Virus record (IMG/VR): IMGVR_UViG_3300035703_000005
Location: 1-64,000 of that record
DNA length: 64,000 nucleotides
Strand: one strand, 5' to 3'
Below are positions 1 to 64,000 of the stretch, one piece after another (within the stretch, counting starts at the first letter, position 1; the number at the start of each line of letters is the position of its first letter). Made by a program: the position numbers and the translations under genes. A model generated the notes under the pieces. The model saw only the letters and a list, made by a program, of their open reading frames with translations. It made no database searches and was not told the DNA's origin.

Positions 1-118
1 CATATTTTTGTTTAATCTTTATATCTAATGCTACTTGTGCTTTATCCTTGGAAGTGGAAGCACACAGAACGTGATAACCCAAATCAACATTATCAACCAC
101 ACAATAGATTTTAATCAT
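1..118 (-). CDS. Hypothetical protein, runs off the window edge
   Basis: ATG at 118 overlaps the stop of 115..315; reads MIKIYCVVDNVDLGYHVLCASTSK with no stop before position 1. Confidence 0.5.
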   Translation of the reverse strand, partial: MIKIYCVVDNVDLGYHVLCASTSKDKAQVALDIKIKQKY

Positions 119-315
119 AATTCTTCATCATTTACTTTAAGCATCGTTTTTTCGGTGATAATGTCCTTTTCAAGTTCGTATGGTGATGCTACTTTGAGAT
201 AGGTTTGATACTGATACTCGTTGAGGTCTTTGGATGGAATGTATCCCTTATAAGACAGCATTTTTTGAATTGCCTTACGAGTTGGTTCTTCCCAATCCTC
301 TTTGAAGTTGAACAT
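115..315 (-). CDS. Hypothetical protein (66 aa)
   Basis: ORF track; abuts neighbours in a tightly packed minus-strand run. Confidence 0.65.
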   Translation of the reverse strand: MFNFKEDWEEPTRKAIQKMLSYKGYIPSKDLNEYQYQTYLKVASPYELEKDIITEKTMLKVNDEEL

Positions 316-575
316 CAGTCATCCCACCCATCAAAGTATTCTGTGAAAAATTCAAAAGCAAGAGATTGTTTGTCGTTGTTGAGTTCTACACCAAAAAAAG
401 AACTGGCAAGAAAAGAAAGTGTGACATGAAATCCACCAGAAGACCAATGATGAGCGGTAGGATTTTCATAATTCACCCACAGAAATGAATGATTTTTGAA
501 AACACCAAACTGCCAAGTATGAGATGTTTCGCCATTATCCCAAACTTTTTTATCGTATTGAAAGAGTTTAGTCAT
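315..575 (-). CDS. Hypothetical protein (probable start MTKLFQY at 575)
   Basis: ORF track 315..614; the ATG at 575 fits coupling to the upstream ORF. Confidence 0.6.
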   Translation of the reverse strand: MTKLFQYDKKVWDNGETSHTWQFGVFKNHSFLWVNYENPTAHHWSSGGFHVTLSFLASSFFGVELNNDKQSLAFEFFTEYFDGWDD

Positions 576-723
576 AATAATAATCACCAGTAGTATAAAG
601 AAGTAAAGAACCAAATGCCACCAGAAAAGAAATCAAATAATCATCACCAACAATTGAGTTTATTCCAGTAACAAAAAAGAAAAGTAGAGGTACTTGAAGT
701 AAATATTTGATTATGAGTTTCAT
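568..723 (-). CDS. Small hydrophobic protein (51 aa), not in ORF track
   Basis: Hand translation MKLIIKYLLQVPLLSFFVTGINSIVGDDYLISFLVAFGSLLLYTTGDYYYD; fills the gap and ATG overlaps the upstream stop. Confidence 0.55.
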   Translation of the reverse strand: MKLIIKYLLQVPLLFFFVTGINSIVGDDYLISFLVAFGSLLLYTTGDYYYD

Positions 724-1001
724 AGCAACTCCAATTTACATTGACCATTTACATCATAAACTACTTTGACTTGATAATCTACTGACATATCTGCTCTCCA
801 CATAGCATCTTTGAACTCTTGTGTTTCTTTTTCTGGGTATTTGGGAACAATTTTCATATTCTCATCATACTCATTACAATTTACATCACCAAGATAATGG
901 AGATTTAGATAACGACGGAGTTGTTGTCTTTGTTCGTGGTCAAGTCGAATTCTCACAAATGTGATGAATTCGTTTGATACTGGGAGTTCTTCGTTAGTCA
1001 T
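720..1001 (-). CDS. Hypothetical protein (probable start MTNEELP)
   Basis: ORF track 720..1079; ATGA overlap at 998-1001 supports this start. Confidence 0.65.
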   Translation of the reverse strand: MTNEELPVSNEFITFVRIRLDHEQRQQLRRYLNLHYLGDVNCNEYDENMKIVPKYPEKETQEFKDAMWRADMSVDYQVKVVYDVNGQCKLELL

Positions 1002-1258
1002 TCTACAATCAGGCAATAACGACATTGAAAGGCAAAAGTTTCTTTTTGCCAGATTTTCTTCACACCATTTTCTTCCCAAGAATACACAACTTCATACCAA
1101 GGATCTGTGCTTCCATAAGAATTGAGACCTTCAACGGTCACATAACCTTTAGAACCATCTGCCCGTGCCCAACGAGAACCAACTTGGATTTCGTGTGCTT
1201 TGAAGAAATGACGGACAACTGCTTTGCGTCCATCTATGATTTCAGTTTCGTAGTCCAT
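998..1258 (-). CDS. Hypothetical protein (starts MDYETEIIDGRK)
   Basis: ORF track 998..1294; TGATG coupling at 1256-1260. Confidence 0.7.
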   Translation of the reverse strand: MDYETEIIDGRKAVVRHFFKAHEIQVGSRWARADGSKGYVTVEGLNSYGSTDPWYEVVYSWEENGVKKIWQKETFAFQCRYCLIVE

Positions 1259-1431
1259 CAGTTCTGGTGTTGTTTGAGGTGAAGTTTGACACATTCCATA
1301 ACATCATCAAGAGTTAGAGCATTACCTTCATAGTAGTAATCCATATTCATTACATCTGTAACCTTGAGAGTGTAATAAACTCTATCATCAGGGGAATACT
1401 GGTGAATGTTGAGGTAAGTTTCGTAGTCCAT
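1258..1431 (-). CDS. Hypothetical protein (57 aa, starts MDYETYLNIH), not in ORF track
   Basis: Hand translation; first gene behind the TATAAT at 1454-1459. Confidence 0.7.
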   Translation of the reverse strand: MDYETYLNIHQYSPDDRVYYTLKVTDVMNMDYYYEGNALTLDDVMECVKLHLKQHQN

Positions 1432-1453
1432 CGGTTTGGTTGCTTATGAAGTC

Positions 1454-1507
1454 ATTATAGACCAAAAAGGGGTCTTATGGAGACCCCCTGTGCCAGTTCT
1501 TCAAGTG
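1454..1507 (-). promoter_or_regulatory. Early-promoter-like element: TATAAT, GC stem-loop and upstream CAGTT-N4-AAGTG motif
   Basis: TATAAT at 1459-1454; hairpin GGGGTCT/AGACCCC at 1469-1487; near-palindrome at 1494-1507. Confidence 0.6.
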
Positions 1508-1785
1508 TCCTTGTATTTCTCTTCTACTTCTTTCACCCGTTCCATAAAACTATCCTCACCATGATCACCTGAATACAGATAATCAATGTGCCTCATAATC
1601 TCTGCCATCTTACGCATCTTGGTAACCTGTTCTAGAAGATACTCACAAACTTCTGGTGGATATTCGTGAGAAAAACCATACTCATCCTTCTCAAAGTTGT
1701 TACGAACTTCTGCTTCAAGTTCATCAGCAAACTGTGAGACATTATAGTATTCGTATCCGCAATCGTTGAAGTGTCCGCCGCTCAT
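1501..1785 (-). CDS. Hypothetical protein (94 aa)
   Basis: ORF track; acidic, packed with neighbours. Confidence 0.7.
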   Translation of the reverse strand: MSGGHFNDCGYEYYNVSQFADELEAEVRNNFEKDEYGFSHEYPPEVCEYLLEQVTKMRKMAEIMRHIDYLYSGDHGEDSFMERVKEVEEKYKDT

Positions 1786-1967
1786 GAGTAATACTCCGAC
1801 TCATCAAATGTGAAGTATTCATGAATTGCAGACATCACTGCATCCTCAATAGCTTCTTTGATACTTTCTTCAGAAGGATTCTCTACATGTTTATGGGCAC
1901 GATACCATCCTCGTTTGACACCTTCCTCAACTGCAATATCAAGTATGTGATAGATTTTGGGTTTCAT
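1782..1967 (-). CDS. Hypothetical protein (61 aa)
   Basis: ORF track; ATGA overlap with the next gene. Confidence 0.7.
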   Translation of the reverse strand: MKPKIYHILDIAVEEGVKRGWYRAHKHVENPSEESIKEAIEDAVMSAIHEYFTFDESEYYS

Positions 1968-2001
1968 GAGATTTCTGTTCTGATGTGGCCATCATACCAC
2001 A

Positions 2002-2367
2002 TCAGGTTTCTTCTGTCTCGTCGGGTGTACCAGTTTCTGAAGTGTCCTCATCATCAATAAGTTCTTTAAGTCTATCCATAAAGTCCTCATCCATAGGTAT
2101 CAACTTCTCTTCACCTCTATCAATTCTATCACACATTTCCATCAGGTATTCTAGAAACTCTTTTGGATATGTTTCATCAAGATTGATAGAAGTCCAGAAC
2201 CACTGATAACATTCTTCATATGGGTCGTCGTTTTTCAGTAGGGCATAGTTCTCATAATTTCCAGTGATAAGGTCACGCCACATCTTGAAATTGTTCCACA
2301 TCTCTCTCCAACCAGTCTGGAAACAATGTCCGAAGTAGTATTCAAACCAATTCAGTTTCGTCTTCAT
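2002..2367 (-). CDS. Hypothetical protein (121 aa, Trp-rich)
   Basis: ORF track. Confidence 0.7.
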   Translation of the reverse strand: MKTKLNWFEYYFGHCFQTGWREMWNNFKMWRDLITGNYENYALLKNDDPYEECYQWFWTSINLDETYPKEFLEYLMEMCDRIDRGEEKLIPMDEDFMDRLKELIDDEDTSETGTPDETEET

Positions 2368-2638
2368 CTACTTTCTCCAAATGATCCCAGTTCCAAGTGC
2401 GGGAGAACAAATCAATATCAAACCCGAACTTATATGCCCAAAATAGAATACTCAATAATCCATTACTACCAGAAGTGATTTGAATATAGGGCCAAGATGG
2501 ATAATCATTCCAACTTACAGATGATTGAAAAAATGCCCAACGATCGGTAAAAAATAGTTGAATATACCATTCATGTCCAAAGTCTTCACGATAACGCCAT
2601 TTAGCAACTTGAAAAAATTTAATTGGTTTCATAATCAA
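2342..2638 (-). CDS. Hypothetical protein (98 aa, aromatic-rich)
   Basis: ORF track. Confidence 0.65.
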   Translation of the reverse strand: MIMKPIKFFQVAKWRYREDFGHEWYIQLFFTDRWAFFQSSVSWNDYPSWPYIQITSGSNGLLSILFWAYKFGFDIDLFSRTWNWDHLEKVDEDETELV

Positions 2639-3075
2639 TACCTATTACATCCGAACAAAGCACCACCGATTGCTGCACCCACAGGAACAGACCAATAATA
2701 ACCATTTCCGCGACTCATACTAGCAGCGATTCCTCCACCCAAAAGAGCACCCAACGAAGTTCTAGTAGGATTACAATATACACCACCATTATAATATCCA
2801 TTATAATATGCTCTCGGAGAAACGTAAGGTTGTTGATATTGTGTTTGTTGATAAGGTGTTGGACTTGCAGGTCCAGTAGCAACACCAGTTTGACAATTAG
2901 CTCTATATTCTTGAGTTACTACACTCCCCTGAATATATCTACCATAATTATCATAAAATCCTGGAGTATATATTTCTTTATATTTCTTGCAGGTCAAATA
3001 CTCGTTAACTTGTTGAGCTTGAACTGGCACTGAAAACAATGACGCTACCAGTGGAATCAGGAGCAGTTTTTTCAT
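2635..3075 (-). CDS. Secreted protein with C-terminal glycine-zipper two-helix segment
   Basis: Signal peptide MKKLLLIPLVASLFSVPVQA; C-terminal LGALLGGGIAA...VGAAIGGALFG. Confidence 0.65.
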   Translation of the reverse strand: MKKLLLIPLVASLFSVPVQAQQVNEYLTCKKYKEIYTPGFYDNYGRYIQGSVVTQEYRANCQTGVATGPASPTPYQQTQYQQPYVSPRAYYNGYYNGGVYCNPTRTSLGALLGGGIAASMSRGNGYYWSVPVGAAIGGALFGCNRY

Positions 3076-3129
3076 TGGTCTTGTAGATTTGATGCCACGA
3101 TAACAGGTATTTAGTTATTTGTCAAGGGC

Positions 3130-3417
3130 TTACCATTTAGCCATTGGGCACTCCGCGCTTTTAAACTTAATCTTATGTTCCATAAAACAACCACACATGT
3201 AGCATCTTTTACTTTCTTTATTAAATTGACTACATGAATTACATATGGACAATCTTTGATTTCTTTTTTGTTCCGAAACAAGAATAGAATTTCCTTCAGC
3301 AACATCTTGTCCAACAGATTTTGCAAATTCGGAAAAACCTTTCATTTGTTCCCAAAAATCTGGATAGTTTTTTTGATCAATAAACTCTGGAAAATTATTG
3401 TTATTCATAATTACCAT
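3130..3417 (-). CDS. Cys-rich small protein, DUF6171-like
   Basis: RLSICNSC...RCYMCGCFM..K.K...AECPMAKW pattern. Confidence 0.6.
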   Translation of the reverse strand: MVIMNNNNFPEFIDQKNYPDFWEQMKGFSEFAKSVGQDVAEGNSILVSEQKRNQRLSICNSCSQFNKESKRCYMCGCFMEHKIKFKSAECPMAKW

Positions 3418-3423
3418 AAAAGT

Positions 3424-3449
3424 AAAAAAGTCTGTCAGAATTGACAGAC
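3424..3449 (-). terminator. Rho-independent terminator
   Basis: Minus strand GTCTGTCA-ATTC-TGACAGAC followed by TTTTTT. Confidence 0.65.
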
Positions 3450-3469
3450 CCTCATTTTTTTAGTATAAT
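3441..3469 (+). promoter_or_regulatory. Perfect sigma70 consensus promoter facing antisense to the island
   Basis: TTGACA 3441-3446, 17-nt spacer, TATAAT 3464-3469. Confidence 0.65.
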
Positions 3470-3483
3470 AACTCTGTGGAGGT

Positions 3484-3687
3484 TTATAAGTTTTCTTGTG
3501 TCATTATTTGTAAAGCTTCTAAAGCCCCTTGAGCTCTAAAGAACTGTTCTTTTTTGAGATTGAATTGTTTTTCAATTTCCATCAATTCATCCCTGAGTTT
3601 TTCTAGTTGTTCGGTCAACTCAGCAGATAATTTTTGCATCTTTTCATCTTTAGTTTCAGTCATAAGAAATAAATCAGTGAATGACAA
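3484..3687 (-). CDS. Hypothetical coiled-coil protein
   Basis: ORF track; E/K/Q-rich heptads; start may be the ATG at 3663. Confidence 0.65.
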   Translation of the reverse strand: MSFTDLFLMTETKDEKMQKLSAELTEQLEKLRDELMEIEKQFNLKKEQFFRAQGALEALQIMTQENL

Positions 3688-3726
3688 TTACGATTTTATT
3701 TAGTAACTTAAATAGAGTCAATTTTT

Positions 3727-4554
3727 TTATTTCCAAAAAGGATTGATGTCATATGAAAAATACTCAAAATCATTTTCATATGTTTCTTGAACCCATTCAA
3801 TTAATTCATTATCGAATAATTTCTCATAATTACGCTCATAAAGTCCATAATTTATTTTTTCTTTTATTAAATTTGGAAGATTAAAATCATAAGAAAGTTG
3901 TTCCAAATCTGATTCCATTTTGTAAAATTTATCGCAAATAATCTCACCAGAATTATTTTTTAAATAATCTATTTGATTTATTTTATAATTCATAAATTTA
4001 CAATTATCCGTAATTAAATTTATACAATTGTTTTTTATGAATTCTTTTATGGATAGATCAAAATTAAAATATTTTTTTAATCCATATACTATATTTGTGT
4101 AGTATGAAATGAATCTGGTATATGGATTTCTTACAATAGAAAATACATGTTGATCATTATATATTGAATATTTTTCCCACACATTTAATGGAAAGTGTTT
4201 AATATTATGTGAGTGATTTATTGATATTTCTGATTTAGAAATAAAGTGTATATTATTATAATATTCACAATATTGTGGTTTTATTTGAATATTCTTTTGA
4301 TTAAAAGCAGTAGCTATTGATAAAAAAGATTCGAATTCATCATTCAAATCTTTTTTTGATATTTTTTTAAACTCGTTAAGTTTAGTATCATCTAAGTTAC
4401 CAAAAGGTGGTTCATTAGAATAATTTGAATAATTTGATTCCGAGTATGTATTGATTACATTTGATCTAAAATTAGTTCCAGATGTTTTTGGTATATGGAT
4501 AAACATCCATTTGTTGTTCAAAATTAACATAGTATTAAGCAAATGGTTCTCCAA
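3727..4554 (-). CDS. Sulfotransferase family 2 protein
   Basis: 5'-PSB-like FIHIPKTSGT and 3'-PB-like FSIVRNPYTRFISYY motifs. Confidence 0.8.
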   Translation of the reverse strand: MENHLLNTMLILNNKWMFIHIPKTSGTNFRSNVINTYSESNYSNYSNEPPFGNLDDTKLNEFKKISKKDLNDEFESFLSIATAFNQKNIQIKPQYCEYYNNIHFISKSEISINHSHNIKHFPLNVWEKYSIYNDQHVFSIVRNPYTRFISYYTNIVYGLKKYFNFDLSIKEFIKNNCINLITDNCKFMNYKINQIDYLKNNSGEIICDKFYKMESDLEQLSYDFNLPNLIKEKINYGLYERNYEKLFDNELIEWVQETYENDFEYFSYDINPFWK

Positions 4555-5098
4555 GTATCCAAGAAACCATAGAATATCTTACTCCCTTTTTTATTGGATT
4601 AACCTTATGATTTAAGTAACTTGGAAAAACGTGAACAGATCCTTGTTGTTGATTTAATTTAATCGGACTTAATGCGTCTCCATAAATCACAAATGCTCCT
4701 CCTTCATAATCTGATGGATCCGATAAGTCTAGAACAACGGTTAATTTTCGATAGAATGACTGAGAATTTCTATTTGGTGATGTATCGCAATGAACTTTAT
4801 AGAACATTCCTGGTTCATACTTTAAGAATTGAATATTTGACACTCCTTCAATTCTATATTGAAAATTTTCAAAATTAGCATCAAATCCATAATATTGAAA
4901 AATGGAAGTTATCCACTCAGATTTATCTAGTGTTAAAGTTTTGACATTTCTTATACTCAAATCCACTTCATAATTACTGATGATTCCATTTTCTAATGAA
5001 TCTGAATCATATTTTTTTATTATCTGTTCACAAATATCTTTTGGGATTGCTGAATTATATTCCCATAAAGTATGCTTTTTTTCAAAAATTTCTTTCAT
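4535..5098 (-). CDS. 2OG-Fe(II) dioxygenase, prolyl-4-hydroxylase-like
   Basis: HxD (HCD), RKLTVV, YEGG, H..NPIKKGVRYSMVSW. Confidence 0.9.
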   Translation of the reverse strand: MKEIFEKKHTLWEYNSAIPKDICEQIIKKYDSDSLENGIISNYEVDLSIRNVKTLTLDKSEWITSIFQYYGFDANFENFQYRIEGVSNIQFLKYEPGMFYKVHCDTSPNRNSQSFYRKLTVVLDLSDPSDYEGGAFVIYGDALSPIKLNQQQGSVHVFPSYLNHKVNPIKKGVRYSMVSWILGEPFA

Positions 5099-5108
5099 TT
5101 TAATTGTT

Positions 5109-5792
5109 TTATTTGTATATTTTCCAGTACTGTGGATCCAAATACCCCATTGATAATGAAAGTTCTTTTTCTTTTAGAACCAATGTTATGTCACCAACAA
5201 TAGCAAGTCGTTCTCCATCAAAATCTCCAAATATATTTTTTGTGCAGTGTCGAATAGAGCTTGGAAATAGTACAATGTGACCTTCTTCTGGAGTTATGTA
5301 AAACGTGTTAGCATTGTGATAGTTATAATCTTTAACTATCATTCTATCTCTTTCTTTATATTCAGTATTCATTCCTAAAAATAAATTGTTAGGTGCGTTA
5401 AAATTTAAGAATTGAATCGAATTTGAATTCTTTGGAACATTTATATAGTAAATAAAAGATATTTGACTCGTTGAATGTATATGCCATGGTATTTCTTGAG
5501 TCTTATTCCTAGATCTAGAAATCCAACTTTTAGTTATCGCAACATTAAAGATATCTCTAACTAGAAGAACTTCATGAATATAAGTTTTTGTATTAGAAAC
5601 TACTTCTTTAAATAAATTTTCTAAGTCTTGATCTAAATGAAGTAAAGGATTTCCAGAATTTTCACTTACTGTCGTATCTTCAAAATCATATTTTGAGTAC
5701 ACATTATAAAAATTTTTCTTATTGTTTTTGTGATCAGTCGATTTTCCTACATATACAGTTGTTGGAAAAATTGAAAAAAGGTCATAATTCAT
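5109..5792 (-). CDS. Putative 2OG-Fe(II) dioxygenase (TIGR02466-like)
   Basis: FPT N-terminus, WHIHSTSQISFIYY, PEEGHIVLFPSSIRH, RLAIVGD. Confidence 0.75.
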   Translation of the reverse strand: MNYDLFSIFPTTVYVGKSTDHKNNKKNFYNVYSKYDFEDTTVSENSGNPLLHLDQDLENLFKEVVSNTKTYIHEVLLVRDIFNVAITKSWISRSRNKTQEIPWHIHSTSQISFIYYINVPKNSNSIQFLNFNAPNNLFLGMNTEYKERDRMIVKDYNYHNANTFYITPEEGHIVLFPSSIRHCTKNIFGDFDGERLAIVGDITLVLKEKELSLSMGYLDPQYWKIYK

Positions 5793-6307
5793 ACAATTAA
5801 TTTAAATAATCCAACTTCGGAAGTTTCATTTAAGTTCAATTTATATTCTTCGCCTACTTTTAAACGAGCAAAGTTATACTTTTGAAATTCTTTATCGTTA
5901 ACAAACATTGATCCATTAAAACAAATAATAACAGATGTGAATTCACACTTAATAGAGGTTTGTTCAACATTAATTAATTCGGCATCCCATCTATCATTAT
6001 GATATTCTGAGTTGAACCCTATTATTTCCGTAGGCTCCTCAGATTCATACATTACTGCATCACACTCCATATATTTTTCAACGTTAATAATTGTTTTTGG
6101 AGTTAAAATTTGACAATTAGAAGGATCATTATTATCAAATAATTTTCCTTTACCGTATACTGCGTAATAATGTGAAGTTCTCCACCTTTGATTTTTATTT
6201 TCAAGTAAGGACAGAGGTTTTTCTGTAATATTAATACAGATTTTAAAATTTTGACCTCTCAAGTAATATGTTCTTAGTCCGTCTATGGGAGTAGTTCTTA
6301 ATGACAT
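5789..6307 (-). CDS. Hypothetical protein, possible cupin-like beta protein
   Basis: ORF track; beta-rich composition. Confidence 0.6.
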   Translation of the reverse strand: MSLRTTPIDGLRTYYLRGQNFKICINITEKPLSLLENKNQRWRTSHYYAVYGKGKLFDNNDPSNCQILTPKTIINVEKYMECDAVMYESEEPTEIIGFNSEYHNDRWDAELINVEQTSIKCEFTSVIICFNGSMFVNDKEFQKYNFARLKVGEEYKLNLNETSEVGLFKLIV

Positions 6308-6618
6308 TATAGTTCAATTTCGTAGTTAATTTCTTTTAAATATCTTTTTATGTATTGTATTTTATATACACTATTTGTCATTGAATCATATGAAATTAAA
6401 CTATCATCAAATTCATTTAAATTAACTATTTCCATTTCACTGCCATCATTATCTTCTTCCAAAGCCCGCATTGCAATTCTAAACAGGTTTTGGATGAATT
6501 CTTTTAGAGTATATGAATGATACTTACTAAAACACAAATTAATTTTATCATTAATACTAAACAGTATTAAATCATTTTCTAACTCAGTGTCAATAATTTT
6601 AATTGATACACTTTCCAT
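6307..6618 (-). CDS. Hypothetical protein (103 aa)
   Basis: ORF track. Confidence 0.6.
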   Translation of the reverse strand: MESVSIKIIDTELENDLILFSINDKINLCFSKYHSYTLKEFIQNLFRIAMRALEEDNDGSEMEIVNLNEFDDSLISYDSMTNSVYKIQYIKRYLKEINYEIEL

Positions 6619-6657
6619 TTAAAATTAAATTATGTAGTAGATAATAATATTTATTCA

Positions 6658-7140
6658 TTAAATTTCAACAGCGCAGGATTTTTTGACATCTAAAAATAAG
6701 AATTTCATTGGTTTGTCTGAATAATTGTATCCTTCGTGAAGATAATCCATGACCGCAAATATTTGCGGATCTCCTTCATTCCAATAAATTTTTTTACCCC
6801 TCCAAATCATATAACATTTCTTTTTATCTGGTATTTGGATAGGTATCTGAATTCTTTTATACGGTTCTCTATAAATGTTTGGATCTCTATGAGGTTTTAA
6901 TTCAGTTCCTTCATCAAAAGAAGCATACATTGAAAATAAAATGTCTTCATTTTGATATATTCTTAATACCTCTTCAGTCATTAATTTTTTTCTAATAGTT
7001 ACTCCATTACCCACACCCTTTAACCAACAATAATATATTTCTTTATTGGCATATCCTTCGGATGTTGGAGCTTTTTTTATCGGAAAATTATCTAAAACTG
7101 CCCATTTATATAAAACTTCTAAGTCTTTTTTTGTTATCAT
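6658..7140 (-). CDS. Aspartyl/asparaginyl beta-hydroxylase family protein
   Basis: LKPHRD, RIQIPIQIP, WNEG..IF....HEGYN, FLFLDV pattern. Confidence 0.75.
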   Translation of the reverse strand: MITKKDLEVLYKWAVLDNFPIKKAPTSEGYANKEIYYCWLKGVGNGVTIRKKLMTEEVLRIYQNEDILFSMYASFDEGTELKPHRDPNIYREPYKRIQIPIQIPDKKKCYMIWRGKKIYWNEGDPQIFAVMDYLHEGYNYSDKPMKFLFLDVKKSCAVEI

Positions 7141-7156
7141 ACAAATTTACTCAAAT

Positions 7157-8128
7157 TTAATAATTTGTTCCTCCAATATATGTTCCCGAATTGCTGATTG
7201 TTACACTTAGGAATGATATTGGTTTGAAAACTCCAAATCCATTTGTTCCTGCATTCCCACCGGTTCCATTAGCTAAATTACCTCCAGATCCATTTCCTCC
7301 AGATTGTGCATTTCCCGCTGGCGATCCTCCAGCCCCTCCAGTTCCTCCACTGTGACTACCTTGACCACATCTAGCACCAGCTCCACCAGCACCACCGGTA
7401 GATAAAGCTCCAGAACTTCCTGCAGCACCATTACAACCTCCACCTCCAGCTCCTGTCCCTGAAGCACCTCCGGCACCAGCTGGAAATCCAGCTCCTCCTC
7501 CACCACCGCCACCAGTGTTTACTGGATCAGCTGGGTTTTTATTTGGATCTGCGTATGATCCTCCGCCGCCACCGCCACCACCAAATCCACATTGAATTGT
7601 TCCACTATTTTCGATAGTAGAGGGATACCTAACAGTCATCGCAGGAGAACCAGGAGATCCCGGAGATCCACCACCACTTCCAGCACTACCCGCTCCACCA
7701 GCACCTCCGACTCCATATATGGAACCTGATGATGTAATTAGGTATCTTAATGATAGGGTATTTGAATCCCAAGTACCGGAATCAAAAGACCCTAATTGTT
7801 TTCTGATTAGGTGAATTACTTTTTTAGTTTGAGAAGAATTTGGAATTCCTCTAAATCCTCCAACTACTGTACCACTGGATGTGTATCTATTTTGGGAATT
7901 TATGTTAGTCTCTGCAGCCCCAGAATAATCTACAACAACATTTACAGTTTTTCCTCGCAATTGACTAAAACTTATAGAACCAGTTGTGGGAACTCCATTA
8001 TCTAAAGGCCAAGATCTATCTCCTATAGTTTGATTTACACGAAAAGAACCAAAATTATTTCCAGAAGGTGATCCGAATTCGGCAGTTATTTGGGAAAAAC
8101 TAATACTACCTGTTGATGGAGTAGTCAT
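7157..8128 (-). CDS. Glycine-rich tail-fibre tip adhesin, gp38-like
   Basis: N-terminal GSISFSQI twice; long GGGGG/GAGG runs; directly downstream of the S74-capped fibre gene. Confidence 0.65.
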   Translation of the reverse strand: MTTPSTGSISFSQITAEFGSPSGNNFGSFRVNQTIGDRSWPLDNGVPTTGSISFSQLRGKTVNVVVDYSGAAETNINSQNRYTSSGTVVGGFRGIPNSSQTKKVIHLIRKQLGSFDSGTWDSNTLSLRYLITSSGSIYGVGGAGGAGSAGSGGGSPGSPGSPAMTVRYPSTIENSGTIQCGFGGGGGGGGSYADPNKNPADPVNTGGGGGGGAGFPAGAGGASGTGAGGGGCNGAAGSSGALSTGGAGGAGARCGQGSHSGGTGGAGGSPAGNAQSGGNGSGGNLANGTGGNAGTNGFGVFKPISFLSVTISNSGTYIGGTNY

Positions 8129-8143
8129 TTTTGATACCTCCGA

Positions 8144-11100
8144 TTATTTGTTTCTTTTTAATTCATCAATTTCATTCTTCAATTCTTTAATTGCTTCAAT
8201 AAGTAGTGGAACAATTTTTTCATATTTTACAATCAAAATTTCTTCATCATTAAGTTTTTCCTTCTTAACCGCCTCTGGGAGAACTTCTTGGACTTGTTGT
8301 GCAGAAACACCGACTTGTGAAATACCACCCACAAATCCAAGACTAATTGCTTTTTCATTCCAATTAAATGTAAATCCACTTAATGATAGTACCTTTTGAA
8401 GCGCATTAGAAATGGTTGTTCTATTAGTCTTAAGTCTATCGTCAGACGCAGCACCAGCAAAAGCAGTAATATCTCCTCTTATATACAAATTAGATTGAGA
8501 TGCAGTATTATCTGGTAGATAGTAAATATTTGGTGAGGTATATAGAAGTTCACTTGCCGATGATCCATTATCAGAATCTACAAAGGTTAAGAAATGTGCG
8601 CTTGGTGTGGCTAACTGCCTCGATATAGTTGCAATAGTATTTGCGTTTGTCGCTGTTGTTGCAGTAGCTGCGTTTCCGTTTACATTTCCAGTCAAATTAC
8701 CCACAAAAGTCGTTGCAGTGATAATACCTGCAGCAAAACCACCTAAACCATTTCTAATAACTGCATAATTTGCAGTATTATTTGATGATCCATTCAATCC
8801 AATTGTCAAGTTTCCACTATTATCAAATGTTCCACCAGTCAGAACACCAGATGTTTGGATAGTGAATTGTAGTGATCCACTAAATTGGGTTGCGGTAACA
8901 ACTCCTGCTCTGAAATTACCAAATTGGTCACGTCTTACAATTCTATTAGCAGTATTTGCAGTATCTGTTGACCAACCTTGTAGTAAGGAAGCATTTAAGT
9001 TGGATACCTGTGTAGTAGAATTTACGGACAGTGGAGCAGTTCCTGTAGCAACTGTGGAATTAAATATTTGGGCAGTTACTTGACCAGAAGTTCCACAATT
9101 GATATTCATGTTATTTGGAGAACCTGGTGATGTAGCTCCAGGTCCAAAAGCACTGATAATACCAGCATTGGCATAAATTCCTTCACCTGTTCCAGATCCA
9201 GAAATCCAAAGTTTACTGGTAATCTGAGCGTTTGTATAAGTTGCACCAGTACCTGTAATAGCAGTAATGACACCAACATTGATGAATGCTGTTAAAGGAT
9301 CTGCTGATGAATTTCCTCTTAAGGTTCTGATCGTTGCAGTTGTAATAATTCCACTATTTACATAAGCAGTAGGAGATCCAATCCAATCAGTTACTACTTT
9401 ATTCGTACTTGTAGAAATGCCGAAAGTTCCTGAACTATAATTTAAATTTGTTCCACTTAGAGCAGTTATAACACCTGTATTAACATGTGCTGTCGGAGTT
9501 GCAAATCTAAGTTCAGCTCTCATTCCTTGAATAAAAGCATCAGTTCCTCTGTATGTTGTAATTGTAGCTGCAACACCAGAAAGTGAAATAATATTTGAAT
9601 TTTGTGATGTAAAGTTAGAACAAGTACCGATGGAACTGTTAAATGAAGTTATAATACCATTTGTGATGAAGGCATCTTTATATACAGTTATAGTTTGAAC
9701 GCCAATTTGCGTTCCGATGAGTTCCGTGGATGTAATTACTCCAGCATTACATACCAAGTTTCCAACATTTAGAGTCCCAGCAACAGTTGAAATTCCAGAA
9801 AATACGGAATTAAATGAATTTTCAAATCTTACTGTTGCATTTGTAAATGTAGCTGCAGTTCCCGTAACTTCCATTCTCTGGAATTGGGCAATAGAATCAG
9901 CATTAGTATGTCTAATTGTATAATTGGAACTACCAGACCCAATGTAGACTGTTTGATTATTAATCGTAATCTCATCGAATACGGCTTGTCCAATTGCTTG
10001 GTTTCCAGCAAATGTAACTGCACCACCTACATAAAGATTTTTAACTTTAACTGTTCCATTAACTTCTAAAGCATCTCTAAAGTTGTAGATACCAGAACTT
10101 TGACCAATACCAACTTTATCTAAAACTAAGAAATCACTATCCTTTTCTCTGGAAATATTTCCCCATCTACGCCAATCACCATCTACATAAGCATGTCCAA
10201 TATATCCACCAGGTTCTGGTAGTGCTAGAAGTGAAATATCTCCAGATTTCTTTGGATCGATAGGAGTAGAAATTCCAACCGTTATTAATTTTGGTTGAGA
10301 AGCAACACCCTTAATATAAAGATCTCTAGTTTCTAATCCATCTTCAGAAGAGTTGGTAACTTTTTGTGAGAAGTTTACTGGGCCATAAAACTGTGATGTT
10401 TGATTACTGTTTTCTCCACCTTCAACAGTAATTCTTTCTTTTACAACAAGATCATCAAATACTCCACTATTTCTCTTGGTAATTTCTGCATCCGCATCAT
10501 CGCCAAAGAAAGTTACGATAGGAGCTTCAATTACTTCTTCTTCACCTGTAGCTCCGTTAATCTTAGTAGCTCCAGAGAAGAATTCTCCCCTATCGTTCAT
10601 TCCAGTGTAAACGACCGTTCCACCATCCTGTTCTCTAGCTTGAGAGACTAAGACCTCATCATTACTTAACACCCTGTCTTGGACCACTGGCAATCCAGTA
10701 GAATAGTTTCCGGGTCCATATCCAAGATACTCAAATGTATGGCCAGAAGCACGAAGAATTGAGTGTCTACGAACCTCCATTGGGAGAATTCTTATTTTTC
10801 TGATTACAGATCCAGCAACAGCTTCTACTTTTGCTGTAGAAAATTGTCCCCTATTTACTGTAATAGTATTTACAACAGGATTATTGGAAACCCTTACAAT
10901 TTCAGCATTAACAATGAGATAATCACCCTTTGAGATACCTCCAGTCGAAGACAGAGTGAATGTTGATGTAGTTTTACTTATATCTGATGCAAGAGTTGTA
11001 GTAATTCCAGCATAGATGTAACTTCCTCTTCCTCCAATATTTTCTTCTCCAGCTCCAAGGGCTCTTCCATTCGCAGAATATCCATATTTGTGAACACTGA

Positions 11101-14100
11101 TTCCACTTGCGGAAACTGTCTGGGTAATAGTCGTAATTCCCGCATTGAAATTAAAAGTTGTAATTCCGACTATTTCACTTACAGTAAATTTATCAGAGAA
11201 GAACGTATTTCCAGTTCCAACCATTTTGAAGGCGTTTCCTGGAAGTAAACCATGAGAATTTAAACAAGTTACTGTTGCAATTCCTGATTCTTTATTGAAG
11301 TTGATATTAGATACCCTGATACCTTCAGAAACTAATGATATAATCGGTAGAGAGTCATCAGTTCTTGGTAAATATGTTGCTCCAATTCCATTTGGATTAA
11401 AGATTGCAACACTATTTGATGAAGGAACACTTACAATTCTGAAAACTCCATTTAATTTAGTATCAGCAAATCCAGTCAATTCAAGAGTGTCCCCAACATT
11501 GTTGGATATTTCTGTAACTTGGACAACCGCAGATTGAGTTGGGGTTGCTGCTGGAGAAGCAGAAATGGTCATGGTGTTTCCTACACCATAAGCACATCCA
11601 CTATCCACAATTTCAATTGATGTAATTGTATTACCTACAGAAATAGTTGATTTTACGGTAGCATTTTTACCAGAAATGAGTGGATTACTTAATTCTGCAG
11701 AATAAAGTGTACTTGTAACTCCTGCAGAATTGTTATAACCTTGCCCGGGTTCAATTAAACTTAATGACTTAATTTGATTTAGATTATGATCTACATTCGT
11801 AAATATGGTAACAGTTGTATTTCCTGTTCCCGTTATTACTACACCAGTAACAGCATATCCAATTCTATTATTTTCTAAGAATACATTTAGTGCTTCCTTT
11901 GTAATAGAATTCTTTTTATCATTTGATACAACTTTTCCTAAGGGGAAAAGTTTAGCGTGACTTACAGAATCTCTAGGATCCGAATCAAAATTATCCCTAT
12001 CTTGTTGTGGATAAAGATCACGAATATCTTGATTAAATCTCTTTTCACTTAAACCAAATCCAACATTTTGATTTGGTGAAATACTACCACTTAATGCGGT
12101 AATAATATAGATACCATCCTGTCCATCAATACCAGGAATATGTTTTTTAATTTCACTACTTCTATAGATGAACAGACTGTCCCTGTATTTCTCTCTTTGA
12201 ACTACAGGTAAAGAGTCTACCTGTTGTTGAGTGGATCTTTGGTTAGTCTGATTTAGGAAAGTTCCTGGACTACTAGAAAGACCAGTATAGGTAAATTGTT
12301 TTGTACTTGGAACACTAAAAACTTCAAATGTTCCATTATAAGGAATGTCTTCAGTACCCTGTAAATTATTACTACTTACAATATTGGTTATTTTTACTCT
12401 GTCTCCAACAACCAAGTTGTGTGGTAACTCGGTTTTTATAGTTACTGTTCCAGTATTATATGTAGCTCCAACAATAATTTTTGGATTTCTCAATTGAGTT
12501 GGATCATCTATAGATGAAGATAGGAAAGATGCACTACCAACTCCAACAGTTTTTGACTCTTGTAGGATAAATCCATCCGTTGGTGGACGAGCGTTAATAA
12601 ATTCTTTTGGAATTACATAACGAATTTTATAAATTCTATCTTCAAGTCCTCTATTATCTACTTTTCTTGTAATAAATGTTGCACCAGTAACACTTCCTAA
12701 AATACTAGTGCCTATTCCAACAATACCACCTTCACCTGGAGCACCATAAATTGTATTAAAAATTGTGGCTTTTGAACCTAAAATGTACCACTGTCTTTCA
12801 TTATTATCATATTGGATCGGATGTCCAACTTGACCTGGGCGTTTATCGGAAACAGAACTAACTACTTTTAAAATTCCACCGCCATTTGAAATACCAGTAA
12901 TTGTATTTCCAGCATTCGCATCATTAAGTGAAGATGAAATTTTAATTTGATTTGGATTTAATCCTGTTGTGTAAGCATAATAAACTTTATTTTCTTGAAT
13001 ATTTGATGGTAATTCTCCAGTGTCACTGTATATTCTGATGGATTCTCCATTAAAAAGTTGGTGATTTGTTTTTAATGTGAAAATATTTGAGGTAACACTG
13101 TTAATACCAGCAACTCTACCTACTTCATATACCTTTTCTGCAGATGTACCGATACCTGATGGAACATCCATCAGAATTGGACTTTTAAAAGTAGTTTCTT
13201 GACTTGATATAATTACGGAAAGATATAATTCTTCACCTCTTTTTGCACCAATTCTGTATGAATCGATTTGAGAGGGTGGTTCAATGTCTGGGCTAGTATA
13301 ATCTGCAAGATAAAGTCTATCGGTAATTCCGACCGAAACAATTTTAGCAGCATCTAAGGCCAACCAGGAAACAGCAGTAGTTCTTGGAGCTGGTTCTCTT
13401 GGTGGAATAATGTGAGTAATATAACCAACATCATCCCTATCAAAAGATTCTGATCTGAATCCTGATGATTCGAGAGCAATTGCTCCAAAGTTTGAGTTTG
13501 AGTTGGTAATTGACTGGTCACCACCAGATTCCGCAACAAAGTGTTTTGCATAACCAATAGCAAAGATAGAAACACATTGAATGATAGCATTATTGCTACA
13601 CTTCATGTGAACATTTTCATAATCTGTTTTGTATATTGCTTTTGAATTAGTATGTAAAGGTTTTTGACTATCCGATACAGTCAAATTATCATTATAGATT
13701 CCAGTTTCAGGATCATACAAAATAAAAGCATTATCATCTTTTTGTAGAGAAATTCCTGTAAATTGTGCAGTCAACATGGATTTGAATCCAGTCGCTTTAT
13801 TTCCATCTGCATGTAATCCGTTCATACCATAAACGGATCTTAATGTACAAGAGAAAATATATGGAGATGCAGAAGATACGCTATCAGATTCTACGACAAT
13901 ATTTGCATTTACATATTTTTCAAAAGTTGGAAGTGGATCCGTTGGAGTTGATGAAGCAGTATATGTAAAAGTTGTATTGTTAACAACGTCAGAAACTAGG
14001 AAAGAACCGTTATATGAAGAGATATTTGTAGTAATACCCGAAATCAAAATTGGTGTGTCTTTGAACAGATTGTGGTCTACATCTGTAGAAACAGTTACTG

Positions 14101-15013
14101 TTTGTGTTGGAACAATCCCATTACCAGATCTAATACTTGTAATACCAATTGCATTTGCACGAAGATCGCCTACAATTCTATATTCGTCAATAGATGGTTC
14201 AAAATCTGTTCCAGATGAAACTGGGAAATTGGCTAATCCTCTACCAGAAGTATCACCATAAGCATGAGTAATCTTATAGTAATACATCTCTAAATCTGTC
14301 AAATCCGTTAATTCGGATCCGAGTCTCACTAGATTTACACCATCAGCATATTCAAAACAGGTTAGTTTGTGGTGAGAGAAATTTGGAGCAACTTTTCTGA
14401 CGGTTGTGTCTTTATATGCAGGTCGATTAGGGTCAGCATCAAATAAAGTAAATGATGTGAAGTAACAAGTTCCAGTTACTCTAAAGATTGATGAAGGCGA
14501 TACGTTCTCATTTTCTGGATCGGGAACATATAATGGTCTAATTTTAGTTTTTCTTAAATCTAAACCTACGATAGAGGTTCCTCTTGGTAGGATAACTCCA
14601 CCTTCTATAGAGTTAAACTTTCTTAAATCATTGTCCTCATCAAAAATATCAAAATTTGAATTTTCCGTAAATTCTGTGATGGTTGCTCCTGAAGTTGTCC
14701 ATCCAAAATTCAAAGGTCTTTTAAATACTGCTGCTGAACTAATGTTCTGTATAGAAAATCCAGGTCTATTGTCAATGTAGTGAGTTCCAGGATATACTAA
14801 AACAGTTGTATTATCAATTTTATCGTTATTTCTTCCTACCTGATATGAAAATCTTGCTGCTTCAATAAGTGCTCTCTGAATTGTTCTGAACGGTCTTGTT
14901 AATGAATTACCTCTATTTTCAAAACTATCAGTAGCATCAAAATCTGAAGGATTGACATAAAGAATATTACCTTCGGCATTCTTAAGAAAATTCTCTAATC
15001 TACTTAAAGGCAT
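8144..15013 (-). CDS. Large virion fibre/structural protein with C-terminal peptidase S74 intramolecular chaperone
   Basis: C-terminal SDDRLK...GFTFNW...GVSAQQVQEVLPEAV...YEKIVPLLIEAIKELK; T/S/G/N-rich beta repeats. Confidence 0.85.
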   Translation of the reverse strand: MPLSRLENFLKNAEGNILYVNPSDFDATDSFENRGNSLTRPFRTIQRALIEAARFSYQVGRNNDKIDNTTVLVYPGTHYIDNRPGFSIQNISSAAVFKRPLNFGWTTSGATITEFTENSNFDIFDEDNDLRKFNSIEGGVILPRGTSIVGLDLRKTKIRPLYVPDPENENVSPSSIFRVTGTCYFTSFTLFDADPNRPAYKDTTVRKVAPNFSHHKLTCFEYADGVNLVRLGSELTDLTDLEMYYYKITHAYGDTSGRGLANFPVSSGTDFEPSIDEYRIVGDLRANAIGITSIRSGNGIVPTQTVTVSTDVDHNLFKDTPILISGITTNISSYNGSFLVSDVVNNTTFTYTASSTPTDPLPTFEKYVNANIVVESDSVSSASPYIFSCTLRSVYGMNGLHADGNKATGFKSMLTAQFTGISLQKDDNAFILYDPETGIYNDNLTVSDSQKPLHTNSKAIYKTDYENVHMKCSNNAIIQCVSIFAIGYAKHFVAESGGDQSITNSNSNFGAIALESSGFRSESFDRDDVGYITHIIPPREPAPRTTAVSWLALDAAKIVSVGITDRLYLADYTSPDIEPPSQIDSYRIGAKRGEELYLSVIISSQETTFKSPILMDVPSGIGTSAEKVYEVGRVAGINSVTSNIFTLKTNHQLFNGESIRIYSDTGELPSNIQENKVYYAYTTGLNPNQIKISSSLNDANAGNTITGISNGGGILKVVSSVSDKRPGQVGHPIQYDNNERQWYILGSKATIFNTIYGAPGEGGIVGIGTSILGSVTGATFITRKVDNRGLEDRIYKIRYVIPKEFINARPPTDGFILQESKTVGVGSASFLSSSIDDPTQLRNPKIIVGATYNTGTVTIKTELPHNLVVGDRVKITNIVSSNNLQGTEDIPYNGTFEVFSVPSTKQFTYTGLSSSPGTFLNQTNQRSTQQQVDSLPVVQREKYRDSLFIYRSSEIKKHIPGIDGQDGIYIITALSGSISPNQNVGFGLSEKRFNQDIRDLYPQQDRDNFDSDPRDSVSHAKLFPLGKVVSNDKKNSITKEALNVFLENNRIGYAVTGVVITGTGNTTVTIFTNVDHNLNQIKSLSLIEPGQGYNNSAGVTSTLYSAELSNPLISGKNATVKSTISVGNTITSIEIVDSGCAYGVGNTMTISASPAATPTQSAVVQVTEISNNVGDTLELTGFADTKLNGVFRIVSVPSSNSVAIFNPNGIGATYLPRTDDSLPIISLVSEGIRVSNINFNKESGIATVTCLNSHGLLPGNAFKMVGTGNTFFSDKFTVSEIVGITTFNFNAGITTITQTVSASGISVHKYGYSANGRALGAGEENIGGRGSYIYAGITTTLASDISKTTSTFTLSSTGGISKGDYLIVNAEIVRVSNNPVVNTITVNRGQFSTAKVEAVAGSVIRKIRILPMEVRRHSILRASGHTFEYLGYGPGNYSTGLPVVQDRVLSNDEVLVSQAREQDGGTVVYTGMNDRGEFFSGATKINGATGEEEVIEAPIVTFFGDDADAEITKRNSGVFDDLVVKERITVEGGENSNQTSQFYGPVNFSQKVTNSSEDGLETRDLYIKGVASQPKLITVGISTPIDPKKSGDISLLALPEPGGYIGHAYVDGDWRRWGNISREKDSDFLVLDKVGIGQSSGIYNFRDALEVNGTVKVKNLYVGGAVTFAGNQAIGQAVFDEITINNQTVYIGSGSSNYTIRHTNADSIAQFQRMEVTGTAATFTNATVRFENSFNSVFSGISTVAGTLNVGNLVCNAGVITSTELIGTQIGVQTITVYKDAFITNGIITSFNSSIGTCSNFTSQNSNIISLSGVAATITTYRGTDAFIQGMRAELRFATPTAHVNTGVITALSGTNLNYSSGTFGISTSTNKVVTDWIGSPTAYVNSGIITTATIRTLRGNSSADPLTAFINVGVITAITGTGATYTNAQITSKLWISGSGTGEGIYANAGIISAFGPGATSPGSPNNMNINCGTSGQVTAQIFNSTVATGTAPLSVNSTTQVSNLNASLLQGWSTDTANTANRIVRRDQFGNFRAGVVTATQFSGSLQFTIQTSGVLTGGTFDNSGNLTIGLNGSSNNTANYAVIRNGLGGFAAGIITATTFVGNLTGNVNGNAATATTATNANTIATISRQLATPSAHFLTFVDSDNGSSASELLYTSPNIYYLPDNTASQSNLYIRGDITAFAGAASDDRLKTNRTTISNALQKVLSLSGFTFNWNEKAISLGFVGGISQVGVSAQQVQEVLPEAVKKEKLNDEEILIVKYEKIVPLLIEAIKELKNEIDELKRNK

Positions 15014-15048
15014 TGTGTTATCCTATAGCGACAAATCTATTCTTTTTA

Positions 15049-15056
15049 TATTTAGA
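15049..15056 (-). promoter_or_regulatory. T4-type late promoter variant TCTAAATA
   Basis: TAAATA core about 35 nt upstream of the fibre ATG. Confidence 0.5.
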
Positions 15057-15060
15057 CACT

Positions 15061-15085
15061 AAAAAACCTCCCTATGGGGAGGTTT
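15061..15085 (-). terminator. Rho-independent terminator after the Mom-like gene
   Basis: AAACCTCCC/GGGAGGTTT stem with T run on the minus strand. Confidence 0.7.
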
Positions 15086-15126
15086 AGATTAACACAATTA
15101 AAATTCCTTCACACGGAATTTATATC

Positions 15127-15738
15127 TTACCACTTAACTTCTTTCCAGTCAAGTTTCTCTTTTAATTGTTTTTGAAACACCATAAGATACCGATGTTTAC
15201 GAGAGCGATCCCTCCACTCACCATCAATACCTCTAATACTACCTCTAGAGTGTTTAGTCCCGTCACTGTAATAAAAATCCTTTTTAGGGTCTGTTAAGCC
15301 GTAATACTTAAAATTACAAGCTCTGTATATAGTTCCATTGTGGTGATCAGCATCAGCGTAACTAAGAATACAATGAACGCGGGCATCTTTTCTAAACCTC
15401 TTAATGCAGCGACTAACGAACCATGAAGTAATGTTATATTCTTCTTTTTGAACTTCTGGGTCTATACAGAGACGAGAAAGTTCAAACAAACCTTCTTGTT
15501 CATCTCTTTGAAGACCAAAAGCACCTACTGCAATTTCTGGGACTGGGAGGCCAGTAAAAACGCAAGCACCAAGGCACCTGCCAATTCTAAGGGGACATTC
15601 CCATTCAGTATGTCTGAAAAGTCCATAATTGTAGCCGGATTTGAAGTCTTTGGATTCGTCTTTTAAGTAATGATGATTATAAAGTAAATCTTTAATTTCA
15701 TCTTTACTAACTCTATCTATATAAAAATCACTTTTCAC
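15127..15738 (-). CDS. Mom-like GNAT-fold DNA adenine-modification protein
   Basis: ELSRLC, WFVSRCIK, ILSYAD...HNGTIYRACNFKYYG resemble the Mu Mom family. Confidence 0.65.
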   Translation of the reverse strand: MKSDFYIDRVSKDEIKDLLYNHHYLKDESKDFKSGYNYGLFRHTEWECPLRIGRCLGACVFTGLPVPEIAVGAFGLQRDEQEGLFELSRLCIDPEVQKEEYNITSWFVSRCIKRFRKDARVHCILSYADADHHNGTIYRACNFKYYGLTDPKKDFYYSDGTKHSRGSIRGIDGEWRDRSRKHRYLMVFQKQLKEKLDWKEVKW

Positions 15739-15747
15739 TGAGTATTT

Positions 15748-15915
15748 TTACTTACTTTGTTTGTGTTTCACAATATATTCTACCGTTGTTGCAACATCAT
15801 TCATTGCAGTACGAAGATCACTCTGATTTCCTGCATGTTGTTCCATGGTTGATGGGTCTGTTAATGTCCATCTCCATTGATTCATGTCTTTATTATACCA
15901 GAGATTTATGATCAT
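15748..15915 (-). CDS. Hypothetical protein (55 aa), not in ORF track
   Basis: Hand translation MIINLWYNKDMNQWRWTLTDPSTMEQHAGNQSDLRTAMNDVATTVEYIVKHKQSK. Confidence 0.65.
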   Translation of the reverse strand: MIINLWYNKDMNQWRWTLTDPSTMEQHAGNQSDLRTAMNDVATTVEYIVKHKQSK

Positions 15916-15934
15916 TTTAGAATTTTAAATCTAA

Positions 15935-16007
15935 AGCCCCCGCTCGGAATCGAACCGAGAATCTTCCGCTTACAAGGCGGATGCAGTAACCGTTATGCTA
16001 CAAGGGC
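15935..16007 (-). tRNA. trnT: tRNA-Thr(UGU)
   Basis: GCCCTTG acceptor; TCCGC-CT-TGT-AA-GCGGA anticodon arm; CTCGG-TTCGATT-CCGAG T arm; no encoded CCA. Confidence 0.95.
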
Positions 16008-16020
16008 GTAAAAGATTGGA

Positions 16021-16500
16021 TTATTTCCGATCAAACTGGAAAAGGCCGTGATATGAACCCCAGACTTGTTCATCTGTTTCTGGATTAAATCCTTTATCTA
16101 CAACATTATAATAGTTATTTCCAAGAAAAGCTTCTGTAACTAGATATGTATTTTTTCCAGATTTTTCAATAAAACATTCTTTACATGTATTTTGCCCGTG
16201 AAATTCATCTTTCTCTTCATCGTAAGTAAAGATGACATTACATCCTTCTAGGTAAGGTTGTTCTTCTGTATCCTTATAAGATTTTAGAATAATGTTTCCA
16301 TTTTCTTCGATGACTTCAATAATAGATTGTCTATATGGATTTTGATCCATTATATATTTTTGAGTCACTCTAAATTTATTGTCTGAAATTTTTGTGTGGT
16401 TAACTTCAATTAATGCAAATTCCCTAGGCATATAAAATGCTTGTTTTTGGTTATCAAAATAACCTTCGAAATAAGAAATAAATTTAGATGTAAGGGTCAT
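16021..16500 (-). CDS. cpeT: CpeT/CpcT-family phycobiliprotein lyase
   Basis: EGYFDNQKQA, NPYRQ, EGCNVIF, C..C, D.GFNPETDEQVWGS.HG.F.F.R. Confidence 0.9.
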   Translation of the reverse strand: MTLTSKFISYFEGYFDNQKQAFYMPREFALIEVNHTKISDNKFRVTQKYIMDQNPYRQSIIEVIEENGNIILKSYKDTEEQPYLEGCNVIFTYDEEKDEFHGQNTCKECFIEKSGKNTYLVTEAFLGNNYYNVVDKGFNPETDEQVWGSYHGLFQFDRK

Positions 16501-16520
16501 TTTAAAAAATATTTTTGATT

Positions 16521-16528
16521 TATTTATA
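16521..16528 (-). promoter_or_regulatory. T4 late promoter TATAAATA upstream of cpeT
   Basis: Exact consensus 20 nt upstream of the cpeT ATG. Confidence 0.7.
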
Positions 16529-16531
16529 CAA

Positions 16532-16616
16532 TAGGAACGGGGAGACTTGAACTCCCACGAGCATAATGCCCAACTGATTTTAAGTCAGGTGCGTCTACCG
16601 ATTCCGCCACGCTCCC
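16532..16616 (-). tRNA. trnL: tRNA-Leu(UAA)
   Basis: Long variable arm; CCTGA-CT-TAA-AA-TCAG anticodon arm; GGGAG-TTCAAGT-CTCCC T arm. Confidence 0.95.
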
Positions 16617-16626
16617 ATGTTTTAGG

Positions 16627-16698
16627 TAGGACTGCAGGGAATTGAACCCCGTTCACTCCGTTATAAGCAGAGGGCTTTAACCAATAAGCAACAGTCCC
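16627..16698 (-). tRNA. trnI: tRNA-Ile(UAU)
   Basis: GGGACTG/CAGTCCT acceptor; CTCTG-CT-TAT-AA-CGGAG anticodon arm; CGGGG-TTCAATT-CCCTG T arm. Confidence 0.9.
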
Positions 16699-16707
16699 AT
16701 AAAGATC

Positions 16708-16917
16708 CTACTCGGTTTTGTAGGTTTTAGGATTATACTTCAAGAACTCAAAGAATGTCAACTTCATTTCTTTTTGAGTCATTCCACAATGTTTTGCTGC
16801 AGCAGGCAAAGTCATTTTTGCCTGAAATAATCCTTGATTAGCTTCATGAACATTTTCTGGAGTAGTTTTCACTGGATACTCATAAAGATTTTTGTAACTA
16901 ATTTTAAATGGATTCAT
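16708..16917 (-). CDS. Hypothetical protein, possible helix-turn-helix
   Basis: ORF track 16708..16950; TLPAAAKHCGMTQKEMK; ATG at 16917 follows the upstream stop. Confidence 0.65.
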   Translation of the reverse strand: MNPFKISYKNLYEYPVKTTPENVHEANQGLFQAKMTLPAAAKHCGMTQKEMKLTFFEFLKYNPKTYKTE

Positions 16918-16918
16918 T

Positions 16919-17068
16919 TTAGATTGGTACAATCTCCAGGTTTTGTGCATTGAGTTCGGTCTTAACGTAAGACTCCCACCTCATTGCGTCTTCTATATTG
17001 TAGAACACCACTTCGTGTTTGGCAAGGCCCTTTTTCTTGGGTTTAAGGTACTGAACCTTATACTTCAT
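16919..17068 (-). CDS. Hypothetical protein (49 aa), not in ORF track
   Basis: Hand translation MKYKVQYLKPKKKGLAKHEVVFYNIEDAMRWESYVKTELNAQNLEIVPI. Confidence 0.65.
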   Translation of the reverse strand: MKYKVQYLKPKKKGLAKHEVVFYNIEDAMRWESYVKTELNAQNLEIVPI

Positions 17069-17094
17069 AATGATTGCATTGATGAACATTAATT

Positions 17095-17826
17095 TTATAG
17101 GATAAATCCGGATTCCTCAACAGTTTTTGACATACTGTAATATTTTTTAGGGTCTCTAAAAGTTTCATGTATATCAAAATTTCTATCTTCAAAAAATTTT
17201 AAAAGATATTTGGAAAATTCTACATTTTGGATAAGCGTAAGATGATTTGGTCTTATATGTGGATATTCGAATACTCTTATTTTCGAAAACTGTATCATAT
17301 CTTGTAATTGTATTCTCCACATTCCTGGTATTTTTTCTGATAAAATTTTATTTTTTTTCATTTTACTAAAATCAAATGAATCTATATTAAAAGAATCTGG
17401 TCTTTTAAGTTTTACACTATCTTTCATGGAAATGACATTTATTAAATTTTTTAATTTATATTCTTTTGAGTTTTCTTTTTCATTAATAATCCAATTTTTT
17501 AATTCATTTGTTAGAGGTCTTTTTTCGTATATTTGTTGTGATTCAAATATATTATCTAAAGTATCTGATTGAATAAAACTACAATAATGTTCTAAAATAT
17601 TATTATTATTAAAATCTGAAATTAACCAACTTCTAGTAGGTTGAGTCCAGAAAAATAATACATAATCATATTTTTCATGAGTTTCTAAAAATTTTAAATA
17701 AGAATATCCAACAGAAGTCCCAGCACGAGCAAATATATCAACTTTACCTTTTGTTAATTTTTCAAAACATTTTGGCCAACCTTGATATGTGGAGGCAAAA
17801 CTGTCTCCGTATATAGCTATTTTCAT
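17095..17826 (-). CDS. SGNH/GDSL-like protein, paralog A
   Basis: N-terminal IAIYGDSF; S.G.S..YSYLKFL; C-terminal NHLT. Confidence 0.55.
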   Translation of the reverse strand: MKIAIYGDSFASTYQGWPKCFEKLTKGKVDIFARAGTSVGYSYLKFLETHEKYDYVLFFWTQPTRSWLISDFNNNNILEHYCSFIQSDTLDNIFESQQIYEKRPLTNELKNWIINEKENSKEYKLKNLINVISMKDSVKLKRPDSFNIDSFDFSKMKKNKILSEKIPGMWRIQLQDMIQFSKIRVFEYPHIRPNHLTLIQNVEFSKYLLKFFEDRNFDIHETFRDPKKYYSMSKTVEESGFIL

Positions 17827-18569
17827 TGCAAAAATCCAGAATCCTCATATGTTTTTGACATAGTGTAATATTTCTTGGGATTTTTGAATGTTTTGTGAAT
17901 ATCAAAATCTTTACGTTCAAATTGAATATGCATATATTTTGCAAACTCTATATTTTGAACGTATGTTAGATGATTTTTTCTAACGTTAAAGTCTTCGGCA
18001 AGAAAAAAACATTGACCAAACATTTTTTTTGAAAATTGCATCATATCTACCAGAGTCACATTAGTAATTCCTTTAGTTTTTCTAAAATTAAAACATTCAA
18101 CATTAATTGAATCTGGTCTTTTTAGTTTAACACTATCTCTCATAGCGAGATTTAATAACACATTATTATGTGGATATAAATTCATAAATTGGTGTTGATA
18201 AACCGTCCACTTTTTTAAGTTTTCATTTAATTCTGGAAAATATTTTCGAAGAGGTTTGTTTTTAAACATCAAAAGTTGAGTTTCAAAACAATTTTCTAAA
18301 GTCCAATCGCAGGATAAAGATATATGATGATTTATCTTTAAAGTATTTGGATTTTCAGAAACTAAACTACTTCTTTTATTGGAACTCCATAAAAAAATAA
18401 TACGATCATATTTTTCATGAGTTTCTAAAAATCTTAGATACGAAAAGTCAGCACTGGTAGATGAAACTGCAAAAATATCTATAGAACTTGATTTTACCAA
18501 GTTTGCAAAATATTTTGGCCATCCATCATATTCTCTTCCAAAACTGTCTCCGTATATAGCTATTTTCAT
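17823..18569 (-). CDS. SGNH/GDSL-like protein, paralog B
   Basis: Same MKIAIYGDSF start and collinear motifs as paralog A. Confidence 0.55.
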   Translation of the reverse strand: MKIAIYGDSFGREYDGWPKYFANLVKSSSIDIFAVSSTSADFSYLRFLETHEKYDRIIFLWSSNKRSSLVSENPNTLKINHHISLSCDWTLENCFETQLLMFKNKPLRKYFPELNENLKKWTVYQHQFMNLYPHNNVLLNLAMRDSVKLKRPDSINVECFNFRKTKGITNVTLVDMMQFSKKMFGQCFFLAEDFNVRKNHLTYVQNIEFAKYMHIQFERKDFDIHKTFKNPKKYYTMSKTYEDSGFLQ

Positions 18570-18613
18570 TAGTAGGAGTTTGTGAAATCTCTTTATTAAT
18601 TTATAATCGAAAA

Positions 18614-18784
18614 TTAATCTGCATCAACTTCACCACGCAATTCTGCAAGTTTTGCAGTTGCAAAACATTCGACCGCAGTCCAATATACTTCACCACTCAT
18701 GGGAAAAAATTCATCAACAAAATGAGCTGCACAATCTTCCTGAAATTCACGAAGTTCTTGCAGAGTGTTACGATCAATGTGCAT
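18614..18784 (-). CDS. Hypothetical protein (56 aa), not in ORF track
   Basis: Hand translation MHIDRNTLQELREFQEDCAAHFVDEFFPMSGEVYWTAVECFATAKLAELRGEVDAD; behind a sigma70 promoter. Confidence 0.7.
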   Translation of the reverse strand: MHIDRNTLQELREFQEDCAAHFVDEFFPMSGEVYWTAVECFATAKLAELRGEVDAD

Positions 18785-18810
18785 GTAAGGGCGGTTGAGA
18801 GAACGACCTT

Positions 18811-18866
18811 ATCATATCAAGATGTGTAGGCGGTGTCAAGGGGGGGTGTGGACAGTTTTCCAACTG
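18811..18866 (-). promoter_or_regulatory. Sigma70-type early promoter with upstream CAGTT-N4-AACTG palindrome
   Basis: TTGACA 18839-18834, 17-nt spacer, TATGAT 18816-18811; palindrome 18853-18866. Confidence 0.7.
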
Positions 18867-18867
18867 G

Positions 18868-20553
18868 CTATTCGAATTCAGTGAAATCTGTATTTTCTAA
18901 GGTTGTAATTTGAGTCATTAATTTATTAATTTCTGCAGTTAGAAATCCCATTCCTCTTCTCAATGACCAGGCAGTATTTTCTTTATCATCACGAACATCA
19001 CGAAGTACTCCAGAAGCATTGGCGTAATAATTAATTATGGGTAATTTTTCGGCAATAACTGCATTCATATTTGCTTCTGCAGCAGTAATGTTCGAATTAT
19101 AAGTATTACAAGTTGCAGTGCTAGCCGCACCTGGTGGTTTTGCACTAGTAGTTGTAATTACGGACTGTGGTGTGGTTAGCCCTAATCCAATCACTACTGT
19201 AGTTCCTTCTGGTTTATACTGAAAAGTATAACTCACCACCGTTCCACCAACAACGGTAGGAACATTGAGTCCAGGCCAACTTGCAGCACCAATATAATAT
19301 GGTGCAAAACCAGCTCCTACTGGAGGTTCTGGGTCAATAACTTCTCTCCAATAGGTTACTACATCTGGATCCCCATTGTTAATTATTTTCAAACTATGAC
19401 CATATCCTATTTTTGATTCATTTTTTATAAGAGATATTTCTACAGGATCGGATCCACTCTTAGTGTAATCAAAAGTTTCATCTATACTTGCATCATTTCT
19501 AATAATTACAAATTTTGCATTTGTTCCACCTGAAGGACTTGTAGTACTGATGAAGATGGTTGGATAAAAGGTTACAATTCCGACTCCAAAAGATCCTAAT
19601 GTAGTGGATGCTATTGCAGGTTTACTTAGAATAATAGTATTTACTGTAGCAGTAGCAACTCCAGATACACCTTCATCGTTTACAATTTGTATTTCAGTAG
19701 TAGTTGTTCCAAAACCAACAACTACTGTATCTGATGATGTTACACCAACACGAATGATTCTATCTCCAGTAGAAATTCCTGTAGTTACAATTCCCTGACC
19801 AGTGTGTATTAGGATTGTAGATCCTATTGAAATATCTGCACCAAAAGTTGTTGAAAATCCAATTATAGAAGTAGAACCAAATCCTACTACTTCTGGGAGA
19901 TTTCCTATCGAAAAAATACTTGGACTTTCCAGATCATCTGAGATAGTATCTCCAATCTCTATATTATCTAATGCGGTTGAACTTGAATCATTAACAACAA
20001 TATATGTACTACCTATACCCACAGATCCATCTGGTATTTCTTTTACTAGGTTTGCTCCATAATCTCTATTATGAGGTCTCTTATAATATTTTGCACCATA
20101 GTAATTAATTTGACGATATTGATCTGGGTCTTTTTGAACTTGCCAATATTGATATGTAACTAAAGTTGGACCCGAACTTCCAAAAATACTTGTTCTTTTT
20201 ACTTCTCCAGTCTTTACCCATTTCAAATTGCTTAAACAATTATCCGATATTCTTATATCATAAGCTTGTTTCACGGGAGTAATTGCGGTATTGATATCTT
20301 CAATTAGTCCTGGAATTTTTTTATCCATTTCAACTATTAACTTGTCATAACCATCAATAGTTACATCTGTTAATAGAAGGATGTCATTAATAGATTCTCT
20401 TTGATTTATTTTTTGTTGTTTATCATCCTTTAATGAATCTATAATACTTCTAGAAGTATTAGTACCTCTTGTCAATCCTAAAGAAGATCTTATCAGATCT
20501 GAAGCTTCAGGTCCCGTTGTTGATATACTTGTGGTTCCTATTCCTATAGTCAT
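18868..20553 (-). CDS. Virion structural protein, baseplate-associated
   Basis: 561 aa, T/S/G/V-rich; last gene of the gp26-gp5 late block. Confidence 0.55.
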   Translation of the reverse strand: MTIGIGTTSISTTGPEASDLIRSSLGLTRGTNTSRSIIDSLKDDKQQKINQRESINDILLLTDVTIDGYDKLIVEMDKKIPGLIEDINTAITPVKQAYDIRISDNCLSNLKWVKTGEVKRTSIFGSSGPTLVTYQYWQVQKDPDQYRQINYYGAKYYKRPHNRDYGANLVKEIPDGSVGIGSTYIVVNDSSSTALDNIEIGDTISDDLESPSIFSIGNLPEVVGFGSTSIIGFSTTFGADISIGSTILIHTGQGIVTTGISTGDRIIRVGVTSSDTVVVGFGTTTTEIQIVNDEGVSGVATATVNTIILSKPAIASTTLGSFGVGIVTFYPTIFISTTSPSGGTNAKFVIIRNDASIDETFDYTKSGSDPVEISLIKNESKIGYGHSLKIINNGDPDVVTYWREVIDPEPPVGAGFAPYYIGAASWPGLNVPTVVGGTVVSYTFQYKPEGTTVVIGLGLTTPQSVITTTSAKPPGAASTATCNTYNSNITAAEANMNAVIAEKLPIINYYANASGVLRDVRDDKENTAWSLRRGMGFLTAEINKLMTQITTLENTDFTEFE

Positions 20554-21353
20554 TATTGTTTATACTCCACTTCAAGTTTTTCTACGTCAATTCTTTCAGC
20601 GTAAATAATATAACTACAATCAATTGATCCGCCTGTATTATTTACTATGTTTATTTTTCTTCCCCATTCTATATTTTTTACATATAATTCTTGATAGAAT
20701 GTATGTGAAGTTAGATTCACCGTAATTGTTTCTGGGTCTATTAAGTTATTCCAGTAATCTGGCAATTCTATTACATTATTTCCAATCAATCTACCTCTGT
20801 AATAGACCCCTATTTCCGGACCTTCCAAACAAGAATGTTTAAGTCTCATTCCCAGTTTATTTGGGTGGGGAATATCAAATAGTTTAAAGGGAGCAGCAAC
20901 AGAAGCAAACTGACCAAAAGCAGCTTCAATCCTAGGAGTAATTATCTTTGTTGCAGTTAGGGTTCTATCGACAATTACAGTATTAAATGTATTAAATTTT
21001 GTCCCTTGATTCATTCCATTTTTTATATTAATGGAATTACTCAAACTTAAGGCATTTCTTATCGTAACCCCAATTTTTGAAGTTAATCCTGTTACATTTG
21101 AAACCGCAGCTCTGTTAACAACTCCAAAAACATTCGTAATACCTACAATTTCCAAAGAAACTGGAATACCTGGAGCTAAAGGTGGTCCGATCATGCAACC
21201 AGCTCTAGGAACTCCTGCAGAAATTGTTGCACCAATATAAACCGGTCCGTTTAACACAGTAACACCAGGAAGTGCTCTGGTACTAATATCTAAGAAAGAT
21301 GTGTCTAGTTGTCCTACTATGAGTTTATCGAAATTTTCGATAGATCCGAACAT
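20553..21353 (-). CDS. Tail spike-associated structural protein
   Basis: Beta-rich; C-terminal FDIPHP...LKHSCLEGPE.GVYYRG motif seen in phage tail proteins; two genes downstream of gp5. Confidence 0.55.
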   Translation of the reverse strand: MFGSIENFDKLIVGQLDTSFLDISTRALPGVTVLNGPVYIGATISAGVPRAGCMIGPPLAPGIPVSLEIVGITNVFGVVNRAAVSNVTGLTSKIGVTIRNALSLSNSINIKNGMNQGTKFNTFNTVIVDRTLTATKIITPRIEAAFGQFASVAAPFKLFDIPHPNKLGMRLKHSCLEGPEIGVYYRGRLIGNNVIELPDYWNNLIDPETITVNLTSHTFYQELYVKNIEWGRKINIVNNTGGSIDCSYIIYAERIDVEKLEVEYKQ

Positions 21354-21365
21354 AATTTATTTTAC

Positions 21366-21932
21366 CTATGTAAGAAATTTTTGAACTTTAGTTAACACAG
21401 ATAAAATTTTACCTATACTAAATCCTTGGAACAAATCTGATAATACACCTCTGGCTAGTTGTATGCCTCCAGCTAATTCTATTACTTGAGCAACAAGAGT
21501 AATATTATTTGAACCCAAAATAGTCGTATTAGTTGATTGAATATTGGTAACTGGAGCCTTTAGATTCATAATCTTGGGTGAGTTCAAAGTAACTTCACCA
21601 TTTCCATCAGTAGATTCAATTCTAATATTTTTGCCTCTAATTATCACATCTCCACTCATAGCCTCGATGACTATATCACCAGTCTGTGTTCTAATAATTT
21701 TGGCGGGTTGTTTATCTGGAACTGGTTTATTTGGATCACATCCAGATATTTCATAAGAAACTTGTTTGCACTGTTCGTAGTAATTGCCGTTTTGCAAAAA
21801 CATAAACCCCTGACCATTGTCAGTGGTTATCGAATAATCAATAGTCTGCTTCAAGATTTGATCTCTTGTTCCAGATTTTACTACATATCCAGGTTTCTTT
21901 TCGTAATATTCTTTAGGATGATTGTCTGTCAT
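21366..21932 (-). CDS. gp5 C-terminal-like short beta-helix protein
   Basis: GDIVIEAMSGDVIIRGKNIRIES-type beta repeats directly after gp5. Confidence 0.5.
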   Translation of the reverse strand: MTDNHPKEYYEKKPGYVVKSGTRDQILKQTIDYSITTDNGQGFMFLQNGNYYEQCKQVSYEISGCDPNKPVPDKQPAKIIRTQTGDIVIEAMSGDVIIRGKNIRIESTDGNGEVTLNSPKIMNLKAPVTNIQSTNTTILGSNNITLVAQVIELAGGIQLARGVLSDLFQGFSIGKILSVLTKVQKFLT

Positions 21933-21935
21933 TTT

Positions 21936-24194
21936 TTACACACACTGAACTACTGATTTAATTTCATCTGTTCCAATTCCAGTTCTTAAATCTGGGTTAT
22001 CAACAATATATTGTGGAACATACTGAACTACTGGATATAATTCCGCACCTTCTCCTGTATTTGTATTTATTACCACTGGTGGAACTGACTTAAATTCGGT
22101 AGAACAATAATTCGCTGAAGTAACTCCTATGATAGATCCATTTTTGGAAAGAATTGGACCATAAACGCAGTTTCCAATGTTTATAGTATCTCCAGATGTA
22201 TAACCAACACCGGGTCTTTCCACAATGACATTAGTTACTATACCAACGGGAGTACTTGATACTCCAACAATTCTTCTAGTTTGTTGCGTAGTTGTTCTTT
22301 GTACTGTTGACGACTCTGGTGTTATTTCAGTTTCTACTACAGGTTCAGTTAAATTTGTTTGGCAATATCCAGACCCCACACTTCTTAAGTAGATTGCTGA
22401 AATATTTCCGTTAGGATTTATTACACTTGTAGCTTCTGCTCCAGATCCGTAATTGGAATTATCTACTATAGAAACTCTTGGTGGATATGTGTAACCTCTT
22501 CCTGGATCATCTACTCGAATCGTAAGTAAAGATCCGTCCGTTGGAGATACTACAGCAGTTGCTCTTGCTCCAATACCGTCACCAGAAATAATAATTTCTG
22601 GTGGAATACAATTATAAAATCTTACTCCAAATGGCAATGGACCCAAATCTGTTTGTGTTAGTGGATTAATAATTCTAGATCTGCAATCTCTAAAAGGAGT
22701 ATCTCCAGATCCAAATATAGAGAGATATCCTAAAGTTTCATCAATATTGTTTCCTAATCCATTAAGAATGTCAATAGTTCCAATTGAATTTGCCCAACTA
22801 TCTGGAGGGGGAAATTTAATTCCATTAAAAGGATCATATTCTGAGGTTGATTGACATTGAAGAGAGTCACAATCTAAGAAACTTAATAATTGATTTAAAA
22901 TATTTACTGCACCCCTCATTGTACCAACAATACCACTAATTCCCCCAGATAACCACTCCAACCCAGATAAAACAGTTCCAAGAGCACCATCAATTATATC
23001 TGCAAGTTTTTGAATTAATGCTCCAGCTAGTTCTTCTGTTGCACATCTAGGAATGTTGGGACTTTTTCCTAATATTCCACTTAAAAGACTTATAATAAAG
23101 TCTAATAATGGTCCAAAAATTTTTTCAAACAGACAAAAAATAATATTAAGAACTTGTTTTCCAGCTTCAGAAACTTGCAATTGTTGTGGTTTGGGAATTA
23201 CTAGAGCGATCAAATCTCTAAACAAATTACCAACAAGTTTCATAACCATATCTCTCATTCCATTGATAACCAATTTCATGATTGATGCTATTGATCTCGC
23301 AACTCTTCTAATAAATTGTTCAATATCAACAATTGAGTTTCTTATTGGATCGATAAAACCTAAAGCAGTTTTTTCTAATCCATTAACAAATCCAATAAAA
23401 CTTTGAAGGGTATTGGTAAGTTGTGCGAGAATATTGTCACCACAACCATTTGAACTTTGAATTGCCCCAGCATCCCTAAAAGGTTTTAAAAATGCACCCA
23501 AAGAAGCATCATCCAAAAATAATTGATCCGTAACAACACCCTGATATGAAAAATTTGAACCAGAGTTACTTTGAGTGTTTGGTGTGAGTGGAGAAAAATC
23601 TGGAGATACGCTCAAACTTTCGGCAGTGTCTATACCGAATTGAGGATTACTTTGCATTGTAAATGCAGACCCAGAATCAACCGTGTTTTGATTAACTGGG
23701 TTAACTGTTCCCTGTTGGTTTGCGTATTGTCTTGTTAATCCTGTTTTGAAATTACCTTTCATTCCCGTAAAAGGTTTGAATGGTCCTGGTTCTTTTGCAT
23801 TTTTAACTGCTTGTGTCCTATAAAAACAGGACATGATGACAGGTTGTTGACCCTCTTCACCATCCAAAAAGAAACCTAATACAGATTCTCCACCAACAAG
23901 TGTTGGAATTTTTCCAAACCCACCCTGACCTGGAGCTCCATCTGAAGCACTCGTTAAAACATGAGCCCATGGCAGATCTTTATCTGGAAGAATATTACTA
24001 TCAAATGAGTGGTATCCAATTATCCTAACTTTTACTCGATATGCCCAACTATTTTCTTTTTTATTTGATTCTAATTTTCCATCTACTCTTGATTTTTCGT
24101 CACGCCAAACTTGTGGATCTGCGACTTGTCCGATCCACCATACAAAACCATCTTTTCCGATAAAGTTTGACTTTAATAAAGATTCTTCAATCAT
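21936..24194 (-). CDS. gp5: Baseplate hub spike protein gp5 (OB-fold N-terminus, no lysozyme domain seen)
   Basis: GFVWWIGQV...YRVKVRIIGYH...LPWAHV...GESVLGFFLDGEEGQQPVIM. Confidence 0.85.
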   Translation of the reverse strand: MIEESLLKSNFIGKDGFVWWIGQVADPQVWRDEKSRVDGKLESNKKENSWAYRVKVRIIGYHSFDSNILPDKDLPWAHVLTSASDGAPGQGGFGKIPTLVGGESVLGFFLDGEEGQQPVIMSCFYRTQAVKNAKEPGPFKPFTGMKGNFKTGLTRQYANQQGTVNPVNQNTVDSGSAFTMQSNPQFGIDTAESLSVSPDFSPLTPNTQSNSGSNFSYQGVVTDQLFLDDASLGAFLKPFRDAGAIQSSNGCGDNILAQLTNTLQSFIGFVNGLEKTALGFIDPIRNSIVDIEQFIRRVARSIASIMKLVINGMRDMVMKLVGNLFRDLIALVIPKPQQLQVSEAGKQVLNIIFCLFEKIFGPLLDFIISLLSGILGKSPNIPRCATEELAGALIQKLADIIDGALGTVLSGLEWLSGGISGIVGTMRGAVNILNQLLSFLDCDSLQCQSTSEYDPFNGIKFPPPDSWANSIGTIDILNGLGNNIDETLGYLSIFGSGDTPFRDCRSRIINPLTQTDLGPLPFGVRFYNCIPPEIIISGDGIGARATAVVSPTDGSLLTIRVDDPGRGYTYPPRVSIVDNSNYGSGAEATSVINPNGNISAIYLRSVGSGYCQTNLTEPVVETEITPESSTVQRTTTQQTRRIVGVSSTPVGIVTNVIVERPGVGYTSGDTINIGNCVYGPILSKNGSIIGVTSANYCSTEFKSVPPVVINTNTGEGAELYPVVQYVPQYIVDNPDLRTGIGTDEIKSVVQCV

Positions 24195-24406
24195 CAGCTT
24201 TCGTAAATTCTACACTCTAGTGCATCTGGATTTAGTTCACAAAACAATTCCAAGGGAGTTGGGTCATGATCATCGTCCGGATGATTTAATTTATAAGTCT
24301 CAAGAGATTCTAGTTCTTCTTGAGTATGTCTTCTTGCTTGTGGGGAAGTAATTGGATTGTCAAGAATGTCTTTATCCTTGGCAATATGTTCGTCTATGTT
24401 TTTCAT
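24194..24406 (-). CDS. cp12: CP12 Calvin-cycle inhibitor, phage type
   Basis: C-terminal HDPTPLELFCELNPDALECRIYE with the CP12 C-terminal Cys pair. Confidence 0.85.
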   Translation of the reverse strand: MKNIDEHIAKDKDILDNPITSPQARRHTQEELESLETYKLNHPDDDHDPTPLELFCELNPDALECRIYES

Positions 24407-24408
24407 GA

Positions 24409-25677
24409 TTAGTATAGTCCGTAGGAGTCTCTAATAAGTTTAAGAGAAGTTACCACTTGTCCACCCTCAAAGTGATGTCTAAGTTCTTTAATCAAGTATT
24501 TTCCACTTTGTTCTTCATCTACAGTAGATCTTTTAGTTGAATCTACTTTAGGAAAATGTGCTTCTATGACATCGCCAGCTTTAAGATTAATATTGCAGGG
24601 AACTACCATATTTAGTGACTGAGTAAACAATAAGTTATACCTCGAAAAAGATTTAGCCATATCAGTATTATCTCTACCAGAACTACCTGCAATATCATTT
24701 GGATCTAAAGTTCCTCGATCACTAGTCCTAACTAAAATTCTTGAAAAAGATTCACCAAAACCCTCCGGAATACTTAATTCTTCTTGAGCTCCCAATTTAC
24801 TTTTGATTTCATCCTTCAAGTAATAACCATAAATGTCTACTTTATTTTCATATAAATCATAAAAGTAAGTTTTGTTGGCATACATACCAACTCTTAAGGA
24901 CTTCATTAAATCTATATTTTTCTCTACATTATAGTTAAGAATTGTAAAGTTCGCAGCATTTGATTGATGTTCTATTACGGAATTATAGGTATATTTTGGA
25001 ACAGAACCTTGTGATTTAGTTGCAGACACTAATTTTTCTATACTTTTAAAATTAAATCCTTCCTTATTTTCGTAAAATAAGAATCCAGCAACACCTTTTG
25101 CTTGAGATCCTCTAGTCCCAGATGAAGTATTATCTGGTATTCCTTTTGGACCCAACCAAGTTAAAATGTGGAATGGTTTTTTCTGATTTCCTATGAAAGA
25201 GTAAGAATTAGAAGTTTTTTCTATATTTTCACTCTGAAATTTGTTGGTGCGCAAAATATCTCTAAGAATTGAAGTTACATGTTCATTAATTGGAACTTTT
25301 TGATATTTCTTCTCTACTCTAGAAGTTTCATTTGTAAGTCCTTCTCTGGATACTAAGTTCAAAGTAAACTGTTCACTAACTCCATTTGATACATAATTAC
25401 TAACTTTGTAAACATACATTCCATCATCACCGTCAAGAATAAAATTACCTGTGGCCACAGATAAATCTAGAATTACCTTTTCTCCACCACGAATCGGCAA
25501 TCCATGAACTAAACTGTTAGACATTGCAACATTAATTGTCATGGTAACGCAGGGTGAAAGAATATCTTCAAAATAATCTATAGACAATACACTATTTGTG
25601 ATATCAATTCTTTTTTTCCCGTCAAGAGAAAAAATTTCAAGGGCGTTATATTTTAAACCTGCTACTGCCTGTGACAT
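24409..25677 (-). CDS. Putative baseplate hub protein, gp27-like
   Basis: 422 aa; EDILSP, GFLFYENKEGFNFKS, SGKYLIKELRHHF; position next to gp5. Confidence 0.55.
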   Translation of the reverse strand: MSQAVAGLKYNALEIFSLDGKKRIDITNSVLSIDYFEDILSPCVTMTINVAMSNSLVHGLPIRGGEKVILDLSVATGNFILDGDDGMYVYKVSNYVSNGVSEQFTLNLVSREGLTNETSRVEKKYQKVPINEHVTSILRDILRTNKFQSENIEKTSNSYSFIGNQKKPFHILTWLGPKGIPDNTSSGTRGSQAKGVAGFLFYENKEGFNFKSIEKLVSATKSQGSVPKYTYNSVIEHQSNAANFTILNYNVEKNIDLMKSLRVGMYANKTYFYDLYENKVDIYGYYLKDEIKSKLGAQEELSIPEGFGESFSRILVRTSDRGTLDPNDIAGSSGRDNTDMAKSFSRYNLLFTQSLNMVVPCNINLKAGDVIEAHFPKVDSTKRSTVDEEQSGKYLIKELRHHFEGGQVVTSLKLIRDSYGLY

Positions 25678-25678
25678 G

Positions 25679-27574
25679 TTATGTTGATGAAAGGGATGTT
25701 AAGAGAATGTTCTTCATTAAACTATTTAACACCTGACCTTCAGTTGGACCAGGCAAAACTATGGTTTCAGATCCTCCAGGAGAAGATATAACCATTGGAG
25801 TTTGATTATTGCCACCCTGAGAAATTGGAATGAGAGTAATACTCGATTGTGGTAAATTATAGGTAGGATATTGTTGTATTTGTTGTGGAATAGTTTTTTG
25901 AATTGTTGTCGATGCGTATACTGTAGGTGGAGGAGAAATGTAAGACTGTCTAGACCTCTGTGTTGCTTCAATAGAAGAAATTAATACTTTTCTTTCTAAA
26001 TCTTCTCCACTTAATCCCTGAAGTTCTGCGGATTCTCTTGCTTGTGTTGCAGCAGCAAAAACCGTGGGATCAGAAGCACCAGTTCTAGCTGGATCCATCA
26101 TCCCCCTCAATCTATCTGTTGGCATATTGGATAAATCTTGTCTAGAGATAGGTTCAGATTTTTGTTGTGTTATGGGGTTACCTGCTACATTTTGTTGAGG
26201 TTTTACTGTGGGTTTTACCCTAATATTTCCCCCAAATCTAAAAACTCTGTCTTGATATGGAGTAGGATCTGTTGTCTTTCCATTTACATCAACTTCAAAG
26301 TGTAAATGTGGCCCTGTGGATTGTCCTGTTGATCCTACAGTTCCTATTACTGTTCCTGGAGTTATTTGTTGTCCTGGTCTCACGTTGACGGAGTTTAAGT
26401 GAGCATAAAAACTACTAATTCCTCCTGGATGATCGACTTTTACTTGATTTCCATATCCGTTGCGAACAAATCCAGCATTTGCAACAACACCTGGTTGAAT
26501 TACACTCACTGGAGTTCCTGAAGGCATAGGGTAATCATTACCTCTATGCATTCTCATCCCACCTCTAATTGGATGAGATCTCATTCCATACCTAGATCCC
26601 AACTTGGAACTTGGTAAAGAACCTCCAGATGCCTCAAGATCTTGCATTGTTCCCCCAAGTCCACTACTACTAGTATCCCTATCTCCATATTGATCATTTT
26701 CCATTACCTCTTCAGAGTCACTAATCTGTTCATTGACATCTTTACTAGATTCATCTCTTGTTCCAAAAGTTCCTAAAGAAGTTGTTCTTTGAAATTGAGT
26801 TACTACATTATCGAATTTGTCTAATACTTCTGAAAAAGTAACTTTTCTTGTTGCTTCAATTGCTAATTGTTTTTGTCTCTGTTCTTCTTGTTTTAATTTT
26901 ACTGTTGTTTTTTGTTTACCTTCTTTAGTTGCTGCTTCATAAGCTCTATCTGCTAGATAACCACCAGCAAATGCACCTAGACCTCCAACAGCGGCACCAA
27001 GAACAAATCCTAATCCAGGTATAGGGACAAGACCCTGACCTATCATGCCCGCCGTTATGGCACCAGCAAGAGCACCTCCTGCAGCTGCACCAGCTGCAGC
27101 TCCAGCAGCAGATCCAACAGCACCAGCTCCGGCTTTACCTACAGATTCACCTTGAGATAACCCTTGAGCAAAGTCCAATCCGGCAAGTAATGGTGTTAAA
27201 ACTCCTAAAGCTCTGACTCCAGAAATTCTTACTCTTCCTCCTTTTTGTATTGGTTTTCCCGTCTTTGGTGGTGGTTGTTTTTTATCTCTACCAAAAAAAT
27301 CACCAACAAAAGATCCTGCATCAAGAGCACCACTTGCCAATCCACTTAATAGATTTCCAGCATTTCCAAATGTAGATGTTATATTGGCTTTTAAAGCTTT
27401 TTTTAATTTTTTGTCATTAAATTTAATATTTGTAAGTTGTTGCGTTTCTATGTCCATAAAACGCAAAAAATCTTGATAATTTCTTTGAGTTTTTTTCATT
27501 ACACTCGTAGATCTATCAAGATTGATGATCTTATTTGCTGCTTCGAGTAGGGGAGAAGAAATAGGTTTTTCCAT
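25679..27574 (-). CDS. Tail/hub structural protein with M23 metallopeptidase domain
   Basis: MHRGNDY (HxxxD) and GPHLHFEV (HxH); Gly/Ala-rich membrane-like stretch. Confidence 0.85.
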   Translation of the reverse strand: MEKPISSPLLEAANKIINLDRSTSVMKKTQRNYQDFLRFMDIETQQLTNIKFNDKKLKKALKANITSTFGNAGNLLSGLASGALDAGSFVGDFFGRDKKQPPPKTGKPIQKGGRVRISGVRALGVLTPLLAGLDFAQGLSQGESVGKAGAGAVGSAAGAAAGAAAGGALAGAITAGMIGQGLVPIPGLGFVLGAAVGGLGAFAGGYLADRAYEAATKEGKQKTTVKLKQEEQRQKQLAIEATRKVTFSEVLDKFDNVVTQFQRTTSLGTFGTRDESSKDVNEQISDSEEVMENDQYGDRDTSSSGLGGTMQDLEASGGSLPSSKLGSRYGMRSHPIRGGMRMHRGNDYPMPSGTPVSVIQPGVVANAGFVRNGYGNQVKVDHPGGISSFYAHLNSVNVRPGQQITPGTVIGTVGSTGQSTGPHLHFEVDVNGKTTDPTPYQDRVFRFGGNIRVKPTVKPQQNVAGNPITQQKSEPISRQDLSNMPTDRLRGMMDPARTGASDPTVFAAATQARESAELQGLSGEDLERKVLISSIEATQRSRQSYISPPPTVYASTTIQKTIPQQIQQYPTYNLPQSSITLIPISQGGNNQTPMVISSPGGSETIVLPGPTEGQVLNSLMKNILLTSLSST

Positions 27575-29361
27575 TATCCGTCAACTATATTGTAAACCAT
27601 CTTAGAATATAAAGTTAAAAAGTTATCATTATTTGTTGACATCAAAAATGGAACTTGTTGACCTCCTATTTTCTCTGCAGGTAATTGTGGTTTTTGTTGA
27701 GTAGATCTCTGATTCATTCTTCCAGACATGGGAACAATATTTACTTGTGGAGGAGGCGCAATAATAACTGGTTGTGAAACTTGTTGAGCAACTTGTTGTT
27801 GTATTTGCGACTGTTGTGGAGAAGCAGAAACTTGACCTGCAGTTACTTGATTAACCTGAGCTTTTATATCACTCCTTTGAGTAATTTGTTGAGTAACTTG
27901 TTGAGTTGGAACAGGTTGTTGTTTTCCTCTAATATTACTTTGTGTTCCCTTACCAAATTCTTTATGGGCCAGTTCCGCAAATTTATATCTTCTATCCATG
28001 TGCGGAATTCCCGCAGCTAACATTTCTTTTTCAAAAAGATCTGTAGCCTCTTTTACATTTTTGATATCTTTTAGTCTTCTAATAGTTCCACGTTGTCTCA
28101 TTTCCATAATCAACCATTCATATTGAGTTTCCAATTTCATTGGATCTTTTCCACTACTTCTAGCCCAATCGACTAATCTATCCCATCTTTCTCCACTACC
28201 TTTTCCAGTTCCCCATTGAGCAATTCCTCTTCCTGGTCCTCCACCAATTTGTTTTTGTGTCGGATTTACACTAGACTCTTGCATCAGGTTTCCAATTACA
28301 CCAGAAGCTGCTTCTGGTGTAAATCCTTCAGAGATTAAAGCATTATAAACTTTTTCTGCATTAGTATTACCTTTCAGAGATTCTGTTGATACTGGAGCTC
28401 CTCCACCTCCTCCAGGTGGGCTTTGTTCTGATGATGGTGAAGGTTTGAATGAACCAGCAGAAGGTTTTGATCCTTGTTCTCTAGGTTTGAGACCTTTTAG
28501 AACAGAATCGAACCTGTCCAAAATCATACTAAATCTTTCTAACAATGGAGTAGGGACGTTTTCTCCCCCAGCGGATATGGCTTCTACAGTTCCACCTCTG
28601 GGTTGAGCAAGAGCACTGACAACTTGTGATCCCCCCACACCAGCTAAAGCCGCACCACCCAACATTAGTCCTGGGCGTCTTCTCATGGATCTCATTATTC
28701 CAGTTGGGGCACTTCTCTTTAGTCCTCCTCCTGGAACTTTAACATCTAAATTAAGACCAGACCCTCCAGCACTAGCGGTAGGTAAATTTGAAAGTTGATT
28801 GACAACTCTTATAATTGTTTTTCTAATATTTTTTGCTACTTCAAAAGTTTCTGCAAATACTTTTTGTAAATTTTCTAAATTTTCACCAAGTTTTTTGACA
28901 TTGGATGGATTTGCAAAAAAGTTTATATACCCAATAGCCTTATCATAAAGACTTAAAAACTTTTCTAGAATTCTATTTGGAGTTCTTGCATCAATTTGAT
29001 TAACCTTGTCATTATAACTCTTTTCCAATCTATCTAATCTAGAACCTACAATCTGATTAACGTTTTGGTTTATTGATTGGACTCTGGTTTCTACATTATT
29101 TAAAATATTTGAAGATAATGTTTGAATAATTGATCCTAAATCAGGAACTTGGGGAGCAACACCAGCAGCTCCTCTATAAAATCCAACAATTTTATTAGCA
29201 GCAGTCGAAACTACTGAAGAACCTAGAGGAACTCCACCACTAATAAAATTTTGAGCAGCTTCAGCCGTCGTAGTTCTTTCTCTAACAATAGTAGACGGAT
29301 TTAGTGGTGAACTAATTGCCACGATTTGCTGCCTGTTGTGCCTTAAGGTTTTCTTCTTCAA
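27574..29361 (-). CDS. Tail/hub structural protein with phage tail lysozyme (Phage_lysozyme2-like) domain
   Basis: AASGVIGNLMQES...GRGIAQW...LETQYEWL..EM...A...FEKEM. Confidence 0.8.
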   Translation of the reverse strand: MKKKTLRHNRQQIVAISSPLNPSTIVRERTTTAEAAQNFISGGVPLGSSVVSTAANKIVGFYRGAAGVAPQVPDLGSIIQTLSSNILNNVETRVQSINQNVNQIVGSRLDRLEKSYNDKVNQIDARTPNRILEKFLSLYDKAIGYINFFANPSNVKKLGENLENLQKVFAETFEVAKNIRKTIIRVVNQLSNLPTASAGGSGLNLDVKVPGGGLKRSAPTGIMRSMRRRPGLMLGGAALAGVGGSQVVSALAQPRGGTVEAISAGGENVPTPLLERFSMILDRFDSVLKGLKPREQGSKPSAGSFKPSPSSEQSPPGGGGGAPVSTESLKGNTNAEKVYNALISEGFTPEAASGVIGNLMQESSVNPTQKQIGGGPGRGIAQWGTGKGSGERWDRLVDWARSSGKDPMKLETQYEWLIMEMRQRGTIRRLKDIKNVKEATDLFEKEMLAAGIPHMDRRYKFAELAHKEFGKGTQSNIRGKQQPVPTQQVTQQITQRSDIKAQVNQVTAGQVSASPQQSQIQQQVAQQVSQPVIIAPPPQVNIVPMSGRMNQRSTQQKPQLPAEKIGGQQVPFLMSTNNDNFLTLYSKMVYNIVDG

Positions 29362-29497
29362 TATGTTGTTTCAATAGGGCAAGATAAACATCTCTTTCCC
29401 AAGGCATTAAATTTTCAATCTCAGTCAAAGAATATTTATGGAACTGCATAAGAGCAAAGTTGATGCGGAAATATGACTCAAGATCAATATGAGCCAT
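29312..29497 (-). CDS. gp51: Baseplate hub assembly catalyst gp51-like
   Basis: NFALMQFHKYSLTEIENLMPWERDVYLALL; directly after gp26. Confidence 0.75.
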   Translation of the reverse strand: MAHIDLESYFRINFALMQFHKYSLTEIENLMPWERDVYLALLKQHIEEENLKAQQAANRGN

Positions 29498-29499
29498 GA

Positions 29500-30231
29500 T
29501 TAACCGAAAAAACTTGTTAATCCCTCCAACGTTACAGTATTCTCTTGTTTAGTCTTTGGATTTACCACAGTAAATGTATGTTCTAGTTTGGGCATAGTTT
29601 CAAAAAACTCTTCAATCTTTTTAAACTGTGAAGAATTCATACTTTCAATAAATTCAATTAATTCTTTTTTAGTTACATCAGAAGCAGCCCAAGATTCTTC
29701 TGCAGTAAAAATCATTTCAATACAACAAGAAATGATATCAAAGGACTTTTCAATTGTTGAAACTGATTCATCGGATCGTTTAAAGTCAAAATTATTCTTA
29801 ATAAATTGATCCAATGAAGGATATTTCATTTTAACTACGATTTTATCATCAACTTTAATTTCTGTTGTATGATTTGGATCTTTTTGTACTTTAACTTCAT
29901 CAACAAAAATTTTAACGGGAACTTCTGTTTCTCCATCATCTGCACAAGTCACGATAAGATCAATCGACTCTCCTACAGATTTTCCACGAACATTTAAGAA
30001 AATATATTCAATATCAAAAGAAGGTAGTTCTTCTACTTTAATATTTCTAGTTAAAATACAATCTTTTAGAACAGATTTAATTGCAAGAGTGATTTGTTTA
30101 ATATCCTGACTTTCTAAAGCTAGAATTAAAACTTTTTCTTCTTTAACTAAAAATGGTCTATATTTTATAGTTTTTCCTGTAGATGGCAACTCAAGTTCAT
30201 AAGTTGGTGTAGCAATTTTTGGTAATGGCAT
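29500..30231 (-). CDS. gp26: Baseplate hub subunit gp26
   Basis: MPLPKI.TPTY...IKYRPFLVKEEK; FDIEYIFLNVRGKSVGE. Confidence 0.9.
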   Translation of the reverse strand: MPLPKIATPTYELELPSTGKTIKYRPFLVKEEKVLILALESQDIKQITLAIKSVLKDCILTRNIKVEELPSFDIEYIFLNVRGKSVGESIDLIVTCADDGETEVPVKIFVDEVKVQKDPNHTTEIKVDDKIVVKMKYPSLDQFIKNNFDFKRSDESVSTIEKSFDIISCCIEMIFTAEESWAASDVTKKELIEFIESMNSSQFKKIEEFFETMPKLEHTFTVVNPKTKQENTVTLEGLTSFFG

Positions 30232-30261
30232 TGGAATGATTACGAATTCAGTTAATGATAT

Positions 30262-31182
30262 TTATCGGTTGGTATTGATGGTTGCAGAACTTGTATTTGC
30301 ATTACTTTGGCCAACTGGACTACCTTGTTCAGAGACAACTTGAGGACTTGCAAGAAGTAATCTTTCTCCATTATTTGTGATGAGTTCATTGAATTTGGAA
30401 AATCCTGTTCCAAAGTGTTTCATAACAGTATATCTATCATAATTAAATGTAACTGTCGTTTTGGTAATTGTACTTCCATCATAAGATACTGGTAAAGCAG
30501 TTAAATTTGTAGGAAATGCATTCACAAATCTATAAGTCAACATTGAGGGAGTTCTTTGAACATCTCCAGTATTACTAATTTCAAAGTCTCTTTCAAATTT
30601 TGTTATAGCCAATTCTCTCTTATAGGTATCTGGATATCTCATTCTGTAGAAATTAGTATTTTCAAATGCAGCTTTATTACTGGTACTACCTCTTTCAGAA
30701 GGACCAAATGGAGATGATCCCGAATAAAGAGGATTAATGAAATTCATCCACTCTTCGAAAAGACGAATGATATTATAATCGGAATCAACGTAAAACTCTA
30801 AGGTTAGATCTGCAAACTGACGCATCACCGGAAATCTTTCAGTAACTCCTTGTCTACTTCCAATCTCTTCTGTCATAGAAAAAGTAGAACCAGGCAAAAC
30901 TGCACTGTGACACATGAACTCATACTTTAGGGTAGATAAAGCTTCTGGAAAAATTCCACATGCGGATAACCAAGAGTTAATATCTTCAGATTGCCCTGGA
31001 TTGCTAGCAAAAAATAAAGTGGTCTTAAATTGGCTAGTTACAGAAAGCTGACCAAATAGATCTCTAACACTAGGTAATGCACCTCTACCATCATTGGTAT
31101 CTCTAGGTACAGTCATTCTAATGTAAAGTGGATCCACTCTATATGGATTACTTGGGTAATCAACTCTAAATGGTTCCGCCAT
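30262..31182 (-). CDS. Tail tube-fold protein, gp54/gp19-like
   Basis: LTLEFYVD...FEEWMNFI, ITKFERD, TYRFVNAFP...TVTFNYDRY. Confidence 0.6.
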   Translation of the reverse strand: MAEPFRVDYPSNPYRVDPLYIRMTVPRDTNDGRGALPSVRDLFGQLSVTSQFKTTLFFASNPGQSEDINSWLSACGIFPEALSTLKYEFMCHSAVLPGSTFSMTEEIGSRQGVTERFPVMRQFADLTLEFYVDSDYNIIRLFEEWMNFINPLYSGSSPFGPSERGSTSNKAAFENTNFYRMRYPDTYKRELAITKFERDFEISNTGDVQRTPSMLTYRFVNAFPTNLTALPVSYDGSTITKTTVTFNYDRYTVMKHFGTGFSKFNELITNNGERLLLASPQVVSEQGSPVGQSNANTSSATINTNR

Positions 31183-31183
31183 C

Positions 31184-31191
31184 TATAAATA
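31184..31191 (+). promoter_or_regulatory. T4 late promoter TATAAATA for gp4-gp2-gp48-gp53
   Basis: Exact consensus upstream of gp4. Confidence 0.7.
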
Positions 31192-31216
31192 TTTTTTGAG
31201 GATCTATAGTATGTAT

Positions 31217-31654
31217 ATGAGTTATAAGGGAAAATACAAACCAGAAAACCCCAAAAAATATAAAGGAGACCCCACAAATATCGTTTATCGTTCTTTGTGG
31301 GAGAGGAAGTTCATGAGATATTGTGATCTTACGGAAAGTGTGGATCAATGGCAATCTGAAGAATTCTGGGTTCCATATAGATCTCCTCTTGATGGAAAAG
31401 TTCATAGATATTTTCCAGATTTTTTTGTAAAATATAAAGATAAAGAAGGAAATACACGAACAGTAGTGATTGAGATAAAACCTAAAAAAGAATTGGAAAT
31501 GCCGGAACAAAATCCCAAAAGAAGAACGAAAGCCTGGGCATATAAAGTTCAGACTTGGGTAAAAAATCAGGCAAAGTGGAAAGCAGCAAGAGAATATTGT
31601 GCAGATCGTAACTACGAATTCCGAATCATGACTGAGGAGGATTTAGGAATATGA
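31217..31654 (+). CDS. gp4: Head completion nuclease gp4
   Basis: YKGKYKPENPKKYKGDPTNIVYRSLWE, HRYFPDF, EIKP, NQAKW. Confidence 0.92.
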   Translation: MSYKGKYKPENPKKYKGDPTNIVYRSLWERKFMRYCDLTESVDQWQSEEFWVPYRSPLDGKVHRYFPDFFVKYKDKEGNTRTVVIEIKPKKELEMPEQNPKRRTKAWAYKVQTWVKNQAKWKAAREYCADRNYEFRIMTEEDLGI

Positions 31655-32175
31655 AAGACTTACCATACGAAAAGGGTAAAGGTATTGGTGACCAGATCAT
31701 AAGAGAAGCTGGAAAGAAAAATCGCAGTGGAGATTGGTATAGTGGTAGATTACGACAAATTCTTGGAGAACTTCAAAAAGATGATATAAATCTTCTCGAT
31801 ACTGGCGGCATTGAAGTTGGAAAAATGTATTTTTTCATTTATGGTGCAAATAGCCCTAAACTATCTTTTTTTGATAGACAACCTTTAACATACATTACGG
31901 AAATTAATTATAACCAAGGATATTTTATAGGTATTAATTTACATTATGTTGGAAGACAATATCGGGAGGGGCTTGCAAAAAGTTTAATAAATAAGTCAGA
32001 TACCGTAGGTGTTCCTCGCAATACTATTCATCGTTACTTTTTTTCTGGAGTTGCTGGAGGATTTTTAAGAGTTCCAGAAAAGGATTGGCCCTCCGTTGCA
32101 TTATTACCAACTGAAAAATTTGTTGATATGAGAGGACAATCTTTCCCGAATCATAAAGCCTGGAGCAAACCTTAA
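31651..32175 (+). CDS. gp2: DNA end protector gp2-like
   Basis: GKMYFFIY, FFDRQPL, FIGINLHY, W..VALLPTEKF; gp4-gp2 order. Confidence 0.75.
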   Translation: MKDLPYEKGKGIGDQIIREAGKKNRSGDWYSGRLRQILGELQKDDINLLDTGGIEVGKMYFFIYGANSPKLSFFDRQPLTYITEINYNQGYFIGINLHYVGRQYREGLAKSLINKSDTVGVPRNTIHRYFFSGVAGGFLRVPEKDWPSVALLPTEKFVDMRGQSFPNHKAWSKP

Positions 32176-33660
32176 GTGGCATATCAAAATTTAAGTCCAA
32201 AACCATATTTGTCAAATAATGGAGTAAATTATTTACTTCAATACGATCCAAACAATGGTGCAGTTCAAGTCATTCAGGAGAATGCTCCTGCAGGAACTCA
32301 ACCAATTTATAAGGATGGAAATTGGACTTCATTTGCAAATGATACAACGATAGTCAATCAAGAGAAAATATCTATACATAACAATATTCAACGTTCGGTT
32401 CAAAACGCACATAAAGCCGGTGGTGGTAATGCAAAAGGACTGAGATTACCTCTTTGGGCAGCAAGTGCTCAACAAGGAAGTCTTCCCGGTTCCACTAATG
32501 TAGAGATACCTAATTCAGCAAATGGAAATTCCTCAAGTGGCGGTGGAATTACTGGAGCTTTTGGGTCAGTTTTAGATCCAAATGAAACATTAAAAAATAT
32601 ATCAGTAGCAAATGAAAATTTATATGGACCTGCGAATGAAAGATCATTATTCAAAAGAGATGATCTGAGATATCCAACTGATCTAAAAATAAAAGAACAA
32701 GATGTATTGGTAATTAGTCAACATAGATACTCACCACCCCTTGGTCAAGATTTTTTAAGTTCTAATTTTAATGATATTATACAAGGGGGATTTCTAAGAA
32801 GAACTGATGTTCTGGAAGAAACACTCGGTACAGTATATTTTCCCATGCCCACCAGTATTGTAGAAAGTAAAGATGCTGGTTGGGGTCCTGATAATATGAA
32901 TAATCTAGCGGGTGCTTTAACAAATCTAGCTTTAAATAATACAGAGGCTTTAGGAGTTGCTGGTGGAGTTGGTGGAATTTTGGGTAAGATTGCACAAAGT
33001 AAACTTGGTGTAGGTGGAGTTTTATCTGGAGCACGGGCTGGAGTTCAAGCAGGAGCATATGGAGCTTTAGCTGCAGGAATGATGCAACAGGGAACTCAAG
33101 ATGCACAAGCTTTATTTGGGACAAGTATGGTCAGTAATCTTATAGGATTAACTGGATATGAAGTTCCTACAGAAACTATTTTATCTAGAGGTGCAGGAAT
33201 AGTTCCTAACGAAAATTTAGAATTATTATTTACTGGACCAAGCCTTAGAACTTTTACAATTAGTTATAGACTTACGGCAAGAAGTAGAGATGAAGCAAAA
33301 ATAATAAGACTTATCATAAGATTTTTCAAACAGGGAATGTCACCTAAAAAAAGAAGAGGTGCAGCAGGAGCAAGATCTTTCTTTTTAGGAACACCAAATG
33401 TATTCAGACTAAAGTTTATAACTACCGGTGGGAGCGAAATTGAGGGAGTATCTAAATTTAAAACCTGTGCTCTAACATCCTTTCAAACAGATTACACTCC
33501 AGATGGATTTTGGAGTGCATATGAAAATGGGCAACCAGTATCTACAAGAATTAGTATAAACTTTGCTGAGTTAGAGCCAATTTATGATACGGATTATCAG
33601 AGTGATGTATTCCCAGAAACAGGTCTTTCACCAGTTACAGATTCTCAAGTAGGTTACTAA
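32176..33660 (+). CDS. gp48: Baseplate tail tube cap gp48
   Basis: LRYP, YFPMP, NENLELLFTGPSLRTF, F.TPNVFRL, CALTSF..DYTPDG, FAELEPI; GTG start. Confidence 0.85.
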   Translation: MAYQNLSPKPYLSNNGVNYLLQYDPNNGAVQVIQENAPAGTQPIYKDGNWTSFANDTTIVNQEKISIHNNIQRSVQNAHKAGGGNAKGLRLPLWAASAQQGSLPGSTNVEIPNSANGNSSSGGGITGAFGSVLDPNETLKNISVANENLYGPANERSLFKRDDLRYPTDLKIKEQDVLVISQHRYSPPLGQDFLSSNFNDIIQGGFLRRTDVLEETLGTVYFPMPTSIVESKDAGWGPDNMNNLAGALTNLALNNTEALGVAGGVGGILGKIAQSKLGVGGVLSGARAGVQAGAYGALAAGMMQQGTQDAQALFGTSMVSNLIGLTGYEVPTETILSRGAGIVPNENLELLFTGPSLRTFTISYRLTARSRDEAKIIRLIIRFFKQGMSPKKRRGAAGARSFFLGTPNVFRLKFITTGGSEIEGVSKFKTCALTSFQTDYTPDGFWSAYENGQPVSTRISINFAELEPIYDTDYQSDVFPETGLSPVTDSQVGY

Positions 33661-33661
33661 T

Positions 33662-35998
33662 ATGTCATATTTCAGAGAACTTCCAAATTTAGAATATGTC
33701 AATAGATTCAAAAATTCTGGATCTAATGATGAAACTACAATAGCAAAAAATATTTTCAAAAGACCAAAATTACGTGAAGATCTTGGTTCTATTTTTTCTT
33801 CTTTTGATTATTACTCTGTTCAGGATGGCGAAAGACCAGATCATATTTCAGATAAGGTTTATGGCGATCCTCAATATGATTGGGTCATCCTAATTGCTAA
33901 CAATATTATTAACGTTAATGATGAATGGCCTTTAAGTTCTGCTCAATTAAATGAATATTTACTCAAAAAATATCCTACAGAAGAAGAATTGCAATCAATA
34001 AGGTATTATGAAACAATAGAACTTAAAGATTCAAATGGTAGAGTCGTATTACCTGGAGGATTGATTGTAGATGAGGCTTTTTACAAAGCTCCAGAGTATG
34101 AAAGTTTGGATGAATTGCCTCCTGGAATTACCTTTCCTCCAATATTTTTAAATGGAATTGTAGCGATTACTAGTTCAGTTCTAGGAAATACAGCTAGTGA
34201 TCAATATAGTGTTCAATCGGTAATTGTCCAAAACGAAGGGAGGGGATATAAAACAACTCCTTTAGTTCAATTCTCGGAACCAACAATAACCGAACTTGCA
34301 ACCGCAACTGCAGGAATAACAAGTTTTAGTGTGAGTTCAATAGTAGGTTTAAGTACTGGAAGAGGATATAGATCTACTCCACAAGTCACCTTTTCGGAGC
34401 CTCCTATCTCAGTTCAAGCAACTGCAACCTGTTCATTGGGAACAGATTTTAATGCAAATAAAGTTGCAACAATTTCAATTACAAATAATGGTATTGGTTA
34501 TGGAGTTACTTCTCCCACTGTAACGTTTTCCTTACCACCTGAGTTCATTGTTGGAGCAACATATACAAATGAGTCCCAAAATGCAGTTGGTGATCAAATA
34601 GATGGAATGTATATTCGTTCCGATGGAATGAGATTATATACAGCTAGCACTTTCGGAACACCTTTACTAAGACAATATAGTTTTTCTACCGCTTGGAATG
34701 TAAGAACTCTGAGTTCAAGTGGAAGTCTAGATGTAAGTGACAAATTCTCATATTGTAGTGGAATAGAACTAAGTCCAGACGGTACTAGGTTATATGTGGT
34801 TGGAGGAAAAAGTGGTTCATTCTTAGTTGCACAATATAGTCTATCAAGTCCATGGACAATTTCTTCTGCTTCTTTTGTTTCCCAACTTCTTCTAACTGCT
34901 CCAGGTGGTGTTAGATTAAAATCAGATGGAACTAGGTTGTATATATTAAATTCCAATTCACCAGATAGTATTCAAGAATACGAATTATCAATTCCATGGA
35001 ACGTTAGTTCTGCATCTCTTTTAAATTCCTATAATATAGAATCTTCAACTGGTGATAATGGCATTTTGGGTTTTTCTTTTAATACAGAAGGAACCAAAAT
35101 GTTTGCGACTGGAGTTTCCAACTCTTCGATTTATGAATTTGATTTGGAAAGTTGGAACTTAAGTACATTAACTTTTAAAACACTTTTATATGTTGGTGAT
35201 AGGATTTCTAATCCTTCCGATGCATTTGTTAGTCCAAATGTAGAAAAACTACTTTCTGTCGGAGGATCTGGTGATAGACTATTTGAATACACTATAAACG
35301 TAAGGGCAAAGGGTACGGCAACAGTATTAAATAGTTCTGTCAGTCAGATTACATTAACAAATTCTGGTATAGGTTATACAGAACCACCAACTATTACAAT
35401 TTCCGCTCCATATCCATCGGTAAGAGCTCAGGGCATTTCATCAATATCTTCTGGTCATGTTTCATCAATTACGATAACTAATCCTGGTTTTGGATATATA
35501 CTATCACCGACAATCACGATAGAATCTCCTCCTGAATATAGAACAGCTTCTGGAATAGCAAGTGTAAGTGATGGAAAATTAATTTCAATTACTGTTATAG
35601 ATGGAGGGGTTAATTATGATCAACCACCAACTGTAACATTATCAGTATTACCTGAACCAGTAGTGAATGTTGAAATCAACGAAACATATTCACAAAACAA
35701 TAAAACTTGGAAATGGACTGGAAGTGAATGGCAAGAAAAAATTACAGAAGAATTTAAATTTTTAGACAATGAATTAATTGTTAATGTTTTCGGAAACGCA
35801 ATATCAAAACCAATCACTAACTATGAACATGAAATTCGAATAAATGAACAAAAAAGAGTGATTATAGTTCCAAGACCTGAATATTTAACTGGTATAGTAA
35901 AAGACCTTAAAGATATGATGAAATATGATAAAGAAGCCCCTGGAGTAATAAACTCTAAATTAAAGAGAACCTATAATCCCAAATTAACTGGAGTTTGA
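33662..35998 (+). CDS. gp53: Baseplate wedge gp53 with large internal insertion
   Basis: MSYFRELPNLEY, GERPD...YGDPQYDWVIL N-terminus and TNYEHE...NEQKR.I C-terminus around about 560 extra aa. Confidence 0.8.
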   Translation: MSYFRELPNLEYVNRFKNSGSNDETTIAKNIFKRPKLREDLGSIFSSFDYYSVQDGERPDHISDKVYGDPQYDWVILIANNIINVNDEWPLSSAQLNEYLLKKYPTEEELQSIRYYETIELKDSNGRVVLPGGLIVDEAFYKAPEYESLDELPPGITFPPIFLNGIVAITSSVLGNTASDQYSVQSVIVQNEGRGYKTTPLVQFSEPTITELATATAGITSFSVSSIVGLSTGRGYRSTPQVTFSEPPISVQATATCSLGTDFNANKVATISITNNGIGYGVTSPTVTFSLPPEFIVGATYTNESQNAVGDQIDGMYIRSDGMRLYTASTFGTPLLRQYSFSTAWNVRTLSSSGSLDVSDKFSYCSGIELSPDGTRLYVVGGKSGSFLVAQYSLSSPWTISSASFVSQLLLTAPGGVRLKSDGTRLYILNSNSPDSIQEYELSIPWNVSSASLLNSYNIESSTGDNGILGFSFNTEGTKMFATGVSNSSIYEFDLESWNLSTLTFKTLLYVGDRISNPSDAFVSPNVEKLLSVGGSGDRLFEYTINVRAKGTATVLNSSVSQITLTNSGIGYTEPPTITISAPYPSVRAQGISSISSGHVSSITITNPGFGYILSPTITIESPPEYRTASGIASVSDGKLISITVIDGGVNYDQPPTVTLSVLPEPVVNVEINETYSQNNKTWKWTGSEWQEKITEEFKFLDNELIVNVFGNAISKPITNYEHEIRINEQKRVIIVPRPEYLTGIVKDLKDMMKYDKEAPGVINSKLKRTYNPKLTGV

Positions 35999-36285
35999 TA
36001 ATGAGTCATATAAAAGTATTTTTTATCGCAAAGATAAAAAATTTCAATGAAGAATATGAAAACTATAATAAAAATTTATTCGAAAGTGCTAAAAAAATAC
36101 CAGGATTTATTGACATTGAAAGTCAACAAATTGATGATGTTGAGATAACAATAAGTATGTGGAAAAGTAAAGATGATGTTATAAAATGGTCAAAAGATCC
36201 GGAACATGTAGAAGCAAAAAGAAAAGTTTATGATTGGTATCATTGGGTTAAAGGAATTCACTTAGAATGTGTAGATGATAATTAA
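35995..36285 (+). CDS. ABM (antibiotic biosynthesis monooxygenase)-like domain protein
   Basis: A.KIPGFI.IE...ITISMWKS.DDV.KW..DPEHVEAK...WY. Confidence 0.65.
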   Translation: MIMSHIKVFFIAKIKNFNEEYENYNKNLFESAKKIPGFIDIESQQIDDVEITISMWKSKDDVIKWSKDPEHVEAKRKVYDWYHWVKGIHLECVDDN

Positions 36286-36291
36286 CAAAAA

Positions 36292-36317
36292 AAATCTCCT
36301 ACCGAAGTAGGAGATTT
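36292..36317. terminator. Terminator between convergent genes (TTCG loop on the minus strand)
   Basis: AAATCTCCTAC-CGAA-GTAGGAGATTT; long T run on the minus strand. Confidence 0.85.
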
Positions 36318-36325
36318 AAAGTTTA

Positions 36326-37249
36326 TCAGGACTCTGCAAGTTTCTGGAAATAACTCAGAGCATCATCTGCATCTTCATCATCTTCTTCTTGAACTGCAGG
36401 TCGAGCAATTTCAAAGGAAGGAGTGGAACGTTTCGGGGCGGATTCACCACGACGTTCTGATTCCCACTGTTCGTCCTCTTCAACGGTCTCAGGATCCTGT
36501 CGTGCAGGAGCTTTTGCACCCAGAACATAATCCAGACGCTTCTTCAGTTCATCATAGGATTTGAAGTTTGATGTAGCACTGAACTCATTCAGATCATTGA
36601 GATTCTTATAGATGCGTTCCAGTTTGTCATCATCATCCAGAAGTGCAGAAGGTTTTTCAAACTCAGACTTATCGTAGTTCCAGTAACCTTCAACTTTACG
36701 AATCTTCAGTTTAAAGTTGGCACCAGTCCAGAAGTCAAAAGGATTCACAGCTTCTTCATCTGCAAACTGAGGTTGCATTGCTTCGGTAATCTTATCATAG
36801 ATTTTCTTACCGAACTTGTAGAGGAACACACGACCCTCGTTCTCAGGGTGTGCAGGATCACTCACCACATAGATGTTGGCATAGTAAGAGAGTTTGCGTT
36901 TCTGTTTCCGAGCAATCTCCTTGTCACGATCAGATCCAGAGTTCCACAGAACACGATTGTGTTCAGACACTGGATCTTTTTGTCCCAGAGTCGTCAGAGA
37001 GTTTTCGATGTACCAACCACCAGGGCCTTGGAATGCATGACTCCAAACTTGGGCCCAAGGAAGTTCACATCCTTCGGGTGCAGGGAGGAATCGGATGACT
37101 GCATAACCATTTCCGGCTTTGTCTACTTCGGGTTTCCAGAAGCGGTCATCAGCACCACCTTCTCCACTATTCAGTTTTTCGACTTGTTTGATCAGTTTTT
37201 CAGTCAGTGAACCAGCACGGGACTGTTTCTTGAGATCAGCAAAAGACAT
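36326..37249 (-). CDS. gp32: Single-stranded DNA-binding protein gp32
   Basis: DDRFWKP..DKAGNGYAVIRFLPA, GGWYIENS, YNKSEF-like YDKSEF, acidic tail. Confidence 0.97.
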   Translation of the reverse strand: MSFADLKKQSRAGSLTEKLIKQVEKLNSGEGGADDRFWKPEVDKAGNGYAVIRFLPAPEGCELPWAQVWSHAFQGPGGWYIENSLTTLGQKDPVSEHNRVLWNSGSDRDKEIARKQKRKLSYYANIYVVSDPAHPENEGRVFLYKFGKKIYDKITEAMQPQFADEEAVNPFDFWTGANFKLKIRKVEGYWNYDKSEFEKPSALLDDDDKLERIYKNLNDLNEFSATSNFKSYDELKKRLDYVLGAKAPARQDPETVEEDEQWESERRGESAPKRSTPSFEIARPAVQEEDDEDADDALSYFQKLAES

Positions 37250-37293
37250 TTGTATTCTCCGTATTGAGTGTATTTGGCCTTTGGGACGACTTT

Positions 37294-37322
37294 ATCTTAC
37301 ACGGGGTAGGAATGGTTGTCAA
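37294..37322 (-). promoter_or_regulatory. Sigma70-type promoter for gp32
   Basis: TTGACA 37322-37317, 17-nt spacer, TAAGAT 37299-37294. Confidence 0.75.
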
Positions 37323-37335
37323 GCCGGAGTTTTGA

Positions 37336-37605
37336 TCAATCTTTAGGCATTTCCTCTGGATTTTCCAGAGCCACTTCAAAAAGAAGTGGGTGACACATTT
37401 CATCAATCAGATAATTAGACCATTTAAACATATCTTCGGCACTATATTCGTAATTATTATTAGCTTCTACCTGAATATATGGATCATCTTGCATAATTAA
37501 AGGAATATCATCAAAGGTAAAAGGAATTCCATTTATAAAATACATATCCACAATCTCACCTTCGTGGTAACAATATGATGAGGTGATTTTGTAGTGATAG
37601 GACAT
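37336..37605 (-). CDS. Conserved cyanophage hypothetical protein
   Basis: ORF track 37336..37620; probable start MSYHYKITSS. Confidence 0.7.
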   Translation of the reverse strand: MSYHYKITSSYCYHEGEIVDMYFINGIPFTFDDIPLIMQDDPYIQVEANNNYEYSAEDMFKWSNYLIDEMCHPLLFEVALENPEEMPKD

Positions 37606-37606
37606 T

Positions 37607-37936
37607 TTACATATCTGCAATTTTGTCTAATCTTTCCAGAGAATTTTCCATCTCTGCAAATAATTGGTTAATATTATTTCCATTAAATCCCAAAAACTTT
37701 GCTGCATCTTCAATTCTTTCTTTCATTTCAAGTGCTTCTGGGTCATCAGATAAAGAGAGACGGAAGTATAAATTCTTCTGTTTCTCTAGAAAAGTTCTCA
37801 TGAGTTCAACATGTTCCTTCTTCTCTTCCTTACTCATAACAGGAGCTTTGAAGGTATCTTGAATAATTTTTTGTTGAAGTTCTTCCATCTCTTTGATGGA
37901 TTCCCTTACAATTTCGGATTGAAAGAATCCACTCAC
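37607..37936 (-). CDS. DUF1825-like protein
   Basis: FFQSEIVRE...LLEKQK-like FLEKQKNLYFRLSLSDDPEA.EMKE. Confidence 0.7.
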   Translation of the reverse strand: MSGFFQSEIVRESIKEMEELQQKIIQDTFKAPVMSKEEKKEHVELMRTFLEKQKNLYFRLSLSDDPEALEMKERIEDAAKFLGFNGNNINQLFAEMENSLERLDKIADM

Positions 37937-38523
37937 AATACGATCTCCTTTAGTGTTTGTGTGTACTTTTCCTTATCAATATTTAGGAAGGACTTGTATT
38001 TTTTTATACGTAAACTGACTGATTCCCACACTGGATCCATGAGTTTTTTATCAAATTTTTTAGTAAAGTTCAGAATCATATCCATGATCACAAAGGTTTC
38101 TATGGATACAGCGTTTTGTAAATATTTTTTAAGAATTTCTGGATGAGAAGAACCTTTAATTTCAAACATCGAATCAAAGGTTTCTTTGTGTAGGAAAACT
38201 TCAGCCTCTGTCTTAAAGAGATAAAAGAGGCTTTGTGATCTTTTTAACCAGTTTGCGTAATTCTTTTCACCTGATTCAATAATTTCACCGATCCAAAGTT
38301 TAGATGGATCATCACATTCTACAAAATTAGCCAAGAAATATTGACGAATTTCATCATCGGACTTCTGACGAGACATGCGTTCAAAAAAGTAACGATCTTT
38401 TCTTTTATTGAACGATTCTTTAGAAGCCCTAGATTTTCCGCAATATTGAAAGTAATCGTAGTTTGGTTTAGTGAAATGATTTTTGAATGCCAGGTATGTT
38501 TTGTATACCTCTATTGGCGTCAT
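37933..38523 (-). CDS. gp59: Helicase loader gp59
   Basis: VYKTYLAFKNHFT..NYDYFQY.GK...F.KRKDRYFF; upstream of gp32. Confidence 0.85.
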   Translation of the reverse strand: MTPIEVYKTYLAFKNHFTKPNYDYFQYCGKSRASKESFNKRKDRYFFERMSRQKSDDEIRQYFLANFVECDDPSKLWIGEIIESGEKNYANWLKRSQSLFYLFKTEAEVFLHKETFDSMFEIKGSSHPEILKKYLQNAVSIETFVIMDMILNFTKKFDKKLMDPVWESVSLRIKKYKSFLNIDKEKYTQTLKEIVL

Positions 38524-38526
38524 AAA

Positions 38527-38790
38527 TCAAAAACTCAATTTTGCACGACTAGTTTTCTTTAAAAAGTTAAGTTGTGTAGCTTCACTCTTAAGTTTTTCTT
38601 TCAGGGGTTTTGAAATAAGTTTAGAAACGGATTCAAATTCTATTCCATTTTCTTCACAATAAGTGACAATAGCTTCAATATAATTAATTTTTGAAGTCAT
38701 GACTAGATATTCAATATCCTGAGCAAACTTGGACTGACAAAGAAACTTTTCCTTAATGAGTGAATTTACTTCCTCAGTTGTGTTCTGCAT
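38527..38790 (-). CDS. gp33: Late-transcription coactivator gp33
   Basis: YIEAIVTYCEENGIE...ISKPLKEKLK.EA..LNFLK; start at the ATG at 38790. Confidence 0.85.
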   Translation of the reverse strand: MQNTTEEVNSLIKEKFLCQSKFAQDIEYLVMTSKINYIEAIVTYCEENGIEFESVSKLISKPLKEKLKSEATQLNFLKKTSRAKLSF

Positions 38791-39460
38791 AGGTTCCTGT
38801 TTTGTGAGTAACGTACTCTCTGATGTATTTGGTAAGAAGTTTAATATAGTAATCTTTGTTGCGTTTTTCATAAACGAAGCATTCTCCATTGTCAGCGACC
38901 ATAATTGTAATCAATTTTTTAACTGGAATACCAGTCATTTCATAATACATGCAAGCATATGCTGTTTCCTGGACAAAATAATTTTCAATCCATTCTTCAG
39001 GTTTAATTTTTTTTGAAGTCTTGAAGTCAATGACTGCGAGCTCTCCTTCGTACTCTGCGATGCAATCTACTCTACCCGCGAGTCCCAAGTAGTCACTATA
39101 AAGTGACTTTTCTAAAGCATGTATATTATTTATACGATCTAGATAAGGTTTTGCAGCAAGAAAAAGAAATTTTGTTACGGGAAGAGGATTGTACTTATCA
39201 ACATCCTCATTTAACAAATACTTTTCAACAATATCGTGAAACTTAGTTCCACGGTCTGTAGCAACTTTAGTGATCTTATTGGCTTCTTCCTCACCAACTT
39301 TTTTACGCCACTCAATGAATTTTTGTCTTCCATAAAAACTAGTTACGGAAGTAATAGAAGGATATAATTTACCAGAAGGGGTACGATAAAATCTCGTACC
39401 CTCAATCATTTCCGCTTCTAAGTCAACTTCTTCTTTTAAATAATCTAGATGAACAAACAT
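38774..39460 (-). CDS. PD-(D/E)xK exonuclease
   Basis: YPSITSV, RGTKFH, AGRVDCIAE, IDFKTS, Q.TAYA. Confidence 0.85.
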   Translation of the reverse strand: MFVHLDYLKEEVDLEAEMIEGTRFYRTPSGKLYPSITSVTSFYGRQKFIEWRKKVGEEEANKITKVATDRGTKFHDIVEKYLLNEDVDKYNPLPVTKFLFLAAKPYLDRINNIHALEKSLYSDYLGLAGRVDCIAEYEGELAVIDFKTSKKIKPEEWIENYFVQETAYACMYYEMTGIPVKKLITIMVADNGECFVYEKRNKDYYIKLLTKYIREYVTHKTGTYAEHN

Positions 39461-40218
39461 TACATACCTAAAGTCAGTTTAGTAACAATATAGTTTTTGA
39501 CGAGTCCAGAACGAACGATATCATCAACTCCAAATTCAACAACAGAAAAATCATATTCCATTGCACGAATAATTTTCATGAAATCCAAAATTCCATTTTT
39601 TTCATGAGTTTTGACGAGATCAGATTGAGTTGCGTCACCACAAAAAACAATCTTACTATTCTCACCAATACGAGTAATTATACTATCTAATTCATGGAAA
39701 TTCAAGTTTTGCATTTCATCAACAAGTACGATTGCATTGTCGAGAGTAGTACCACGAATAAAACTAGTTGACCAGAATGAAATAGTTTCTTGTGCTTTTA
39801 AGTTTCCATAAAGCATTTCAAAATCAGAGTCACTTGGAAGTTCGAACATGTATTTACACATGTTTTTATATGGAATTTGATAAAGAGAAGATTTGTCTTC
39901 GTGGTCCCCTGGCAAAAATCCAATTTCACGAGTAGAGACGAGAGATCTTACAATATAAACTTTTTCATATGGAGTTCTCTCATCAAGAACATCTTTTAAT
40001 GCAAGATAAAGTCCAACAAATGTTTTTCCTGTCCCTGCTGCACCATAAGCAAAAATATTTTTGCCTTTTTTATATTCTTCAAAGAATTTAGTTTGATTAT
40101 CAGTCAATGGAGAAATATTCACCATTGAGTCTGAATTTATTGGTTTTTTACGGCGCATCTGTTTTGCGCTCATACCAATACCGATGTTACCATTAGAAGA
40201 CTTTCTTGATCTTGGCAT
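39460..40218 (-). CDS. phoH: PhoH-family ATPase
   Basis: GAAGTGKT, GFLPG, FIRGTTL, DEMQN, GDATQSD, DIVRSGLV. Confidence 0.95.
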   Translation of the reverse strand: MPRSRKSSNGNIGIGMSAKQMRRKKPINSDSMVNISPLTDNQTKFFEEYKKGKNIFAYGAAGTGKTFVGLYLALKDVLDERTPYEKVYIVRSLVSTREIGFLPGDHEDKSSLYQIPYKNMCKYMFELPSDSDFEMLYGNLKAQETISFWSTSFIRGTTLDNAIVLVDEMQNLNFHELDSIITRIGENSKIVFCGDATQSDLVKTHEKNGILDFMKIIRAMEYDFSVVEFGVDDIVRSGLVKNYIVTKLTLGM

Positions 40219-40219
40219 A

Positions 40220-40468
40220 CTAGATTTTCTTTACGCGAGAACCAGGTGCTTTAGAGGCTTTAGTGAGAACATCATTCCAGCCTGGATTTCTGGAAATGAG
40301 TTTGTCTTTCCACTCGCCAACTTCACCAGAACCAGGACAGGTAGATGGATCACTCCAATCTCTATCCCAGTCTGGATTGTTTTTCTTCCACTGATCCCAG
40401 TCGTGAACACTCATAGACACTTCTTTCTGTTCACCAGTGGACTTATTAATAACAGGATACGTCGCCAT
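40220..40468 (-). CDS. Conserved cyanophage hypothetical protein
   Basis: ORF track 40220..40486; MATYPVINKSTGEQKE. Confidence 0.7.
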   Translation of the reverse strand: MATYPVINKSTGEQKEVSMSVHDWDQWKKNNPDWDRDWSDPSTCPGSGEVGEWKDKLISRNPGWNDVLTKASKAPGSRVKKI

Positions 40469-40497
40469 GAGATTTACAAATTTCAATTATGATTTAT

Positions 40498-40677
40498 TTA
40501 TTGACTGATTTCAAGTTCAGAATAGTCTAGTTTTTGGAGTTCTTCAGGTTTAATTTCTTTTGTCAAAAAATTTCCATTTTCACTATATTCTATAATATAG
40601 TTATTTTCAGTTGCATCTACAATTTTGCATGTAGTCCAAACTTTATCTTTTGATAAAGCTTGTGTTTGATAGTACAT
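40498..40677 (-). CDS. Hypothetical protein (59 aa), not in ORF track
   Basis: Hand translation MYYQTQALSKDKVWTTCKIVD...; GAGG Shine-Dalgarno upstream. Confidence 0.6.
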   Translation of the reverse strand: MYYQTQALSKDKVWTTCKIVDATENNYIIEYSENGNFLTKEIKPEELQKLDYSELEISQ

Positions 40678-40707
40678 TTTACCTCCTCAGTGGGGTACTT
40701 GTATATA

Positions 40708-41340
40708 TCACCACTCTAGAGCCTCTGAGACTGAAGGGAATTGTTCTTTGAATACTTCCTTACAAGCTAGGGCAATCTCCATGTGTTCTTTTTGGGTTCC
40801 GTGTGCAGAACGAAGATTGATGTAATGAATCCATGAGCGGCAAGAACCGGTCATATAGATGCGTGTGGGAGTCGCCAAGGGGAGTACAAACCTAGCACAC
40901 TCCTTTGCCACCTCCGACTCAAGAAGTTCCTTGTAGAGTTCCTGGGCAGCGTCAAAATGATCTTGAATCTTTGCATACAAATGAATCTTAAGATCAATGG
41001 GAAGATCATCAATAGAATTCTGACGATTCTTGGTATCCTGACGGCGAAGTTCAGGAAGTGGAATCTCATCTCCTAAAAGATTAGTATCTGCATATCGTTG
41101 TGAAAATTCCTGGAACGTAAATGAACGGTGGCGAAGGATTTGGGCCGCGATACCGCGATTTGTTTCAATCTCAAGAGTCATAGAAGACTGTTCAAACACA
41201 GACCAATGATTATGCTTAATACAATAAGCAAGCAACTTGGCATAGTTTTCGTTGTCTTGATTCGCAGGATTAGAAACTCGCGCAATATACGCCATTGTTT
41301 TTTCTGCATCTGGAGTGATAGAAATAAGTTTTACAGTCAT
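40708..41340 (-). CDS. thyX: FAD-dependent thymidylate synthase
   Basis: HWSVFE, RHRSFTFQEFSQRY, KECARFVLP. Confidence 0.97.
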   Translation of the reverse strand: MTVKLISITPDAEKTMAYIARVSNPANQDNENYAKLLAYCIKHNHWSVFEQSSMTLEIETNRGIAAQILRHRSFTFQEFSQRYADTNLLGDEIPLPELRRQDTKNRQNSIDDLPIDLKIHLYAKIQDHFDAAQELYKELLESEVAKECARFVLPLATPTRIYMTGSCRSWIHYINLRSAHGTQKEHMEIALACKEVFKEQFPSVSEALEW

Positions 41341-41361
41341 TTAATTCCTCGGTCAGTAGTG

Positions 41362-41517
41362 TCAATCTTCGTCAAAAATCTCATCATAATCTGAGATGTG
41401 GTTCAAATTTTCTTTTACTTGTTTATAAGAATCTGGATCAGAATAAATCTCCATTTTTAATGCACCTACAAGTGACTCCAGATTTCTTACAATCAATTTA
41501 AGTTTTTCTTTGTCCAT
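41362..41517 (-). CDS. Hypothetical protein (51 aa), not in ORF track
   Basis: Hand translation MDKEKLKLIVRNLESLVGALKMEIYSDPDSYK... Confidence 0.65.
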   Translation of the reverse strand: MDKEKLKLIVRNLESLVGALKMEIYSDPDSYKQVKENLNHISDYDEIFDED

Positions 41518-41548
41518 GATTATTCATAGTCTTTCACTATTTTACTAC

Positions 41549-41572
41549 AAAAAAAAGGAGGTGTAAACCTCC
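41549..41572 (-). terminator. Rho-independent terminator closing the riboswitch/DUF4278 unit
   Basis: GGAGGT-TTAC-ACCTCC followed by TTTTTTTT on the minus strand. Confidence 0.8.
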
Positions 41573-41580
41573 CCGAAATA

Positions 41581-41682
41581 TTAAGCAACTTGTGGTTGTT
41601 TTGCCATATTCAGTTGTGCGATTTTAAGAAAATTTTCTTTTTTTACTTTTTGTTTAAGATAGCGAACGAAATACGTATTCAT
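41581..41682 (-). CDS. Basic peptide (33 aa), not in ORF track
   Basis: MNTYFVRYLKQKVKKENFLKIAQLNMAKQPQVA; ATGA overlap with the upstream stop. Confidence 0.6.
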   Translation of the reverse strand: MNTYFVRYLKQKVKKENFLKIAQLNMAKQPQVA

Positions 41683-41810
41683 TTTTGCGCCCCCTTTACA
41701 AACTTAACTCCACGATATGTTTCGTTATGTTGCTGAGGTTGCTGTTGCGCCTGTTGTTGACGGCGAACTTCGGTGTCATATGCGACACCGCGATATACAA
41801 CTTGTGACAT
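41679..41810 (-). CDS. DUF4278-like peptide (43 aa), not in ORF track
   Basis: MSQVVYRGVAYDTEVRRQQQAQQQPQQHNETYRGVKFVKGAQK with two YRGV motifs; AAGGAG Shine-Dalgarno. Confidence 0.8.
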   Translation of the reverse strand: MSQVVYRGVAYDTEVRRQQQAQQQPQQHNETYRGVKFVKGAQK

Positions 41811-41842
41811 TAGGTTTCTCCTTAATGGTTTAGGTTAAAGAG

Positions 41843-41927
41843 CGTTCCTTCAGTCGGCTTTTGCGTCCCATTGGGGATGAACGATCCGTTCCGAGTCGGC
41901 TTACTTCCGTCGCATTAGCGATGAACG
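41843..41927 (-). ncRNA. Tandem glutamine-riboswitch-like RNA (glnA / Downstream-peptide family)
   Basis: Two 41-nt units closed by CGUUC/GAACG, each with a 4-bp hairpin; GGAAGUAAG and UGAAG junction motifs. Confidence 0.7.
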
Positions 41928-41937
41928 TTAGAGGATT

Positions 41938-41967
41938 ATTATACCTCCATTCATCCTATATAGTCAA
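41938..41967 (-). promoter_or_regulatory. Sigma70-type promoter
   Basis: TTGACT 41967-41962, 18-nt spacer, TATAAT 41943-41938. Confidence 0.7.
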
Positions 41968-41974
41968 GTAATTC

Positions 41975-41990
41975 TGTAACTTTTATTACA
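41975..41990. promoter_or_regulatory. NtcA-type box TGTA-N8-TACA
   Basis: TGTA ACTTTTAT TACA inside an 11-bp-arm inverted repeat at 41969-41996. Confidence 0.55.
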
Positions 41991-41993
41991 GAA

Positions 41994-42245
41994 TTAAGAT
42001 TCATTAAGAGCAAAATCCAAAGCTCTTTTGGCAGTTGAAAGTAACCTATATCTTCTTTTATCTTCTGCATAAGGTATAGAAAGAGAAAATCCCAGAAGAT
42101 CACCATTAGGATCATCTGGGATTCCTACTGGTTGCACAAAAAATATTCCTGCATGTGCAACACATTTCCAACCAATATCAACAAAACCTAAATCTCTCAA
42201 CGCACATTCTAGTTTGAGAGAATAACATCCGTCTTCTAGAGTCAT
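41994..42245 (-). CDS. Conserved hypothetical protein
   Basis: ORF track. Confidence 0.7.
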   Translation of the reverse strand: MTLEDGCYSLKLECALRDLGFVDIGWKCVAHAGIFFVQPVGIPDDPNGDLLGFSLSIPYAEDKRRYRLLSTAKRALDFALNES

Positions 42246-42267
42246 GTACGGTAAACCGAACTCTCAA

Positions 42268-42465
42268 TTATTTAGAGTTGATTCTAGCCTCTAACTGATT
42301 GATACGACTAAACTCTTCGTATGCCTGTTCGGATCTTTCGTGAAGAATATCCATCAGATCATCATAGATCACATCAATGTCCACATAGTCATTGAAGTAT
42401 GTTTCTAAAGCTTCTCGAAGATATCTTTTGCGATTCCACTCTGGTGAGTAGGGTTTATAATCCAT
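42268..42465 (-). CDS. Hypothetical protein
   Basis: ORF track. Confidence 0.7.
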   Translation of the reverse strand: MDYKPYSPEWNRKRYLREALETYFNDYVDIDVIYDDLMDILHERSEQAYEEFSRINQLEARINSK

Positions 42466-42501
42466 GATACTGATAATTATATGATTATTATTTTAATTCT
42501 T

Positions 42502-42720
42502 TTACTCAGGATTGTCAAGTTCGTTCAGATAATCTATCCACCAATCTGGATCTTTCTTAACTTTCCAATCTGGCACTTCCATTCCTCTCTCAAAGTACCA
42601 CTCAAATAATGCCTTATCTATCTTTTCCGAAATTTCAGTCTGTCTCATCCTCTTCATCAGTATCTCCATATGGGTTTTCCACATAGGGTCCATGTTTTCG
42701 TTTGGCATCTTGTCGGACAT
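42502..42720 (-). CDS. Hypothetical protein (true start probably downstream of 42720)
   Basis: ORF track; 5' part overlaps 42635..42826. Confidence 0.6.
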   Translation of the reverse strand: MSDKMPNENMDPMWKTHMEILMKRMRQTEISEKIDKALFEWYFERGMEVPDWKVKKDPDWWIDYLNELDNPE

Positions 42721-42826
42721 AATTTACTTCTGATACGCTAGACGACAACCACAAAGATACTTTCATTATAACATAAATTATTGCAAGAGGAAGAAAACAT
42801 AGAGAAACGATAAGTGCGTGTTTCAT
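42635..42826 (-). CDS. Small membrane protein
   Basis: Hydrophobic N-terminus, acidic tail. Confidence 0.6.
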   Translation of the reverse strand: MKHALIVSLCFLPLAIIYVIMKVSLWLSSSVSEVNYVRQDAKRKHGPYVENPYGDTDEEDETD

Positions 42827-43026
42827 TCTTCAATCTCCCAACATCTTTCAAATTTACCTCTCAACTCATTGATTTTCATTTCTTCCCAATAAGTTAAGAT
42901 ATGTTGATTAATTTCCTTTTCTTGTTCAGTAAAATCTAAACGATATTTATTTTTTAACACAATCACTTTTGTCATATCATCCAGAAAAGTCGTCGGCATA
43001 TCCAAAAACTCTTCGTAAGTCATCAA
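42823..43026 (-). CDS. Hypothetical protein
   Basis: ORF track; ATGA overlap. Confidence 0.65.
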   Translation of the reverse strand: MMTYEEFLDMPTTFLDDMTKVIVLKNKYRLDFTEQEKEINQHILTYWEEMKINELRGKFERCWEIEE

Positions 43027-43496
43027 TCTCCAAGCATATGAATGACTGGGTTTTCTTGAGTTAAAATGTGGTAAAGATCTTTATTCTGTGCTGCTGATAC
43101 AGGAATAAACTCTGTTTTATCATCAAAATCTTCATCACGAATTGCTTGATTAATGACTATTGATCCTTCTTCTCCTGACCAAGAGCGATGAAAAGTCATT
43201 TTTGGAATCACAAGAGCACCAGAAGAACGATTAAGATGTACAATATGATATGGATATCTCCATTCGGGATTCACCAACTCAAACGTTCTCATACCAGACA
43301 GAACACGGTTGTGGTCTATCTGGTGATAGTGAATATAAAACTGCTTTGCTCCTACAATATCATCAGGAGGAGAGATAGCAGGACCAGTATGAACAACAAG
43401 GTCTTGAGCATTTGACTGCTCCACTGAAATATCATAGAAAACAACCGCATCTGTTTCACGGAAAACTCTGTGTTTTTTGAATTGAACTTCACTCAT
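43023..43496 (-). CDS. Conserved hypothetical protein, His-rich cupin-like
   Basis: DLVVHTGPAISPP, FYIHYHQIDHNRVLSG, LVIPKMTFHRS. Confidence 0.7.
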   Translation of the reverse strand: MSEVQFKKHRVFRETDAVVFYDISVEQSNAQDLVVHTGPAISPPDDIVGAKQFYIHYHQIDHNRVLSGMRTFELVNPEWRYPYHIVHLNRSSGALVIPKMTFHRSWSGEEGSIVINQAIRDEDFDDKTEFIPVSAAQNKDLYHILTQENPVIHMLGD

Positions 43497-43825
43497 CAGT
43501 CTCTGCGTCTCCATTCGTCATTATCACTATCTCTATCACGACCAAACCATTCTGCAATATCATCAGGAGAATCAAAACCTCTAATTCCTTTACTCTCGTG
43601 ACCAAACCCACCAATATCTAACTGATTCAAAAAATCATCAAGGTCACCTTCTTGCATTTCAGGATTCTCTGCTTTTCTTCTTGCCTGACGAAGAAACTTT
43701 GATGCTGTCTGATTTGCCTTTGCAAGTTTCTCTGCCCAAATCATATCCTCTAGGGATACTTCTTGATGCTTTGCAATTTTTTCACAGATTAATTCAAGAC
43801 GAAGACGATATTGTGTAGAGAGCAT
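43496..43825 (-). CDS. Conserved hypothetical protein
   Basis: ORF track. Confidence 0.7.
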   Translation of the reverse strand: MLSTQYRLRLELICEKIAKHQEVSLEDMIWAEKLAKANQTASKFLRQARRKAENPEMQEGDLDDFLNQLDIGGFGHESKGIRGFDSPDDIAEWFGRDRDSDNDEWRRRD

Positions 43826-43844
43826 ATGTAATCCCCATATAAGG

Positions 43845-44045
43845 TTATTTAGAATTTTGTTTTACAAGATCAAAGTATATTTTATAATATTTTTTACATA
43901 AATTTCGTATATAATTATACTCTTCTTCTTCGCCCAATCTATCCAAAAAATAAGATACTCCTTCAAGTTCGCTGATAAGTCTTAGGATACTAGTAGGATT
44001 ATCGGGATCAAAGTTCCAATCTTTTCTTCTTTTGGTTTGTGTCAC
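43845..44045 (-). CDS. Hypothetical protein
   Basis: ORF track. Confidence 0.65.
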   Translation of the reverse strand: MTQTKRRKDWNFDPDNPTSILRLISELEGVSYFLDRLGEEEEYNYIRNLCKKYYKIYFDLVKQNSK

Positions 44046-44368
44046 CTTTCAATATAACTTAAAGTATGATCTGTTGCGTATAGTTGTTCGATAATCATAT
44101 CACATCCAATTTTTGGATCGCAATCTCCACATGTATAAACATCACAAGCAGCTTTACCATCTTCAGGCCATGTATGAATACTTATGTGACTTTCAGATAA
44201 CAAACATAAAACGGTAACTCCTTGTGGATCAAACTTTTTAAAGATGGTTTGACATACCGTTGCACCACTTGCAGTTGCTGCTTGTTCTAAGAGTTCCATA
44301 AGATAATGCTCATCGTTTAGTAAAACGAATGAGCATCCAAAGAGATTTAGAAGATAGTGTTTGCCCAT
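44042..44368 (-). CDS. speD: S-adenosylmethionine decarboxylase proenzyme
   Basis: F.PQGVTVLCLLSESHISIHTWPE...DVYTCG with the ES self-cleavage site. Confidence 0.95.
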   Translation of the reverse strand: MGKHYLLNLFGCSFVLLNDEHYLMELLEQAATASGATVCQTIFKKFDPQGVTVLCLLSESHISIHTWPEDGKAACDVYTCGDCDPKIGCDMIIEQLYATDHTLSYIER

Positions 44369-44611
44369 CTAAGTAGGATTATCCTCCTGATCCTTAAGTA
44401 AACGACTAACAATTTGTTCTCTTCCGTCCATCATAGCTACAGTGTAAATAGAAGATCTCATATATCTTTTAATTTTTTTATATTGTTTTCTCACTTCTTT
44501 GATTGCATCAAGATTCATTTCAACATTCATATTACCAGAAATTACTTTTTTTTCTTCTTCTCTGGTGGTTGATAGTTCCACATCTTTGGATTGATCGTTC
44601 CTTCCGTCCAT
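44369..44611 (-). CDS. Hypothetical protein
   Basis: ORF track. Confidence 0.6.
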   Translation of the reverse strand: MDGRNDQSKDVELSTTREEEKKVISGNMNVEMNLDAIKEVRKQYKKIKRYMRSSIYTVAMMDGREQIVSRLLKDQEDNPT

Positions 44612-44799
44612 TTAATACCTCTTACATCTCTATATTTGTCCCAATAATAATTAAAAATATCAAATTGTGATCCTGCTTGGACTACATCATGCTGCACATC
44701 ATCGTCCACTCCGTAAGTTACCAAATAAGAATTTCTTGGTAGATCACGATTTTTAGCAACGGATGGATCACAATTTCCATGAATAATGTTCACAGACAT
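44542..44799 (-). CDS. Hypothetical protein (start MSVNIIH)
   Basis: ORF track 44542..44847. Confidence 0.65.
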   Translation of the reverse strand: MSVNIIHGNCDPSVAKNRDLPRNSYLVTYGVDDDVQHDVVQAGSQFDIFNYYWDKYRDVRGIKWTEGTINPKMWNYQPPEKKKKK

Positions 44800-44800
44800 A

Positions 44801-45352
44801 TTAAGAACGATTCCCCCACTGGATATCTGGATAAGCCTCGGAAACAAGTTCTTTGGTTATATTATATTTAGTTTGTAGTTTTTTGTCCTTTACAAGACAT
44901 AATACTTCAGCTTCACCCGGATGAAAAGATTCAAGAATATTGATAAACATGGTCTCTTTGCGGAGTCTATTCATCGCATCATTACCACCTTTCACAAAAT
45001 TATAGAATTTACTCCACTCTTTACGAATGTTTGAAGATGGAGATTTCTCAGCATTTTCATTTTGTTGAATTGGTACTTCACCTTCAGGAAGAACTGACAC
45101 AATAGAGTCGTCAAAATTCCAAATCAACAGAGACTTGAGAAAATTTTCATTATATTGTCGGAGAATACCAATCTTCCTGTCCTTAGTTCTTTCTGCAACT
45201 ACAGCTGCAAAAATCTCATGAACATAAGAGGTTGGGGTAAGTTGAATTTTTTCAGCAGGTTTTTCTGCAGGTTTCCTACTAGTAGGAGTCTTTTTTGCGG
45301 CTGTAGAAGTTTTTCTACTAGTCGTCGCCGTCTTCTTCGTCGTAGTCGTCAT
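44801..45352 (-). CDS. Conserved cyanophage hypothetical protein with T/K/S/A-rich N-terminus
   Basis: ORF track 44801..45376. Confidence 0.7.
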   Translation of the reverse strand: MTTTTKKTATTSRKTSTAAKKTPTSRKPAEKPAEKIQLTPTSYVHEIFAAVVAERTKDRKIGILRQYNENFLKSLLIWNFDDSIVSVLPEGEVPIQQNENAEKSPSSNIRKEWSKFYNFVKGGNDAMNRLRKETMFINILESFHPGEAEVLCLVKDKKLQTKYNITKELVSEAYPDIQWGNRS

Positions 45353-45548
45353 AGCTATTTTCAAATCGTACTGCAATTACTTCGTCAGGGATAAGGTTCC
45401 CTTGATTATCAAACATTTCGGGGTGCGCGAATACTTGTTGCGGAGTGGAGAAAACTACATGTTCTTTCCATAACCATCCAACTATACCACCAACAATCAA
45501 GAACATGAAAGATACCATGCAAAAGATGGCAACTACTGGTGCTGTCAT
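45318..45548 (-). CDS. Single-pass membrane protein
   Basis: Hydrophobic N-terminal helix, acidic tail. Confidence 0.65.
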   Translation of the reverse strand: MTAPVVAIFCMVSFMFLIVGGIVGWLWKEHVVFSTPQQVFAHPEMFDNQGNLIPDEVIAVRFENSYDDYDEEDGDD

Positions 45549-45567
45549 GGATCTGCCTCCGAGAGAT

Positions 45568-45744
45568 TTACTTCTTTTTTATATCAAATGAAAATTCAAA
45601 ATAGATGTTTATCTCTCGTCTGAGGAGAGTAACCATCTTACCAAAACTAAATTTAAATGTTTTTGGTTCTTCAGGTTTTCTTCTCCTTTTTCTTAACAAT
45701 AACTCCACACCTCTATTTATGTGTAACTCACGAGGTTTGGACAT
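45568..45744 (-). CDS. Basic hypothetical protein
   Basis: ORF track 45568..45792; probable start MSKPRE. Confidence 0.6.
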   Translation of the reverse strand: MSKPRELHINRGVELLLRKRRRKPEEPKTFKFSFGKMVTLLRREINIYFEFSFDIKKK

Positions 45745-45746
45745 AA

Positions 45747-45983
45747 TTAAATCAATGCAAATTCTTTTAAGTACTGAATTGTATCGGTACATCCACCGAG
45801 ATGTTTATCATCCATCAAAACTTGAGGGAAAGTAGATCCTTCACCAAATTCGGAATAAAATTCTTCTCTAGTAAAGTCTTTATCTAGAGTATAAACAACA
45901 AAATCTTTACCGCAAAGTTCTAAAACTTTTTTAATTTTGAAACAATATGGGCACTCTTCTTTAGAGTATACTGTAAATTTCAT
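45747..45983 (-). CDS. nrdC: Glutaredoxin
   Basis: CPYC active site, TFPQV, GGCTD. Confidence 0.95.
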   Translation of the reverse strand: MKFTVYSKEECPYCFKIKKVLELCGKDFVVYTLDKDFTREEFYSEFGEGSTFPQVLMDDKHLGGCTDTIQYLKEFALI

Positions 45984-46025
45984 TTAATTTTGTAATAATT
46001 TGTAGTATTTAGAATCTCATTTTGT

Positions 46026-46054
46026 ATCATATATGTTTTTTTTAAATATGTCAA
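46026..46054 (-). promoter_or_regulatory. Sigma70-type promoter upstream of nrdC
   Basis: TTGACA 46054-46049, 17-nt spacer, TATGAT 46031-46026. Confidence 0.7.
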
Positions 46055-46055
46055 C

Positions 46056-46253
46056 TCATTGATCTACACTATTCCAAGACCTCACAAGAAGTTCTGTAAA
46101 AATTTCCATCTTTTCTGGATGAACTGATGCTGGATTATCGTTGATAGCTTGTTTAAGAGCGACAAGTTCATTCCATTCGGAATCTGTCAATGAATTTGTT
46201 TTTTGTTGTGAGTAAGTCATTGTTCTCCCTGTATTGTGTTCAAATTCTAACAC
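46056..46253 (-). CDS. Hypothetical protein
   Basis: ORF track. Confidence 0.6.
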   Translation of the reverse strand: MLEFEHNTGRTMTYSQQKTNSLTDSEWNELVALKQAINDNPASVHPEKMEIFTELLVRSWNSVDQ

Positions 46254-46331
46254 AATCTACACTAATATCTATGATACTTTATAATGTTTTTAGATTTGAT
46301 TTACAAAACTTAAATATTACTAAAAACTTTA

Positions 46332-46973
46332 TTAGACTTGTTTAATTCTAAGTTTAAATCTAGAATGAGTGATTGGATTTAATGTATGATTTTTGGTGTA
46401 AGCAAATTGATGTCCAAAAATCCTATGTTTTGACATACCAAAAATTTTTGACCATATTTTACTACGTTTTTCAGATCCAATAACTACCTTTGTAATATCT
46501 AAATTGTTATAGTAATAATTTCCAAATTCGGGATCACAGGGAAAACACGAAATTAATTTACCATCTTCCCAGTTATTCAAAAAATATTTCATGTAAATAT
46601 GATAATATTTCATAAAAAAATAAATTGGTCTTGTAGAATACAAAAACCAATCTAAGGTATAAATCATATCATCGTTTTTTGTCAGTTCTTGAAACCAATT
46701 CAGTTCCTGATGAATATAATCTAATTCAATATAATAATCTGGAAGCGGGGTTAAAGTTGCAAATAAAGTATGAATTTCATCAAGTGCAAACTCATATGGA
46801 GTTCTACGCATGACTCGCAGAACTGTATTATCAAATTTATAATCAATCCATCTACGAGAATAATTTAATTCATCCTCATTAAAATACTCTTGAACAAGAT
46901 TCTCAATGTCTTTACCATTAATATCATATGGTGGACAATGTTTTCTATTTTTAAATCTACGATACCAACTCAT
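46332..46973 (-). CDS. Hypothetical protein (213 aa, Tyr/Phe-rich)
   Basis: ORF track. Confidence 0.65.
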   Translation of the reverse strand: MSWYRRFKNRKHCPPYDINGKDIENLVQEYFNEDELNYSRRWIDYKFDNTVLRVMRRTPYEFALDEIHTLFATLTPLPDYYIELDYIHQELNWFQELTKNDDMIYTLDWFLYSTRPIYFFMKYYHIYMKYFLNNWEDGKLISCFPCDPEFGNYYYNNLDITKVVIGSEKRSKIWSKIFGMSKHRIFGHQFAYTKNHTLNPITHSRFKLRIKQV

Positions 46974-47365
46974 TTTTTTTGAGAAAAATTTTCAAGAGCA
47001 TCCAAGTCATCTTTCAGTTCTTTTTCTCTTTTTTGATCATGATAATAAGACCACAGAGCATTGTGAACGTCCATCAGATGATCAACCCAGAAACCTGCAG
47101 GATAGATTCCCAGTGCATCTTGAAGACCACGATGACTAGTTCCTTCACTTTCTGCCTTACACATGATATGACAGATTGCCTGAACCATGTCTAGTTTGTC
47201 TTCTTCAGAAAGCATGAAGTACTTTCCTATGGCTCGTTGTTTTGCCTCTTCATTTTTCTTCTGAAGTTCTTTGCAAGCATCAGAATTCCACCATTTTTGT
47301 AGGGCTTTACCAAGATCATTTGGTTTTTGCAATTCTTCTGAATTTACTACTGGTTCTTTATCCAT
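46970..47365 (-). CDS. Hypothetical protein
   Basis: ORF track 46970..47410; probable start MDKEPV. Confidence 0.65.
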   Translation of the reverse strand: MDKEPVVNSEELQKPNDLGKALQKWWNSDACKELQKKNEEAKQRAIGKYFMLSEEDKLDMVQAICHIMCKAESEGTSHRGLQDALGIYPAGFWVDHLMDVHNALWSYYHDQKREKELKDDLDALENFSQKK

Positions 47366-47834
47366 AATGATACTGTCTCCATTCTTCAACGTTAGTTCTT
47401 TCAAGATCAAAGATCATTTTGTTTACGGGTGCTTGTGGTTTTTTCATGAGTTTCATTCCAGTATGTTCCAAAAGCATATTACCTTTTTTAGTATTGCAGG
47501 AACTACATGCAACCACAAGGTTTTCCCATGAGTCATCTCCACCTCTTGAACGAGGAAGAACGTGATCTATGGTTAGTTTAGATCTTGCACCACAATATTG
47601 GCAAGTATGATTATCCCTCTTATAAATCATAGAACGAGAAGGAGAAATATTCATAATCTTAGATAAAGGCAATTTTACATAATCTAAAAGTCGAATAACT
47701 CTACTTGAAAGAACTTGAGCTTTTTCTTTAAGGAGGAGAACTATGGCTCTTTTCCAGTTTGTAAAATTTATTGGTTCGTAACTAGAGTTTAAAACCAATA
47801 TTGTTTTGTATGGTTCTATTGGTAACTCATTCAT
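47358..47834 (-). CDS. HNH endonuclease, McrA-like
   Basis: RDNHTCQYCG...LTIDHVLPRSRGG...WENLVVACSSCNTKK. Confidence 0.92.
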   Translation of the reverse strand: MNELPIEPYKTILVLNSSYEPINFTNWKRAIVLLLKEKAQVLSSRVIRLLDYVKLPLSKIMNISPSRSMIYKRDNHTCQYCGARSKLTIDHVLPRSRGGDDSWENLVVACSSCNTKKGNMLLEHTGMKLMKKPQAPVNKMIFDLERTNVEEWRQYHYG

Positions 47835-47863
47835 GGTCTTTTTTATGAGCTTTCACTATCTAG

Positions 47864-48097
47864 TCAAGAACCGAATGGTCCCCAACGGCCTCTTTTACCA
47901 TCTTCATCACCTTTCATTCTTTCTTCAAGTTTATCAATGAGTTGATCTGCAGCAATAAGATTATCAATTTCCATAATCATTTCCGCAATATGTTTCCCGA
48001 CAAAGGGTTTCTCTTGACGAGCAGCATAAGCCAATGCATTACGCAAAGATTGTTCTGCTTCTCGCAAACTAGTTTCTACAGATTCTGATAATGCCAT
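47864..48097 (-). CDS. Conserved hypothetical protein
   Basis: ORF track. Confidence 0.7.
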   Translation of the reverse strand: MALSESVETSLREAEQSLRNALAYAARQEKPFVGKHIAEMIMEIDNLIAADQLIDKLEERMKGDEDGKRGRWGPFGS

Positions 48098-48297
48098 TAA
48101 AATTCACTCCTACGTCTTGGTGGTTGGGGATTATCTTTCCATTTACAATATTCAGGAAGTTTCGACTTTTGTTCTTCAAAATATTGACAAAGTTGTGCAA
48201 CATCTGGAGGGTACTTAGGTCTATTAAGTTGATGAGTTATTGAATTAAACTGACATGTAAGATTAAATCCACATATAAGAAGATCAATCATCAACAC
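48097..48297 (-). CDS. Hypothetical Cys-containing protein
   Basis: ORF track. Confidence 0.6.
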   Translation of the reverse strand: MLMIDLLICGFNLTCQFNSITHQLNRPKYPPDVAQLCQYFEEQKSKLPEYCKWKDNPQPPRRRSEF

Positions 48298-48953
48298 TCA
48301 TCCATTTTAATTGGTTTTGTAACTTTACGAATCATCCAAGTTCCGTCACCATTATCTACCCAATATACTTGATCACCTTCTTTAAGGTCTGCTGCTTCTA
48401 AGAGATCATCTGGGAAAACTACATAGTATTCTCCACTTAGACCATCCATCTCAACTGGAAGATGCCATTTAACTACTTTATCAATATCTCTCTGAGTTGC
48501 ACTTGGAGTTACATTGCTGTAATACTCCTCAGGATAATAGTTCTCTTCCCAGAAAGAAGTCCAAGCACCTTTACATTCTGGAGAAGGATCGTCTTTATCG
48601 CAAGTCAAAGGTTTTTTGTTGTTTGCAATGACATACTCCAGATCACTATGACCCCAAGGACGCATATAGTCATCCTTTCCTTCGTAATATTCTCTTTCTG
48701 CAAGTGATGTTTTAAGAAGTTCTTTTTGTGCAACCACAGTTTCTTTCCAAACTTTTTTAAACTTGTCATCAAATTCTTCTAAGTAATATCCAAGAAACTC
48801 ATGTGCAGCCATTGCAAGAGTTTCTGCTTTATTATACTCACTTTTCTGAATCGCATCTGCAACAGAATCAATAATCTCACGAGCAGAAACAATCTTGGAT
48901 GTTACCATCTCAAGATCATTCATCACTTCCCACGTTTTAGAGCTCATTTGCAA
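48291..48953 (-). CDS. Hypothetical protein with C-terminal AbrB/MazE/SpoVT-like domain
   Basis: YYVVFPDDLLEAADLKEGDQVYWVDNGDGTWMIRK. Confidence 0.6.
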   Translation of the reverse strand: MQMSSKTWEVMNDLEMVTSKIVSAREIIDSVADAIQKSEYNKAETLAMAAHEFLGYYLEEFDDKFKKVWKETVVAQKELLKTSLAEREYYEGKDDYMRPWGHSDLEYVIANNKKPLTCDKDDPSPECKGAWTSFWEENYYPEEYYSNVTPSATQRDIDKVVKWHLPVEMDGLSGEYYVVFPDDLLEAADLKEGDQVYWVDNGDGTWMIRKVTKPIKMDEC

Positions 48954-49131
48954 ATTCCCCTAATGAATCTTGTTTACTTACCCATTCTTCTACTATAGAC
49001 TTAATTTGTGTATCTGTCAACCCATTCATCCAAGACCATCTTTCGTCTTTCGGATCCCACTCAAAAGCAAAAGAACCATCAGGATTTTGGATAATATTGA
49101 GACCAGAAGAATGAATATTATTATTAGTCAT
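48937..49131 (-). CDS. Hypothetical protein
   Basis: ORF track. Confidence 0.6.
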   Translation of the reverse strand: MTNNNIHSSGLNIIQNPDGSFAFEWDPKDERWSWMNGLTDTQIKSIVEEWVSKQDSLGEFANEL

Positions 49132-49215
49132 AATTTTTGGTAATATAAGTAATTTATAATTATAAGAAACAGTTAAATAGGCTATATTATAGATAACTTG
49201 AAAATAAAAGTCAAG

Positions 49216-50058
49216 ATGAACCCCGAAATATTAGATCTTCACATTACTCATAATTGCAATTTAACTTGCGAAAGTTGTTCAGATTTTACTAATAATAGTC
49301 TTTCTAAAATGTTATCATTAGAAGAGGCTAAAAATTGGATGTCTCTGTGGAATCAAAGGATAACTCCAAAAAATTTTCTTATTCTGGGAGGAGAACCTAC
49401 TCTCCACAAAGATTTGGAAAAATTTCTTTACTTGTCTAGAAAAATGTGGCCAAAAAGTAATTTAATATTAATTACTAACGGATTTTTCTTACATCTACAT
49501 GAAAATTTATGGAAAACTTTAAAAAATACTAATACAATATTATCAATTTCTTTGCATGATAATTCAAAAGAATATATGCAAAAAATAACTCAAAATTTAA
49601 TATTAGCAGAAAAATGGAATAAAGATCACGAAATAATAGTAACATGTAATAAAGAGTATGAAAAATGGAGTACTATCTATAAAGGGTATGGAGCAAACAT
49701 TTTACCCTTTGAAGACAATGATCCACAATCAAGTTGGAACAGTTGTTATATGGATGGCAAATGTTTCCAACTTCATGAGGGAAAAATTTGGAAATGTCCA
49801 CCCATTGCATATTTGCCTTTACAAAAAGAAAAATACAAAGATTTACTATCACCAAAGTGGGATCCATACTTAAAATATAAACCACTAGAATCGACTTGTA
49901 GTGACGAAGAAATAATAGAATTTTTTAATAGAAAGTGCGAATCGGTGTGCGGAATGTGTCCAGCAAATCCAATGATAAAAAATAAAGTTACAAAAAGCCC
50001 ACTAATGTCTGTTAGTGAAACTGAAAAATATTTTTCCACTCTAGAAAAACATATTTAA
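49216..50058 (+). CDS. Radical SAM protein, paralog 1
   Basis: CNLTCESC, GGEP, ITNG; C-terminal Cys cluster; ORF track starts at 49198. Confidence 0.88.
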   Translation: MNPEILDLHITHNCNLTCESCSDFTNNSLSKMLSLEEAKNWMSLWNQRITPKNFLILGGEPTLHKDLEKFLYLSRKMWPKSNLILITNGFFLHLHENLWKTLKNTNTILSISLHDNSKEYMQKITQNLILAEKWNKDHEIIVTCNKEYEKWSTIYKGYGANILPFEDNDPQSSWNSCYMDGKCFQLHEGKIWKCPPIAYLPLQKEKYKDLLSPKWDPYLKYKPLESTCSDEEIIEFFNRKCESVCGMCPANPMIKNKVTKSPLMSVSETEKYFSTLEKHI

Positions 50059-51217
50059 ACTCTGGTATGTTTTGAAGAAGATTTTCATTGCGTTCTATAT
50101 CAATTGCTTTATTTTTTCTCAAAAATCTTTTTACATTTTGTTCATTCATATCCAAATCTAAAATGTTTAAGATTGGTTTGAATTGATTTGATATGTCCGT
50201 TTTGTATTGTAAGTTATACTTATCGATAAAGGAAATTAATTTCTCTTTCGTTTTACCTTTAAATTCTGTTGGTAAAATATCAATTCCATATATACCAAAT
50301 TCAGTTGCACCATCTATCAAACTCAATTCAAAATTACAATAATTAAATTTCTCACTAATATATTCTATATCAGTAAGATATTGAATAATTTCAGGTAATC
50401 TAAAAACATTTAAACAAGATACAGTAATATTTGTAGATCTATTAAATTTTTGATTTGCAAGAATTTTTAAATTTTTATCTACTATTTTCCAGTTAGTACC
50501 TTTTCTAATATACTCTGCTCTATTTTCTATTTCATCTATGCTAACAAAAACTGTTAATTTGTTAGGATTCCATTGATTCCAATAATCTAATACGTTTTTA
50601 TTCTTATAAGATAAAATTGAAATATTTGTATTGTACCAAAGTTCTATATTAGTTTTTTTCTTTTCTATTAATTTTTGAAGTAATTCATATTGTTCATCCA
50701 TAAGGAGAGTTTCGCCACCAGCAAACTCTATTAACTCCAAACAGTCAATATTATCTTCTATAAATTTATCAATATCCAAATTTTCAGCATGTTCTAATAT
50801 TTTTCCAGTAAAAGAACTACTCAATCTTTCCGAACACATCCTGCATTTAAAATTACACTTATTGCTAATTTTAAAATCCCATCCTTTAAATTTTATTGTT
50901 TTTAAAGATCCATCTTTATTGGTATTTTTTAATATAGTAGGAAATGAGTCTTTAAAAAAATTATTATATTTCTCTCTTAAACTAATTCCATCCAACTTTT
51001 CAACATTTTTACAAGAAAGACACGAATCAGGTAGATCATCTTTCAATAAAGATAATCTAAAATTATTCATTTTTTCTCCATTCCAAATTTCATGCAGAGA
51101 ATTATTTTTTACATTACCTAATGACAAATCGTTAGCACAACATGGAGTAACTATTCCATCTGGAAAAATTTCTAAGTATATCCAGGGAACTATGCACTTA
51201 GGATAAGTATTTTTCAT
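50012..51217 (-). CDS. Radical SAM protein with N-terminal SPASM/twitch domain
   Basis: CIVPW...PCC..LGNV....L.EIWNG...C.SC followed by CNFKCRMC and GGET. Confidence 0.88.
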   Translation of the reverse strand: MKNTYPKCIVPWIYLEIFPDGIVTPCCANDLSLGNVKNNSLHEIWNGEKMNNFRLSLLKDDLPDSCLSCKNVEKLDGISLREKYNNFFKDSFPTILKNTNKDGSLKTIKFKGWDFKISNKCNFKCRMCSERLSSSFTGKILEHAENLDIDKFIEDNIDCLELIEFAGGETLLMDEQYELLQKLIEKKKTNIELWYNTNISILSYKNKNVLDYWNQWNPNKLTVFVSIDEIENRAEYIRKGTNWKIVDKNLKILANQKFNRSTNITVSCLNVFRLPEIIQYLTDIEYISEKFNYCNFELSLIDGATEFGIYGIDILPTEFKGKTKEKLISFIDKYNLQYKTDISNQFKPILNILDLDMNEQNVKRFLRKNKAIDIERNENLLQNIPEFKYVFLEWKNIFQFH

Positions 51218-51219
51218 AA

Positions 51220-52182
51220 TTATCCTCTTTCAAGATCCAAAGTAACGCAATGAAAACAACCACTCAATGTTCTTGTTTGTCTCATTGGAAGCATAATGCA
51301 TTCGATGTCATATTTTTCTAATTCTTTTCGTGTAGGTTCCTGATGTTTTTCGAGAGCAACTAAATTGGGATTAATACTAAAAAGATTCATATTACACCAA
51401 GGCGAACAGTTATTGTATCCAGGGTAATACCCAACATCAACTGGTTCTGGGCACCAGATTATATCCCATGTTTTAAATGGACCTGGTAAATCTTCTTTAC
51501 TTTTAATTCTTGAAGGGTTTGCAAGTAATAATCCTTCTCTTAGAAATGCTACCGTAGTGTCAATGTGCATATAACTATAAACACCTTGAAGTAAATGTAC
51601 TTTTATTTCAGGTCCTACTAAAGATTGAAGCAACTCTGCACCCTTTATATTACCACTATTTGATACCAAATATAATAAGTCATCGTTGGCTCTGATAATA
51701 TTAGCTGCATCAAATGAAGGTGAATGTTCAGTTAAGGCTAGAATTTCCTTATTTCCTAAACAATCCTCATTATATAATTCATCATCATAACTACAAGAAA
51801 GTGGAATCAAATTTTCGAAGTGATGTGCAATAGATCCAAAATTATATTTCCTGGATTTTAAAGGCATTGGAGCAGCAAAAGTTTTTCCCCCATGAACAAA
51901 TACGCAATCTCTTGGGCAAAAATTATAGTAGGGTGTTGCCTCTCGATGAGGTCTCAATACTTCCACACCTTCTTGTTCTAACACTTTAACAAAAATTTCT
52001 AAATCTTCGTTAGCTTCATCAATAACCTGTTTTGGATATAATCCGGATTTCACATCCGAAACATCTTTCCTATCAGCGTAATTAATAAATCTGAGAGAAT
52101 TATCTATTTCAGGAACTCTAGCATAATCAGCAATACCAACTATAACTTTTTTTAATTTATCCCATTCATTAGTACTGTTCAT
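51220..52182 (-). CDS. Amidinotransferase (glycine / inosamine-phosphate amidinotransferase family)
   Basis: NSTNEWDKLKKVIVG, CPRD, FDAAN, MHIDT and SGCFHCVT carrying the Cys-His-Asp triad residues. Confidence 0.88.
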   Translation of the reverse strand: MNSTNEWDKLKKVIVGIADYARVPEIDNSLRFINYADRKDVSDVKSGLYPKQVIDEANEDLEIFVKVLEQEGVEVLRPHREATPYYNFCPRDCVFVHGGKTFAAPMPLKSRKYNFGSIAHHFENLIPLSCSYDDELYNEDCLGNKEILALTEHSPSFDAANIIRANDDLLYLVSNSGNIKGAELLQSLVGPEIKVHLLQGVYSYMHIDTTVAFLREGLLLANPSRIKSKEDLPGPFKTWDIIWCPEPVDVGYYPGYNNCSPWCNMNLFSINPNLVALEKHQEPTRKELEKYDIECIMLPMRQTRTLSGCFHCVTLDLERG

Positions 52183-53066
52183 TTTAAATTATCAATAATT
52201 TTTTTTACGCCTTGTTTAAAGTTAATTGGAGAATAATTTGGATAATAATTTAAAAGTTTTGTTAAATCAGGAACTCTTCTTTTAGCACTACCACGTCTAC
52301 CTTCAATTAACTGATAATTTGGATAATCATGCCCCAATAAAGTTCCAATTATTTTAGAAACTTCTAAAGAACTCAGTTCTTCATTACTTCCGATATTTAT
52401 TGTTTCATGAATTGCACATTTTTCTACACAAATAATTGTCGATTCAATAGCATCTTCGATATAAGTATAACATCTTGTTTCATTTGGACCAATAACTTTA
52501 TAAATTCCAAGTTTATGATTATCAATTTGATCATAGACTATATGGCCACTTTTTGTTTCTGGTCCATAAACATTGAAATACCTAATAATTACCCAAGGCA
52601 AATCACTGTTATGCAAATAATTTTCTCCTACCATTTTAGAAATTTTATAACTCCAACGAGGATTTGAAAGATCATCAACTTCAACAGAGTTATTTTCATA
52701 ACAAATTTCGGAATGAGACATTATTTCACTACTACTAGCATAAACAATTTTTTTTAAATTTGTACACTTTTTTGCAAACTCAAATATATTGAGATCTACT
52801 CTTGTATTATTTGAAATAACTTCATTTGGTCTTTCATAAAAATTAGTTGTTCCATTAATGGCTGCAAGATGATAAATTACATCAACATTATCAGGTAAAA
52901 TTGCAGTAGATTTAGAAAGATCTGTTTTTAAAAAAATGTGAGATTTAGGAATAGTATTTGATCTAGACATATTATCTACGGCAATTACATAATGACCTTT
53001 ATCATTAAGTTGTTTACATAATTCTGATCCAATAAGACCGGCAGCTCCCGTCACCAAGATATTCAT
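52179..53066 (-). CDS. NAD-dependent epimerase/dehydratase (extended SDR)
   Basis: GAAGLIG, YASSS, YKISK (YxxxK), RYFNVYGP. Confidence 0.93.
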   Translation of the reverse strand: MNILVTGAAGLIGSELCKQLNDKGHYVIAVDNMSRSNTIPKSHIFLKTDLSKSTAILPDNVDVIYHLAAINGTTNFYERPNEVISNNTRVDLNIFEFAKKCTNLKKIVYASSSEIMSHSEICYENNSVEVDDLSNPRWSYKISKMVGENYLHNSDLPWVIIRYFNVYGPETKSGHIVYDQIDNHKLGIYKVIGPNETRCYTYIEDAIESTIICVEKCAIHETINIGSNEELSSLEVSKIIGTLLGHDYPNYQLIEGRRGSAKRRVPDLTKLLNYYPNYSPINFKQGVKKIIDNLK

Positions 53067-53803
53067 TTATCTTCTCTAACTGTAATTTTTAATTTGGAGT
53101 TATCATTTTTTATTGCTTTAAATAATTCAACATCTCCAAAAATATCAATCATAAAATCAATATCCTTTGGCAAACACTTTCCACCATATCCTCTTAGGTT
53201 ATCATTTACTTCAAGATACGATTGGCCATTTTTGGACTTATTGAATGCGTTTAATAAATTATTATAATTTACGTCATATTTTTTACACATATTATAGTAA
53301 TGATTTGCAAAAACAACTTTCATTGCATGATAATTATTTCGCATCATCTTTAAAAGTTCCAACTCGACAAATTCAAGTTTTCTGAGTTTATAATTAAATC
53401 TATCAAAATTAACCAACAAACTATTATCACAGTTTGTCGCATAAAACATTCTCTTACAATTGAGGGAATCTTCCAGAGAATATCTTTCCCTCAAAAATTC
53501 TGGAAGATATGTCAATGGATTTTTAATTTTTTCCTGCAAATTATTGAAAAATCCCGGAATTACTGTACTTCTAACCACAATTTCAATTGTAGGATTTAAT
53601 GAAGAAATATTTAAACAAAGAGACTCCAATTCTTCAATATTTTGTTGAGTATTAGTTGGAATGCAAACAAAAACTAAATCACAATTAGAAATATCTTCTA
53701 AACTAGTATCTAAAAAAATATCGTGTATAATTATACTTTCATCGGGAAAAAGAGCTTTTTTTGTTGCCTTTCCAACTATTCCATATCCAACAATTCCGAT
53801 CAT
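53063..53803 (-). CDS. UDP-glucose/GDP-mannose dehydrogenase family protein, short form
   Basis: GYGIVG, FVCIPT, RSTVIPG, PEFLRE, GYGGKCLPKD. Confidence 0.9.
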   Translation of the reverse strand: MIGIVGYGIVGKATKKALFPDESIIIHDIFLDTSLEDISNCDLVFVCIPTNTQQNIEELESLCLNISSLNPTIEIVVRSTVIPGFFNNLQEKIKNPLTYLPEFLRERYSLEDSLNCKRMFYATNCDNSLLVNFDRFNYKLRKLEFVELELLKMMRNNYHAMKVVFANHYYNMCKKYDVNYNNLLNAFNKSKNGQSYLEVNDNLRGYGGKCLPKDIDFMIDIFGDVELFKAIKNDNSKLKITVREDK

Positions 53804-54306
53804 TTTAAAACTCCTGTTATTTGAATTGCATATCTATCTTCTAGACTAAGATTATAAAAAGCATGTGTTTTCAAATAATCCCACCCAAAACAATCTCCAG
53901 GATTCCAATTTGTAAAAAAATTATCCTCAATTTGAAGTATTTGGCCAGATATACCCTCTTCTAACATTACAACATATCTAACTATTTTGTCAATAGGTAC
54001 ATTATAAATTTTAATGTATTTTTCAAAAATATCTATATGCAAAGGCAGATATTGTCCAGGTTTAAAGTAATTGATAGCTACTGCAACATTATTCAAAAAA
54101 TTAAATTGTGGAATAATGTATTCAAATACACAATCTGGCATAAAACTAGGTTGATGACAATTATAAAGAGTCATATGATTTTCACTATGACCAGAATCTA
54201 TATATTGATTCATTAATTTTTGGTCTTTGTGTGTAGTAAGAAAATAATCGAGGTGGTGAAAATCAGATATTTCCCACTTTGGTGTTATATTAAACTTTTT
54301 GATCAT
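53800..54306 (-). CDS. Cupin / 2OG-Fe(II)-like hypothetical protein
   Basis: PGQYLPLHID, W.PGDCF.W....HAFYN, RYAIQITG. Confidence 0.6.
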   Translation of the reverse strand: MIKKFNITPKWEISDFHHLDYFLTTHKDQKLMNQYIDSGHSENHMTLYNCHQPSFMPDCVFEYIIPQFNFLNNVAVAINYFKPGQYLPLHIDIFEKYIKIYNVPIDKIVRYVVMLEEGISGQILQIEDNFFTNWNPGDCFGWDYLKTHAFYNLSLEDRYAIQITGVLK

Positions 54307-55091
54307 TTTCTTAATAATGGGGAATTTTTCTTTAAGGATTTTTTATTAGAAGGGCACATAGAACAAAATTTTTCTGCACCTTTATCAAAAAAATCTTCCA
54401 ATTCTTTGTCTGTACAATTTGGGGACAATGGGACATATTCCAAATAAGGATCCCATTTTTCGGATATATCATACTTTTCTTTCATCATAGGAAGAAATGC
54501 TAGTGGAGCACATTTCCATATTTTTCCTTGATGTAATTGAAAACATATTTGACCTGTTGGACAATTTTCCCAACTTTGTTTAGGATTATTATCTTCAAAA
54601 GGCATTATATCTTTACCATATCCCAAGTAAACTTGATTCCAATCTTTTATAGAATTATAAATTTTAATCTTAACTCCTTTGGATTTCCAGTCATTTATTG
54701 TTAATATTTTTTTACGTATTAATTGCAAATATGTCGGGTCATTACTATGAATAGAAATTGACAATGTAATATCATTTTTAATAATATCTTCAAATATTTC
54801 CGAATGCAAATGAATTAGAGTAAGATTGGTCACAATTTCTATATTAGAATTTGGCCACATTTTCCTAGTCAAATAACAATACTCTTTCAAATTTTTATGC
54901 AAAAATGGTTCACCACCCAATATTCCAATATTATCTGGAATTAATCTTTCATTCCAATAAGACATCCACAATTCACACTCGTTTAAACTAACATGAGTAT
55001 CAAATCCATGATTCATAAAATGCGAACAACTATCACAAGTAAAGTTACATTTATGTGTAATGTGAATATCTAAATTTGGAATTCTTTTCAT
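54303..55091 (-). CDS. Radical SAM protein, paralog 2
   Basis: CNFTCDSC, GGEP; collinear with 49216..50058; ATGA coupling at 55088-55091. Confidence 0.88.
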   Translation of the reverse strand: MKRIPNLDIHITHKCNFTCDSCSHFMNHGFDTHVSLNECELWMSYWNERLIPDNIGILGGEPFLHKNLKEYCYLTRKMWPNSNIEIVTNLTLIHLHSEIFEDIIKNDITLSISIHSNDPTYLQLIRKKILTINDWKSKGVKIKIYNSIKDWNQVYLGYGKDIMPFEDNNPKQSWENCPTGQICFQLHQGKIWKCAPLAFLPMMKEKYDISEKWDPYLEYVPLSPNCTDKELEDFFDKGAEKFCSMCPSNKKSLKKNSPLLRK

Positions 55092-55678
55092 TTTTGAAAT
55101 ACAGACATATTGGGTAAGTAAGGATAATCCCTGTGGCTCCATTTTTTACCGGGAATTTTTTTCCGCTCATTTAGTAATTCAATTCCCGTTTTGGCCACCT
55201 CTGGAGTCATGTAGTAATGATACCCAATAGTATCTATGTCTTGTTCAGCCCATGGACGACTAAGATCACGACCATCATAAGACATTTTTTTTAATTCACG
55301 ATAATCATTTTTATCAGACAAAAGAATCATTCCACCTCTACCCAAAGGTAAATGTTTTTTAAATTGAAAACTTAAACACATAAAAGTATTTGAGATATAT
55401 GTGTTTTCCCCCCAAAAAACTGCTGCATCAATAATATTAGTGTTACCTAAACGATAATAATTATCCCACTCTTCGTTTTTCCAATTCCATCTCAATCCCA
55501 ATTTCATTAAAGTCATGGGAACTGAAATGTATGTTTGTGTAGGTATCGTTATATCATTACACCCAGTATATCGTAAACACAATTCTAATGCATGAGTACA
55601 AGAATCAGTGGCTACCCCATATGGGGAACCAAAAAATTCGGATACTTTTTGTTCAAAATCAGATACTAAATGAAACAT
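55088..55678 (-). CDS. DegT/DnrJ/EryC1/StrS PLP aminotransferase, shortened
   Basis: FE..V.EFFG, SCTHALEL, IIDAA, SFQFKKHL..GRGGMI. Confidence 0.85.
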   Translation of the reverse strand: MFHLVSDFEQKVSEFFGSPYGVATDSCTHALELCLRYTGCNDITIPTQTYISVPMTLMKLGLRWNWKNEEWDNYYRLGNTNIIDAAVFWGENTYISNTFMCLSFQFKKHLPLGRGGMILLSDKNDYRELKKMSYDGRDLSRPWAEQDIDTIGYHYYMTPEVAKTGIELLNERKKIPGKKWSHRDYPYLPNMSVFQK

Positions 55679-55697
55679 ATATTATACTCATCCACGA

Positions 55698-56585
55698 TTA
55701 TTGATTTTCCAATTCATCAATATTATTAACATTTATTATAAAGTCATTCGGTTTGCCATAAAGAAAAAAATCTTCCAAAGAATAAGAATCTCTAAATTTT
55801 TTCCACCATAAATTTACAGCTCTATTAGTAAAATGTAGTCCAGGAAAGTCAGATGTTCTAATTATATTCTTAGTATAACTTCCAATTGTATTACTTTGAG
55901 CTATTAATGGCAAACAATAAGTAACTCCAGAATGGCCCATGATATAGTCTATGGTTACATTTGGGTGATGTCTTATAGCATGATGATACCATTTGGGTTC
56001 TAACAATCTACTACATTGAGTCCATTGGAAATTAGAAACTCTTTTTGTCAAATCAAATTTCCCATCTGTAGTGATACGTTTAATAATTTTTTCAACATAA
56101 GATCTAGTTACTAAAGCACCTCCCATTGAATGTTTTGCCAAAATTCTATGCAAAAAACATGGAATCATTGCATCATTTTCAAAAGACAGTAAAATACAAT
56201 CCCAATCATATGGAATAATATTCATTAAATATTGCCAATCAAAGTGCCAGTAATCAATAAAACTAAGATCATAGTCATCTTCCATTAATAAAACATACTG
56301 ATCATTAGTTGTTTCTAACCAATGTTTTATTAATTCCAAATAAGTCAAAGTAATAGCGCAATGTATGATGTGTAACGACTTTCTAGGGTCTATATCGACA
56401 TCATTTAAAATTAATTTATCTTTCCATTCAGAAAAGTTATGAAGTTGATATTTAGAAGTAGAATATCGAGTAAAAGTTTTTATTTTATATTTTTCATATT
56501 GGGTTTCAGTATATTCTCTTCTATCTGGTCTTTCATCCAGATTTAAATAAATGATGGGAGGTAATCCTTTTAATTTATCAGTCAT
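55698..56585 (-). CDS. Glycosyltransferase family 25-like
   Basis: YLNLDERPDRR, LLMEDD. Confidence 0.75.
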   Translation of the reverse strand: MTDKLKGLPPIIYLNLDERPDRREYTETQYEKYKIKTFTRYSTSKYQLHNFSEWKDKLILNDVDIDPRKSLHIIHCAITLTYLELIKHWLETTNDQYVLLMEDDYDLSFIDYWHFDWQYLMNIIPYDWDCILLSFENDAMIPCFLHRILAKHSMGGALVTRSYVEKIIKRITTDGKFDLTKRVSNFQWTQCSRLLEPKWYHHAIRHHPNVTIDYIMGHSGVTYCLPLIAQSNTIGSYTKNIIRTSDFPGLHFTNRAVNLWWKKFRDSYSLEDFFLYGKPNDFIINVNNIDELENQ

Positions 56586-56587
56586 GT

Positions 56588-57397
56588 TTATAATTTAGGA
56601 AGAGCTATATAATTTTGAGAGTCTATTTTATTTACGTTCCACTCATAAAGTCTTTTAACAACAATATCTTCAACTCTACCATAAATTTGTCTATTTTTTT
56701 TATTATGTTCTAAAGCTAAAAGAACCGATATTTTTTTATCTAAAATATCAGTATCGTATTTTTCGAAAAGGTCTTCTCTTATTTTTTGTTCATATTCTTC
56801 CATTTCTGGATTATTATAAGTTCCCTCAAAATTTTCAACTCTTTTTGAATATGGATGTGGTAAATGAATAACTCTATTACTTTGTGGTATTATCTTTTTT
56901 ATAGACATTCCAGATAATTTTAATCTACCCAAAATCTCATCATCTTCAAAGGAATAATACTTACCCATTTTTTCATTATATCCATTAACACGCAAAAAAT
57001 CTTTTTTTCTGATGTATAACAATCCAAATATTCCTCTATATAAATCATTTTTTATATGATTAATTCCAGAAATACATGAATTTTCTTCAAGTATATAATC
57101 TTCAAAAAAATTATAATAGGGATTTAATATATGATCACAGTCAAGTTTTAATAATTTATCTGAAGACGCTACATCTGCGGCTAAGTTTAAAGGTTGAGGT
57201 TGATTAAAATACTTTTGATTAGGAACTGTTATTATTTTTATTCTCTTATCTAAAGAAGTCAAATGATTGATAGGAACATCGGAACTCCAATCGACAATAA
57301 TAATTTCAGATACTTCTGGAAACATTATCCAAGTATTTAAAGAAATAATTAAAGATTTTTCTCTATTCTTACAAGCGCAAATTATACTTACAGACAT
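56588..57397 (-). CDS. Glycosyltransferase, GT-A fold (GT2/GT7-like)
   Basis: IIIVDWSSD, LNLAA, KLDCD (DxD), F..VNGYNE.M..Y..EDDE. Confidence 0.8.
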   Translation of the reverse strand: MSVSIICACKNREKSLIISLNTWIMFPEVSEIIIVDWSSDVPINHLTSLDKRIKIITVPNQKYFNQPQPLNLAADVASSDKLLKLDCDHILNPYYNFFEDYILEENSCISGINHIKNDLYRGIFGLLYIRKKDFLRVNGYNEKMGKYYSFEDDEILGRLKLSGMSIKKIIPQSNRVIHLPHPYSKRVENFEGTYNNPEMEEYEQKIREDLFEKYDTDILDKKISVLLALEHNKKNRQIYGRVEDIVVKRLYEWNVNKIDSQNYIALPKL

Positions 57398-57406
57398 AAT
57401 ATATTA

Positions 57407-58261
57407 TTAATAAACTATAGGGATCATAAGATTTTTTCTTTGATATGAATCTAGTGAAAATAAATCGGTTAATGAAAATTTATCACTTTCTTCTTTCCAC
57501 CATTTTAATGTAAAATAATCAGATTTTTTGGCCATTGAATTTATAGGTTCTTTGTAACCATTACTACTAACGCTGGAAGTAGTGATAAACAGGGGAAATG
57601 AATATGTGATTCCTATTTCATAGGGAACAAAGTCTGCAGATTGGTAGTGATAAATTGGCCAATTATCTCCATATCCATAGTTTTCATACAATTGAAATTT
57701 TCCATTTACATAGTGCATTTCAATTAATTTTTTTGCATATCTCCTATTAATTAAATAACAAGTTGCAGAATGATTATTCCGTGTCCTTTTCGTAAGACCC
57801 ATTGGTACATATTTTTCACCTATAATATGCAACTGTACACAATCCCAGTTAATCGGTAAGTGTTGCTCAAAATATTTCCAATTAAAATTCCAATATTTGG
57901 TTGTTAAAAATGAAAGATCATCTTCCAAAATTAAACAAGTTTCTGACACAGAGTTGTTATACCAATCAACTATACTCTGTAGTTGATTAATTAAAATCGA
58001 TAAACAACTTATTTTGTTATTTATTTTTTTTATTAATAATTTATTCTTCCATTCATTAAAATTTTGAGGAGAGTGTTTATTAGCAGACACTCTCACATAA
58101 TCAGTTATACCAAATATGTTGAATTGATTTTCAATGTATTCTTTTCTATCTGTCCTTTCATCAAGATTTAAATATCTAATATGGGGAATGCCCTTGAGTT
58201 TATATTTGATATTTTCAACATCAGACATACCATGTAATAACAGAATATCTAGTTCCTTCAA
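57407..58261 (-). CDS. Glycosyltransferase family 25-like, paralog
   Basis: YLNLDERTDRK, LILEDD, LP.NWDCVQL, YLINRRYAKKL. Confidence 0.75.
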   Translation of the reverse strand: MKELDILLLHGMSDVENIKYKLKGIPHIRYLNLDERTDRKEYIENQFNIFGITDYVRVSANKHSPQNFNEWKNKLLIKKINNKISCLSILINQLQSIVDWYNNSVSETCLILEDDLSFLTTKYWNFNWKYFEQHLPINWDCVQLHIIGEKYVPMGLTKRTRNNHSATCYLINRRYAKKLIEMHYVNGKFQLYENYGYGDNWPIYHYQSADFVPYEIGITYSFPLFITTSSVSSNGYKEPINSMAKKSDYFTLKWWKEESDKFSLTDLFSLDSYQRKNLMIPIVY

Positions 58262-59423
58262 TAACAGGCATTATTTCGTGAGGGTACATAAAATTAGAAG
58301 GAAATACAATTACAGATCCAACACTGTTACGAATCATCATTTCTCTATCAAAAAATGCAAATTCACCTCCCACATAGTCATCATTTAAAGTTAGAGAACA
58401 GGATACACTTCTTTGTTGATGAATAAACGAATCTGTATGTTGAGTGTAAAATTGTCCAGATTCATACATCAATAAGTCATATCCTGTATCAATACTGGGA
58501 GAAAATTCTAAAAATTCTTTTGAATACATTTCAACTACTTTTAATAGTTGTTGGTGAAGTTCTACATCTATAAATTTTCTAACTTCGTAATTTTTATCTA
58601 TGATATTAGAATCAGAAAGTTGAATAACAGAACAATTTCTAATATTAGTATTTAAAATTCCATCCCCAACTAAAGTTTTATTCCATTCTTGACTATTTTT
58701 GTATTCTTGCAATATTTTATTACAAAGATCTGCAGACACAACATTATCATAAATTTTAATAAAATCTTCCAACTTTCTGGTAGATTTTAATGTGATTGAA
58801 GAAATATGTTGATCCGATTTTACAATACTATTTTCTTCTTTAGTTGTAGTTTTATTTTCTTTTTTATCAGACTCAATCAAATTCGATTCTTTTTCTTTAT
58901 CAAAATAAGCATAAGAACACTCACCACGACTTCTTACATAATGCAAGAAAACCTGTGAATAGTAACTACCTTTATACTCTTCTCTCCAGTGTGGTGCAAT
59001 ACGTCCAAGATAGACCATTGCATCACCTGGATTTAAACTAACAAATTTTTTTTCTTTTTGAGGAGTTTCGATCCAGATTGGCCATGGATAATCACCATCA
59101 AGATGTAATGTCAATGAAATTTCACAGGCATCTCTGTCAACATGATTCTCCAGAACAGATCCCTCCTTATATACTCTTGCGTAAGAATAGGTGGGAAGAA
59201 CAGTTTCCTCAATTAATGTAGATACTTCGGGAGTTTTTTCACAAAGTAATTCCAAAAAAGAAATATGATTATATATTGAATGTGAATTTGGAGATTGATC
59301 ATCTCCTGATAAATTTTCTTTTTCACAATAAAGTTTAAATTCATCGGACAAAATTTTAGATCTTTCGGGAGAAATAAAATTAGGAATGATCAAATAATTA
59401 TTTTCAATTAGTTTATTATTCAT
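58221..59423 (-). CDS. Tandem two-domain 2OG-Fe(II) dioxygenase
   Basis: Domain 1 HVDRDACEISLT...HWR...FLHYV; domain 2 HTD...YVGG...HEI.PV..GTRYSVITW. Confidence 0.88.
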   Translation of the reverse strand: MNNKLIENNYLIIPNFISPERSKILSDEFKLYCEKENLSGDDQSPNSHSIYNHISFLELLCEKTPEVSTLIEETVLPTYSYARVYKEGSVLENHVDRDACEISLTLHLDGDYPWPIWIETPQKEKKFVSLNPGDAMVYLGRIAPHWREEYKGSYYSQVFLHYVRSRGECSYAYFDKEKESNLIESDKKENKTTTKEENSIVKSDQHISSITLKSTRKLEDFIKIYDNVVSADLCNKILQEYKNSQEWNKTLVGDGILNTNIRNCSVIQLSDSNIIDKNYEVRKFIDVELHQQLLKVVEMYSKEFLEFSPSIDTGYDLLMYESGQFYTQHTDSFIHQQRSVSCSLTLNDDYVGGEFAFFDREMMIRNSVGSVIVFPSNFMYPHEIMPVIEGTRYSVITWYV

Positions 59424-59451
59424 AGTTAATTGGACAAAAAGTTATATAAAA

Positions 59452-59874
59452 TCAAAGATCTGCAAGAAGTTTTTCAATATCAAAATCCATATCTCCATAA
59501 ACAGCTGCCATTGCAGCTTCTTCTTCTTCTTTTAATCTCTGGGCTTCGGCTTCTGCTGCTGCAATTCTTTCTTCTTCTGCAAGTTTAGATTTTTCCCAAA
59601 GAAAAATTGATCTTTCATAAATTCCTAGTTCTTTAATTATAAAATTTGGAACTGTTTTTTTGAATTCAATTTCTCCATAAGCTTCATCTAATCCAAAACC
59701 ATACTCGCCCTCTTCATCGGGATCACCATACCATTGTAACGCATGAAATTTTCCCCAAGTTTTTAGATCATAACCTTCTATCCAACTAAGATCATCAAAT
59801 TCACTCAGATCTGCATAGTATCCAATGCCATCTTTAATGATGAGATTATCATCTCTGATTATTGTCAATCTCAT
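59452..59874 (-). CDS. Hypothetical protein, possible fibre assembly factor
   Basis: MRLTII..D..I..DG, HALQWY, acidic Ala-rich tail; follows the fibre genes. Confidence 0.5.
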   Translation of the reverse strand: MRLTIIRDDNLIIKDGIGYYADLSEFDDLSWIEGYDLKTWGKFHALQWYGDPDEEGEYGFGLDEAYGEIEFKKTVPNFIIKELGIYERSIFLWEKSKLAEEERIAAAEAEAQRLKEEEEAAMAAVYGDMDFDIEKLLADL

Positions 59875-60211
59875 TATTTTCTTCTCCTTTTAAAATATTT
59901 TGATTAGTTAAAGGGGTAACATTAACTGGAAGAATTTGTTGTTGCATAAGGCCTTGAATATATAGTTCTTTATTTTCTTCGTTAGCTTTTACAACTTCAT
60001 TTCTAAATGATTCTACAGCTGCTGCAGTAGATCTTTGTTGTTGAGAATTTTCAATAGTCATTATGGGAAGCCAAGTTATAGCACAACCCCATTCGTCAAT
60101 GTCTTCACCAGTGTTTGGATTCATTCCACGGACTCTCATAAACCAAGAACACTTTAGTCCAATACAATCTTTTTTAATAAGAGGACAAAATTTACCTTGT
60201 TCTAATTTCAT
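59849..60211 (-). CDS. Cys-rich conserved hypothetical protein
   Basis: CPLIKKDCIGLKCSWF...WGCA..WLP; probable start MKLEQGK. Confidence 0.65.
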   Translation of the reverse strand: MKLEQGKFCPLIKKDCIGLKCSWFMRVRGMNPNTGEDIDEWGCAITWLPIMTIENSQQQRSTAAAVESFRNEVVKANEENKELYIQGLMQQQILPVNVTPLTNQNILKGEENNEIDNNQR

Positions 60212-60246
60212 AAAATAAAAAATATCTAGATTTAGTATAACACAAA

Positions 60247-60774
60247 TTATGCAAAAGTACAATATATTACGTTAATATATTGTACTCTAAAATCTACAGA
60301 AGTATTAAGGGGACCATTAGCTGAAGTAAAAGTAACTGGATGAGTGTGAGATCCACTATTACCATTATTACCAGTATTACCACCATTAGCAACTCTAGTA
60401 ACACTTCCAAAAGTAGGAGAAGGAGATCCAGTTTGAGCATTACCTCCAGAATTAGCTGGATGAGCATGTTGTACCATGGTATTTACATCAATGGTATTCG
60501 CATTAGCTGCAAGTCCAGAAATTGATACAGGGACATTAGCAGTTACGGGTACAGAAATAAGAGTATTCGTAAATACATTTGTTCCGCCTGAACCTGCTCC
60601 AGTTCCACTAACTACTCTTAACGTTTTATCATTATGAGTTGTTACTATAGACCATCCAGTTGGTGCTGATGCCTGATAAAAAACGACAGGTGTTGTTTGT
60701 GGAAAAATACCATATTTGGAATTTAATGAAGTAGAGTCACTAAAAGTTATTCCAGTGCTTGTTAATACTGCCAT
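60247..60774 (-). CDS. Short tail fibre / collar-like protein, paralog 1
   Basis: FYQASAPTGW...HNDKTLRVVSG, HAHP, GSHTHP, DFRVQYINVIYC. Confidence 0.7.
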   Translation of the reverse strand: MAVLTSTGITFSDSTSLNSKYGIFPQTTPVVFYQASAPTGWSIVTTHNDKTLRVVSGTGAGSGGTNVFTNTLISVPVTANVPVSISGLAANANTIDVNTMVQHAHPANSGGNAQTGSPSPTFGSVTRVANGGNTGNNGNSGSHTHPVTFTSANGPLNTSVDFRVQYINVIYCTFA

Positions 60775-60795
60775 TTTTTTATAATTTTATTTTAT

Positions 60796-61332
60796 TTAGT
60801 TTAAAGTGCAGATAATAACATCTACATATTGGACCCTAAAATCAAGAGTAGTTGCACCAGGGCCATTGGCTGAAGAAAAAGTAACTGGATGAGAGTGAGA
60901 TCCACTATTACCATAGTTACCTGTACTATTTCCAGGAGCTGTACCACCCTGAGATCCTGACGCAGGGCTGGCACCACCAGCACCTACGTTTCCTCCAGAA
61001 TTTAGTGGATGAGCATGTTGAGGTACTGTATTAACACTTAAAGTTGTACCTCCAGCAGATAATCCGGAAATTGATACTGGAACATTAGCACTCACTGGGC
61101 GACTAGCAAATGTTCCAGAAAAAGTATTTGTTCCAGCAGCAGTTCCACCACTGGTGGTATTATTAACCACTCTCAATGCTTTATCATTTTGGGTAGTTAC
61201 TTGAGTCCATCCAGTTGGAGCAGCAGACCTTATAAAAACCATAGGAGTTGACTGAGGAATGATTCCATATTTGGAATTTAAAGTCCCTCCGCCACTACCA
61301 AAGATTATTCCAGTGCTTGTTAATACTGCCAT
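60796..61332 (-). CDS. Short tail fibre / collar-like protein, paralog 2
   Basis: Same architecture: APTGWTQ...NDKALRV, HAHP, GSHSHP, DFRVQYVDVIIC. Confidence 0.7.
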   Translation of the reverse strand: MAVLTSTGIIFGSGGGTLNSKYGIIPQSTPMVFIRSAAPTGWTQVTTQNDKALRVVNNTTSGGTAAGTNTFSGTFASRPVSANVPVSISGLSAGGTTLSVNTVPQHAHPLNSGGNVGAGGASPASGSQGGTAPGNSTGNYGNSGSHSHPVTFSSANGPGATTLDFRVQYVDVIICTLN

Positions 61333-61362
61333 TTTATGACACTTTTTCGATTATTTTCATAT

Positions 61363-61884
61363 TTATCCGTTAAAACTACATATAATAATGTCTACATATT
61401 GAACTCTGAAGTCAAGAGTTGTGCTCCATGGACCACTAGCTGATGTGAATGATGCTGGATGACCATGACCTCCACTATTACCATAGTTACCTGTACTATT
61501 TCCAGGAGCAACACATACTACACCTCCAGAAGAACCTCCGGTATTACCTCCATTATTTGCAGGATGTCCATGTATAGGTATAGTATTAACACTTAAAGTT
61601 GTACCTTGAACAGTTAATCCACTAATTGATACAGGAACATTAGCACTTATAGATCTATTAGTAAACGTATTACTAAAAGCATTAGTTCCACCTGCGCCTC
61701 CGCCGGTTCCACTAACAACTCTTAATATTTTATCATTTTGAGTAGTTACTTGAGTCCAATTTGTTGGAGCAGTAGATCTATAAAACAAAGAAACTGTACC
61801 AGAAGGTGCAAAAAAAGACGATCTTGCAGATACACTAGTTCCATCATTAAAATTTATTCCAGCAGCAGTTAATGTAGCAGGCAT
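61363..61884 (-). CDS. Short tail fibre / collar-like protein, paralog 3
   Basis: Same architecture: APTNWTQ...NDKILRV, HGHP, GGHGHP, DFRVQYVDIIIC. Confidence 0.7.
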   Translation of the reverse strand: MPATLTAAGINFNDGTSVSARSSFFAPSGTVSLFYRSTAPTNWTQVTTQNDKILRVVSGTGGGAGGTNAFSNTFTNRSISANVPVSISGLTVQGTTLSVNTIPIHGHPANNGGNTGGSSGGVVCVAPGNSTGNYGNSGGHGHPASFTSASGPWSTTLDFRVQYVDIIICSFNG

Positions 61885-61907
61885 TTATATAAAAGATATT
61901 TTTTTAT

Positions 61908-61915
61908 TATTTATA
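61908..61915 (-). promoter_or_regulatory. T4 late promoter TATAAATA upstream of the fibre triplet
   Basis: Exact consensus 23 nt upstream of the ATG at 61884. Confidence 0.7.
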
Positions 61916-61919
61916 GAAT

Positions 61920-62495
61920 TTAATGATATGCATGAGTGTATAGCCAACCAGTACACAAATATTTTACCACCCCTTTAGGAGGCATAATTCCTCTATGAAT
62001 AAAATCCCAAGTTGCGGGGAAAAAAATTAATTTACCCTCTTCTGGTTTTATTTTAGTTCCATCTATAAATTCTGTTTCTCCGCCACCCTCTACATCATTT
62101 AAATACCAAATAAAAGTTATTCTTCTAACACCATTGCAATCATCTCTACAAAAATCATGATGCCAATTATAAAAACCTTCTCCACCAATAGTTCTTTGTA
62201 TTTGATATCCAGTATCGTTGAGATCTAAATCAGTTATATTAGTATATAAATTTTCAAGTAAATATTGTTTATATTCTTTTAATCCATCATTCAAAGACTG
62301 GTAAAAGATTTTATCTTCCTTTTCCCAACCAGCCATATGGCTTATTGCAATGTCAGTAGATACTTTTACTTTATTATTAAGTCCACCTAAAGTTTTACCA
62401 GAACATTTTCTAAGATCCCTTTCAAATTTATAAATAACATTCTTACAAAATTCACTAGTTAAAGCATTTTGTTTTTCCCATATAAATTTATTCAT
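61920..62495 (-). CDS. 2OG-Fe(II) dioxygenase
   Basis: YNWHHD, RRITFIWYLNDVEGGGETEF, KPEEG...FP....HRG, KY..TGW. Confidence 0.9.
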   Translation of the reverse strand: MNKFIWEKQNALTSEFCKNVIYKFERDLRKCSGKTLGGLNNKVKVSTDIAISHMAGWEKEDKIFYQSLNDGLKEYKQYLLENLYTNITDLDLNDTGYQIQRTIGGEGFYNWHHDFCRDDCNGVRRITFIWYLNDVEGGGETEFIDGTKIKPEEGKLIFFPATWDFIHRGIMPPKGVVKYLCTGWLYTHAYH

Positions 62496-62689
62496 TCTCT
62501 TGGTTTTGGTTTGTTACACTCATTACAATAATAGGAAAACCCAGACTTAAATGACTTTACAACCTGGAAATATTCTATACAAAGTGGTTTAACTTCACCA
62601 CATTTACTGCACTTCCTTTTTGTATAACTTACGCACTTTTTTGAGTTCGTTGAGTTCAGTTTTAATATTCTTGTAAGCAGTTTCAGCAT
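62492..62689 (-). CDS. Zinc-ribbon-like hypothetical protein
   Basis: CSKC...CNEC; start uncertain because it overlaps the upstream ORF. Confidence 0.5.
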   Translation of the reverse strand: MLKLLTRILKLNSTNSKKCVSYTKRKCSKCGEVKPLCIEYFQVVKSFKSGFSYYCNECNKPKPRE

Positions 62690-62783
62690 CTATTCTTCCT
62701 CCCATCTCCATAGCACAAATAATATCAACTCTTGTTCCGAAATACGATAGCGCTTTTTCGAAGGTATCTAAATTTTCATACAT
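62604..62783 (-). CDS. Hypothetical protein
   Basis: ORF track 62604..62810; probable start MYENLD. Confidence 0.6.
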   Translation of the reverse strand: MYENLDTFEKALSYFGTRVDIICAMEMGGRIDAETAYKNIKTELNELKKVRKLYKKEVQ

Positions 62784-63030
62784 CGTAATCAATCCTGCAA
62801 TGTTCTGCAATTATATCTATACGAGCATCCAAAGAGTTCTCAAGACGATAGAGTTCACTTGTAGTTTCAATGTTTTCTTCTTCAAGTCTTTTAATATCTT
62901 CAAGTGCTCCTGAATATTTTTCTTCAAGTTGCCTGACTGTAATTTCTAAATCAGACAACCTTTTGTAAACATCATCCATAGGGACTTCATCAATTCCCCA
63001 TTTTCTATGAAACCAGTGCGTTCCAATCAT
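62776..63030 (-). CDS. Hypothetical coiled-coil protein
   Basis: ORF track. Confidence 0.6.
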   Translation of the reverse strand: MIGTHWFHRKWGIDEVPMDDVYKRLSDLEITVRQLEEKYSGALEDIKRLEEENIETTSELYRLENSLDARIDIIAEHCRIDYDV

Positions 63031-63248
63031 ATTACACCTACAGATTTTAAATAACGACGATATGCCATAAATCTACCTACACTTGGTTGTCCTGGTATAG
63101 GTCCTAAGCTATCACATATTTCACAATAACACAACCAATCATACCATGGAGTTGTTGGATCCAGAGATGGATGAAGACTTGTTTGTGTGTAATTCTTTAA
63201 GGAGTCGAAGAAGTTCTGGAGTTTCGTCCCATTCCCAAATTGTTCCAT
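63027..63248 (-). CDS. Hypothetical protein
   Basis: ORF track. Confidence 0.6.
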   Translation of the reverse strand: MEQFGNGTKLQNFFDSLKNYTQTSLHPSLDPTTPWYDWLCYCEICDSLGPIPGQPSVGRFMAYRRYLKSVGVI

Positions 63249-63268
63249 CTTTTTGTGTATAAGTTCGT

Positions 63269-63475
63269 TTAGTCATTTTTTTCCAATAATTCTAATTCTT
63301 TTTGATTCTTACAATATTTTTCTATTATTTCTTTTCTTAAGAAAATATAATAAAGTTTATAAGCTGGATGATCATTTTCTGGAGATAATGAAGCAGTAAC
63401 AGCTTGTTTCCATAGAGATTTTAATTTTACATCTGAAATTGATGTAGGGTTATTTAATGGCTTTTCTTCAGACAT
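63269..63475 (-). CDS. Hypothetical protein
   Basis: ORF track. Confidence 0.55.
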   Translation of the reverse strand: MSEEKPLNNPTSISDVKLKSLWKQAVTASLSPENDHPAYKLYYIFLRKEIIEKYCKNQKELELLEKND

Positions 63476-63516
63476 AAGAGTAAAAAAATATAATATTATT
63501 CTATTATGTATTTAAG

Positions 63517-64000
63517 TTATAAGTCAAGTCTTTTATTTTTCGATTGTATTCCATTCCAAACTTCTTGATCTAACCAATATTCATCAACATATTTAACATA
63601 TTTTTTATTGGGATCTTCGGTAATAAATTTGAAAATATCTGGATTATCATAATCAATAGGAAAATTTAAAATTTCACCAACCCATTTTAAATAATGTTGT
63701 TTATGTAAAAATAACGCTTCATTATCTAAAAAATGAATTTTAAACCCAGAAGGAATAAGAGTATTATAGTAATAATCTTGTGCAATTGGTGTTGTAATTT
63801 CTTTTCTAACTCTTAGTTGCTGTTGAGAATTAATATTAGAGTCTCTTACAATAATTGCAATTTGAACATTTATTCCAAAAGATTGGACTCGTTCTACAAA
63901 CTCTTTAATTTTTGGAACATATCTAACACCATCATAAAAAAATGGACAACTTACATTTGCTAACCAATGGTCGTATCCATCAAAATCTTTTTCTGTAACT
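63517..64000 (-). CDS. Hypothetical protein, 5' end outside the window
   Basis: Open frame ...VTEKDFDGYDHWLANVSCPFF... ending at TAA 63519-63517. Confidence 0.65.
   Translation of the reverse strand, partial: VTEKDFDGYDHWLANVSCPFFYDGVRYVPKIKEFVERVQSFGINVQIAIIVRDSNINSQQQLRVRKEITTPIAQDYYYNTLIPSGFKIHFLDNEALFLHKQHYLKWVGEILNFPIDYDNPDIFKFITEDPNKKYVKYVDEYWLDQEVWNGIQSKNKRLDL

Follow-up and report, generated by a model that had tools for sequence, protein, structure and literature searches.

The leader of a small gene in a T4-like cyanophage genome contains two glutamine-riboswitch aptamer units that, judging from comparison with 116 distinct relatives from viral contigs, fold one inside the other and share a helix instead of sitting side by side. 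The two 41-nt units, joined by GAU, are found on the minus strand at positions 41927-41843 of the window, namely the whole 64,000-nt stretch of DNA that was analysed (positions 1 to 64,000 of IMG/VR record IMGVR_UViG_3300035703_000005). The comparative evidence strongly supports a nested pairing scheme, in which the split of the E-loop between the units is conserved, the two CCGACU segments pair with each other and covary, forming P3, and the ligand-dependent 'linchpin' pair is Watson-Crick only across units. The element is described as a canonical glutamine-I three-way junction whose P3 is capped by a second junction lacking an E-loop. The observation made in the first-pass annotation, i.e. 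two 41-nt glutamine-aptamer-like units with compensatory hairpin stems, each carrying only one half of the E-loop junction, is correct in every letter. Its interpretation is supported only in part: the RNA is of the glutamine-aptamer type and the nested fold that it put forward does rebuild one complete glnA-type aptamer, but the comparative data offer no evidence for a switch between mutually exclusive tandem and nested folds, the alternative suggestion of a ligand-variant aptamer is not supported, and the statement that CCGACU has no visible partner is wrong, the partner being the other CCGACU.

Sequence, genomic setting and covariance-model scores

Read 5' to 3' on the minus strand, unit 1 (41927-41887) begins with CGUUC (41927-41923) and an A, followed by the P2a hairpin UCGC-UAAU-GCGA (41921-41910), linker 1 CGG (41909-41907), the E-loop 5' strand AAGUA (41906-41902), segment S1, AGCCGACU (41901-41894), CG and GAACG (41891-41887). 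After GAU (41886-41884), unit 2 (41883-41843) comprises CGUUC (41883-41879), an A, the P2b hairpin UCCC-CAAU-GGGA (41877-41866), linker 2 CGC (41865-41863) followed by AAA (the whole linker region spanning 41865-41860), segment S2, AGCCGACU (41859-41852), the E-loop 3' strand GAAG (41851-41848) and GAACG (41847-41843), with C41842 as the next base. Thus, unit 1 carries AAGUA and no GAAG, and unit 2 carries GAAG and no AGUA.

A search with the Rfam glutamine covariance model (RF01739), which had been named as a check of the first-pass annotation, gave 38.6 bits for the gene-proximal unit 2 (gathering score, 35; E 8.2e-05 for the whole 64-kb window against all families) and 26.2 bits, below gathering, for the promoter-proximal unit 1 (E 0.0017 in a 501-nt scan, and 2e-4 for the whole 249-kb genome), although the model assumes a hairpin P3, which neither unit has. 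With the glutamine-II (Downstream-peptide motif) model RF01704 only the 5' half of the gene-proximal unit matched, weakly, at 18.2 bits (required score, 33), and no P2-type helix is found immediately 3' of either GAACG, so that the element does not satisfy the definition of an H-type pseudoknot glutamine-II RNA. In named cultured cyanophages the units score between 28.9 and 33.5 bits, also below the RF01739 gathering score, and one unit is called glutamine-II (S-PM2, locus L413, 663-764; S-CREM1, locus L414, 600-698; S-SRM01, locus L412, 600-651; L numbers denote the loci from viral contigs and named phages used for comparison). Standard annotation will therefore miss or mislabel this class.

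The window belongs to a complete virus record of 248,835 bp. The neighbouring genes, as read from the ORF translations, are phoH, thyX and speD of T4-like cyanomyoviruses, and the nearest named relatives are Synechococcus phages S-SRM01, DSL-LC02, S-PM2 and S-CREM1. A cluster of three tRNA genes (63.4, 57.4 and 54.0 bits), as is usual in T4-like cyanophages, is present at 15935-16698 on the minus strand. The DNA sequencing runs that hold the sequence are freshwater, lake, wetland and subsurface metagenomes, and the nearest isolate, S-SRM01, comes from a reservoir, which points to a freshwater cyanomyovirus, while most of the related loci are viral metagenome contigs. A search for RNA-seq runs returned only DNA metagenomes and two metatranscriptomes holding 4% of the words.

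The element sits in a compact cassette. A strong sigma-70-type promoter, with TTGACT at 41967-41962, an 18-nt spacer and TATAAT at 41943-41938 (11 of 12 matches), lies 11 nt upstream, with a predicted transcript start about 4 nt before the aptamer, and the same promoter and leader recur in relatives L140, L198 and L243. The −10 box lies inside a short palindrome (41950-41931), GAGG-TATAATAAT-CCTC in the window and GGTC-TATAAT-GACC in relatives, with equivalent sites in L015, L027, L033, L140 and others. Downstream of the aptamers, the Shine-Dalgarno (SD) sequence AAGGAG (41823-41818) is found 7 nt before the ATG at 41810 of ORF1 (41810-41679), which encodes 43 residues with two YRGV motifs and is DUF4278-like (IF17-like), on the basis of a match to PF14105 that remains below the cut-off (E 3.6e-4) and of one to phrog_5049 (E 4.5e-15). 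The same gene follows the element in relatives. DUF4278 is the domain shared with IF17, the glutamine synthetase inactivating factor whose mRNA is controlled by glutamine riboswitches in cyanobacteria. ORF2 (41682-41581; 33 residues) has no family match in Pfam or PHROGs, its start overlaps the ORF1 stop (ATGA), and it is probably translationally coupled; an ORF matching it in length (102 nt), position and 4-nt overlap, features that do not by themselves establish sequence similarity, is annotated in S-SRM01. An intrinsic terminator (41574-41547), with an 8-bp stem at 41574-41555 followed by a U-run, closes the cassette.

Conservation and covariation across the two units

Three pattern scans of viral contigs yielded 116 distinct sequences with the same plan, and in every one the first unit has AAGUA but no GAAG and the second has GAAG but no AGUA, a recurrence showing that the asymmetric layout of the window is more than chance. 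S-PM2 (upstream of S-PM2p190) and S-CREM1 (annotated 'riboswitch glnA') carry compact versions like that of the window. Complete side-by-side doublets, in which each unit has its own E-loop and P3 hairpin, also exist (L068 and L090), so that the asymmetry is a property of this class and not of all tandems. However, the sequences were gathered with a pattern that fixes the junction module and they are related, so that the counts overstate the number of independent events. Other junction-like or terminal-module-like matches within the window (9696-9716 and 44596-44604) lie in coding sequence and are due to chance. A scan of contigs from cellular genomes with the junction pattern gave almost only chance hits, and just two short contigs carried the real element, one assigned to a Prochlorococcus single-cell genome and one to an Acetobacteraceae MAG, both presumed to be phage DNA from their size and content. 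In 301 genomes of the family of that Prochlorococcus genome the pattern was found only in that same contig, a result that does not show absence from hosts.

In the window S1 and S2 form six Watson-Crick pairs and two A.C mismatches. In relatives the two segments change together, as shown by AGUCG/CGACU (38 sequences), AGCCGACU/AGCCGACU, AGCCGACG/CGCCGACU, AGCCGACA/UGCCGACU, GGACGACG/CGCCGCCC, AGUCA/UGACU, AGACAACU/AGUUGACU, GGCUAACG/CGUU(G)AGCU and, in S-SRM01, CGCCGACU/AGCCGACG. In an alignment of 42 compact doublets the outermost pair (columns 34:99) is AU in 30, GC in 8 and GU in 3 sequences, and the innermost pair (columns 42:90) is GC in 18, UA in 7 and AU in 5, with no unpaired cell. The 8-bp versions of P3 keep two symmetric C.A/A.C mismatches at positions 3 and 6 in most sequences, which may reflect A+.C wobble pairs, a tertiary motif or tuned stability, whereas the 5-bp versions are fully Watson-Crick. 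Mini-hairpins inside each unit (AG-CCGA-CU, as aligned by Rfam, or CCG-ACU-CGG) were ruled out, because they are not conserved in relatives with other S sequences. AAGUA lies directly 5' of S1 and GAAG directly 3' of S2, which is the arrangement of the crystallised glutamine-I RNA (Ren et al. 2015, as described in later work), where the E-loop 23-GAAGUAA-29/50-UGAAGC-55 flanks P3. Thus, S1:S2 is P3 and the single E-loop is assembled from the two units. The outer aptamer matches the crystallised construct base for base in the linker, E-loop and P3 ends, with 41909-41902 corresponding to positions 21-28 and 41851-41843 to positions 51-59.

In glutamine-I the third linker base (G23) forms a critical, ligand-promoted Watson-Crick pair with the base just after P1 (C60), and glutamine-II has the equivalent pair C19:G41. 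In the window the within-unit combinations are G.G and C.C, while the cross-unit ones are G41907:C41842 and C41863:G41886. Over the 116 doublets, the pair between linker 1 and the base after the second GAACG is Watson-Crick in 116/116 (C:G 89, G:C 27), and that between linker 2 and the base after the first GAACG in 114/116 (C:G 101, G:C 12, G.U 1, C.A 2), as compared with 86/116 for each of the two within-unit pairs. All four state combinations occur (CGCG, GGCC, GCGC, CCGG). A scan enriched for G in linker 2, with the partner position left free, returned C in 12 and U in 1 of 13 sequences. The compensatory flips are found in several different P3 and platform backgrounds. On the 42-sequence alignment, both cross-unit linchpins are paired in 42/42 with 12 double changes each, whereas scoring the same alignment as two independent units leaves both within-unit linchpins unpaired in 16 of 42 sequences (26/42 paired). 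In the nested structure 94.6% of the cells are paired and 0 of 500 shuffles reach the observed covariation. All four pairs of P2a covary and P2b also covaries. The P1 strands, instead, are invariant (the first CGUUC in 42/42 sequences) and cannot themselves distinguish nested from tandem, so that the case rests on P3 and on two single-pair covariations. Linker 1 is covalently continuous with P2a and the first CGUUC, and its partner base with the last GAACG. The outer P1 must therefore be formed by the first CGUUC and the last GAACG, and the inner helix by the first GAACG and the second CGUUC. RNAalifold predicts the same consensus unaided, and nearest-neighbour energies for the window favour the nested fold (−17.7 kcal/mol) over the tandem one (−13.0 kcal/mol), although P3, with its two A.C mismatches, is marginal in this model and adding it costs +1.1 kcal/mol.

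Many relatives that at first appear to be single aptamers followed by a gene, or elements lacking the first CGUUCA, are the same nested design with a whole small ORF (about 45-65 residues) inside a P2 loop (S-SRM01, L412, 600-850; L140, L198, L243, L121-L173). In the former, an ORF of 140-195 nt lies inside P2b, with the start codon in the P2b 5' strand (for example UCCCAUGG) and the complementary strand (CCAUGGGA) at the end of the ORF, followed by linker 2, S2, GAAG and GAACG. In S-SRM01 the 55-residue ORF runs through the 3' half of the aptamer and stops in the anti-SD. In the latter, the first CGUUCA is found about 190-230 nt upstream, right after the promoter, and the ORF sits inside P2a and ends with GGA-CGC-AAG-UAA within linker 1 and the E-loop. 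The long-range P2 strands covary (UCUUAUGG/CCAUAAGA, UCCUAU/AUAGGA, UCCAAU/AUUGGA, UCUCAU/AUGAGA, CCCC/GGGG), and these ORF-holding forms obey the cross-unit linchpin rule, with 62 of 62 for the outer pair. Coupling between translation of the embedded ORF and aptamer folding is suggested. The element of the window is the compact form, with both P2 helices as short hairpins.

Proposed nested aptamer and expression platform

The explanation that we favour, with moderate confidence, is that the leader RNA is a nested double glutamine aptamer. The outer aptamer would be a canonical glutamine-I three-way junction, with P1 formed by 41927-41923 and 41847-41843, P2a at 41921-41910, linker CGG, the E-loop formed by 41906-41902 and 41851-41848, and P3 by 41901-41894 and 41859-41852. 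P3 is not closed by a loop, but is capped by a second three-way junction that uses the same helix from the other end, with the same strand order (CGUUC-A-P2b-linker-[AAA]-P3-[CG]-GAACG), P1' formed by 41891-41887 and 41883-41879 and closed by a loop (GAU in the window, 3-6 nt in the class) that contains the linchpin base, P2b at 41877-41866, linker CGC-AAA and no E-loop. In this view, the two junctions are related by a rough dyad through P3, which would also explain why S1 and S2 look like copies of one near-palindrome. The positions that contact glutamine (C1, G2, G22, C58 and G59 equivalents) are invariant in both units, and each junction has its own long-range linchpin pair. Glutamine-II also lacks an E-loop and still binds glutamine in an identical pocket, and its RNA exchanged strands between molecules in the crystal and works as a two-piece aptamer, so that such swapping is chemically reasonable.

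As for the output, without glutamine the segment CUCUUUAA (41842-41835) would pair as an anti-SD with UUAAGGAG (41825-41818), the SD region. This hairpin is found in the minimum-free-energy fold of the window, and its sequence is conserved in the lineage of the window, but it does not covary. C41842 is both the first base of the anti-SD and the outer linchpin partner of G41907. Glutamine binding would close the outer P1 and take C41842 into the linchpin pair, weakening the hairpin and switching on translation of the DUF4278/IF17-like ORF and, probably, of the coupled ORF2. This mechanism, with an anti-SD starting at the linchpin C, was postulated for Synechocystis gifB by Klahn et al. (2018). 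In other lineages, with G after the second GAACG (e.g. L014, L027, L166), the platform differs: CU[G/A]AAG (the end of P3 plus the E-loop 3' strand) is complementary to CUU[C/U]AG immediately before the SD, 20-45 nt downstream of the aptamer, and C occurs only when the E-loop base is G (11 of 30 G-type sequences against 0 of 20 A-type), which points to the same logic. Overall, the sequence anatomy and the covariation of P2a, P2b, P3 and both cross-unit linchpins are demonstrated by the present analysis, whereas glutamine binding at both sites, the ON logic and any cooperativity, by which closing the inner helix would free the first CGUUC for the outer P1, are inferred from sequence and by analogy. 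With regard to cooperativity, tandem glutamine aptamers were reported not to bind cooperatively in vitro (Ames & Breaker 2011, as cited in later work).

A nested architecture with a shared P3 could explain a long-puzzling 'tandem' arrangement of this riboswitch, and would account for the spacing of the units by only 3-6 nt, for the lack of half of the E-loop in each and for the poor covariance-model scores in phages. It would be a rare natural case of one aptamer inserted in a helix of another copy of itself, and the ORF-in-P2 relatives suggest a new way of coupling translation and aptamer folding. Biologically, it would place a phage-encoded IF17-like small protein under direct control of the glutamine level of the host during infection. 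A further-reaching view, possible but somewhat less likely than not, is that cyanophages carry a previously undescribed riboswitch architecture, with two glutamine-binding three-way junctions fused head-to-head through one shared P3 as an intramolecular 'domain swap' of the tandem aptamers, and with P2 loops that can hold entire small ORFs, the start codon being in the P2 strand. One RNA could then give a sharpened, cooperative response to glutamine and regulate an embedded and a downstream ORF in opposite directions.

Alternative readings and related RNAs

Among the alternatives, the one that survives best, although unlikely, is that the nested fold is correct but only one junction senses glutamine, most likely the outer one, the inner hairpin, P2b and linker being a structural cap or a remnant of the duplication or insertion that built the element. 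Only the outer junction has an E-loop, the 3-nt loop closing P1' may crowd the inner pocket, two relatives have a C.A inner linchpin, and the reported lack of cooperativity of tandem aptamers would also be in line with this view. However, the inner linchpin covaries in at least three backgrounds, the contact nucleotides of the inner unit are invariant, and glutamine-II binds glutamine without an E-loop. It is less likely still that, as suggested in the first-pass annotation, the RNA toggles between tandem and nested folds, for example with the tandem fold forming first during transcription and glutamine driving strand exchange. The repeated P1 strands make both pairings available, the first CGUUC and the first GAACG may pair before the 3' half has been transcribed, and the energy gap is modest, but no conserved feature is specific to the tandem fold and an ordinary anti-SD/SD hairpin already explains the output. 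Two independent side-by-side aptamers, acting additively or pseudo-cooperatively, appear more doubtful. Rfam aligns each unit separately, reviews list 157 doublets as pseudo-cooperative systems, the fold is possible by sequence, and with S1:S2 added it would resemble, in our own topological comparison, glutamine-II-type pseudoknots. However, neither unit is a self-sufficient aptamer, having half an E-loop and no P3 of its own, the within-unit linchpins are non-pairs (G.G, C.C) in 30 of 116 relatives, the window included, the continuity of GAAG with the second GAACG and of AAGUA with linker 1 and P2a means that the canonical junction geometry needs the first CGUUC paired to the second GAACG, and truly complete doublets (L068 and L090) look different. 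That the module is mainly a recombination or cassette boundary of the hyperplastic region of the phage and not a working riboswitch is very unlikely, since, although it flanks many different small ORFs, holds ORFs inside it and has its −10 box in a small palindrome, the covariation in P2a, P2b, P3 and the linchpins is not expected for a DNA-level site, the ligand-contact bases are invariant, and the downstream gene family is the one tied to glutamine riboswitches in cyanobacteria.

Tandem glutamine riboswitches have been known since 2010 (Weinberg 2010; Ames & Breaker 2011; Sherlock 2022, with 157 doublets and 4 triplets), and glutamine riboswitches of cyanophages are known too. Full-text literature searches found no description of a nested, P3-sharing fold or of ORFs within P2, although, as the original work of Ames & Breaker lay outside the texts searched, a prior description cannot be excluded. 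With glutamine-I (RF01739) the element shares P1 CGUUC/GAACG with the A bulge, the covarying P2 hairpin, linker CG-G/C, an E-loop of AAGUA and GAAG flanking P3, present once and only in the nested fold, the linchpin to the base after P1, fulfilled across but not within units, the inferred translational ON logic through an anti-SD beginning at the linchpin C, and the association with DUF4278/IF17-like genes. It differs in that P3 is not a hairpin but opens at its far end into a second junction that reuses it. As in the reported tandems, two glutamine aptamer sequences lie a few nucleotides apart in front of one gene, but here the units are incomplete on their own and interlock through the shared P3, the split E-loop and the cross-unit linchpins. 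Glutamine-II (RF01704; PDB 6QN3) has the same binding pocket and CGUUCA...CGCA core and, like the inner junction, no E-loop, but it is an H-type pseudoknot of marine picocyanobacteria, whereas the inner junction is a three-way junction whose P1 is closed by a short loop. In the tandem glycine riboswitch two homologous aptamers also precede a single expression platform and make inter-aptamer contacts, but they are complete and dock side by side through tertiary contacts, and are neither nested nor share a helix. Finally, the −10 palindrome is reminiscent of the promoter-early stem-loop (PeSL) cassettes of T4-type phages, in which an early-type promoter in a small palindrome precedes small ORFs in hyperplastic regions in a modular arrangement; those are DNA-level shuffling and promoter units, whereas the element described here shows RNA base-pair covariation.

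What the first reader, a model, noticed from the sequence alone, without database searches (positions are those of the whole stretch)
49198..59423. Phage biosynthetic cluster for a probable guanidino (amidinated) sugar, with three radical SAM enzymes
Seen: contiguous, mostly overlapping genes for a double dioxygenase, GT25, GT-A, GT25, DegT aminotransferase, radical SAM, cupin, NDP-sugar dehydrogenase, epimerase, amidinotransferase with intact triad motifs, SPASM radical SAM and a convergent radical SAM. Known: oxidation, transamination and transamidination is the logic of streptidine synthesis (StsC/StrS-type aminotransferase plus StrB amidinotransferase). Inference: the phage builds an unusual cationic guanidino-sugar, further altered by radical chemistry, and transfers it to virion proteins, host LPS or DNA. 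I know of no described phage pathway of this kind.
Basis: partly seen in the sequence, partly recalled or inferred. Interest (0 to 1): 0.88.

Follow-up and report, generated by a model that had tools for sequence, protein, structure and literature searches.

The report
Phage gene set for guanidino-sugar glycan
A freshwater T4-like cyanophage carries a conserved, widely distributed gene module (mini sugar aminotransferase, small iron oxygenase, streptomycin-type amidinotransferase, several glycosyltransferases) that most likely makes and attaches an amino sugar whose amine is turned into a guanidino group. That chemistry has not been described for any virus and has not been shown at the bench.

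Summary
Family labels hold, with four qualifiers. The DegT protein is a 196-aa mini form. The sugar dehydrogenase lacks its nucleotide-binding C-terminal domain. The "cupin" carries a 2OG/Fe(II) oxygenase motif. The SPASM/twitch domain is N-terminal.

The amidinotransferase (AmT) is real: StrB1 E=7e-59, with catalytic Cys/His/Asp kept.

The cluster is not a chance neighbourhood:
- AmT occurs on 317 viral contigs.
- Within 10 kb it is accompanied by the mini-DegT (75/81 loci), GT25-like transferases (77/81) and the small oxygenase (69/81), through several different gene orders.
- All 12 genes show dN/dS of 0.03-0.31.

The dehydrogenase and epimerase are rare accessories (5-7/81).

Natural variants lose the oxygenase and AmT together while keeping mini-DegT and GT25 genes. 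This fits AmT as a tailoring step on the aminotransferase product.

No protein has a membrane segment, and no flippase or polymerase is present, so assembly is cytoplasmic.

The acceptor (virion protein, LPS core or other) is unresolved. The cultured relative S-SCSM2R has the same genes, published as unexplained "antibiotic synthesis genes".

Interest 0.65.

The parts
58221..59423 (-). Two-domain oxygenase (400 aa). The C-terminal half is a P4H-type 2OG/Fe(II) oxygenase. The N-terminal half is a conserved viral domain with an invariant H-x-D...H pattern.
   Evidence: Pfam PF13640 1.6e-15. phrog_2954/3531 for the N-terminal half. Invariant H94, D96, H145 and H329, D331, H382, R392 in 21 homologues. 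No Pfam or PDB hit for the N-terminal half. Present in 57/81 loci.
57407..58261 (-). GT25-like glycosyltransferase a. Probable start is M12 at 58228.
   Evidence: phrog_2835 2.3e-42. PF01755 only 15 bits. Family profile hits Mimivirus R655 GT 1.4e-5. Invariant DD of the DxD type. Present in 75/81 loci.
56588..57397 (-). GT-A fold glycosyltransferase (accessory).
   Evidence: Glyco_transf_7C 1.4e-8 and GT2 hits. Present in 23/81 loci.
55698..56585 (-). GT25-like glycosyltransferase b.
   Evidence: phrog_2835 1.4e-31. Atlas neighbours carry PF01755. Present in 77/81 loci, with 2-6 paralogues per locus.
55088..55678 (-). Mini DegT-family PLP enzyme (196 aa), a probable sugar aminotransferase.
   Evidence: PF01041 7.5e-15. 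Length is 193-212 aa in 30 homologues, with invariant D84 and K108. AF2 pLDDT 92. Foldseek finds perosamine synthase, ArnB and BtrR at TMq 0.66-0.77. It lacks about 45 internal residues and the C-terminal domain. dN/dS 0.18.
54303..55091 (-). Radical SAM enzyme 1 (262 aa) with a C-terminal Cys-rich region. Accessory.
   Evidence: PF04055 3.8e-11. CxxxCxxC visible. Best PDB hit 7wzv 2.3e-4. Present in 27/81 loci.
53800..54306 (-). Small cupin/DSBH protein (168 aa) with a 2OG/Fe(II)-oxygenase metal and cosubstrate motif.
   Evidence: Invariant H90, D92, H148, R158. AF2 pLDDT 95. Foldseek finds cupins, P4H, AsqJ and AspH at TM 0.4-0.54. Present in 69/81 loci. Gained and lost together with AmT.
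53063..53803 (-). Short UDP-glucose-dehydrogenase-like protein (246 aa). Accessory.
   Evidence: PF00984 1e-13, TIGR03026 4.4e-27. GxGxxG and the GGKCLPKD catalytic-Cys motif are visible. It aligns to UGDH 7kws residues 72-283 of 393, so it has no C-terminal domain. Present in 5/81 loci. The short form recurs in L082 (262 aa) and L219 (265 aa). dN/dS 0.19.
52179..53066 (-). SDR nucleotide-sugar epimerase/dehydratase/decarboxylase-type enzyme. Accessory.
   Evidence: PF01370 2.3e-38. Best PDB hit is the 6zl6 group at 2.6e-27, then UDP-glucuronate decarboxylase UXS1 at 2.4e-19. LegB 1.3e-22. Present in 7/81 loci.
51220..52182 (-). L-arginine-dependent amidinotransferase (320 aa), in the StrB1-like branch.
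   Evidence: StrB1 1bwd 7e-59, HsvA 3e-37, AGAT 3e-32, SxtG 3e-31, all full length. D92, D158, H206, D208, R225 and C312 kept. 317 viral contigs. 2280 metagenome proteins. dN/dS 0.10.
50012..51217 (-). Radical SAM enzyme with an N-terminal twitch/SPASM domain (401 aa). Accessory.
   Evidence: NF033640 1.4e-88, 297.7 bits against cutoff 170. Pfam SPASM at residues 8-70 and Radical_SAM at 117-266. Present in 16/81 loci.
49198..50058 (+). Convergent radical SAM enzyme 2, a paralogue of 54303-55091. Its 3' end overlaps the neighbouring gene by 47 bp.
   Evidence: PF04055 2.3e-11. 46% identity to radical SAM 1. dN/dS 0.03.

Best explanation
The region is a horizontally mobile glycan-tailoring module of T4-like cyanophages.

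Composition:
- Conserved core: a mini DegT-type PLP aminotransferase, a small Fe(II)/2-oxoglutarate oxygenase-like cupin, a StrB1-like amidinotransferase, two to six soluble GT25-like glycosyltransferases, and usually a two-domain oxygenase.
- Extras in this window: a short UDP-glucose-dehydrogenase-like enzyme, an SDR closest to UDP-glucuronate-acting enzymes, a GT-A transferase and three radical SAM enzymes.

Proposed mechanism:
1. A keto sugar is supplied by the host pool, or in this phage by its own dehydrogenase and SDR.
2. The mini-DegT transaminates the keto sugar to an amino sugar.
3. The amidinotransferase forms a Cys312 S-amidino intermediate from L-arginine, releasing ornithine.
4. 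It passes the amidino group to that amine, giving an N-amidino (guanidino) sugar.
5. The small oxygenase acts at the same step. Its chemistry is unknown, and it travels with the amidinotransferase.
6. The GT25-like enzymes assemble or attach the glycan on a cytoplasmic acceptor, most plausibly a phage structural protein or the host's LPS core.

What is shown and what is inferred:
- Shown: gene identities, intact catalytic residues, purifying selection, and repeated co-occurrence.
- Inferred: the substrate, the order of steps, the product and the acceptor.
For: - AmT is a full-length, triad-intact relative of StrB1. Its donor-binding residues are kept across the clade.
- Linkage in 81 AmT loci: sDegT 75, GT25 77, cupin 69. 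The linkage survives rearranged gene orders (L064, L071, L072, L075, L078).
- In 40 sDegT-anchored loci with 4 kb of flank on both sides, the cupin is present in 22/26 with AmT and 2/14 without (p=2e-5). GT25 is present in 19/26 against 2/14.
- The AmT-less variant L180 keeps the two-domain oxygenase, six GT25 paralogues and sDegT. It lacks the cupin and AmT together.
- sDegT has the fold and the PLP Lys/Asp of sugar aminotransferases.
- In Flavobacterium phage immuto a short DegT is followed instead by an N-acetyltransferase-type gene, an NDP-sugar epimerase and GTs. That is the same logic with a different N-tailoring enzyme.
- More distant AmT relatives also sit among sugar enzymes and GTs: L082 (SDR, short UGDH, cupin, short DegT), L086, L087, L088 and L089.
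- Campylobacter phages place a distant AmT among radical SAM and GT-A genes.
- dN/dS is 0.03-0.31 for all 12 genes.
- No membrane segments are predicted.
Against: - No biochemical datum exists for any of these proteins.
- sDegT lacks the C-terminal domain, and the dehydrogenase lacks the UDP-binding domain, so NDP-sugar recognition is uncertain.
- The enzymes that would make the keto substrate are absent from most loci.
- StrB1's own substrate is a cyclitol phosphate, not a nucleotide sugar. HsvA, also a relative, acts on polyamines.
- The GT25 assignment is below Pfam's threshold.
- The co-occurrence statistics are not corrected for relatedness of the contigs.
- No RNA run was listed that holds the gene.
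Confidence: 0.45

Rival explanations
1. The module makes a diffusible small molecule of the aminocyclitol or aminoglycoside type (streptidine-like), meaning an "antibiotic" or signalling compound. This is the reading offered by the S-SCSM2R authors.
For: - The best solved relative of AmT is the streptomycin enzyme StrB1.
- sDegT also matches BtrR and the scyllo-inosose aminotransferases.
- Small radical SAM enzymes with auxiliary clusters oxidise cyclitols in butirosin biosynthesis (BtrN, established knowledge). BtrN gives a weak hit to the twitch domain.
- The S-SCSM2R paper calls these "antibiotic synthesis genes".
Against: - No inositol-phosphate synthase, cyclitol dehydrogenase, kinase, phosphatase or exporter is present in the cluster.
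- Two to six glycosyltransferase paralogues fit glycan building better.
- Identity to Streptomyces StrB-type genes is only about 37%.
- The radical SAM genes are absent from most loci.
Confidence: 0.12
2. The amidinotransferase works on a free amino acid or polyamine, producing guanidinoacetate, homoarginine or an amidino-polyamine. It would be a metabolic gene, and its neighbours are unrelated island genes.
For: - AGAT, HsvA and SxtG are significant relatives.
- JGI names many family members "glycine amidinotransferase".
- Cyanophage islands are mosaics, and the region has lower GC than the rest of the window.
Against: - The linkage to sDegT, cupin and GT25 persists through rearrangements and in distant lineages.
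- The cupin and AmT are lost together.
- Similarity to StrB1 is much stronger than to AGAT or HsvA (203 bits against 115-132).
Confidence: 0.12
3. The enzymes act directly on a protein. The oxygenases hydroxylate Lys or Pro residues of a phage structural protein. The GT25 enzymes glycosylate the hydroxyl, as in collagen. The amidinotransferase converts a protein amine (Lys or Orn) into a guanidino group.
For: - The C-terminal oxygenase domain is P4H-type.
- GT25 includes collagen hydroxylysine galactosyltransferases (established knowledge).
- The family profile hits a Mimivirus GT.
- Three tandem tail-fibre-tip-like genes lie just upstream and co-occur in about 47/81 loci.
- All proteins are soluble.
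Against: - No known amidinotransferase of this family acts on proteins.
- This reading leaves no role for the sDegT aminotransferase, although it is the most constant partner.
- The upstream fibre-like genes are missing from the rearranged lineages that keep the core.
Confidence: 0.1
4. The module hypermodifies phage DNA, by glycosylated or amidinated bases, to evade restriction.
For: - The S-SCSM2R authors suggest its many GTs may glucosylate DNA.
- Campylobacter Firehammervirus phages carry an AmT. From memory, these phages are known for modified guanine.
Against: - No base hydroxymethylase, DNA transglycosylase (DpdA-type), or T4-type alpha/beta-glucosyltransferase was found in the cluster.
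- GT25 enzymes are not known to act on DNA.
- The Campylobacter AmT is only 25% identical, and its neighbours are not homologous.
Confidence: 0.06
5. The cluster is a decaying or accidental assembly of gene fragments, with truncated DegT and dehydrogenase pseudogenes and no joint function.
For: - DegT is half the usual length and the dehydrogenase is two thirds of it.
- The region is AT-rich relative to the genome.
Against: - The short lengths are constant across 30 or more homologues at 52-81% identity, with catalytic residues invariant.
- dN/dS is 0.18-0.19.
- The AF2 models are compact and confident.
- Two independent assemblies are colinear.
Confidence: 0.03

Closest known systems
StrB1, L-arginine:inosamine-phosphate amidinotransferase of streptomycin biosynthesis (PDB 1bwd), paired with the StsC aminotransferase
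   Same: AmT aligns end to end with StrB1 (E=7e-59) and keeps the Cys/His/Asp triad and the arginine-binding residues. As in streptidine synthesis, a DegT/StsC-family aminotransferase is its constant partner, giving the logic amine formation followed by amidination.
   Different: - Identity to Streptomyces genes is only about 37-45%.
- There is no cyclitol synthase, dehydrogenase, kinase or phosphatase.
- The aminotransferase is a 196-aa mini form.
- The partners are glycosyltransferases and Fe/2OG oxygenases.
- The genome is a virus.
Synechococcus phage S-SCSM2R ORF301-310 (PQ898602; PMC12801897)
   Same: The cluster is syntenic: two-domain oxygenase, GT25-type GTs, 195-aa DegT, radical SAM, 164-aa oxygenase-like protein and AmT. 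AmT is 76% identical and sDegT 68%.
   Different: - S-SCSM2R is marine. It lacks the short dehydrogenase, the SDR, the N-twitch radical SAM and the convergent radical SAM.
- It has an extra GT between the radical SAM and the cupin, and a GT2 after AmT.
- The authors treated three of the genes as separate "antibiotic synthesis genes" and proposed no pathway.
Phage and giant-virus self-encoded glycosylation clusters: the Flavobacterium phage immuto glycan cluster, and Mimivirus fibril and chlorovirus capsid glycosylation (established knowledge)
   Same: These viruses encode sugar aminotransferase, SDR and multiple soluble GTs, with no Wzx/Wzy machinery. Phage immuto has a short DegT of the same kind, at 31% identity.
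   Different: In those systems the amine is N-acylated or left free. None is reported to contain an amidinotransferase.
Ara4N (ArnA/ArnB/Ugd) and legionaminic/pseudaminic acid (LegB/LegC, PseB/PseC) amino-sugar pathways
   Same: This window's accessory trio of UGDH-like enzyme, SDR and DegT mirrors Ugd-ArnA-ArnB. The SDR's best solved relatives act on UDP-glucuronate. sDegT's best NCBIfam hit is LegC, and the SDR's second-best is LegB. In L219, sDegT, a short UGDH and an SDR sit with a CMP-sugar synthetase and sialyltransferase-like GTs.
   Different: All scores are far below the equivalog cutoffs. The UGDH-like protein has no UDP-binding domain. There is no formyl- or acetyltransferase, and an amidinotransferase stands in its place.
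Campylobacter Firehammervirus (CP220, F379) amidinotransferase operon
   Same: It is a myovirus AmT embedded among several radical SAM genes and GT-A-like transferases.
   Different: AmT identity is only 25%. None of the neighbours is detectably homologous to the window's genes, and there is no DegT.

Membership tests
Amidinotransferase family (AGAT/StrB1 branch of the guanidino-group-modifying, pentein, superfamily) | Full-length sequence homology to characterised members | tested here: met
   StrB1 7e-59 (residues 4-319), HsvA 3e-37, AGAT 3e-32, SxtG 3e-31.
Amidinotransferase family (AGAT/StrB1 branch of the guanidino-group-modifying, pentein, superfamily) | Catalytic Cys-His-Asp triad and the acidic residues that hold the guanidinium | tested here: met
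   C312 (FHC), H206 and D208 (MHID), D158 (FDAAN), D92 (PRD) and R225 align with the StrB1/AGAT residues. They are invariant or near-invariant.
Amidinotransferase family (AGAT/StrB1 branch of the guanidino-group-modifying, pentein, superfamily) | Arginine-dependent amidino transfer activity | not testable with these tools
   Needs an enzyme assay.
StrB1 orthologue (scyllo-inosamine-4-phosphate amidinotransferase, streptidine pathway) | Presence of the cyclitol pathway partners (inositol dehydrogenase, kinase, phosphatase) | tested here: not met
   None was found among the 12 genes or their flanks. Cellular StrB-type genes are about 37% identical.
DegT/DnrJ/EryC1/StrS sugar aminotransferases | PLP Schiff-base lysine and the pyridine-N aspartate in the fold-type I large domain | tested here: met
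   K108 and D84 are invariant in 30 sequences. Profile and fold match perosamine synthase, ArnB and BtrR.
DegT/DnrJ/EryC1/StrS sugar aminotransferases | Two-domain architecture of about 360-400 aa, including the C-terminal small domain | tested here: not met
   The protein is 196 aa and ends near residue 255-262 of 375-aa templates. About 45 residues are missing between profile positions 52 and 55. TM normalised to the target is only 0.35-0.42.
UDP-glucose/GDP-mannose dehydrogenase family | NAD-binding GxGxxG and the catalytic cysteine motif GGxCxxKD | tested here: met
   GYGIVG at the N terminus and GGKCLPKD are visible in the translation. PF00984 1e-13, TIGR03026 4.4e-27.
UDP-glucose/GDP-mannose dehydrogenase family | C-terminal UDP/GDP-binding domain | tested here: not met
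   The protein ends at the equivalent of residue about 283 of 393 in 7kws. There is no PF03720 hit. The score of 94.9 bits is below the subfamily cutoff of 189.8.
Glycosyltransferase family 25 | Match to PF01755 at the gathering threshold | tested here: not met
   15.3 bits against 24 for 57407-58228, and no hit for 55698-56585. A relative in L180 scores 21.7 bits.
Glycosyltransferase family 25 | GT-A type DxD motif and remote homology to GT25 members | tested here: inconclusive
   An invariant DD is present. The profile hits Mimivirus R655 GT at 1.4e-5 over the N-terminal 95 residues only. Atlas neighbours at 0.97-0.98 carry PF01755 in 11-98% of members.
Radical SAM superfamily; N-terminal-twitch subfamily NF033640 | CxxxCxxC cluster motif, and a score above the curated cutoff for NF033640 | tested here: met
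   All three proteins carry CxxxCxxC and hit PF04055. 50012-51217 scores 297.7 bits against a cutoff of 170.
Fe(II)/2-oxoglutarate-dependent oxygenases (for the 168-aa protein) | H-x-D...H facial triad and a basic residue about 10 positions after the distal His, on a double-stranded beta-helix | tested here: inconclusive
   The motif is invariant (H90, D92, H148, R158) and the fold is cupin/DSBH. No Pfam, NCBIfam or PHROG hit was found, and TM scores are only 0.4-0.54.

The most novel reading that the evidence does not exclude
Viruses of picocyanobacteria make a sugar that carries a guanidino (N-amidino) group, a strongly cationic monosaccharide not known from any natural glycan. Their own soluble glycosyltransferases then build it into a glycan on the virion or on the infected cell's surface. 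The step is optional: natural amidinotransferase-less variants carry the plain amino sugar. That gives an evolutionary switch of surface charge, with consequences for adsorption, defence evasion or grazing.
Probability: 0.3. Interest if true: 0.85.

Novelty: new variant of a known kind. Interest (0 to 1): 0.65.

Why it matters
- Phage-encoded glycosylation is known, but an amidinotransferase wired into such a cluster is not.
- If the product is a guanidino sugar, it would be new carbohydrate chemistry.
- It would come from a gene family that is abundant in aquatic viromes: 317 IMG/VR contigs for AmT, at least 589 for the mini aminotransferase, and thousands of metagenome proteins.
- The family has no close cellular counterpart. 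The best cellular relative is 47% identical, and none was found in picocyanobacteria.
- The mini aminotransferase (196 aa) and the mini dehydrogenase (246 aa) are also of interest as minimal, selected versions of two-domain enzymes.
- A cultured phage with the core module exists (S-SCSM2R on Synechococcus WH7803), so the hypothesis can be tested directly.

Tried and rejected
- Megablast of the cluster against GenBank phages found nothing.
- The promoter and terminator scan found no more sites than shuffled sequence, so it did not define an operon.
- No RNA run was listed for AmT, so transcription could not be examined.
- A literature search for PDB entry 7wzv, the best hit of radical SAM 1, returned only irrelevant papers. 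Its function stays unknown, and the Atlas search gave only generic radical SAM neighbours.
- The small gene upstream of AmT in Campylobacter phage F379 is not a homologue of the 168-aa cupin (hhalign probability 0.1). No other F379 neighbour is homologous either.
- The N-terminal half of the two-domain oxygenase has no Pfam or PDB match and no relation to the 168-aa cupin. Only the invariant H-x-D...H pattern supports the "double dioxygenase" label. The PHROG label "ferrochelatase" for that domain is not backed by anything seen here.
A smaller alignment worked.
- Names attached to distant AmT clusters were uninformative.
- The pseudogene or decay reading was rejected on conservation and dN/dS.

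Full report
**What the window is.** The 64-kb window is part of IMG/VR contig UViG_3300035703_000005, which is 248.8 kb. It comes from a subsurface/freshwater metagenome, and near-identical DNA occurs in lake, wetland and freshwater runs. It is a T4-like myovirus. Baseplate hub, wedge, tail-tube-cap genes and a 2289-aa tail fibre lie at 8-36 kb, and gp32 lies at 36326-37249. Its closest GenBank relative is Synechococcus phage S-SCSM2R, at about 79% nucleotide identity in core genes. The finding lies in the accessory region. That region is more AT-rich (GC 0.27-0.30) than the rest of the window (0.33-0.38).

**Checking the observation.** All twelve ORFs exist at the stated coordinates and are packed with 4-bp overlaps or gaps of a few bases. 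Profile searches confirm the family of each, with qualifiers that matter for the interpretation:
- The DegT protein is 196 aa against a usual length of about 370.
- The dehydrogenase is 246 aa against about 400. It keeps the GxGxxG and GGxCxxKD motifs but ends before the nucleotide-binding C-terminal domain.
- The "cupin" has an invariant H-x-D...H...R pattern typical of Fe(II)/2-oxoglutarate oxygenases. It has a confident cupin/DSBH model but no family hit.
- The "SPASM radical SAM" belongs to the N-terminal-twitch subfamily NF033640 (297.7 bits, cutoff 170).
- The two other radical SAM proteins are paralogues at 46% identity.
- The GT25 label rests on PHROG 2835, a profile hit to Mimivirus R655 and Atlas neighbours. 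It does not reach the Pfam threshold.
- Only the C-terminal half of the "double dioxygenase" is statistically a 2OG oxygenase. The N-terminal half has just an invariant H-x-D...H pattern.

**The amidinotransferase.** The 320-aa protein aligns over its full length with StrB1 (7e-59). It aligns more weakly with HsvA, AGAT and SxtG. The nucleophilic Cys (FHC), the His/Asp pair (MHID), the triad Asp (FDAAN) and the PRD aspartate are all in place, and they are conserved through the viral clade. The roles of these residues are taken from the published AGAT and StrB1 structures, recalled from memory.

The family is large and viral:
- It occurs on 317 IMG/VR contigs.
- It has 2280 metagenome proteins at E<=1e-10, and the top 120 are all at least 68% identical.
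- Only 58 clusters at 50% identity reach E<=1e-30 among 1.84 billion representatives.

In one genome per species of 185,579 bacteria and archaea, the best relative is 47% identical (a Bdellovibrionales MAG). Streptomyces and filamentous cyanobacteria are at 36-43%, and no picocyanobacterium appears. The gene is therefore not a recent capture from the host.

**Is the cluster a functional unit?** Four lines of evidence say yes.

1. Co-occurrence. I tabulated the window's proteins against 81 AmT-anchored loci:
   - AmT 81
   - GT25b 77
   - sDegT 75
   - GT25a 75
   - cupin 69
   - two-domain oxygenase 57
   - radical SAM 27
   - GT-A 23
   - N-twitch radical SAM 16
   - SDR 7
   - short dehydrogenase 5

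2. Persistence through rearrangement. The core survives different gene orders. One example is cupin, an unknown gene, sDegT, five or six GT25 paralogues, then AmT in L064, L071, L072, L075 and L078.

3. The reciprocal test.
   - sDegT is on at least 589 viral contigs.
   - Of 40 sDegT-anchored loci with 4 kb on both sides, 26 have AmT.
   - The cupin is present in 22/26 with AmT against 2/14 without (Fisher p=2e-5).
   - GT25 is present in 19/26 against 2/14.
   - The SDR and the dehydrogenase show no association.
   - These p-values ignore relatedness.
   - A clear natural variant is L180. It has the two-domain oxygenase, six GT25 paralogues and sDegT, then goes straight to the downstream AbrB-like gene, with the cupin and AmT missing together.

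4. Selection and assembly. Pairwise dN/dS against L003 is 0.03-0.31 for all twelve genes, including the shortened ones. The arrangement is not an assembly artefact: L003 is colinear across the whole cluster, and a 6.7-kb contig from another study covers 50012-55336 at about 96% identity.

**What the shortened enzymes are.** The mini-DegT is 193-212 aa in 30 homologues at 52-81% identity (a few ORFs extend to 234 aa). The PLP lysine (K108), the cofactor aspartate (D84) and the GRGG loop are invariant. Its model is confident (pLDDT 92) and superposes on the large domain of sugar aminotransferases such as GDP-perosamine synthase, ArnB, BtrR, PglE and PseC (TMq 0.66-0.77). It lacks an internal segment of about 45 residues and the whole C-terminal domain.

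Short forms of the same kind occur in two megaphage genomes and in Flavobacterium phage immuto. In immuto the short DegT is followed by an N-acetyltransferase-type gene ("pilin glycosylation protein"), an NDP-sugar epimerase and GTs. This parallel is the strongest comparative argument. The same mini enzyme is coupled to an N-acyl tailoring step in one lineage and to an amidinotransferase in another.

The short dehydrogenase also recurs at 246-265 aa in unrelated contexts (L082, L219). Why a form without the nucleotide-binding domain is selected remains unexplained.

**Sugar context.** The SDR's best solved relatives are the 6zl6 group (2.6e-27) and then human UDP-glucuronate decarboxylase. From memory, the 6zl6 group is Bacillus cereus UDP-glucuronate 4-epimerase. 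Together with the adjacent UGDH-like gene, this gives an internally consistent uronic-acid branch in this phage (UDP-Glc to UDP-GlcA to a 4-keto intermediate), reminiscent of Ugd-ArnA-ArnB.

A LegB/LegC-like reading is also possible. sDegT's best NCBIfam hit is LegC and the SDR's second-best is LegB. In L219, sDegT, a short UGDH and an SDR sit with a CMP-sugar cytidylyltransferase and sialyltransferase-like GTs.

More distant AmT relatives are likewise embedded among sugar enzymes:
- L082-84: SDR, short UGDH, cupin, short DegT, radical SAM, and two further AmT-like genes.
- L086: three SDRs, an RmlC-like isomerase, GT7-type GTs and a carbamoyltransferase.
- L087: GT61, GT2, GT4 and many radical SAM genes.
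- L088: a bacterial chromosome, with AmT next to a GT.
- L089: an aldolase-SDR fusion and an SDR epimerase.

Campylobacter Firehammervirus phages place a 25%-identical AmT among five radical SAM genes and GT-A-like genes. Those neighbours are not homologous to the window's genes.

**Mechanism proposed.** A keto sugar comes from the host pool, or in this phage from its own dehydrogenase and SDR. The mini-DegT aminates it. AmT forms a Cys312 S-amidino intermediate from arginine and transfers the group to the new amine. The small oxygenase acts in the same sub-module, with unknown chemistry. Possibilities include supplying the carbonyl by oxidising a carbinol, or hydroxylating the product. The GT25-like enzymes build or attach the glycan.

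None of the twelve proteins has a predicted membrane segment. There is no flippase, polymerase or polyprenyl-phosphate transferase, so assembly is cytoplasmic and the acceptor must be reachable there. I cannot decide between virion proteins and the LPS core.

Three tandem tail-fibre-tip-like genes lie immediately upstream (60247-61884, with Atlas Gp10_C/Collar neighbours at 0.95-0.96). They co-occur in about 47/81 loci. That is a hint towards virion proteins, but they are absent from the rearranged lineages. The radical SAM enzymes are lineage-specific extras whose role I cannot assign.

**Comparison with the literature.** The S-SCSM2R paper (PMC12801897) lists ORF305 (AHBA-synthase family), ORF306 (radical SAM) and ORF309 (inosamine amidinotransferase) as "antibiotic synthesis genes". 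It says they were never before reported in cyanophages and that their purpose is unclear. It lists the neighbouring GTs separately as cell-wall modification genes. No paper in the searched library combines phage, amidinotransferase, glycosyltransferase and guanidino in a relevant way. The genes have therefore been seen, but the module, its distribution and the pathway reading have not been described.

**Verdict.** The aminotransferase-amidinotransferase-glycosyltransferase logic stands and is strengthened by comparative data. The specific "oxidation" enzymes and the three radical SAM enzymes are accessories, and the NDP-sugar nature of the substrate is uncertain. I file this as a new variant of phage-encoded glycan clusters, with interest 0.65.

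Noticed in passing
window 60247-61884 (-): Three tandem paralogues of 173-178 aa, rich in Gly, Ser, Thr and Asn, with paired His motifs. They have no Pfam or PHROG hit. Their Atlas neighbours are Gp10_C/Collar tail-fibre-tip domains (0.95-0.96). They lie directly upstream of the cluster, co-occur with it in about 47/81 loci, and show dN/dS of 0.16-0.19.
   Followed up: partly
window 47358-47834 (-): An HNH endonuclease gene is 92-99% identical in loci whose AmT is only 69-71% identical to the window's. This pattern is expected of a recently spreading homing endonuclease.
   Followed up: no
window 49198-52182 compared with 52179-59423, against L003: Synonymous divergence from L003 is uneven. 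dS is 0.34-0.47 for AmT, the N-twitch radical SAM and radical SAM 2, against 0.67-1.29 for the other nine genes. This suggests recombination inside the cluster.
   Followed up: no
window 50012-50058: The convergent radical SAM gene (+) and the N-twitch radical SAM gene (-) overlap by 47 bp at their 3' ends.
   Followed up: no
L171 10354-11247 (S-SCSM2R ORF266): S-SCSM2R has a second, very distant amidinotransferase-like gene. It is 21% identical to the window's AmT and keeps the catalytic Cys. It sits next to KdsA/KdsB and 2OG oxygenases, and its authors report it in the virion proteome. No counterpart is in this window.
   Followed up: partly
L082 (ENA metagenome contig), whole locus: One 17-kb contig carries three amidinotransferase-like genes (53%, 35% and 22% identity), two cupin168-like genes, both a short (262 aa) and a full-length (399 aa) UGDH, an SDR and a 227-aa DegT.
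   Followed up: partly
Proteins P0122, P0125, P0126, P0127, P0136 (alignment A6): Several 44-50% identical AmT clusters have replaced the catalytic cysteine with Ser or Asn (FHS, FHN, FRS, LHS). These are possibly inactive or mechanistically different homologues.
   Followed up: no
window 48291-48953 (-): A 220-aa protein with a C-terminal AbrB/MazE-like domain follows the cluster in many loci, including the AmT-less variant L180.
   Followed up: no
L128 and L129 (Bdellovibrionota MAG contigs): A cupin168-like gene (26-28% identity) lies immediately upstream of the AmT homologue. It is the only phage-type partner found next to cellular AmT genes. The L129 protein gives a faint PhyH hit.
   Followed up: partly

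What the first reader, a model, noticed from the sequence alone, without database searches (positions are those of the whole stretch)
55698..62495. Recurring architecture: fibre genes followed by Cys-rich accessory gene, hydroxylases and transferases under late control
Seen: a TATAAATA box at 61908-61915 precedes three fibre paralogs, then a Cys-rich ORF, a putative assembly factor, a double dioxygenase and three glycosyltransferases, all co-oriented with gaps under 40 nt and no obvious terminator. The 3-15 kb region repeats the logic (fibre, adhesin, hydroxylases, sulfotransferase, Cys-rich ORF). Inference: a general virion-fibre post-translational tailoring system that travels as a cassette with its substrate.
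Basis: inference. Interest (0 to 1): 0.7.

Follow-up and report, generated by a model that had tools for sequence, protein, structure and literature searches.

The report
Phage tail-fibre module with linked hydroxylases
A freshwater T4-like cyanophage carries three small tail-fibre-tip genes behind late promoters, always followed by an unnamed four-cysteine partner gene and, in this phage lineage only, by protein-hydroxylase-like and sugar-transfer enzymes that may chemically tailor the fibres, which is plausible and testable but not shown.

Summary
The described gene string is real. On the minus strand lie a P4H-like oxygenase, three paralogous 173-178 aa proteins, a 120-aa four-Cys protein, a 140-aa protein, a 400-aa double 2OG oxygenase and three glycosyltransferases. 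Seven sugar-nucleotide or radical-SAM genes follow. The paralogs are tail-fibre tip domains: two invariant HxH motifs, profile matches to solved fibres, and the C-terminus of a podophage tail fibre. Late-type boxes (TATAAATA, GATAAATA, ACTAAATA) precede the three fibre genes. An ATAAATA box precedes the first fibre gene in 47 of 53 non-redundant related loci and almost never the enzyme genes. The universal cassette is fibre tip plus the four-Cys protein: 54 of 58 bacterial or archaeal genome loci, without enzymes. That partner family has about 1,700 clusters and no name. Fibre-cys-X-double oxygenase is kept through four flank architectures, but a cys tree needs only one gain of that linkage. 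Glycosyltransferases follow in only two of the four architecture classes. Isolates show the fibre genes and enzyme cassette apart, and the oxygenases without the fibre family. Fibre tailoring is therefore partly supported: about 0.5 for hydroxylation, 0.3 for glycosylation. There is no direct evidence. Re-searching existing S-SCSM1 virion mass spectra would test it.

The parts
61920..62495 (-). oxyA: 191-aa prolyl-4-hydroxylase-like 2OG-Fe(II) oxygenase. It lies upstream of the late box.
   Evidence: PF13640 scores 55.9 bits against a cut-off of 27. phrog_61 matches at 6e-34. The nearest solved relatives are prolyl 4-hydroxylases (5c5t at 2.5e-5, 3itq, 7zsc). An HxD...H...K motif is readable in the translation.
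61908..61915 (-). TATAAATA late-promoter-type box, 23 nt before the fibA ATG.
   Evidence: ATAAATA lies 12-35 nt before the first fib gene in 47 of 53 non-redundant related loci. NATAAATA is the published cyanomyovirus late promoter (PMC2984593).
61363..61884 (-). fibA: 173-aa fibre-tip paralog with two HxH motifs.
61360..61367 (-). GATAAATA late-type box, 27 nt before the fibB ATG. It overlaps the fibA stop codon.
   Evidence: ATAAATA precedes the second fib gene in 21 of 51 loci.
60796..61332 (-). fibB: 178-aa fibre-tip paralog, used as the reference sequence.
   Evidence: 552 metagenomic homologs, none named. H106, H108, H146 and H148 are invariant in 46 sequences. The profile matches solved tail fibres 9qgo (3e-6) and 9nxk (1e-4), identified.
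60793..60800 (-). ACTAAATA variant box, 18 nt before the fibC ATG. It overlaps the fibB stop codon.
   Evidence: The same aaCTAAATA is kept before the third fib gene in most three-copy loci.
60247..60774 (-). fibC: 175-aa fibre-tip paralog.
59849..60211 (-). cys: 120-aa protein with four conserved Cys (C9, C16, C21, C43) and the motif IENSQQQR.T..AVESFRNE. It is the obligate partner of the fibre-tip domain. The family is unnamed.
   Evidence: It follows the fib gene(s), directly or after one intervening ORF, in all related phage loci with enough flank. It follows the fib domain in podophage CRP-361 at 51% identity. An ORF with the fib domain lies upstream of cys in 54 of 58 bacterial or archaeal genome loci. 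The family has 1,714 clusters at 50% identity. It has no Pfam, PHROG or NCBIfam hit, and every source calls it 'hypothetical'. The AF2 model has pLDDT 67.5 and shows a small beta N-terminal part followed by a long helix at 44-90. No fold match was found.
59452..59874 (-). asm: 140-aa protein. Its N-terminal about 50 residues (MRLTII..D..I.DG...HALQW) are shared with a Tfa-like tail-fibre assembly protein. The rest is rich in Glu and Ala.
   Evidence: BLASTP against CRP-361 gp41 gives E 4e-5 over the N-terminus. gp41 itself matches tail-fibre-assembly PHROGs. The N-terminus is also shared with S-SCSM1 ORF247 at E 4e-4. asm has no family hit of its own.
58221..59423 (-). dblOxy: 400-aa double 2OG-Fe(II) oxygenase.
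   Evidence: The C-terminal half matches PF13640 at 58.3 bits. phrog_3531, phrog_2954 and phrog_61 cover both halves. HVD...H and HTD...H...R motifs are readable in the translation. The nearest solved relatives are protein prolyl hydroxylases (3dkq, 4iw3, EGLN1; weak). It lies downstream of fib-cys-X in all related phage loci with enough flank.
57407..58228 (-). GT25a: GT25-like glycosyltransferase.
   Evidence: phrog_2835 matches at 2e-42. PF01755 scores only 15.1 bits against a cut-off of 24. It is 28% identical (E 1e-32) to a genome paralog that passes PF01755 at 59 bits.
56588..57397 (-). GT2/GT7C-type glycosyltransferase.
   Evidence: PF02709 scores 34.6 bits against a cut-off of 23. There are weak matches to beta-1,4-galactosyltransferase structures.
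55698..56585 (-). GT25b: second GT25-like glycosyltransferase.
   Evidence: phrog_2835 matches at 1e-31. It is 31% identical to GT25a.
50012..55678 (-). Co-directional continuation of the string. It holds a truncated DegT-type aminotransferase (196 aa), a radical SAM protein (279 aa), a 168-aa unknown, a UDP-Glc-dehydrogenase-like protein (246 aa), an NAD epimerase/dehydratase (295 aa), an amidinotransferase-like protein (320 aa) and a twitch radical SAM protein (401 aa).
   Evidence: The same genes follow the glycosyltransferases in relatives.
3727..15055 (-). Second, non-homologous fibre-plus-hydroxylase cluster. It starts with a CTAAATA box (15049-15055). Then come the 2289-aa fibre (8144-15013), a 323-aa fibre-like protein (7157-8128), an AspH-like protein (6658-7140) and an AATAAATA box (6648-6655). 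Last come a 103-aa ORF, a 172-aa ORF, 2OG_Oxy_5 (5109-5792), 2OG_Oxy_3 (4535-5098) and a sulfotransferase (3727-4554).
   Evidence: In relatives the fibre, the 323-aa protein, the 172-aa protein, AspH and Oxy_5 stay together in shuffled order. CTAAATA also precedes the giant fibre gene there.

Best explanation
This is a late-expressed accessory receptor-binding module of a freshwater T4-like cyanomyovirus.

Three paralogous proteins of about 175 aa are fibre-tip domains, each with two HxH motifs like the tips of solved tail fibres. Each is read from its own late-type box. The 120-aa four-Cys/long-helix protein is their obligate partner. The 140-aa protein, with a Tfa-like N-terminus, is a second helper. 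Both most likely act in folding, trimerisation or metal loading of the tip.

In one clade of cyanomyovirus-type phages a P4H-like double dioxygenase has become fixed directly behind this unit, usually with further 2OG oxygenases. My committed reading is that these oxygenases hydroxylate proteins of the fibre module in the cytoplasm late in infection. The candidate site is the proline right after the second HxH, with P85 and P158 as further candidates.

In the window's subtype, the GT25-like and GT2 transferases and the sugar-nucleotide genes that follow without a promoter or terminator would then build a glycan on the fibres. This would resemble collagen or Skp1 hydroxy-amino-acid glycosylation.

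Shown: gene identities, module conservation, promoter boxes. Inferred: every enzymatic step and its substrate.

Sub-probabilities: fibre-tip plus partner module 0.9; late promoter 0.85; oxygenases act on the fibre module 0.5; glycosyltransferases glycosylate fibres 0.3.
For: Fibre identity:
- Two HxH motifs are invariant in 46 sequences.
- The family profile matches solved fibres 9qgo (Photorhabdus PVC) and 9nxk (phage Pa223) across both HxH motifs.
- The domain is the C-terminal about 156 aa of CRP-361 gp39, a 914-aa protein that matches many tail-fibre PHROGs.
- The S-SCSM1 homolog is deposited as 'tail fiber protein (virion protein)'. The authors' HHpred and Phyre results point to T4 gp10 and gp37.

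Partner proteins:
- cys follows the fib gene(s), directly or after one intervening ORF, in all related phage loci with enough flank, in CRP-361, and in 54 of 58 bacterial or archaeal genome loci.
- The asm N-terminus is shared with a Tfa-like protein.

Late control:
- ATAAATA lies 12-35 nt before the first fib gene in 47 of 53 non-redundant loci.
- It is found before cys in 0 of 8, dblOxy in 0 of 48, oxyA in 0 of 14 and GT25b in 4 of 57.
- In the window, all three fib genes and the giant fibre gene have (A/C)TAAATA boxes. Apart from an AATAAATA box before the 103-aa ORF that heads the cluster-1 hydroxylase/sulfotransferase string, no enzyme gene has a box of its own.
- NATAAATA is the published late promoter.

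Link to the oxygenases:
- fib-cys-X-dblOxy is kept in four architecture classes with different flanks on both sides.
- In this genome 3 of 4 PF13640 genes, the only PF13759 gene and the AspH-like gene lie beside fibre genes.
- Two further, non-homologous associations exist. The giant fibre sits with AspH and Oxy_5, conserved but shuffled in order. The S-SCSM2R fib pair is followed by a different 530-aa 2OG oxygenase, sugar epimerases and GT10.
- The nearest solved relatives of oxyA and dblOxy are protein prolyl hydroxylases.
- Prolines P85, P149 and P158 are conserved in oxygenase-linked fibs (0.87-0.96) and rare in enzyme-free prophage fibs (0-0.13).
Against: No modified residue has been observed.
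- The oxygenase linkage needs only one gain on the cys tree (SH-aLRT 97). The many loci therefore count as one event plus retention. The proline contrast is confounded by the same split.
- The fibre tip plus cys works without any oxygenase in a podophage and in dozens of prophage-like loci.
- S-SCSM2R has oxyA-cys-asm-dblOxy-GTs without fib genes and without a late box. S-T4 has oxyA-dblOxy but no detectable homolog of the fibre paralog in its genome and no cys homolog in the region fetched around the pair. ACG-2014f has a dblOxy-like gene among nucleotide-metabolism genes.
- dblOxy homologs occur in 166 phage records, fib in 4.
- Two of the four architecture classes (B and C) lack glycosyltransferases.
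- A second GT25/GT11 sugar cluster in the same genome lies next to pstS and a porin gene, not next to fibres.
- Read-through from upstream non-late promoters cannot be excluded.
- The complex prediction gave no answer.
Confidence: 0.45

Rival explanations
1. The enzymes are a cell-envelope (LPS or exopolysaccharide) or other non-virion remodelling island of the kind described for P-SSM2, S-SCSM1 and S-SCSM2R. It happens to sit behind a fibre module after one historical insertion in a hyperplastic region and is kept there by inertia. The fibres are not its substrate.
For: - The downstream genes are typical nucleotide-sugar tailoring genes (UGDH-like, epimerase/dehydratase, DegT, amidinotransferase-like, radical SAM).
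- The literature reads homologous genes as host-surface or DNA modification (PMC2984593; PMC12801897).
- One gain explains the linkage.
- The enzyme cassette is separated from fib in S-SCSM2R. S-T4 has the oxygenase pair but no detectable homolog of the fibre paralog.
- Classes B and C lack glycosyltransferases.
- A second sugar cluster in this genome is not fibre-linked.
Against: - The core fib-cys-X-dblOxy survived at least three turnovers of both flanks.
- The enzyme genes have no promoter box of their own, and the gaps are too short for one.
- The oxygenases are of the protein-prolyl-hydroxylase type, not sugar- or lipid-modifying types.
- Fibre-plus-oxygenase pairing recurs with unrelated fibres and unrelated oxygenases.
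Confidence: 0.35
2. The oxygenases and glycosyltransferases hypermodify phage DNA: base hydroxylation followed by glycosylation, as with TET/JBP-plus-glycosyltransferase systems or T4 glucosylation. This would let the phage escape restriction.
For: Phage 2OG oxygenase plus glycosyltransferase pairs for DNA are known (own knowledge). The S-SCSM2R authors suggest DNA glucosylation. The genome also encodes a Mom-family DNA modifier.
Against: A full Pfam scan gives only P4H-type families (PF13640, PF13661) and no TET/JBP or AlkB family. The nearest structures are protein hydroxylases. The genes sit behind late structural genes, not in the replication module. The one 2OG gene that does sit in the replication module is a separate gene.
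Confidence: 0.05
3. The oxygenases serve the fibre module in another way than by hydroxylating the tip. For example, they might act on the cys or Tfa-like proteins, or on another virion protein. The glycosyltransferase and sugar genes would be functionally unrelated neighbours.
For: In S-SCSM2R, cys and asm stay with oxyA and dblOxy rather than with fib. Glycosyltransferases are optional across classes. S-SCSM2R virion preparations contain another 2OG oxygenase and an amidinotransferase (PMC12801897).
Against: There is no specific evidence for any alternative substrate. cys is highly conserved with or without oxygenases.
Confidence: 0.15

Closest known systems
Tail-fibre plus dedicated chaperone/adhesin modules (T4 gp37-gp38/gp57A, lambda Stf-Tfa, Mu S-U)
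   Same: A receptor-binding fibre gene is followed directly by small accessory genes needed for its assembly. HxH motifs occur in the tip as in T4-type fibres (authors' HHpred/Phyre hits to T4 gp10 and gp37). The third gene shares an N-terminus with a Tfa-like protein.
   Different: The tips here are free-standing proteins of about 175 aa in one to three tandem copies. The first accessory protein (four Cys plus a long helix) matches no known chaperone family or fold. Its role is inferred from position only.
Solved fibre tips: Photorhabdus PVC tail fibre (9qgo) and Pseudomonas phage Pa223 tail fibre (9nxk)
   Same: The profile alignment covers the APTGW collar-like segment and both HxH motifs.
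   Different: The similarity is distant (E 3e-6 and 1e-4). The solved proteins are longer fibres. No oxygenase or cys context is known for them from this work.
Virus-encoded protein hydroxylation and glycosylation (PBCV-1 prolyl 4-hydroxylase, Mimivirus L230 collagen hydroxylase-glucosyltransferase) and the cytoplasmic Skp1 hydroxyproline-glycan pathway (own knowledge)
   Same: A P4H-type oxygenase (best solved hit 5c5t, deposited as a prolyl 4-hydroxylase) lies next to soluble glycosyltransferases, including the GT25 type, and next to Gly/Pro/Ser/Thr-rich structural proteins.
   Different: Those are eukaryotic viruses or eukaryotes, and their substrates have been shown. Here the substrate is unknown, there are no collagen repeats, and GT25 membership of the two window genes is only indirect.
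Mycobacteriophage virion glycosylation by phage glycosyltransferases (Freeman et al. 2023, cited in PMC12801897)
   Same: Phage-encoded glycosyltransferases placed next to structural genes and proposed or shown to decorate virion proteins.
   Different: In mycobacteriophages the capsid and tail tube are glycosylated and no hydroxylase is involved. In cyanophages no glycosylated virion protein has been reported in the papers read.
Cyanomyovirus 'LPS / cell-wall modification' gene clusters (P-SSM2, S-SCSM1, S-SCSM2R)
   Same: The same enzyme families and partly orthologous genes. The S-SCSM2R cassette is 47-76% identical gene for gene.
   Different: The published reading is host-surface or DNA modification. 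The link to a late-promoter fibre module and to the cys family was not noted in the papers read.

Membership tests
T4-type late promoter (cyanomyovirus NATAAATA) | Octamer NATAAATA placed as a -10 element a short distance upstream of a late (structural) gene | tested here: met
   TATAAATA lies 23 nt before fibA and GATAAATA 27 nt before fibB. ACTAAATA and TCTAAATA variants precede fibC and the giant fibre gene. Six of 16 NATAAATA sites in the window lie 19-29 nt before a same-strand start codon.
T4-type late promoter (cyanomyovirus NATAAATA) | Conservation of the box at the same place in diverged relatives | tested here: met
   47 of 53 non-redundant loci have the box before the first fib gene. 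It is found before dblOxy in 0 of 48 and before oxyA in 0 of 14.
T4-type late promoter (cyanomyovirus NATAAATA) | The genome encodes the late sigma gp55 (with gp33 and gp45), and transcripts start at the box late in infection | not tested
   gp55 was not searched for in G000. The literature states that all cyanomyoviruses carry g55 (PMC2984593). No RNA run was listed for this sequence.
HxH tail-fibre tip domain | Conserved HxH motifs (the metal-binding motifs of solved fibres) | tested here: met
   H106, H108, H146 and H148 are invariant in 46 sequences. They are kept in 87-91% of 47 distant prophage copies.
HxH tail-fibre tip domain | Sequence homology to fibres with solved structure or known position | tested here: met
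   The profile matches 9qgo at 3e-6 and 9nxk at 1e-4. The domain is the C-terminus of CRP-361 tail fibre gp39.
HxH tail-fibre tip domain | Trimeric, metal-binding, present in the virion | not testable with these tools
   The monomer AF2 model is poor (pLDDT 64). The complex job gave no answer. The S-SCSM1 homolog is deposited as a virion protein.
Prolyl-4-hydroxylase-type 2OG-Fe(II) oxygenase (PF13640) | Family profile above the curated cut-off and an intact HxD...H iron triad | tested here: met
   oxyA scores 55.9 bits and the dblOxy C-terminal half 58.3 bits, against a cut-off of 27. The motifs HHD...H...K, HTD...H...R and HVD...H are readable in the translations.
Prolyl-4-hydroxylase-type 2OG-Fe(II) oxygenase (PF13640) | Hydroxylates proline in a protein substrate | not testable with these tools
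   Only the nearest solved relatives point that way.
Glycosyltransferase family 25 | PF01755 profile above its cut-off | tested here: inconclusive
   GT25a scores 15.1 bits against a cut-off of 24, and GT25b has no hit. Both match phrog_2835 strongly. Both are 28% identical to a genome paralog that scores 59 bits on PF01755.
Tail-fibre assembly protein (Tfa-like) | Match to Tfa family profiles | tested here: not met
   asm has no PHROG, Pfam or NCBIfam match. Only its N-terminal about 50 aa resemble CRP-361 gp41, whose C-terminal part carries the Tfa match. It may work like a Tfa but cannot be filed as one.
Phage virion glycosylation / protein tailoring system | A virion protein carrying the modification, dependent on the linked enzymes | not testable with these tools
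   Needs mass spectrometry or genetics.
TET/JBP-type DNA base hydroxylase plus glycosyltransferase | Oxygenase of the TET/JBP family | tested here: not met
   A full Pfam scan of both oxygenases returns only PF13640 and PF13661.

The most novel reading that the evidence does not exclude
Cyanomyoviruses hydroxylate prolines in their receptor-binding fibre tips and, in some lineages, glycosylate them. They would do so with their own P4H-like dioxygenases, GT25-type transferases and tailored nucleotide sugars, giving a collagen- or Skp1-like hydroxy-amino-acid glycan pathway in a bacteriophage. This would give a function to part of the unexplained expansion of 2OG-Fe(II) oxygenase 'auxiliary metabolic genes' in cyanophages (up to 24 per genome). 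It would also add a chemical layer to host recognition. Alongside this, the unnamed four-Cys family would be a new, widespread class of fibre-tip assembly factor or metallochaperone.
Probability: 0.3. Interest if true: 0.85.

Novelty: new variant of a known kind. Interest (0 to 1): 0.6.

Why it matters
Cyanophage genomes are full of 2OG-Fe(II) oxygenase and glycosyltransferase genes. Their roles are guessed at (nitrogen sensing, host LPS, DNA glucosylation) and, in the papers read, have never been tested.

This work shows that one conserved oxygenase is genetically tied to a late-promoter fibre-tip module. In this genome nearly all such oxygenases sit beside fibres. That turns the question into a concrete experiment on an existing isolate, S-SCSM1, for which virion mass spectra already exist.

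Separately, the fibre-tip plus four-Cys pair is a very widespread, completely unannotated unit: about 1,700 sequence clusters across phages and prophage-like loci of many phyla. It could improve receptor-binding-protein annotation and inform host-range engineering in laboratory phage systems.

Tried and rejected
- AF2 monomer of fibB with 46 sequences: pLDDT 64, too poor for fold search.
- Complex of three fibB with three cys: no answer, so not used as evidence. These were left out and not sent elsewhere.
- Foldseek of the cys model against PDB and BFVD: only its own family matched.
- Protein atlas for cys and asm: nothing informative.
- Megablast of the region against isolated phages: no match.
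- RNA runs: none listed. The DNA holders are subsurface, lake and freshwater metagenomes, so transcript timing could not be checked.
- Sigma-70-type promoter and terminator scans: no more sites than in shuffles.
The cys alignment was used instead.
- Idea rejected, that the two 'Cys-rich ORFs' of the two clusters are related: the genome has a single cys homolog.
- Idea rejected, that many loci amount to many independent associations: the cys tree needs one gain.
- Idea rejected, that TATAAATA is enriched by count: it is not.

Full report
**What the window is.** The window is the first 64 kb of a single-contig 248,835-bp virus record rated complete. It carries T4-type baseplate and tail genes. 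It also carries uvsX, gp41 and DNA polymerase, a CpeT-like gene, pstS and a cyanobacterial-type porin gene, three tRNAs and a glutamine riboswitch. Near-identical DNA is held by subsurface, lake and freshwater metagenomes. It is therefore a freshwater T4-like cyanomyovirus-type phage. Of 103 called ORFs, 91 are on the minus strand, so co-orientation alone means little.

**Checking the observation.** Reading the minus strand from 62495 down to 55698, the genes are as follows.
- A 191-aa PF13640 oxygenase (oxyA).
- Three paralogs of 173, 178 and 175 aa (57-64% identical).
- A 120-aa protein with four Cys (cys).
- A 140-aa protein (asm).
- A 400-aa protein with two oxygenase halves (dblOxy).
- A GT25-like transferase, a GT2/GT7C transferase and a second GT25-like transferase.

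All gaps are 35 nt or less, or the genes overlap. No terminator-like hairpin lies on that strand.

The string continues without a break to 50012. It adds a DegT fragment, a radical SAM gene, an unknown ORF, a UGDH-like gene, an epimerase, an amidinotransferase-like gene and a twitch radical SAM gene.

The claimed parallel at 3-15 kb is also there. It holds a 2289-aa fibre with a Peptidase_S74 end, a 323-aa fibre-like protein, an Asp/Asn-hydroxylase-like protein, 2OG_Oxy_5, 2OG_Oxy_3 and a sulfotransferase. Its Cys-containing ORFs are unrelated to cys.

**The promoter box.** TATAAATA is not enriched by count: 5 found against 9.9 expected. Position and conservation are what matter.
- Six of 16 NATAAATA sites in the window lie 19-29 nt before a same-strand start codon.
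- fibA has TATAAATA, fibB has GATAAATA and fibC has ACTAAATA.
- The giant fibre gene has a hairpin with a T-run followed by CTAAATA.
- In 53 non-redundant related loci, ATAAATA lies 12-35 nt before the first fib gene in 47. Most of the rest have CTAAATA.
- ATAAATA precedes cys in 0 of 8, dblOxy in 0 of 48, oxyA in 0 of 14 and GT25b in 4 of 57.

NATAAATA is the published cyanomyovirus late promoter (PMC2984593). The box is therefore a real, fibre-specific late-type signal. The enzyme genes downstream have no box of their own, and there is no room for one. oxyA lies upstream of the box. Actual transcripts could not be examined.

**What the paralogs are.** They match no Pfam, PHROG or NCBIfam family. 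They belong to a family of more than 550 unnamed metagenomic proteins, with two invariant HxH motifs.

A profile of the family matches two solved tail fibres across both HxH motifs. These are the Photorhabdus PVC fibre 9qgo and the phage Pa223 fibre 9nxk.

In Roseobacter podophage CRP-361 the domain is the C-terminal about 156 residues of a 914-aa protein. That protein sits in the tail-fibre position and matches many tail-fibre PHROGs.

The S-SCSM1 homolog is deposited as 'tail fiber protein (virion protein)'. Its authors found HHpred and Phyre matches to T4 gp10 and gp37. 'Fibre tip' is well supported. Trimer formation and metal binding are not testable here.

**The real cassette.** Homologs of cys follow the fib gene(s), directly or after one intervening ORF, in every related phage locus with enough flank. 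A homolog follows CRP-361 gp39 at 51% identity, which is better conserved than the fibre domain itself.

Bacterial and archaeal genome contigs were searched with the cys profile. This gave 58 loci from many phyla. In 54 of them an ORF ending in the fib domain (150 to more than 1,300 aa) lies upstream of cys.

The family comprises 1,714 clusters at 50% identity. Every source calls its members 'hypothetical'.

Its model shows a small beta or zinc-ribbon-like N-terminal part with four conserved Cys, then a long helix. No fold relatives were found.

The third gene (asm, or longer proteins in other classes) shares an N-terminal segment with CRP-361 gp41. The C-terminus of gp41 matches tail-fibre-assembly families. 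The widely travelling unit is therefore fibre tip, cys and a Tfa-like helper. It travels without enzymes.

**The enzymes.** Across about 75 distinct loci there are four architecture classes with different genes on both sides. All four keep fib(x1-3)-cys-X-dblOxy. Glycosyltransferases, DegT and amidinotransferase follow in classes A and D only.

In this genome 3 of 4 PF13640 genes, the only PF13759 gene and the AspH-like gene lie beside the two fibre loci. The fourth PF13640 gene is the usual one between uvsX and gp41.

The giant-fibre cluster is likewise kept together in relatives, although in shuffled order. In S-SCSM2R the fib pair is followed by a different 530-aa oxygenase, sugar epimerases and GT10.

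The nearest solved relatives of oxyA and dblOxy are protein prolyl hydroxylases.

Three prolines are conserved in oxygenase-linked fibs and rare in enzyme-free ones. One of them follows the second HxH directly.

**What weakens the tailoring reading.**
- On a cys tree all 47 oxygenase-linked rows fall on one side of one branch (SH-aLRT 97). One gain explains the linkage, and the proline contrast is confounded by that same split.
- S-SCSM2R carries oxyA-cys-asm-dblOxy-GTs 38 kb from its fib genes and without a late box.
- S-T4 has oxyA-dblOxy but no detectable homolog of the fibre paralog in its genome and no cys homolog in the region fetched around the pair.
- ACG-2014f has a dblOxy-like gene among nucleotide-metabolism genes.
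- dblOxy homologs occur in 166 phage records, fib in 4.
- A second GT25/GT11 cluster in this genome is next to pstS and a porin gene.
- Published readings of homologous genes are host-surface or DNA modification.
- S-SCSM2R virion preparations contain another 2OG oxygenase and an amidinotransferase. This shows late abundance and nothing more.

**Verdict.** The locus is a late fibre-tip module with a new, obligate accessory family. In one phage clade a protein-hydroxylase-type oxygenase is fixed to it and often followed by a glycan-building gene set.

I put about 0.5 on the oxygenases acting on the fibre module and about 0.3 on fibre glycosylation. I put about 0.35 on the rival that the enzymes serve the cell envelope or another non-virion target.

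The decisive test is cheap. Re-search the existing S-SCSM1 virion spectra for hydroxylated or glycosylated ORF244/245 peptides.

Noticed in passing
window 15127-15738 (-): A Mom-family protein (PF25680, E 2e-22) lies just upstream of the giant fibre gene. It suggests Mu-type adenine modification of the phage DNA.
   Followed up: no
window 41839-41885 (-): A glutamine riboswitch (RF01739, 38.6 bits against a gathering score of 35) lies in a region of small ORFs.
   Followed up: no
window 15935-16698 (-) and 16021-16528 (-): Three tRNA genes (Thr-TGT, Leu-TAA, Ile-TAT) flank a CpeT-like gene. That gene has a perfect TATAAATA 20 nt before its start, so a pigment-related auxiliary gene is apparently under a late-type box.
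   Followed up: partly
window 15049-15082 (-): A hairpin CCTCCC-cata-GGGAGG with a T6 run is followed by CTAAATA, 35 nt before the 2289-aa fibre gene. The same CTAAATA precedes the homologous fibre gene in L161, L163 and L166. This suggests that CTAAATA is a working variant of the late box.
   Followed up: partly
window 49198-50058 (+) and 54303-55142 (-): Two radical SAM paralogs (46% identical) lie on opposite strands. The plus-strand copy converges on the end of the long minus-strand string. 50012-51217 is a twitch-domain radical SAM gene (NF033640, 298 bits).
   Followed up: no
G000:C1:78000-97000 (L095): A second sugar cluster holds a true GT25, two GT11, a GT2, UDP-glucose dehydrogenase and epimerase/dehydratase. 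It lies next to a carbamoyltransferase, PstS and an OprB-type porin with an SLH domain. It is not next to fibre genes.
   Followed up: partly
G000:C1:129785-130351 (L090:7785-8351): The only PF13640 oxygenase not beside a fibre locus sits between uvsX and the gp41 helicase.
   Followed up: partly
L091 and L094 (Synechococcus phage S-SCSM2R, PQ898602): This is a natural 'split' of the module. oxyA-cys-asm-dblOxy-GTs sit at 227-236 kb without fib genes. Two fib genes sit at 189 kb, followed by a wcaG RNA, a different 530-aa 2OG oxygenase, sugar epimerases and GT10.
   Followed up: yes
L096-L153 (bacterial and archaeal genome contigs): The four-Cys family is large (1,714 clusters at 50% identity), found in prophage-like loci of many phyla, and named nowhere. 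Several MAGs labelled Methanobacteriota, Bifidobacterium or Bacteroidetes carry near-identical phage-like contigs, which are probably binning contaminants.
   Followed up: partly
L154-L160: Homologs of the AspH-like 160-aa protein (68% identical) occur on seven contigs without any other gene of the giant-fibre cluster. That hydroxylase is therefore not strictly tied to the fibre.
   Followed up: no
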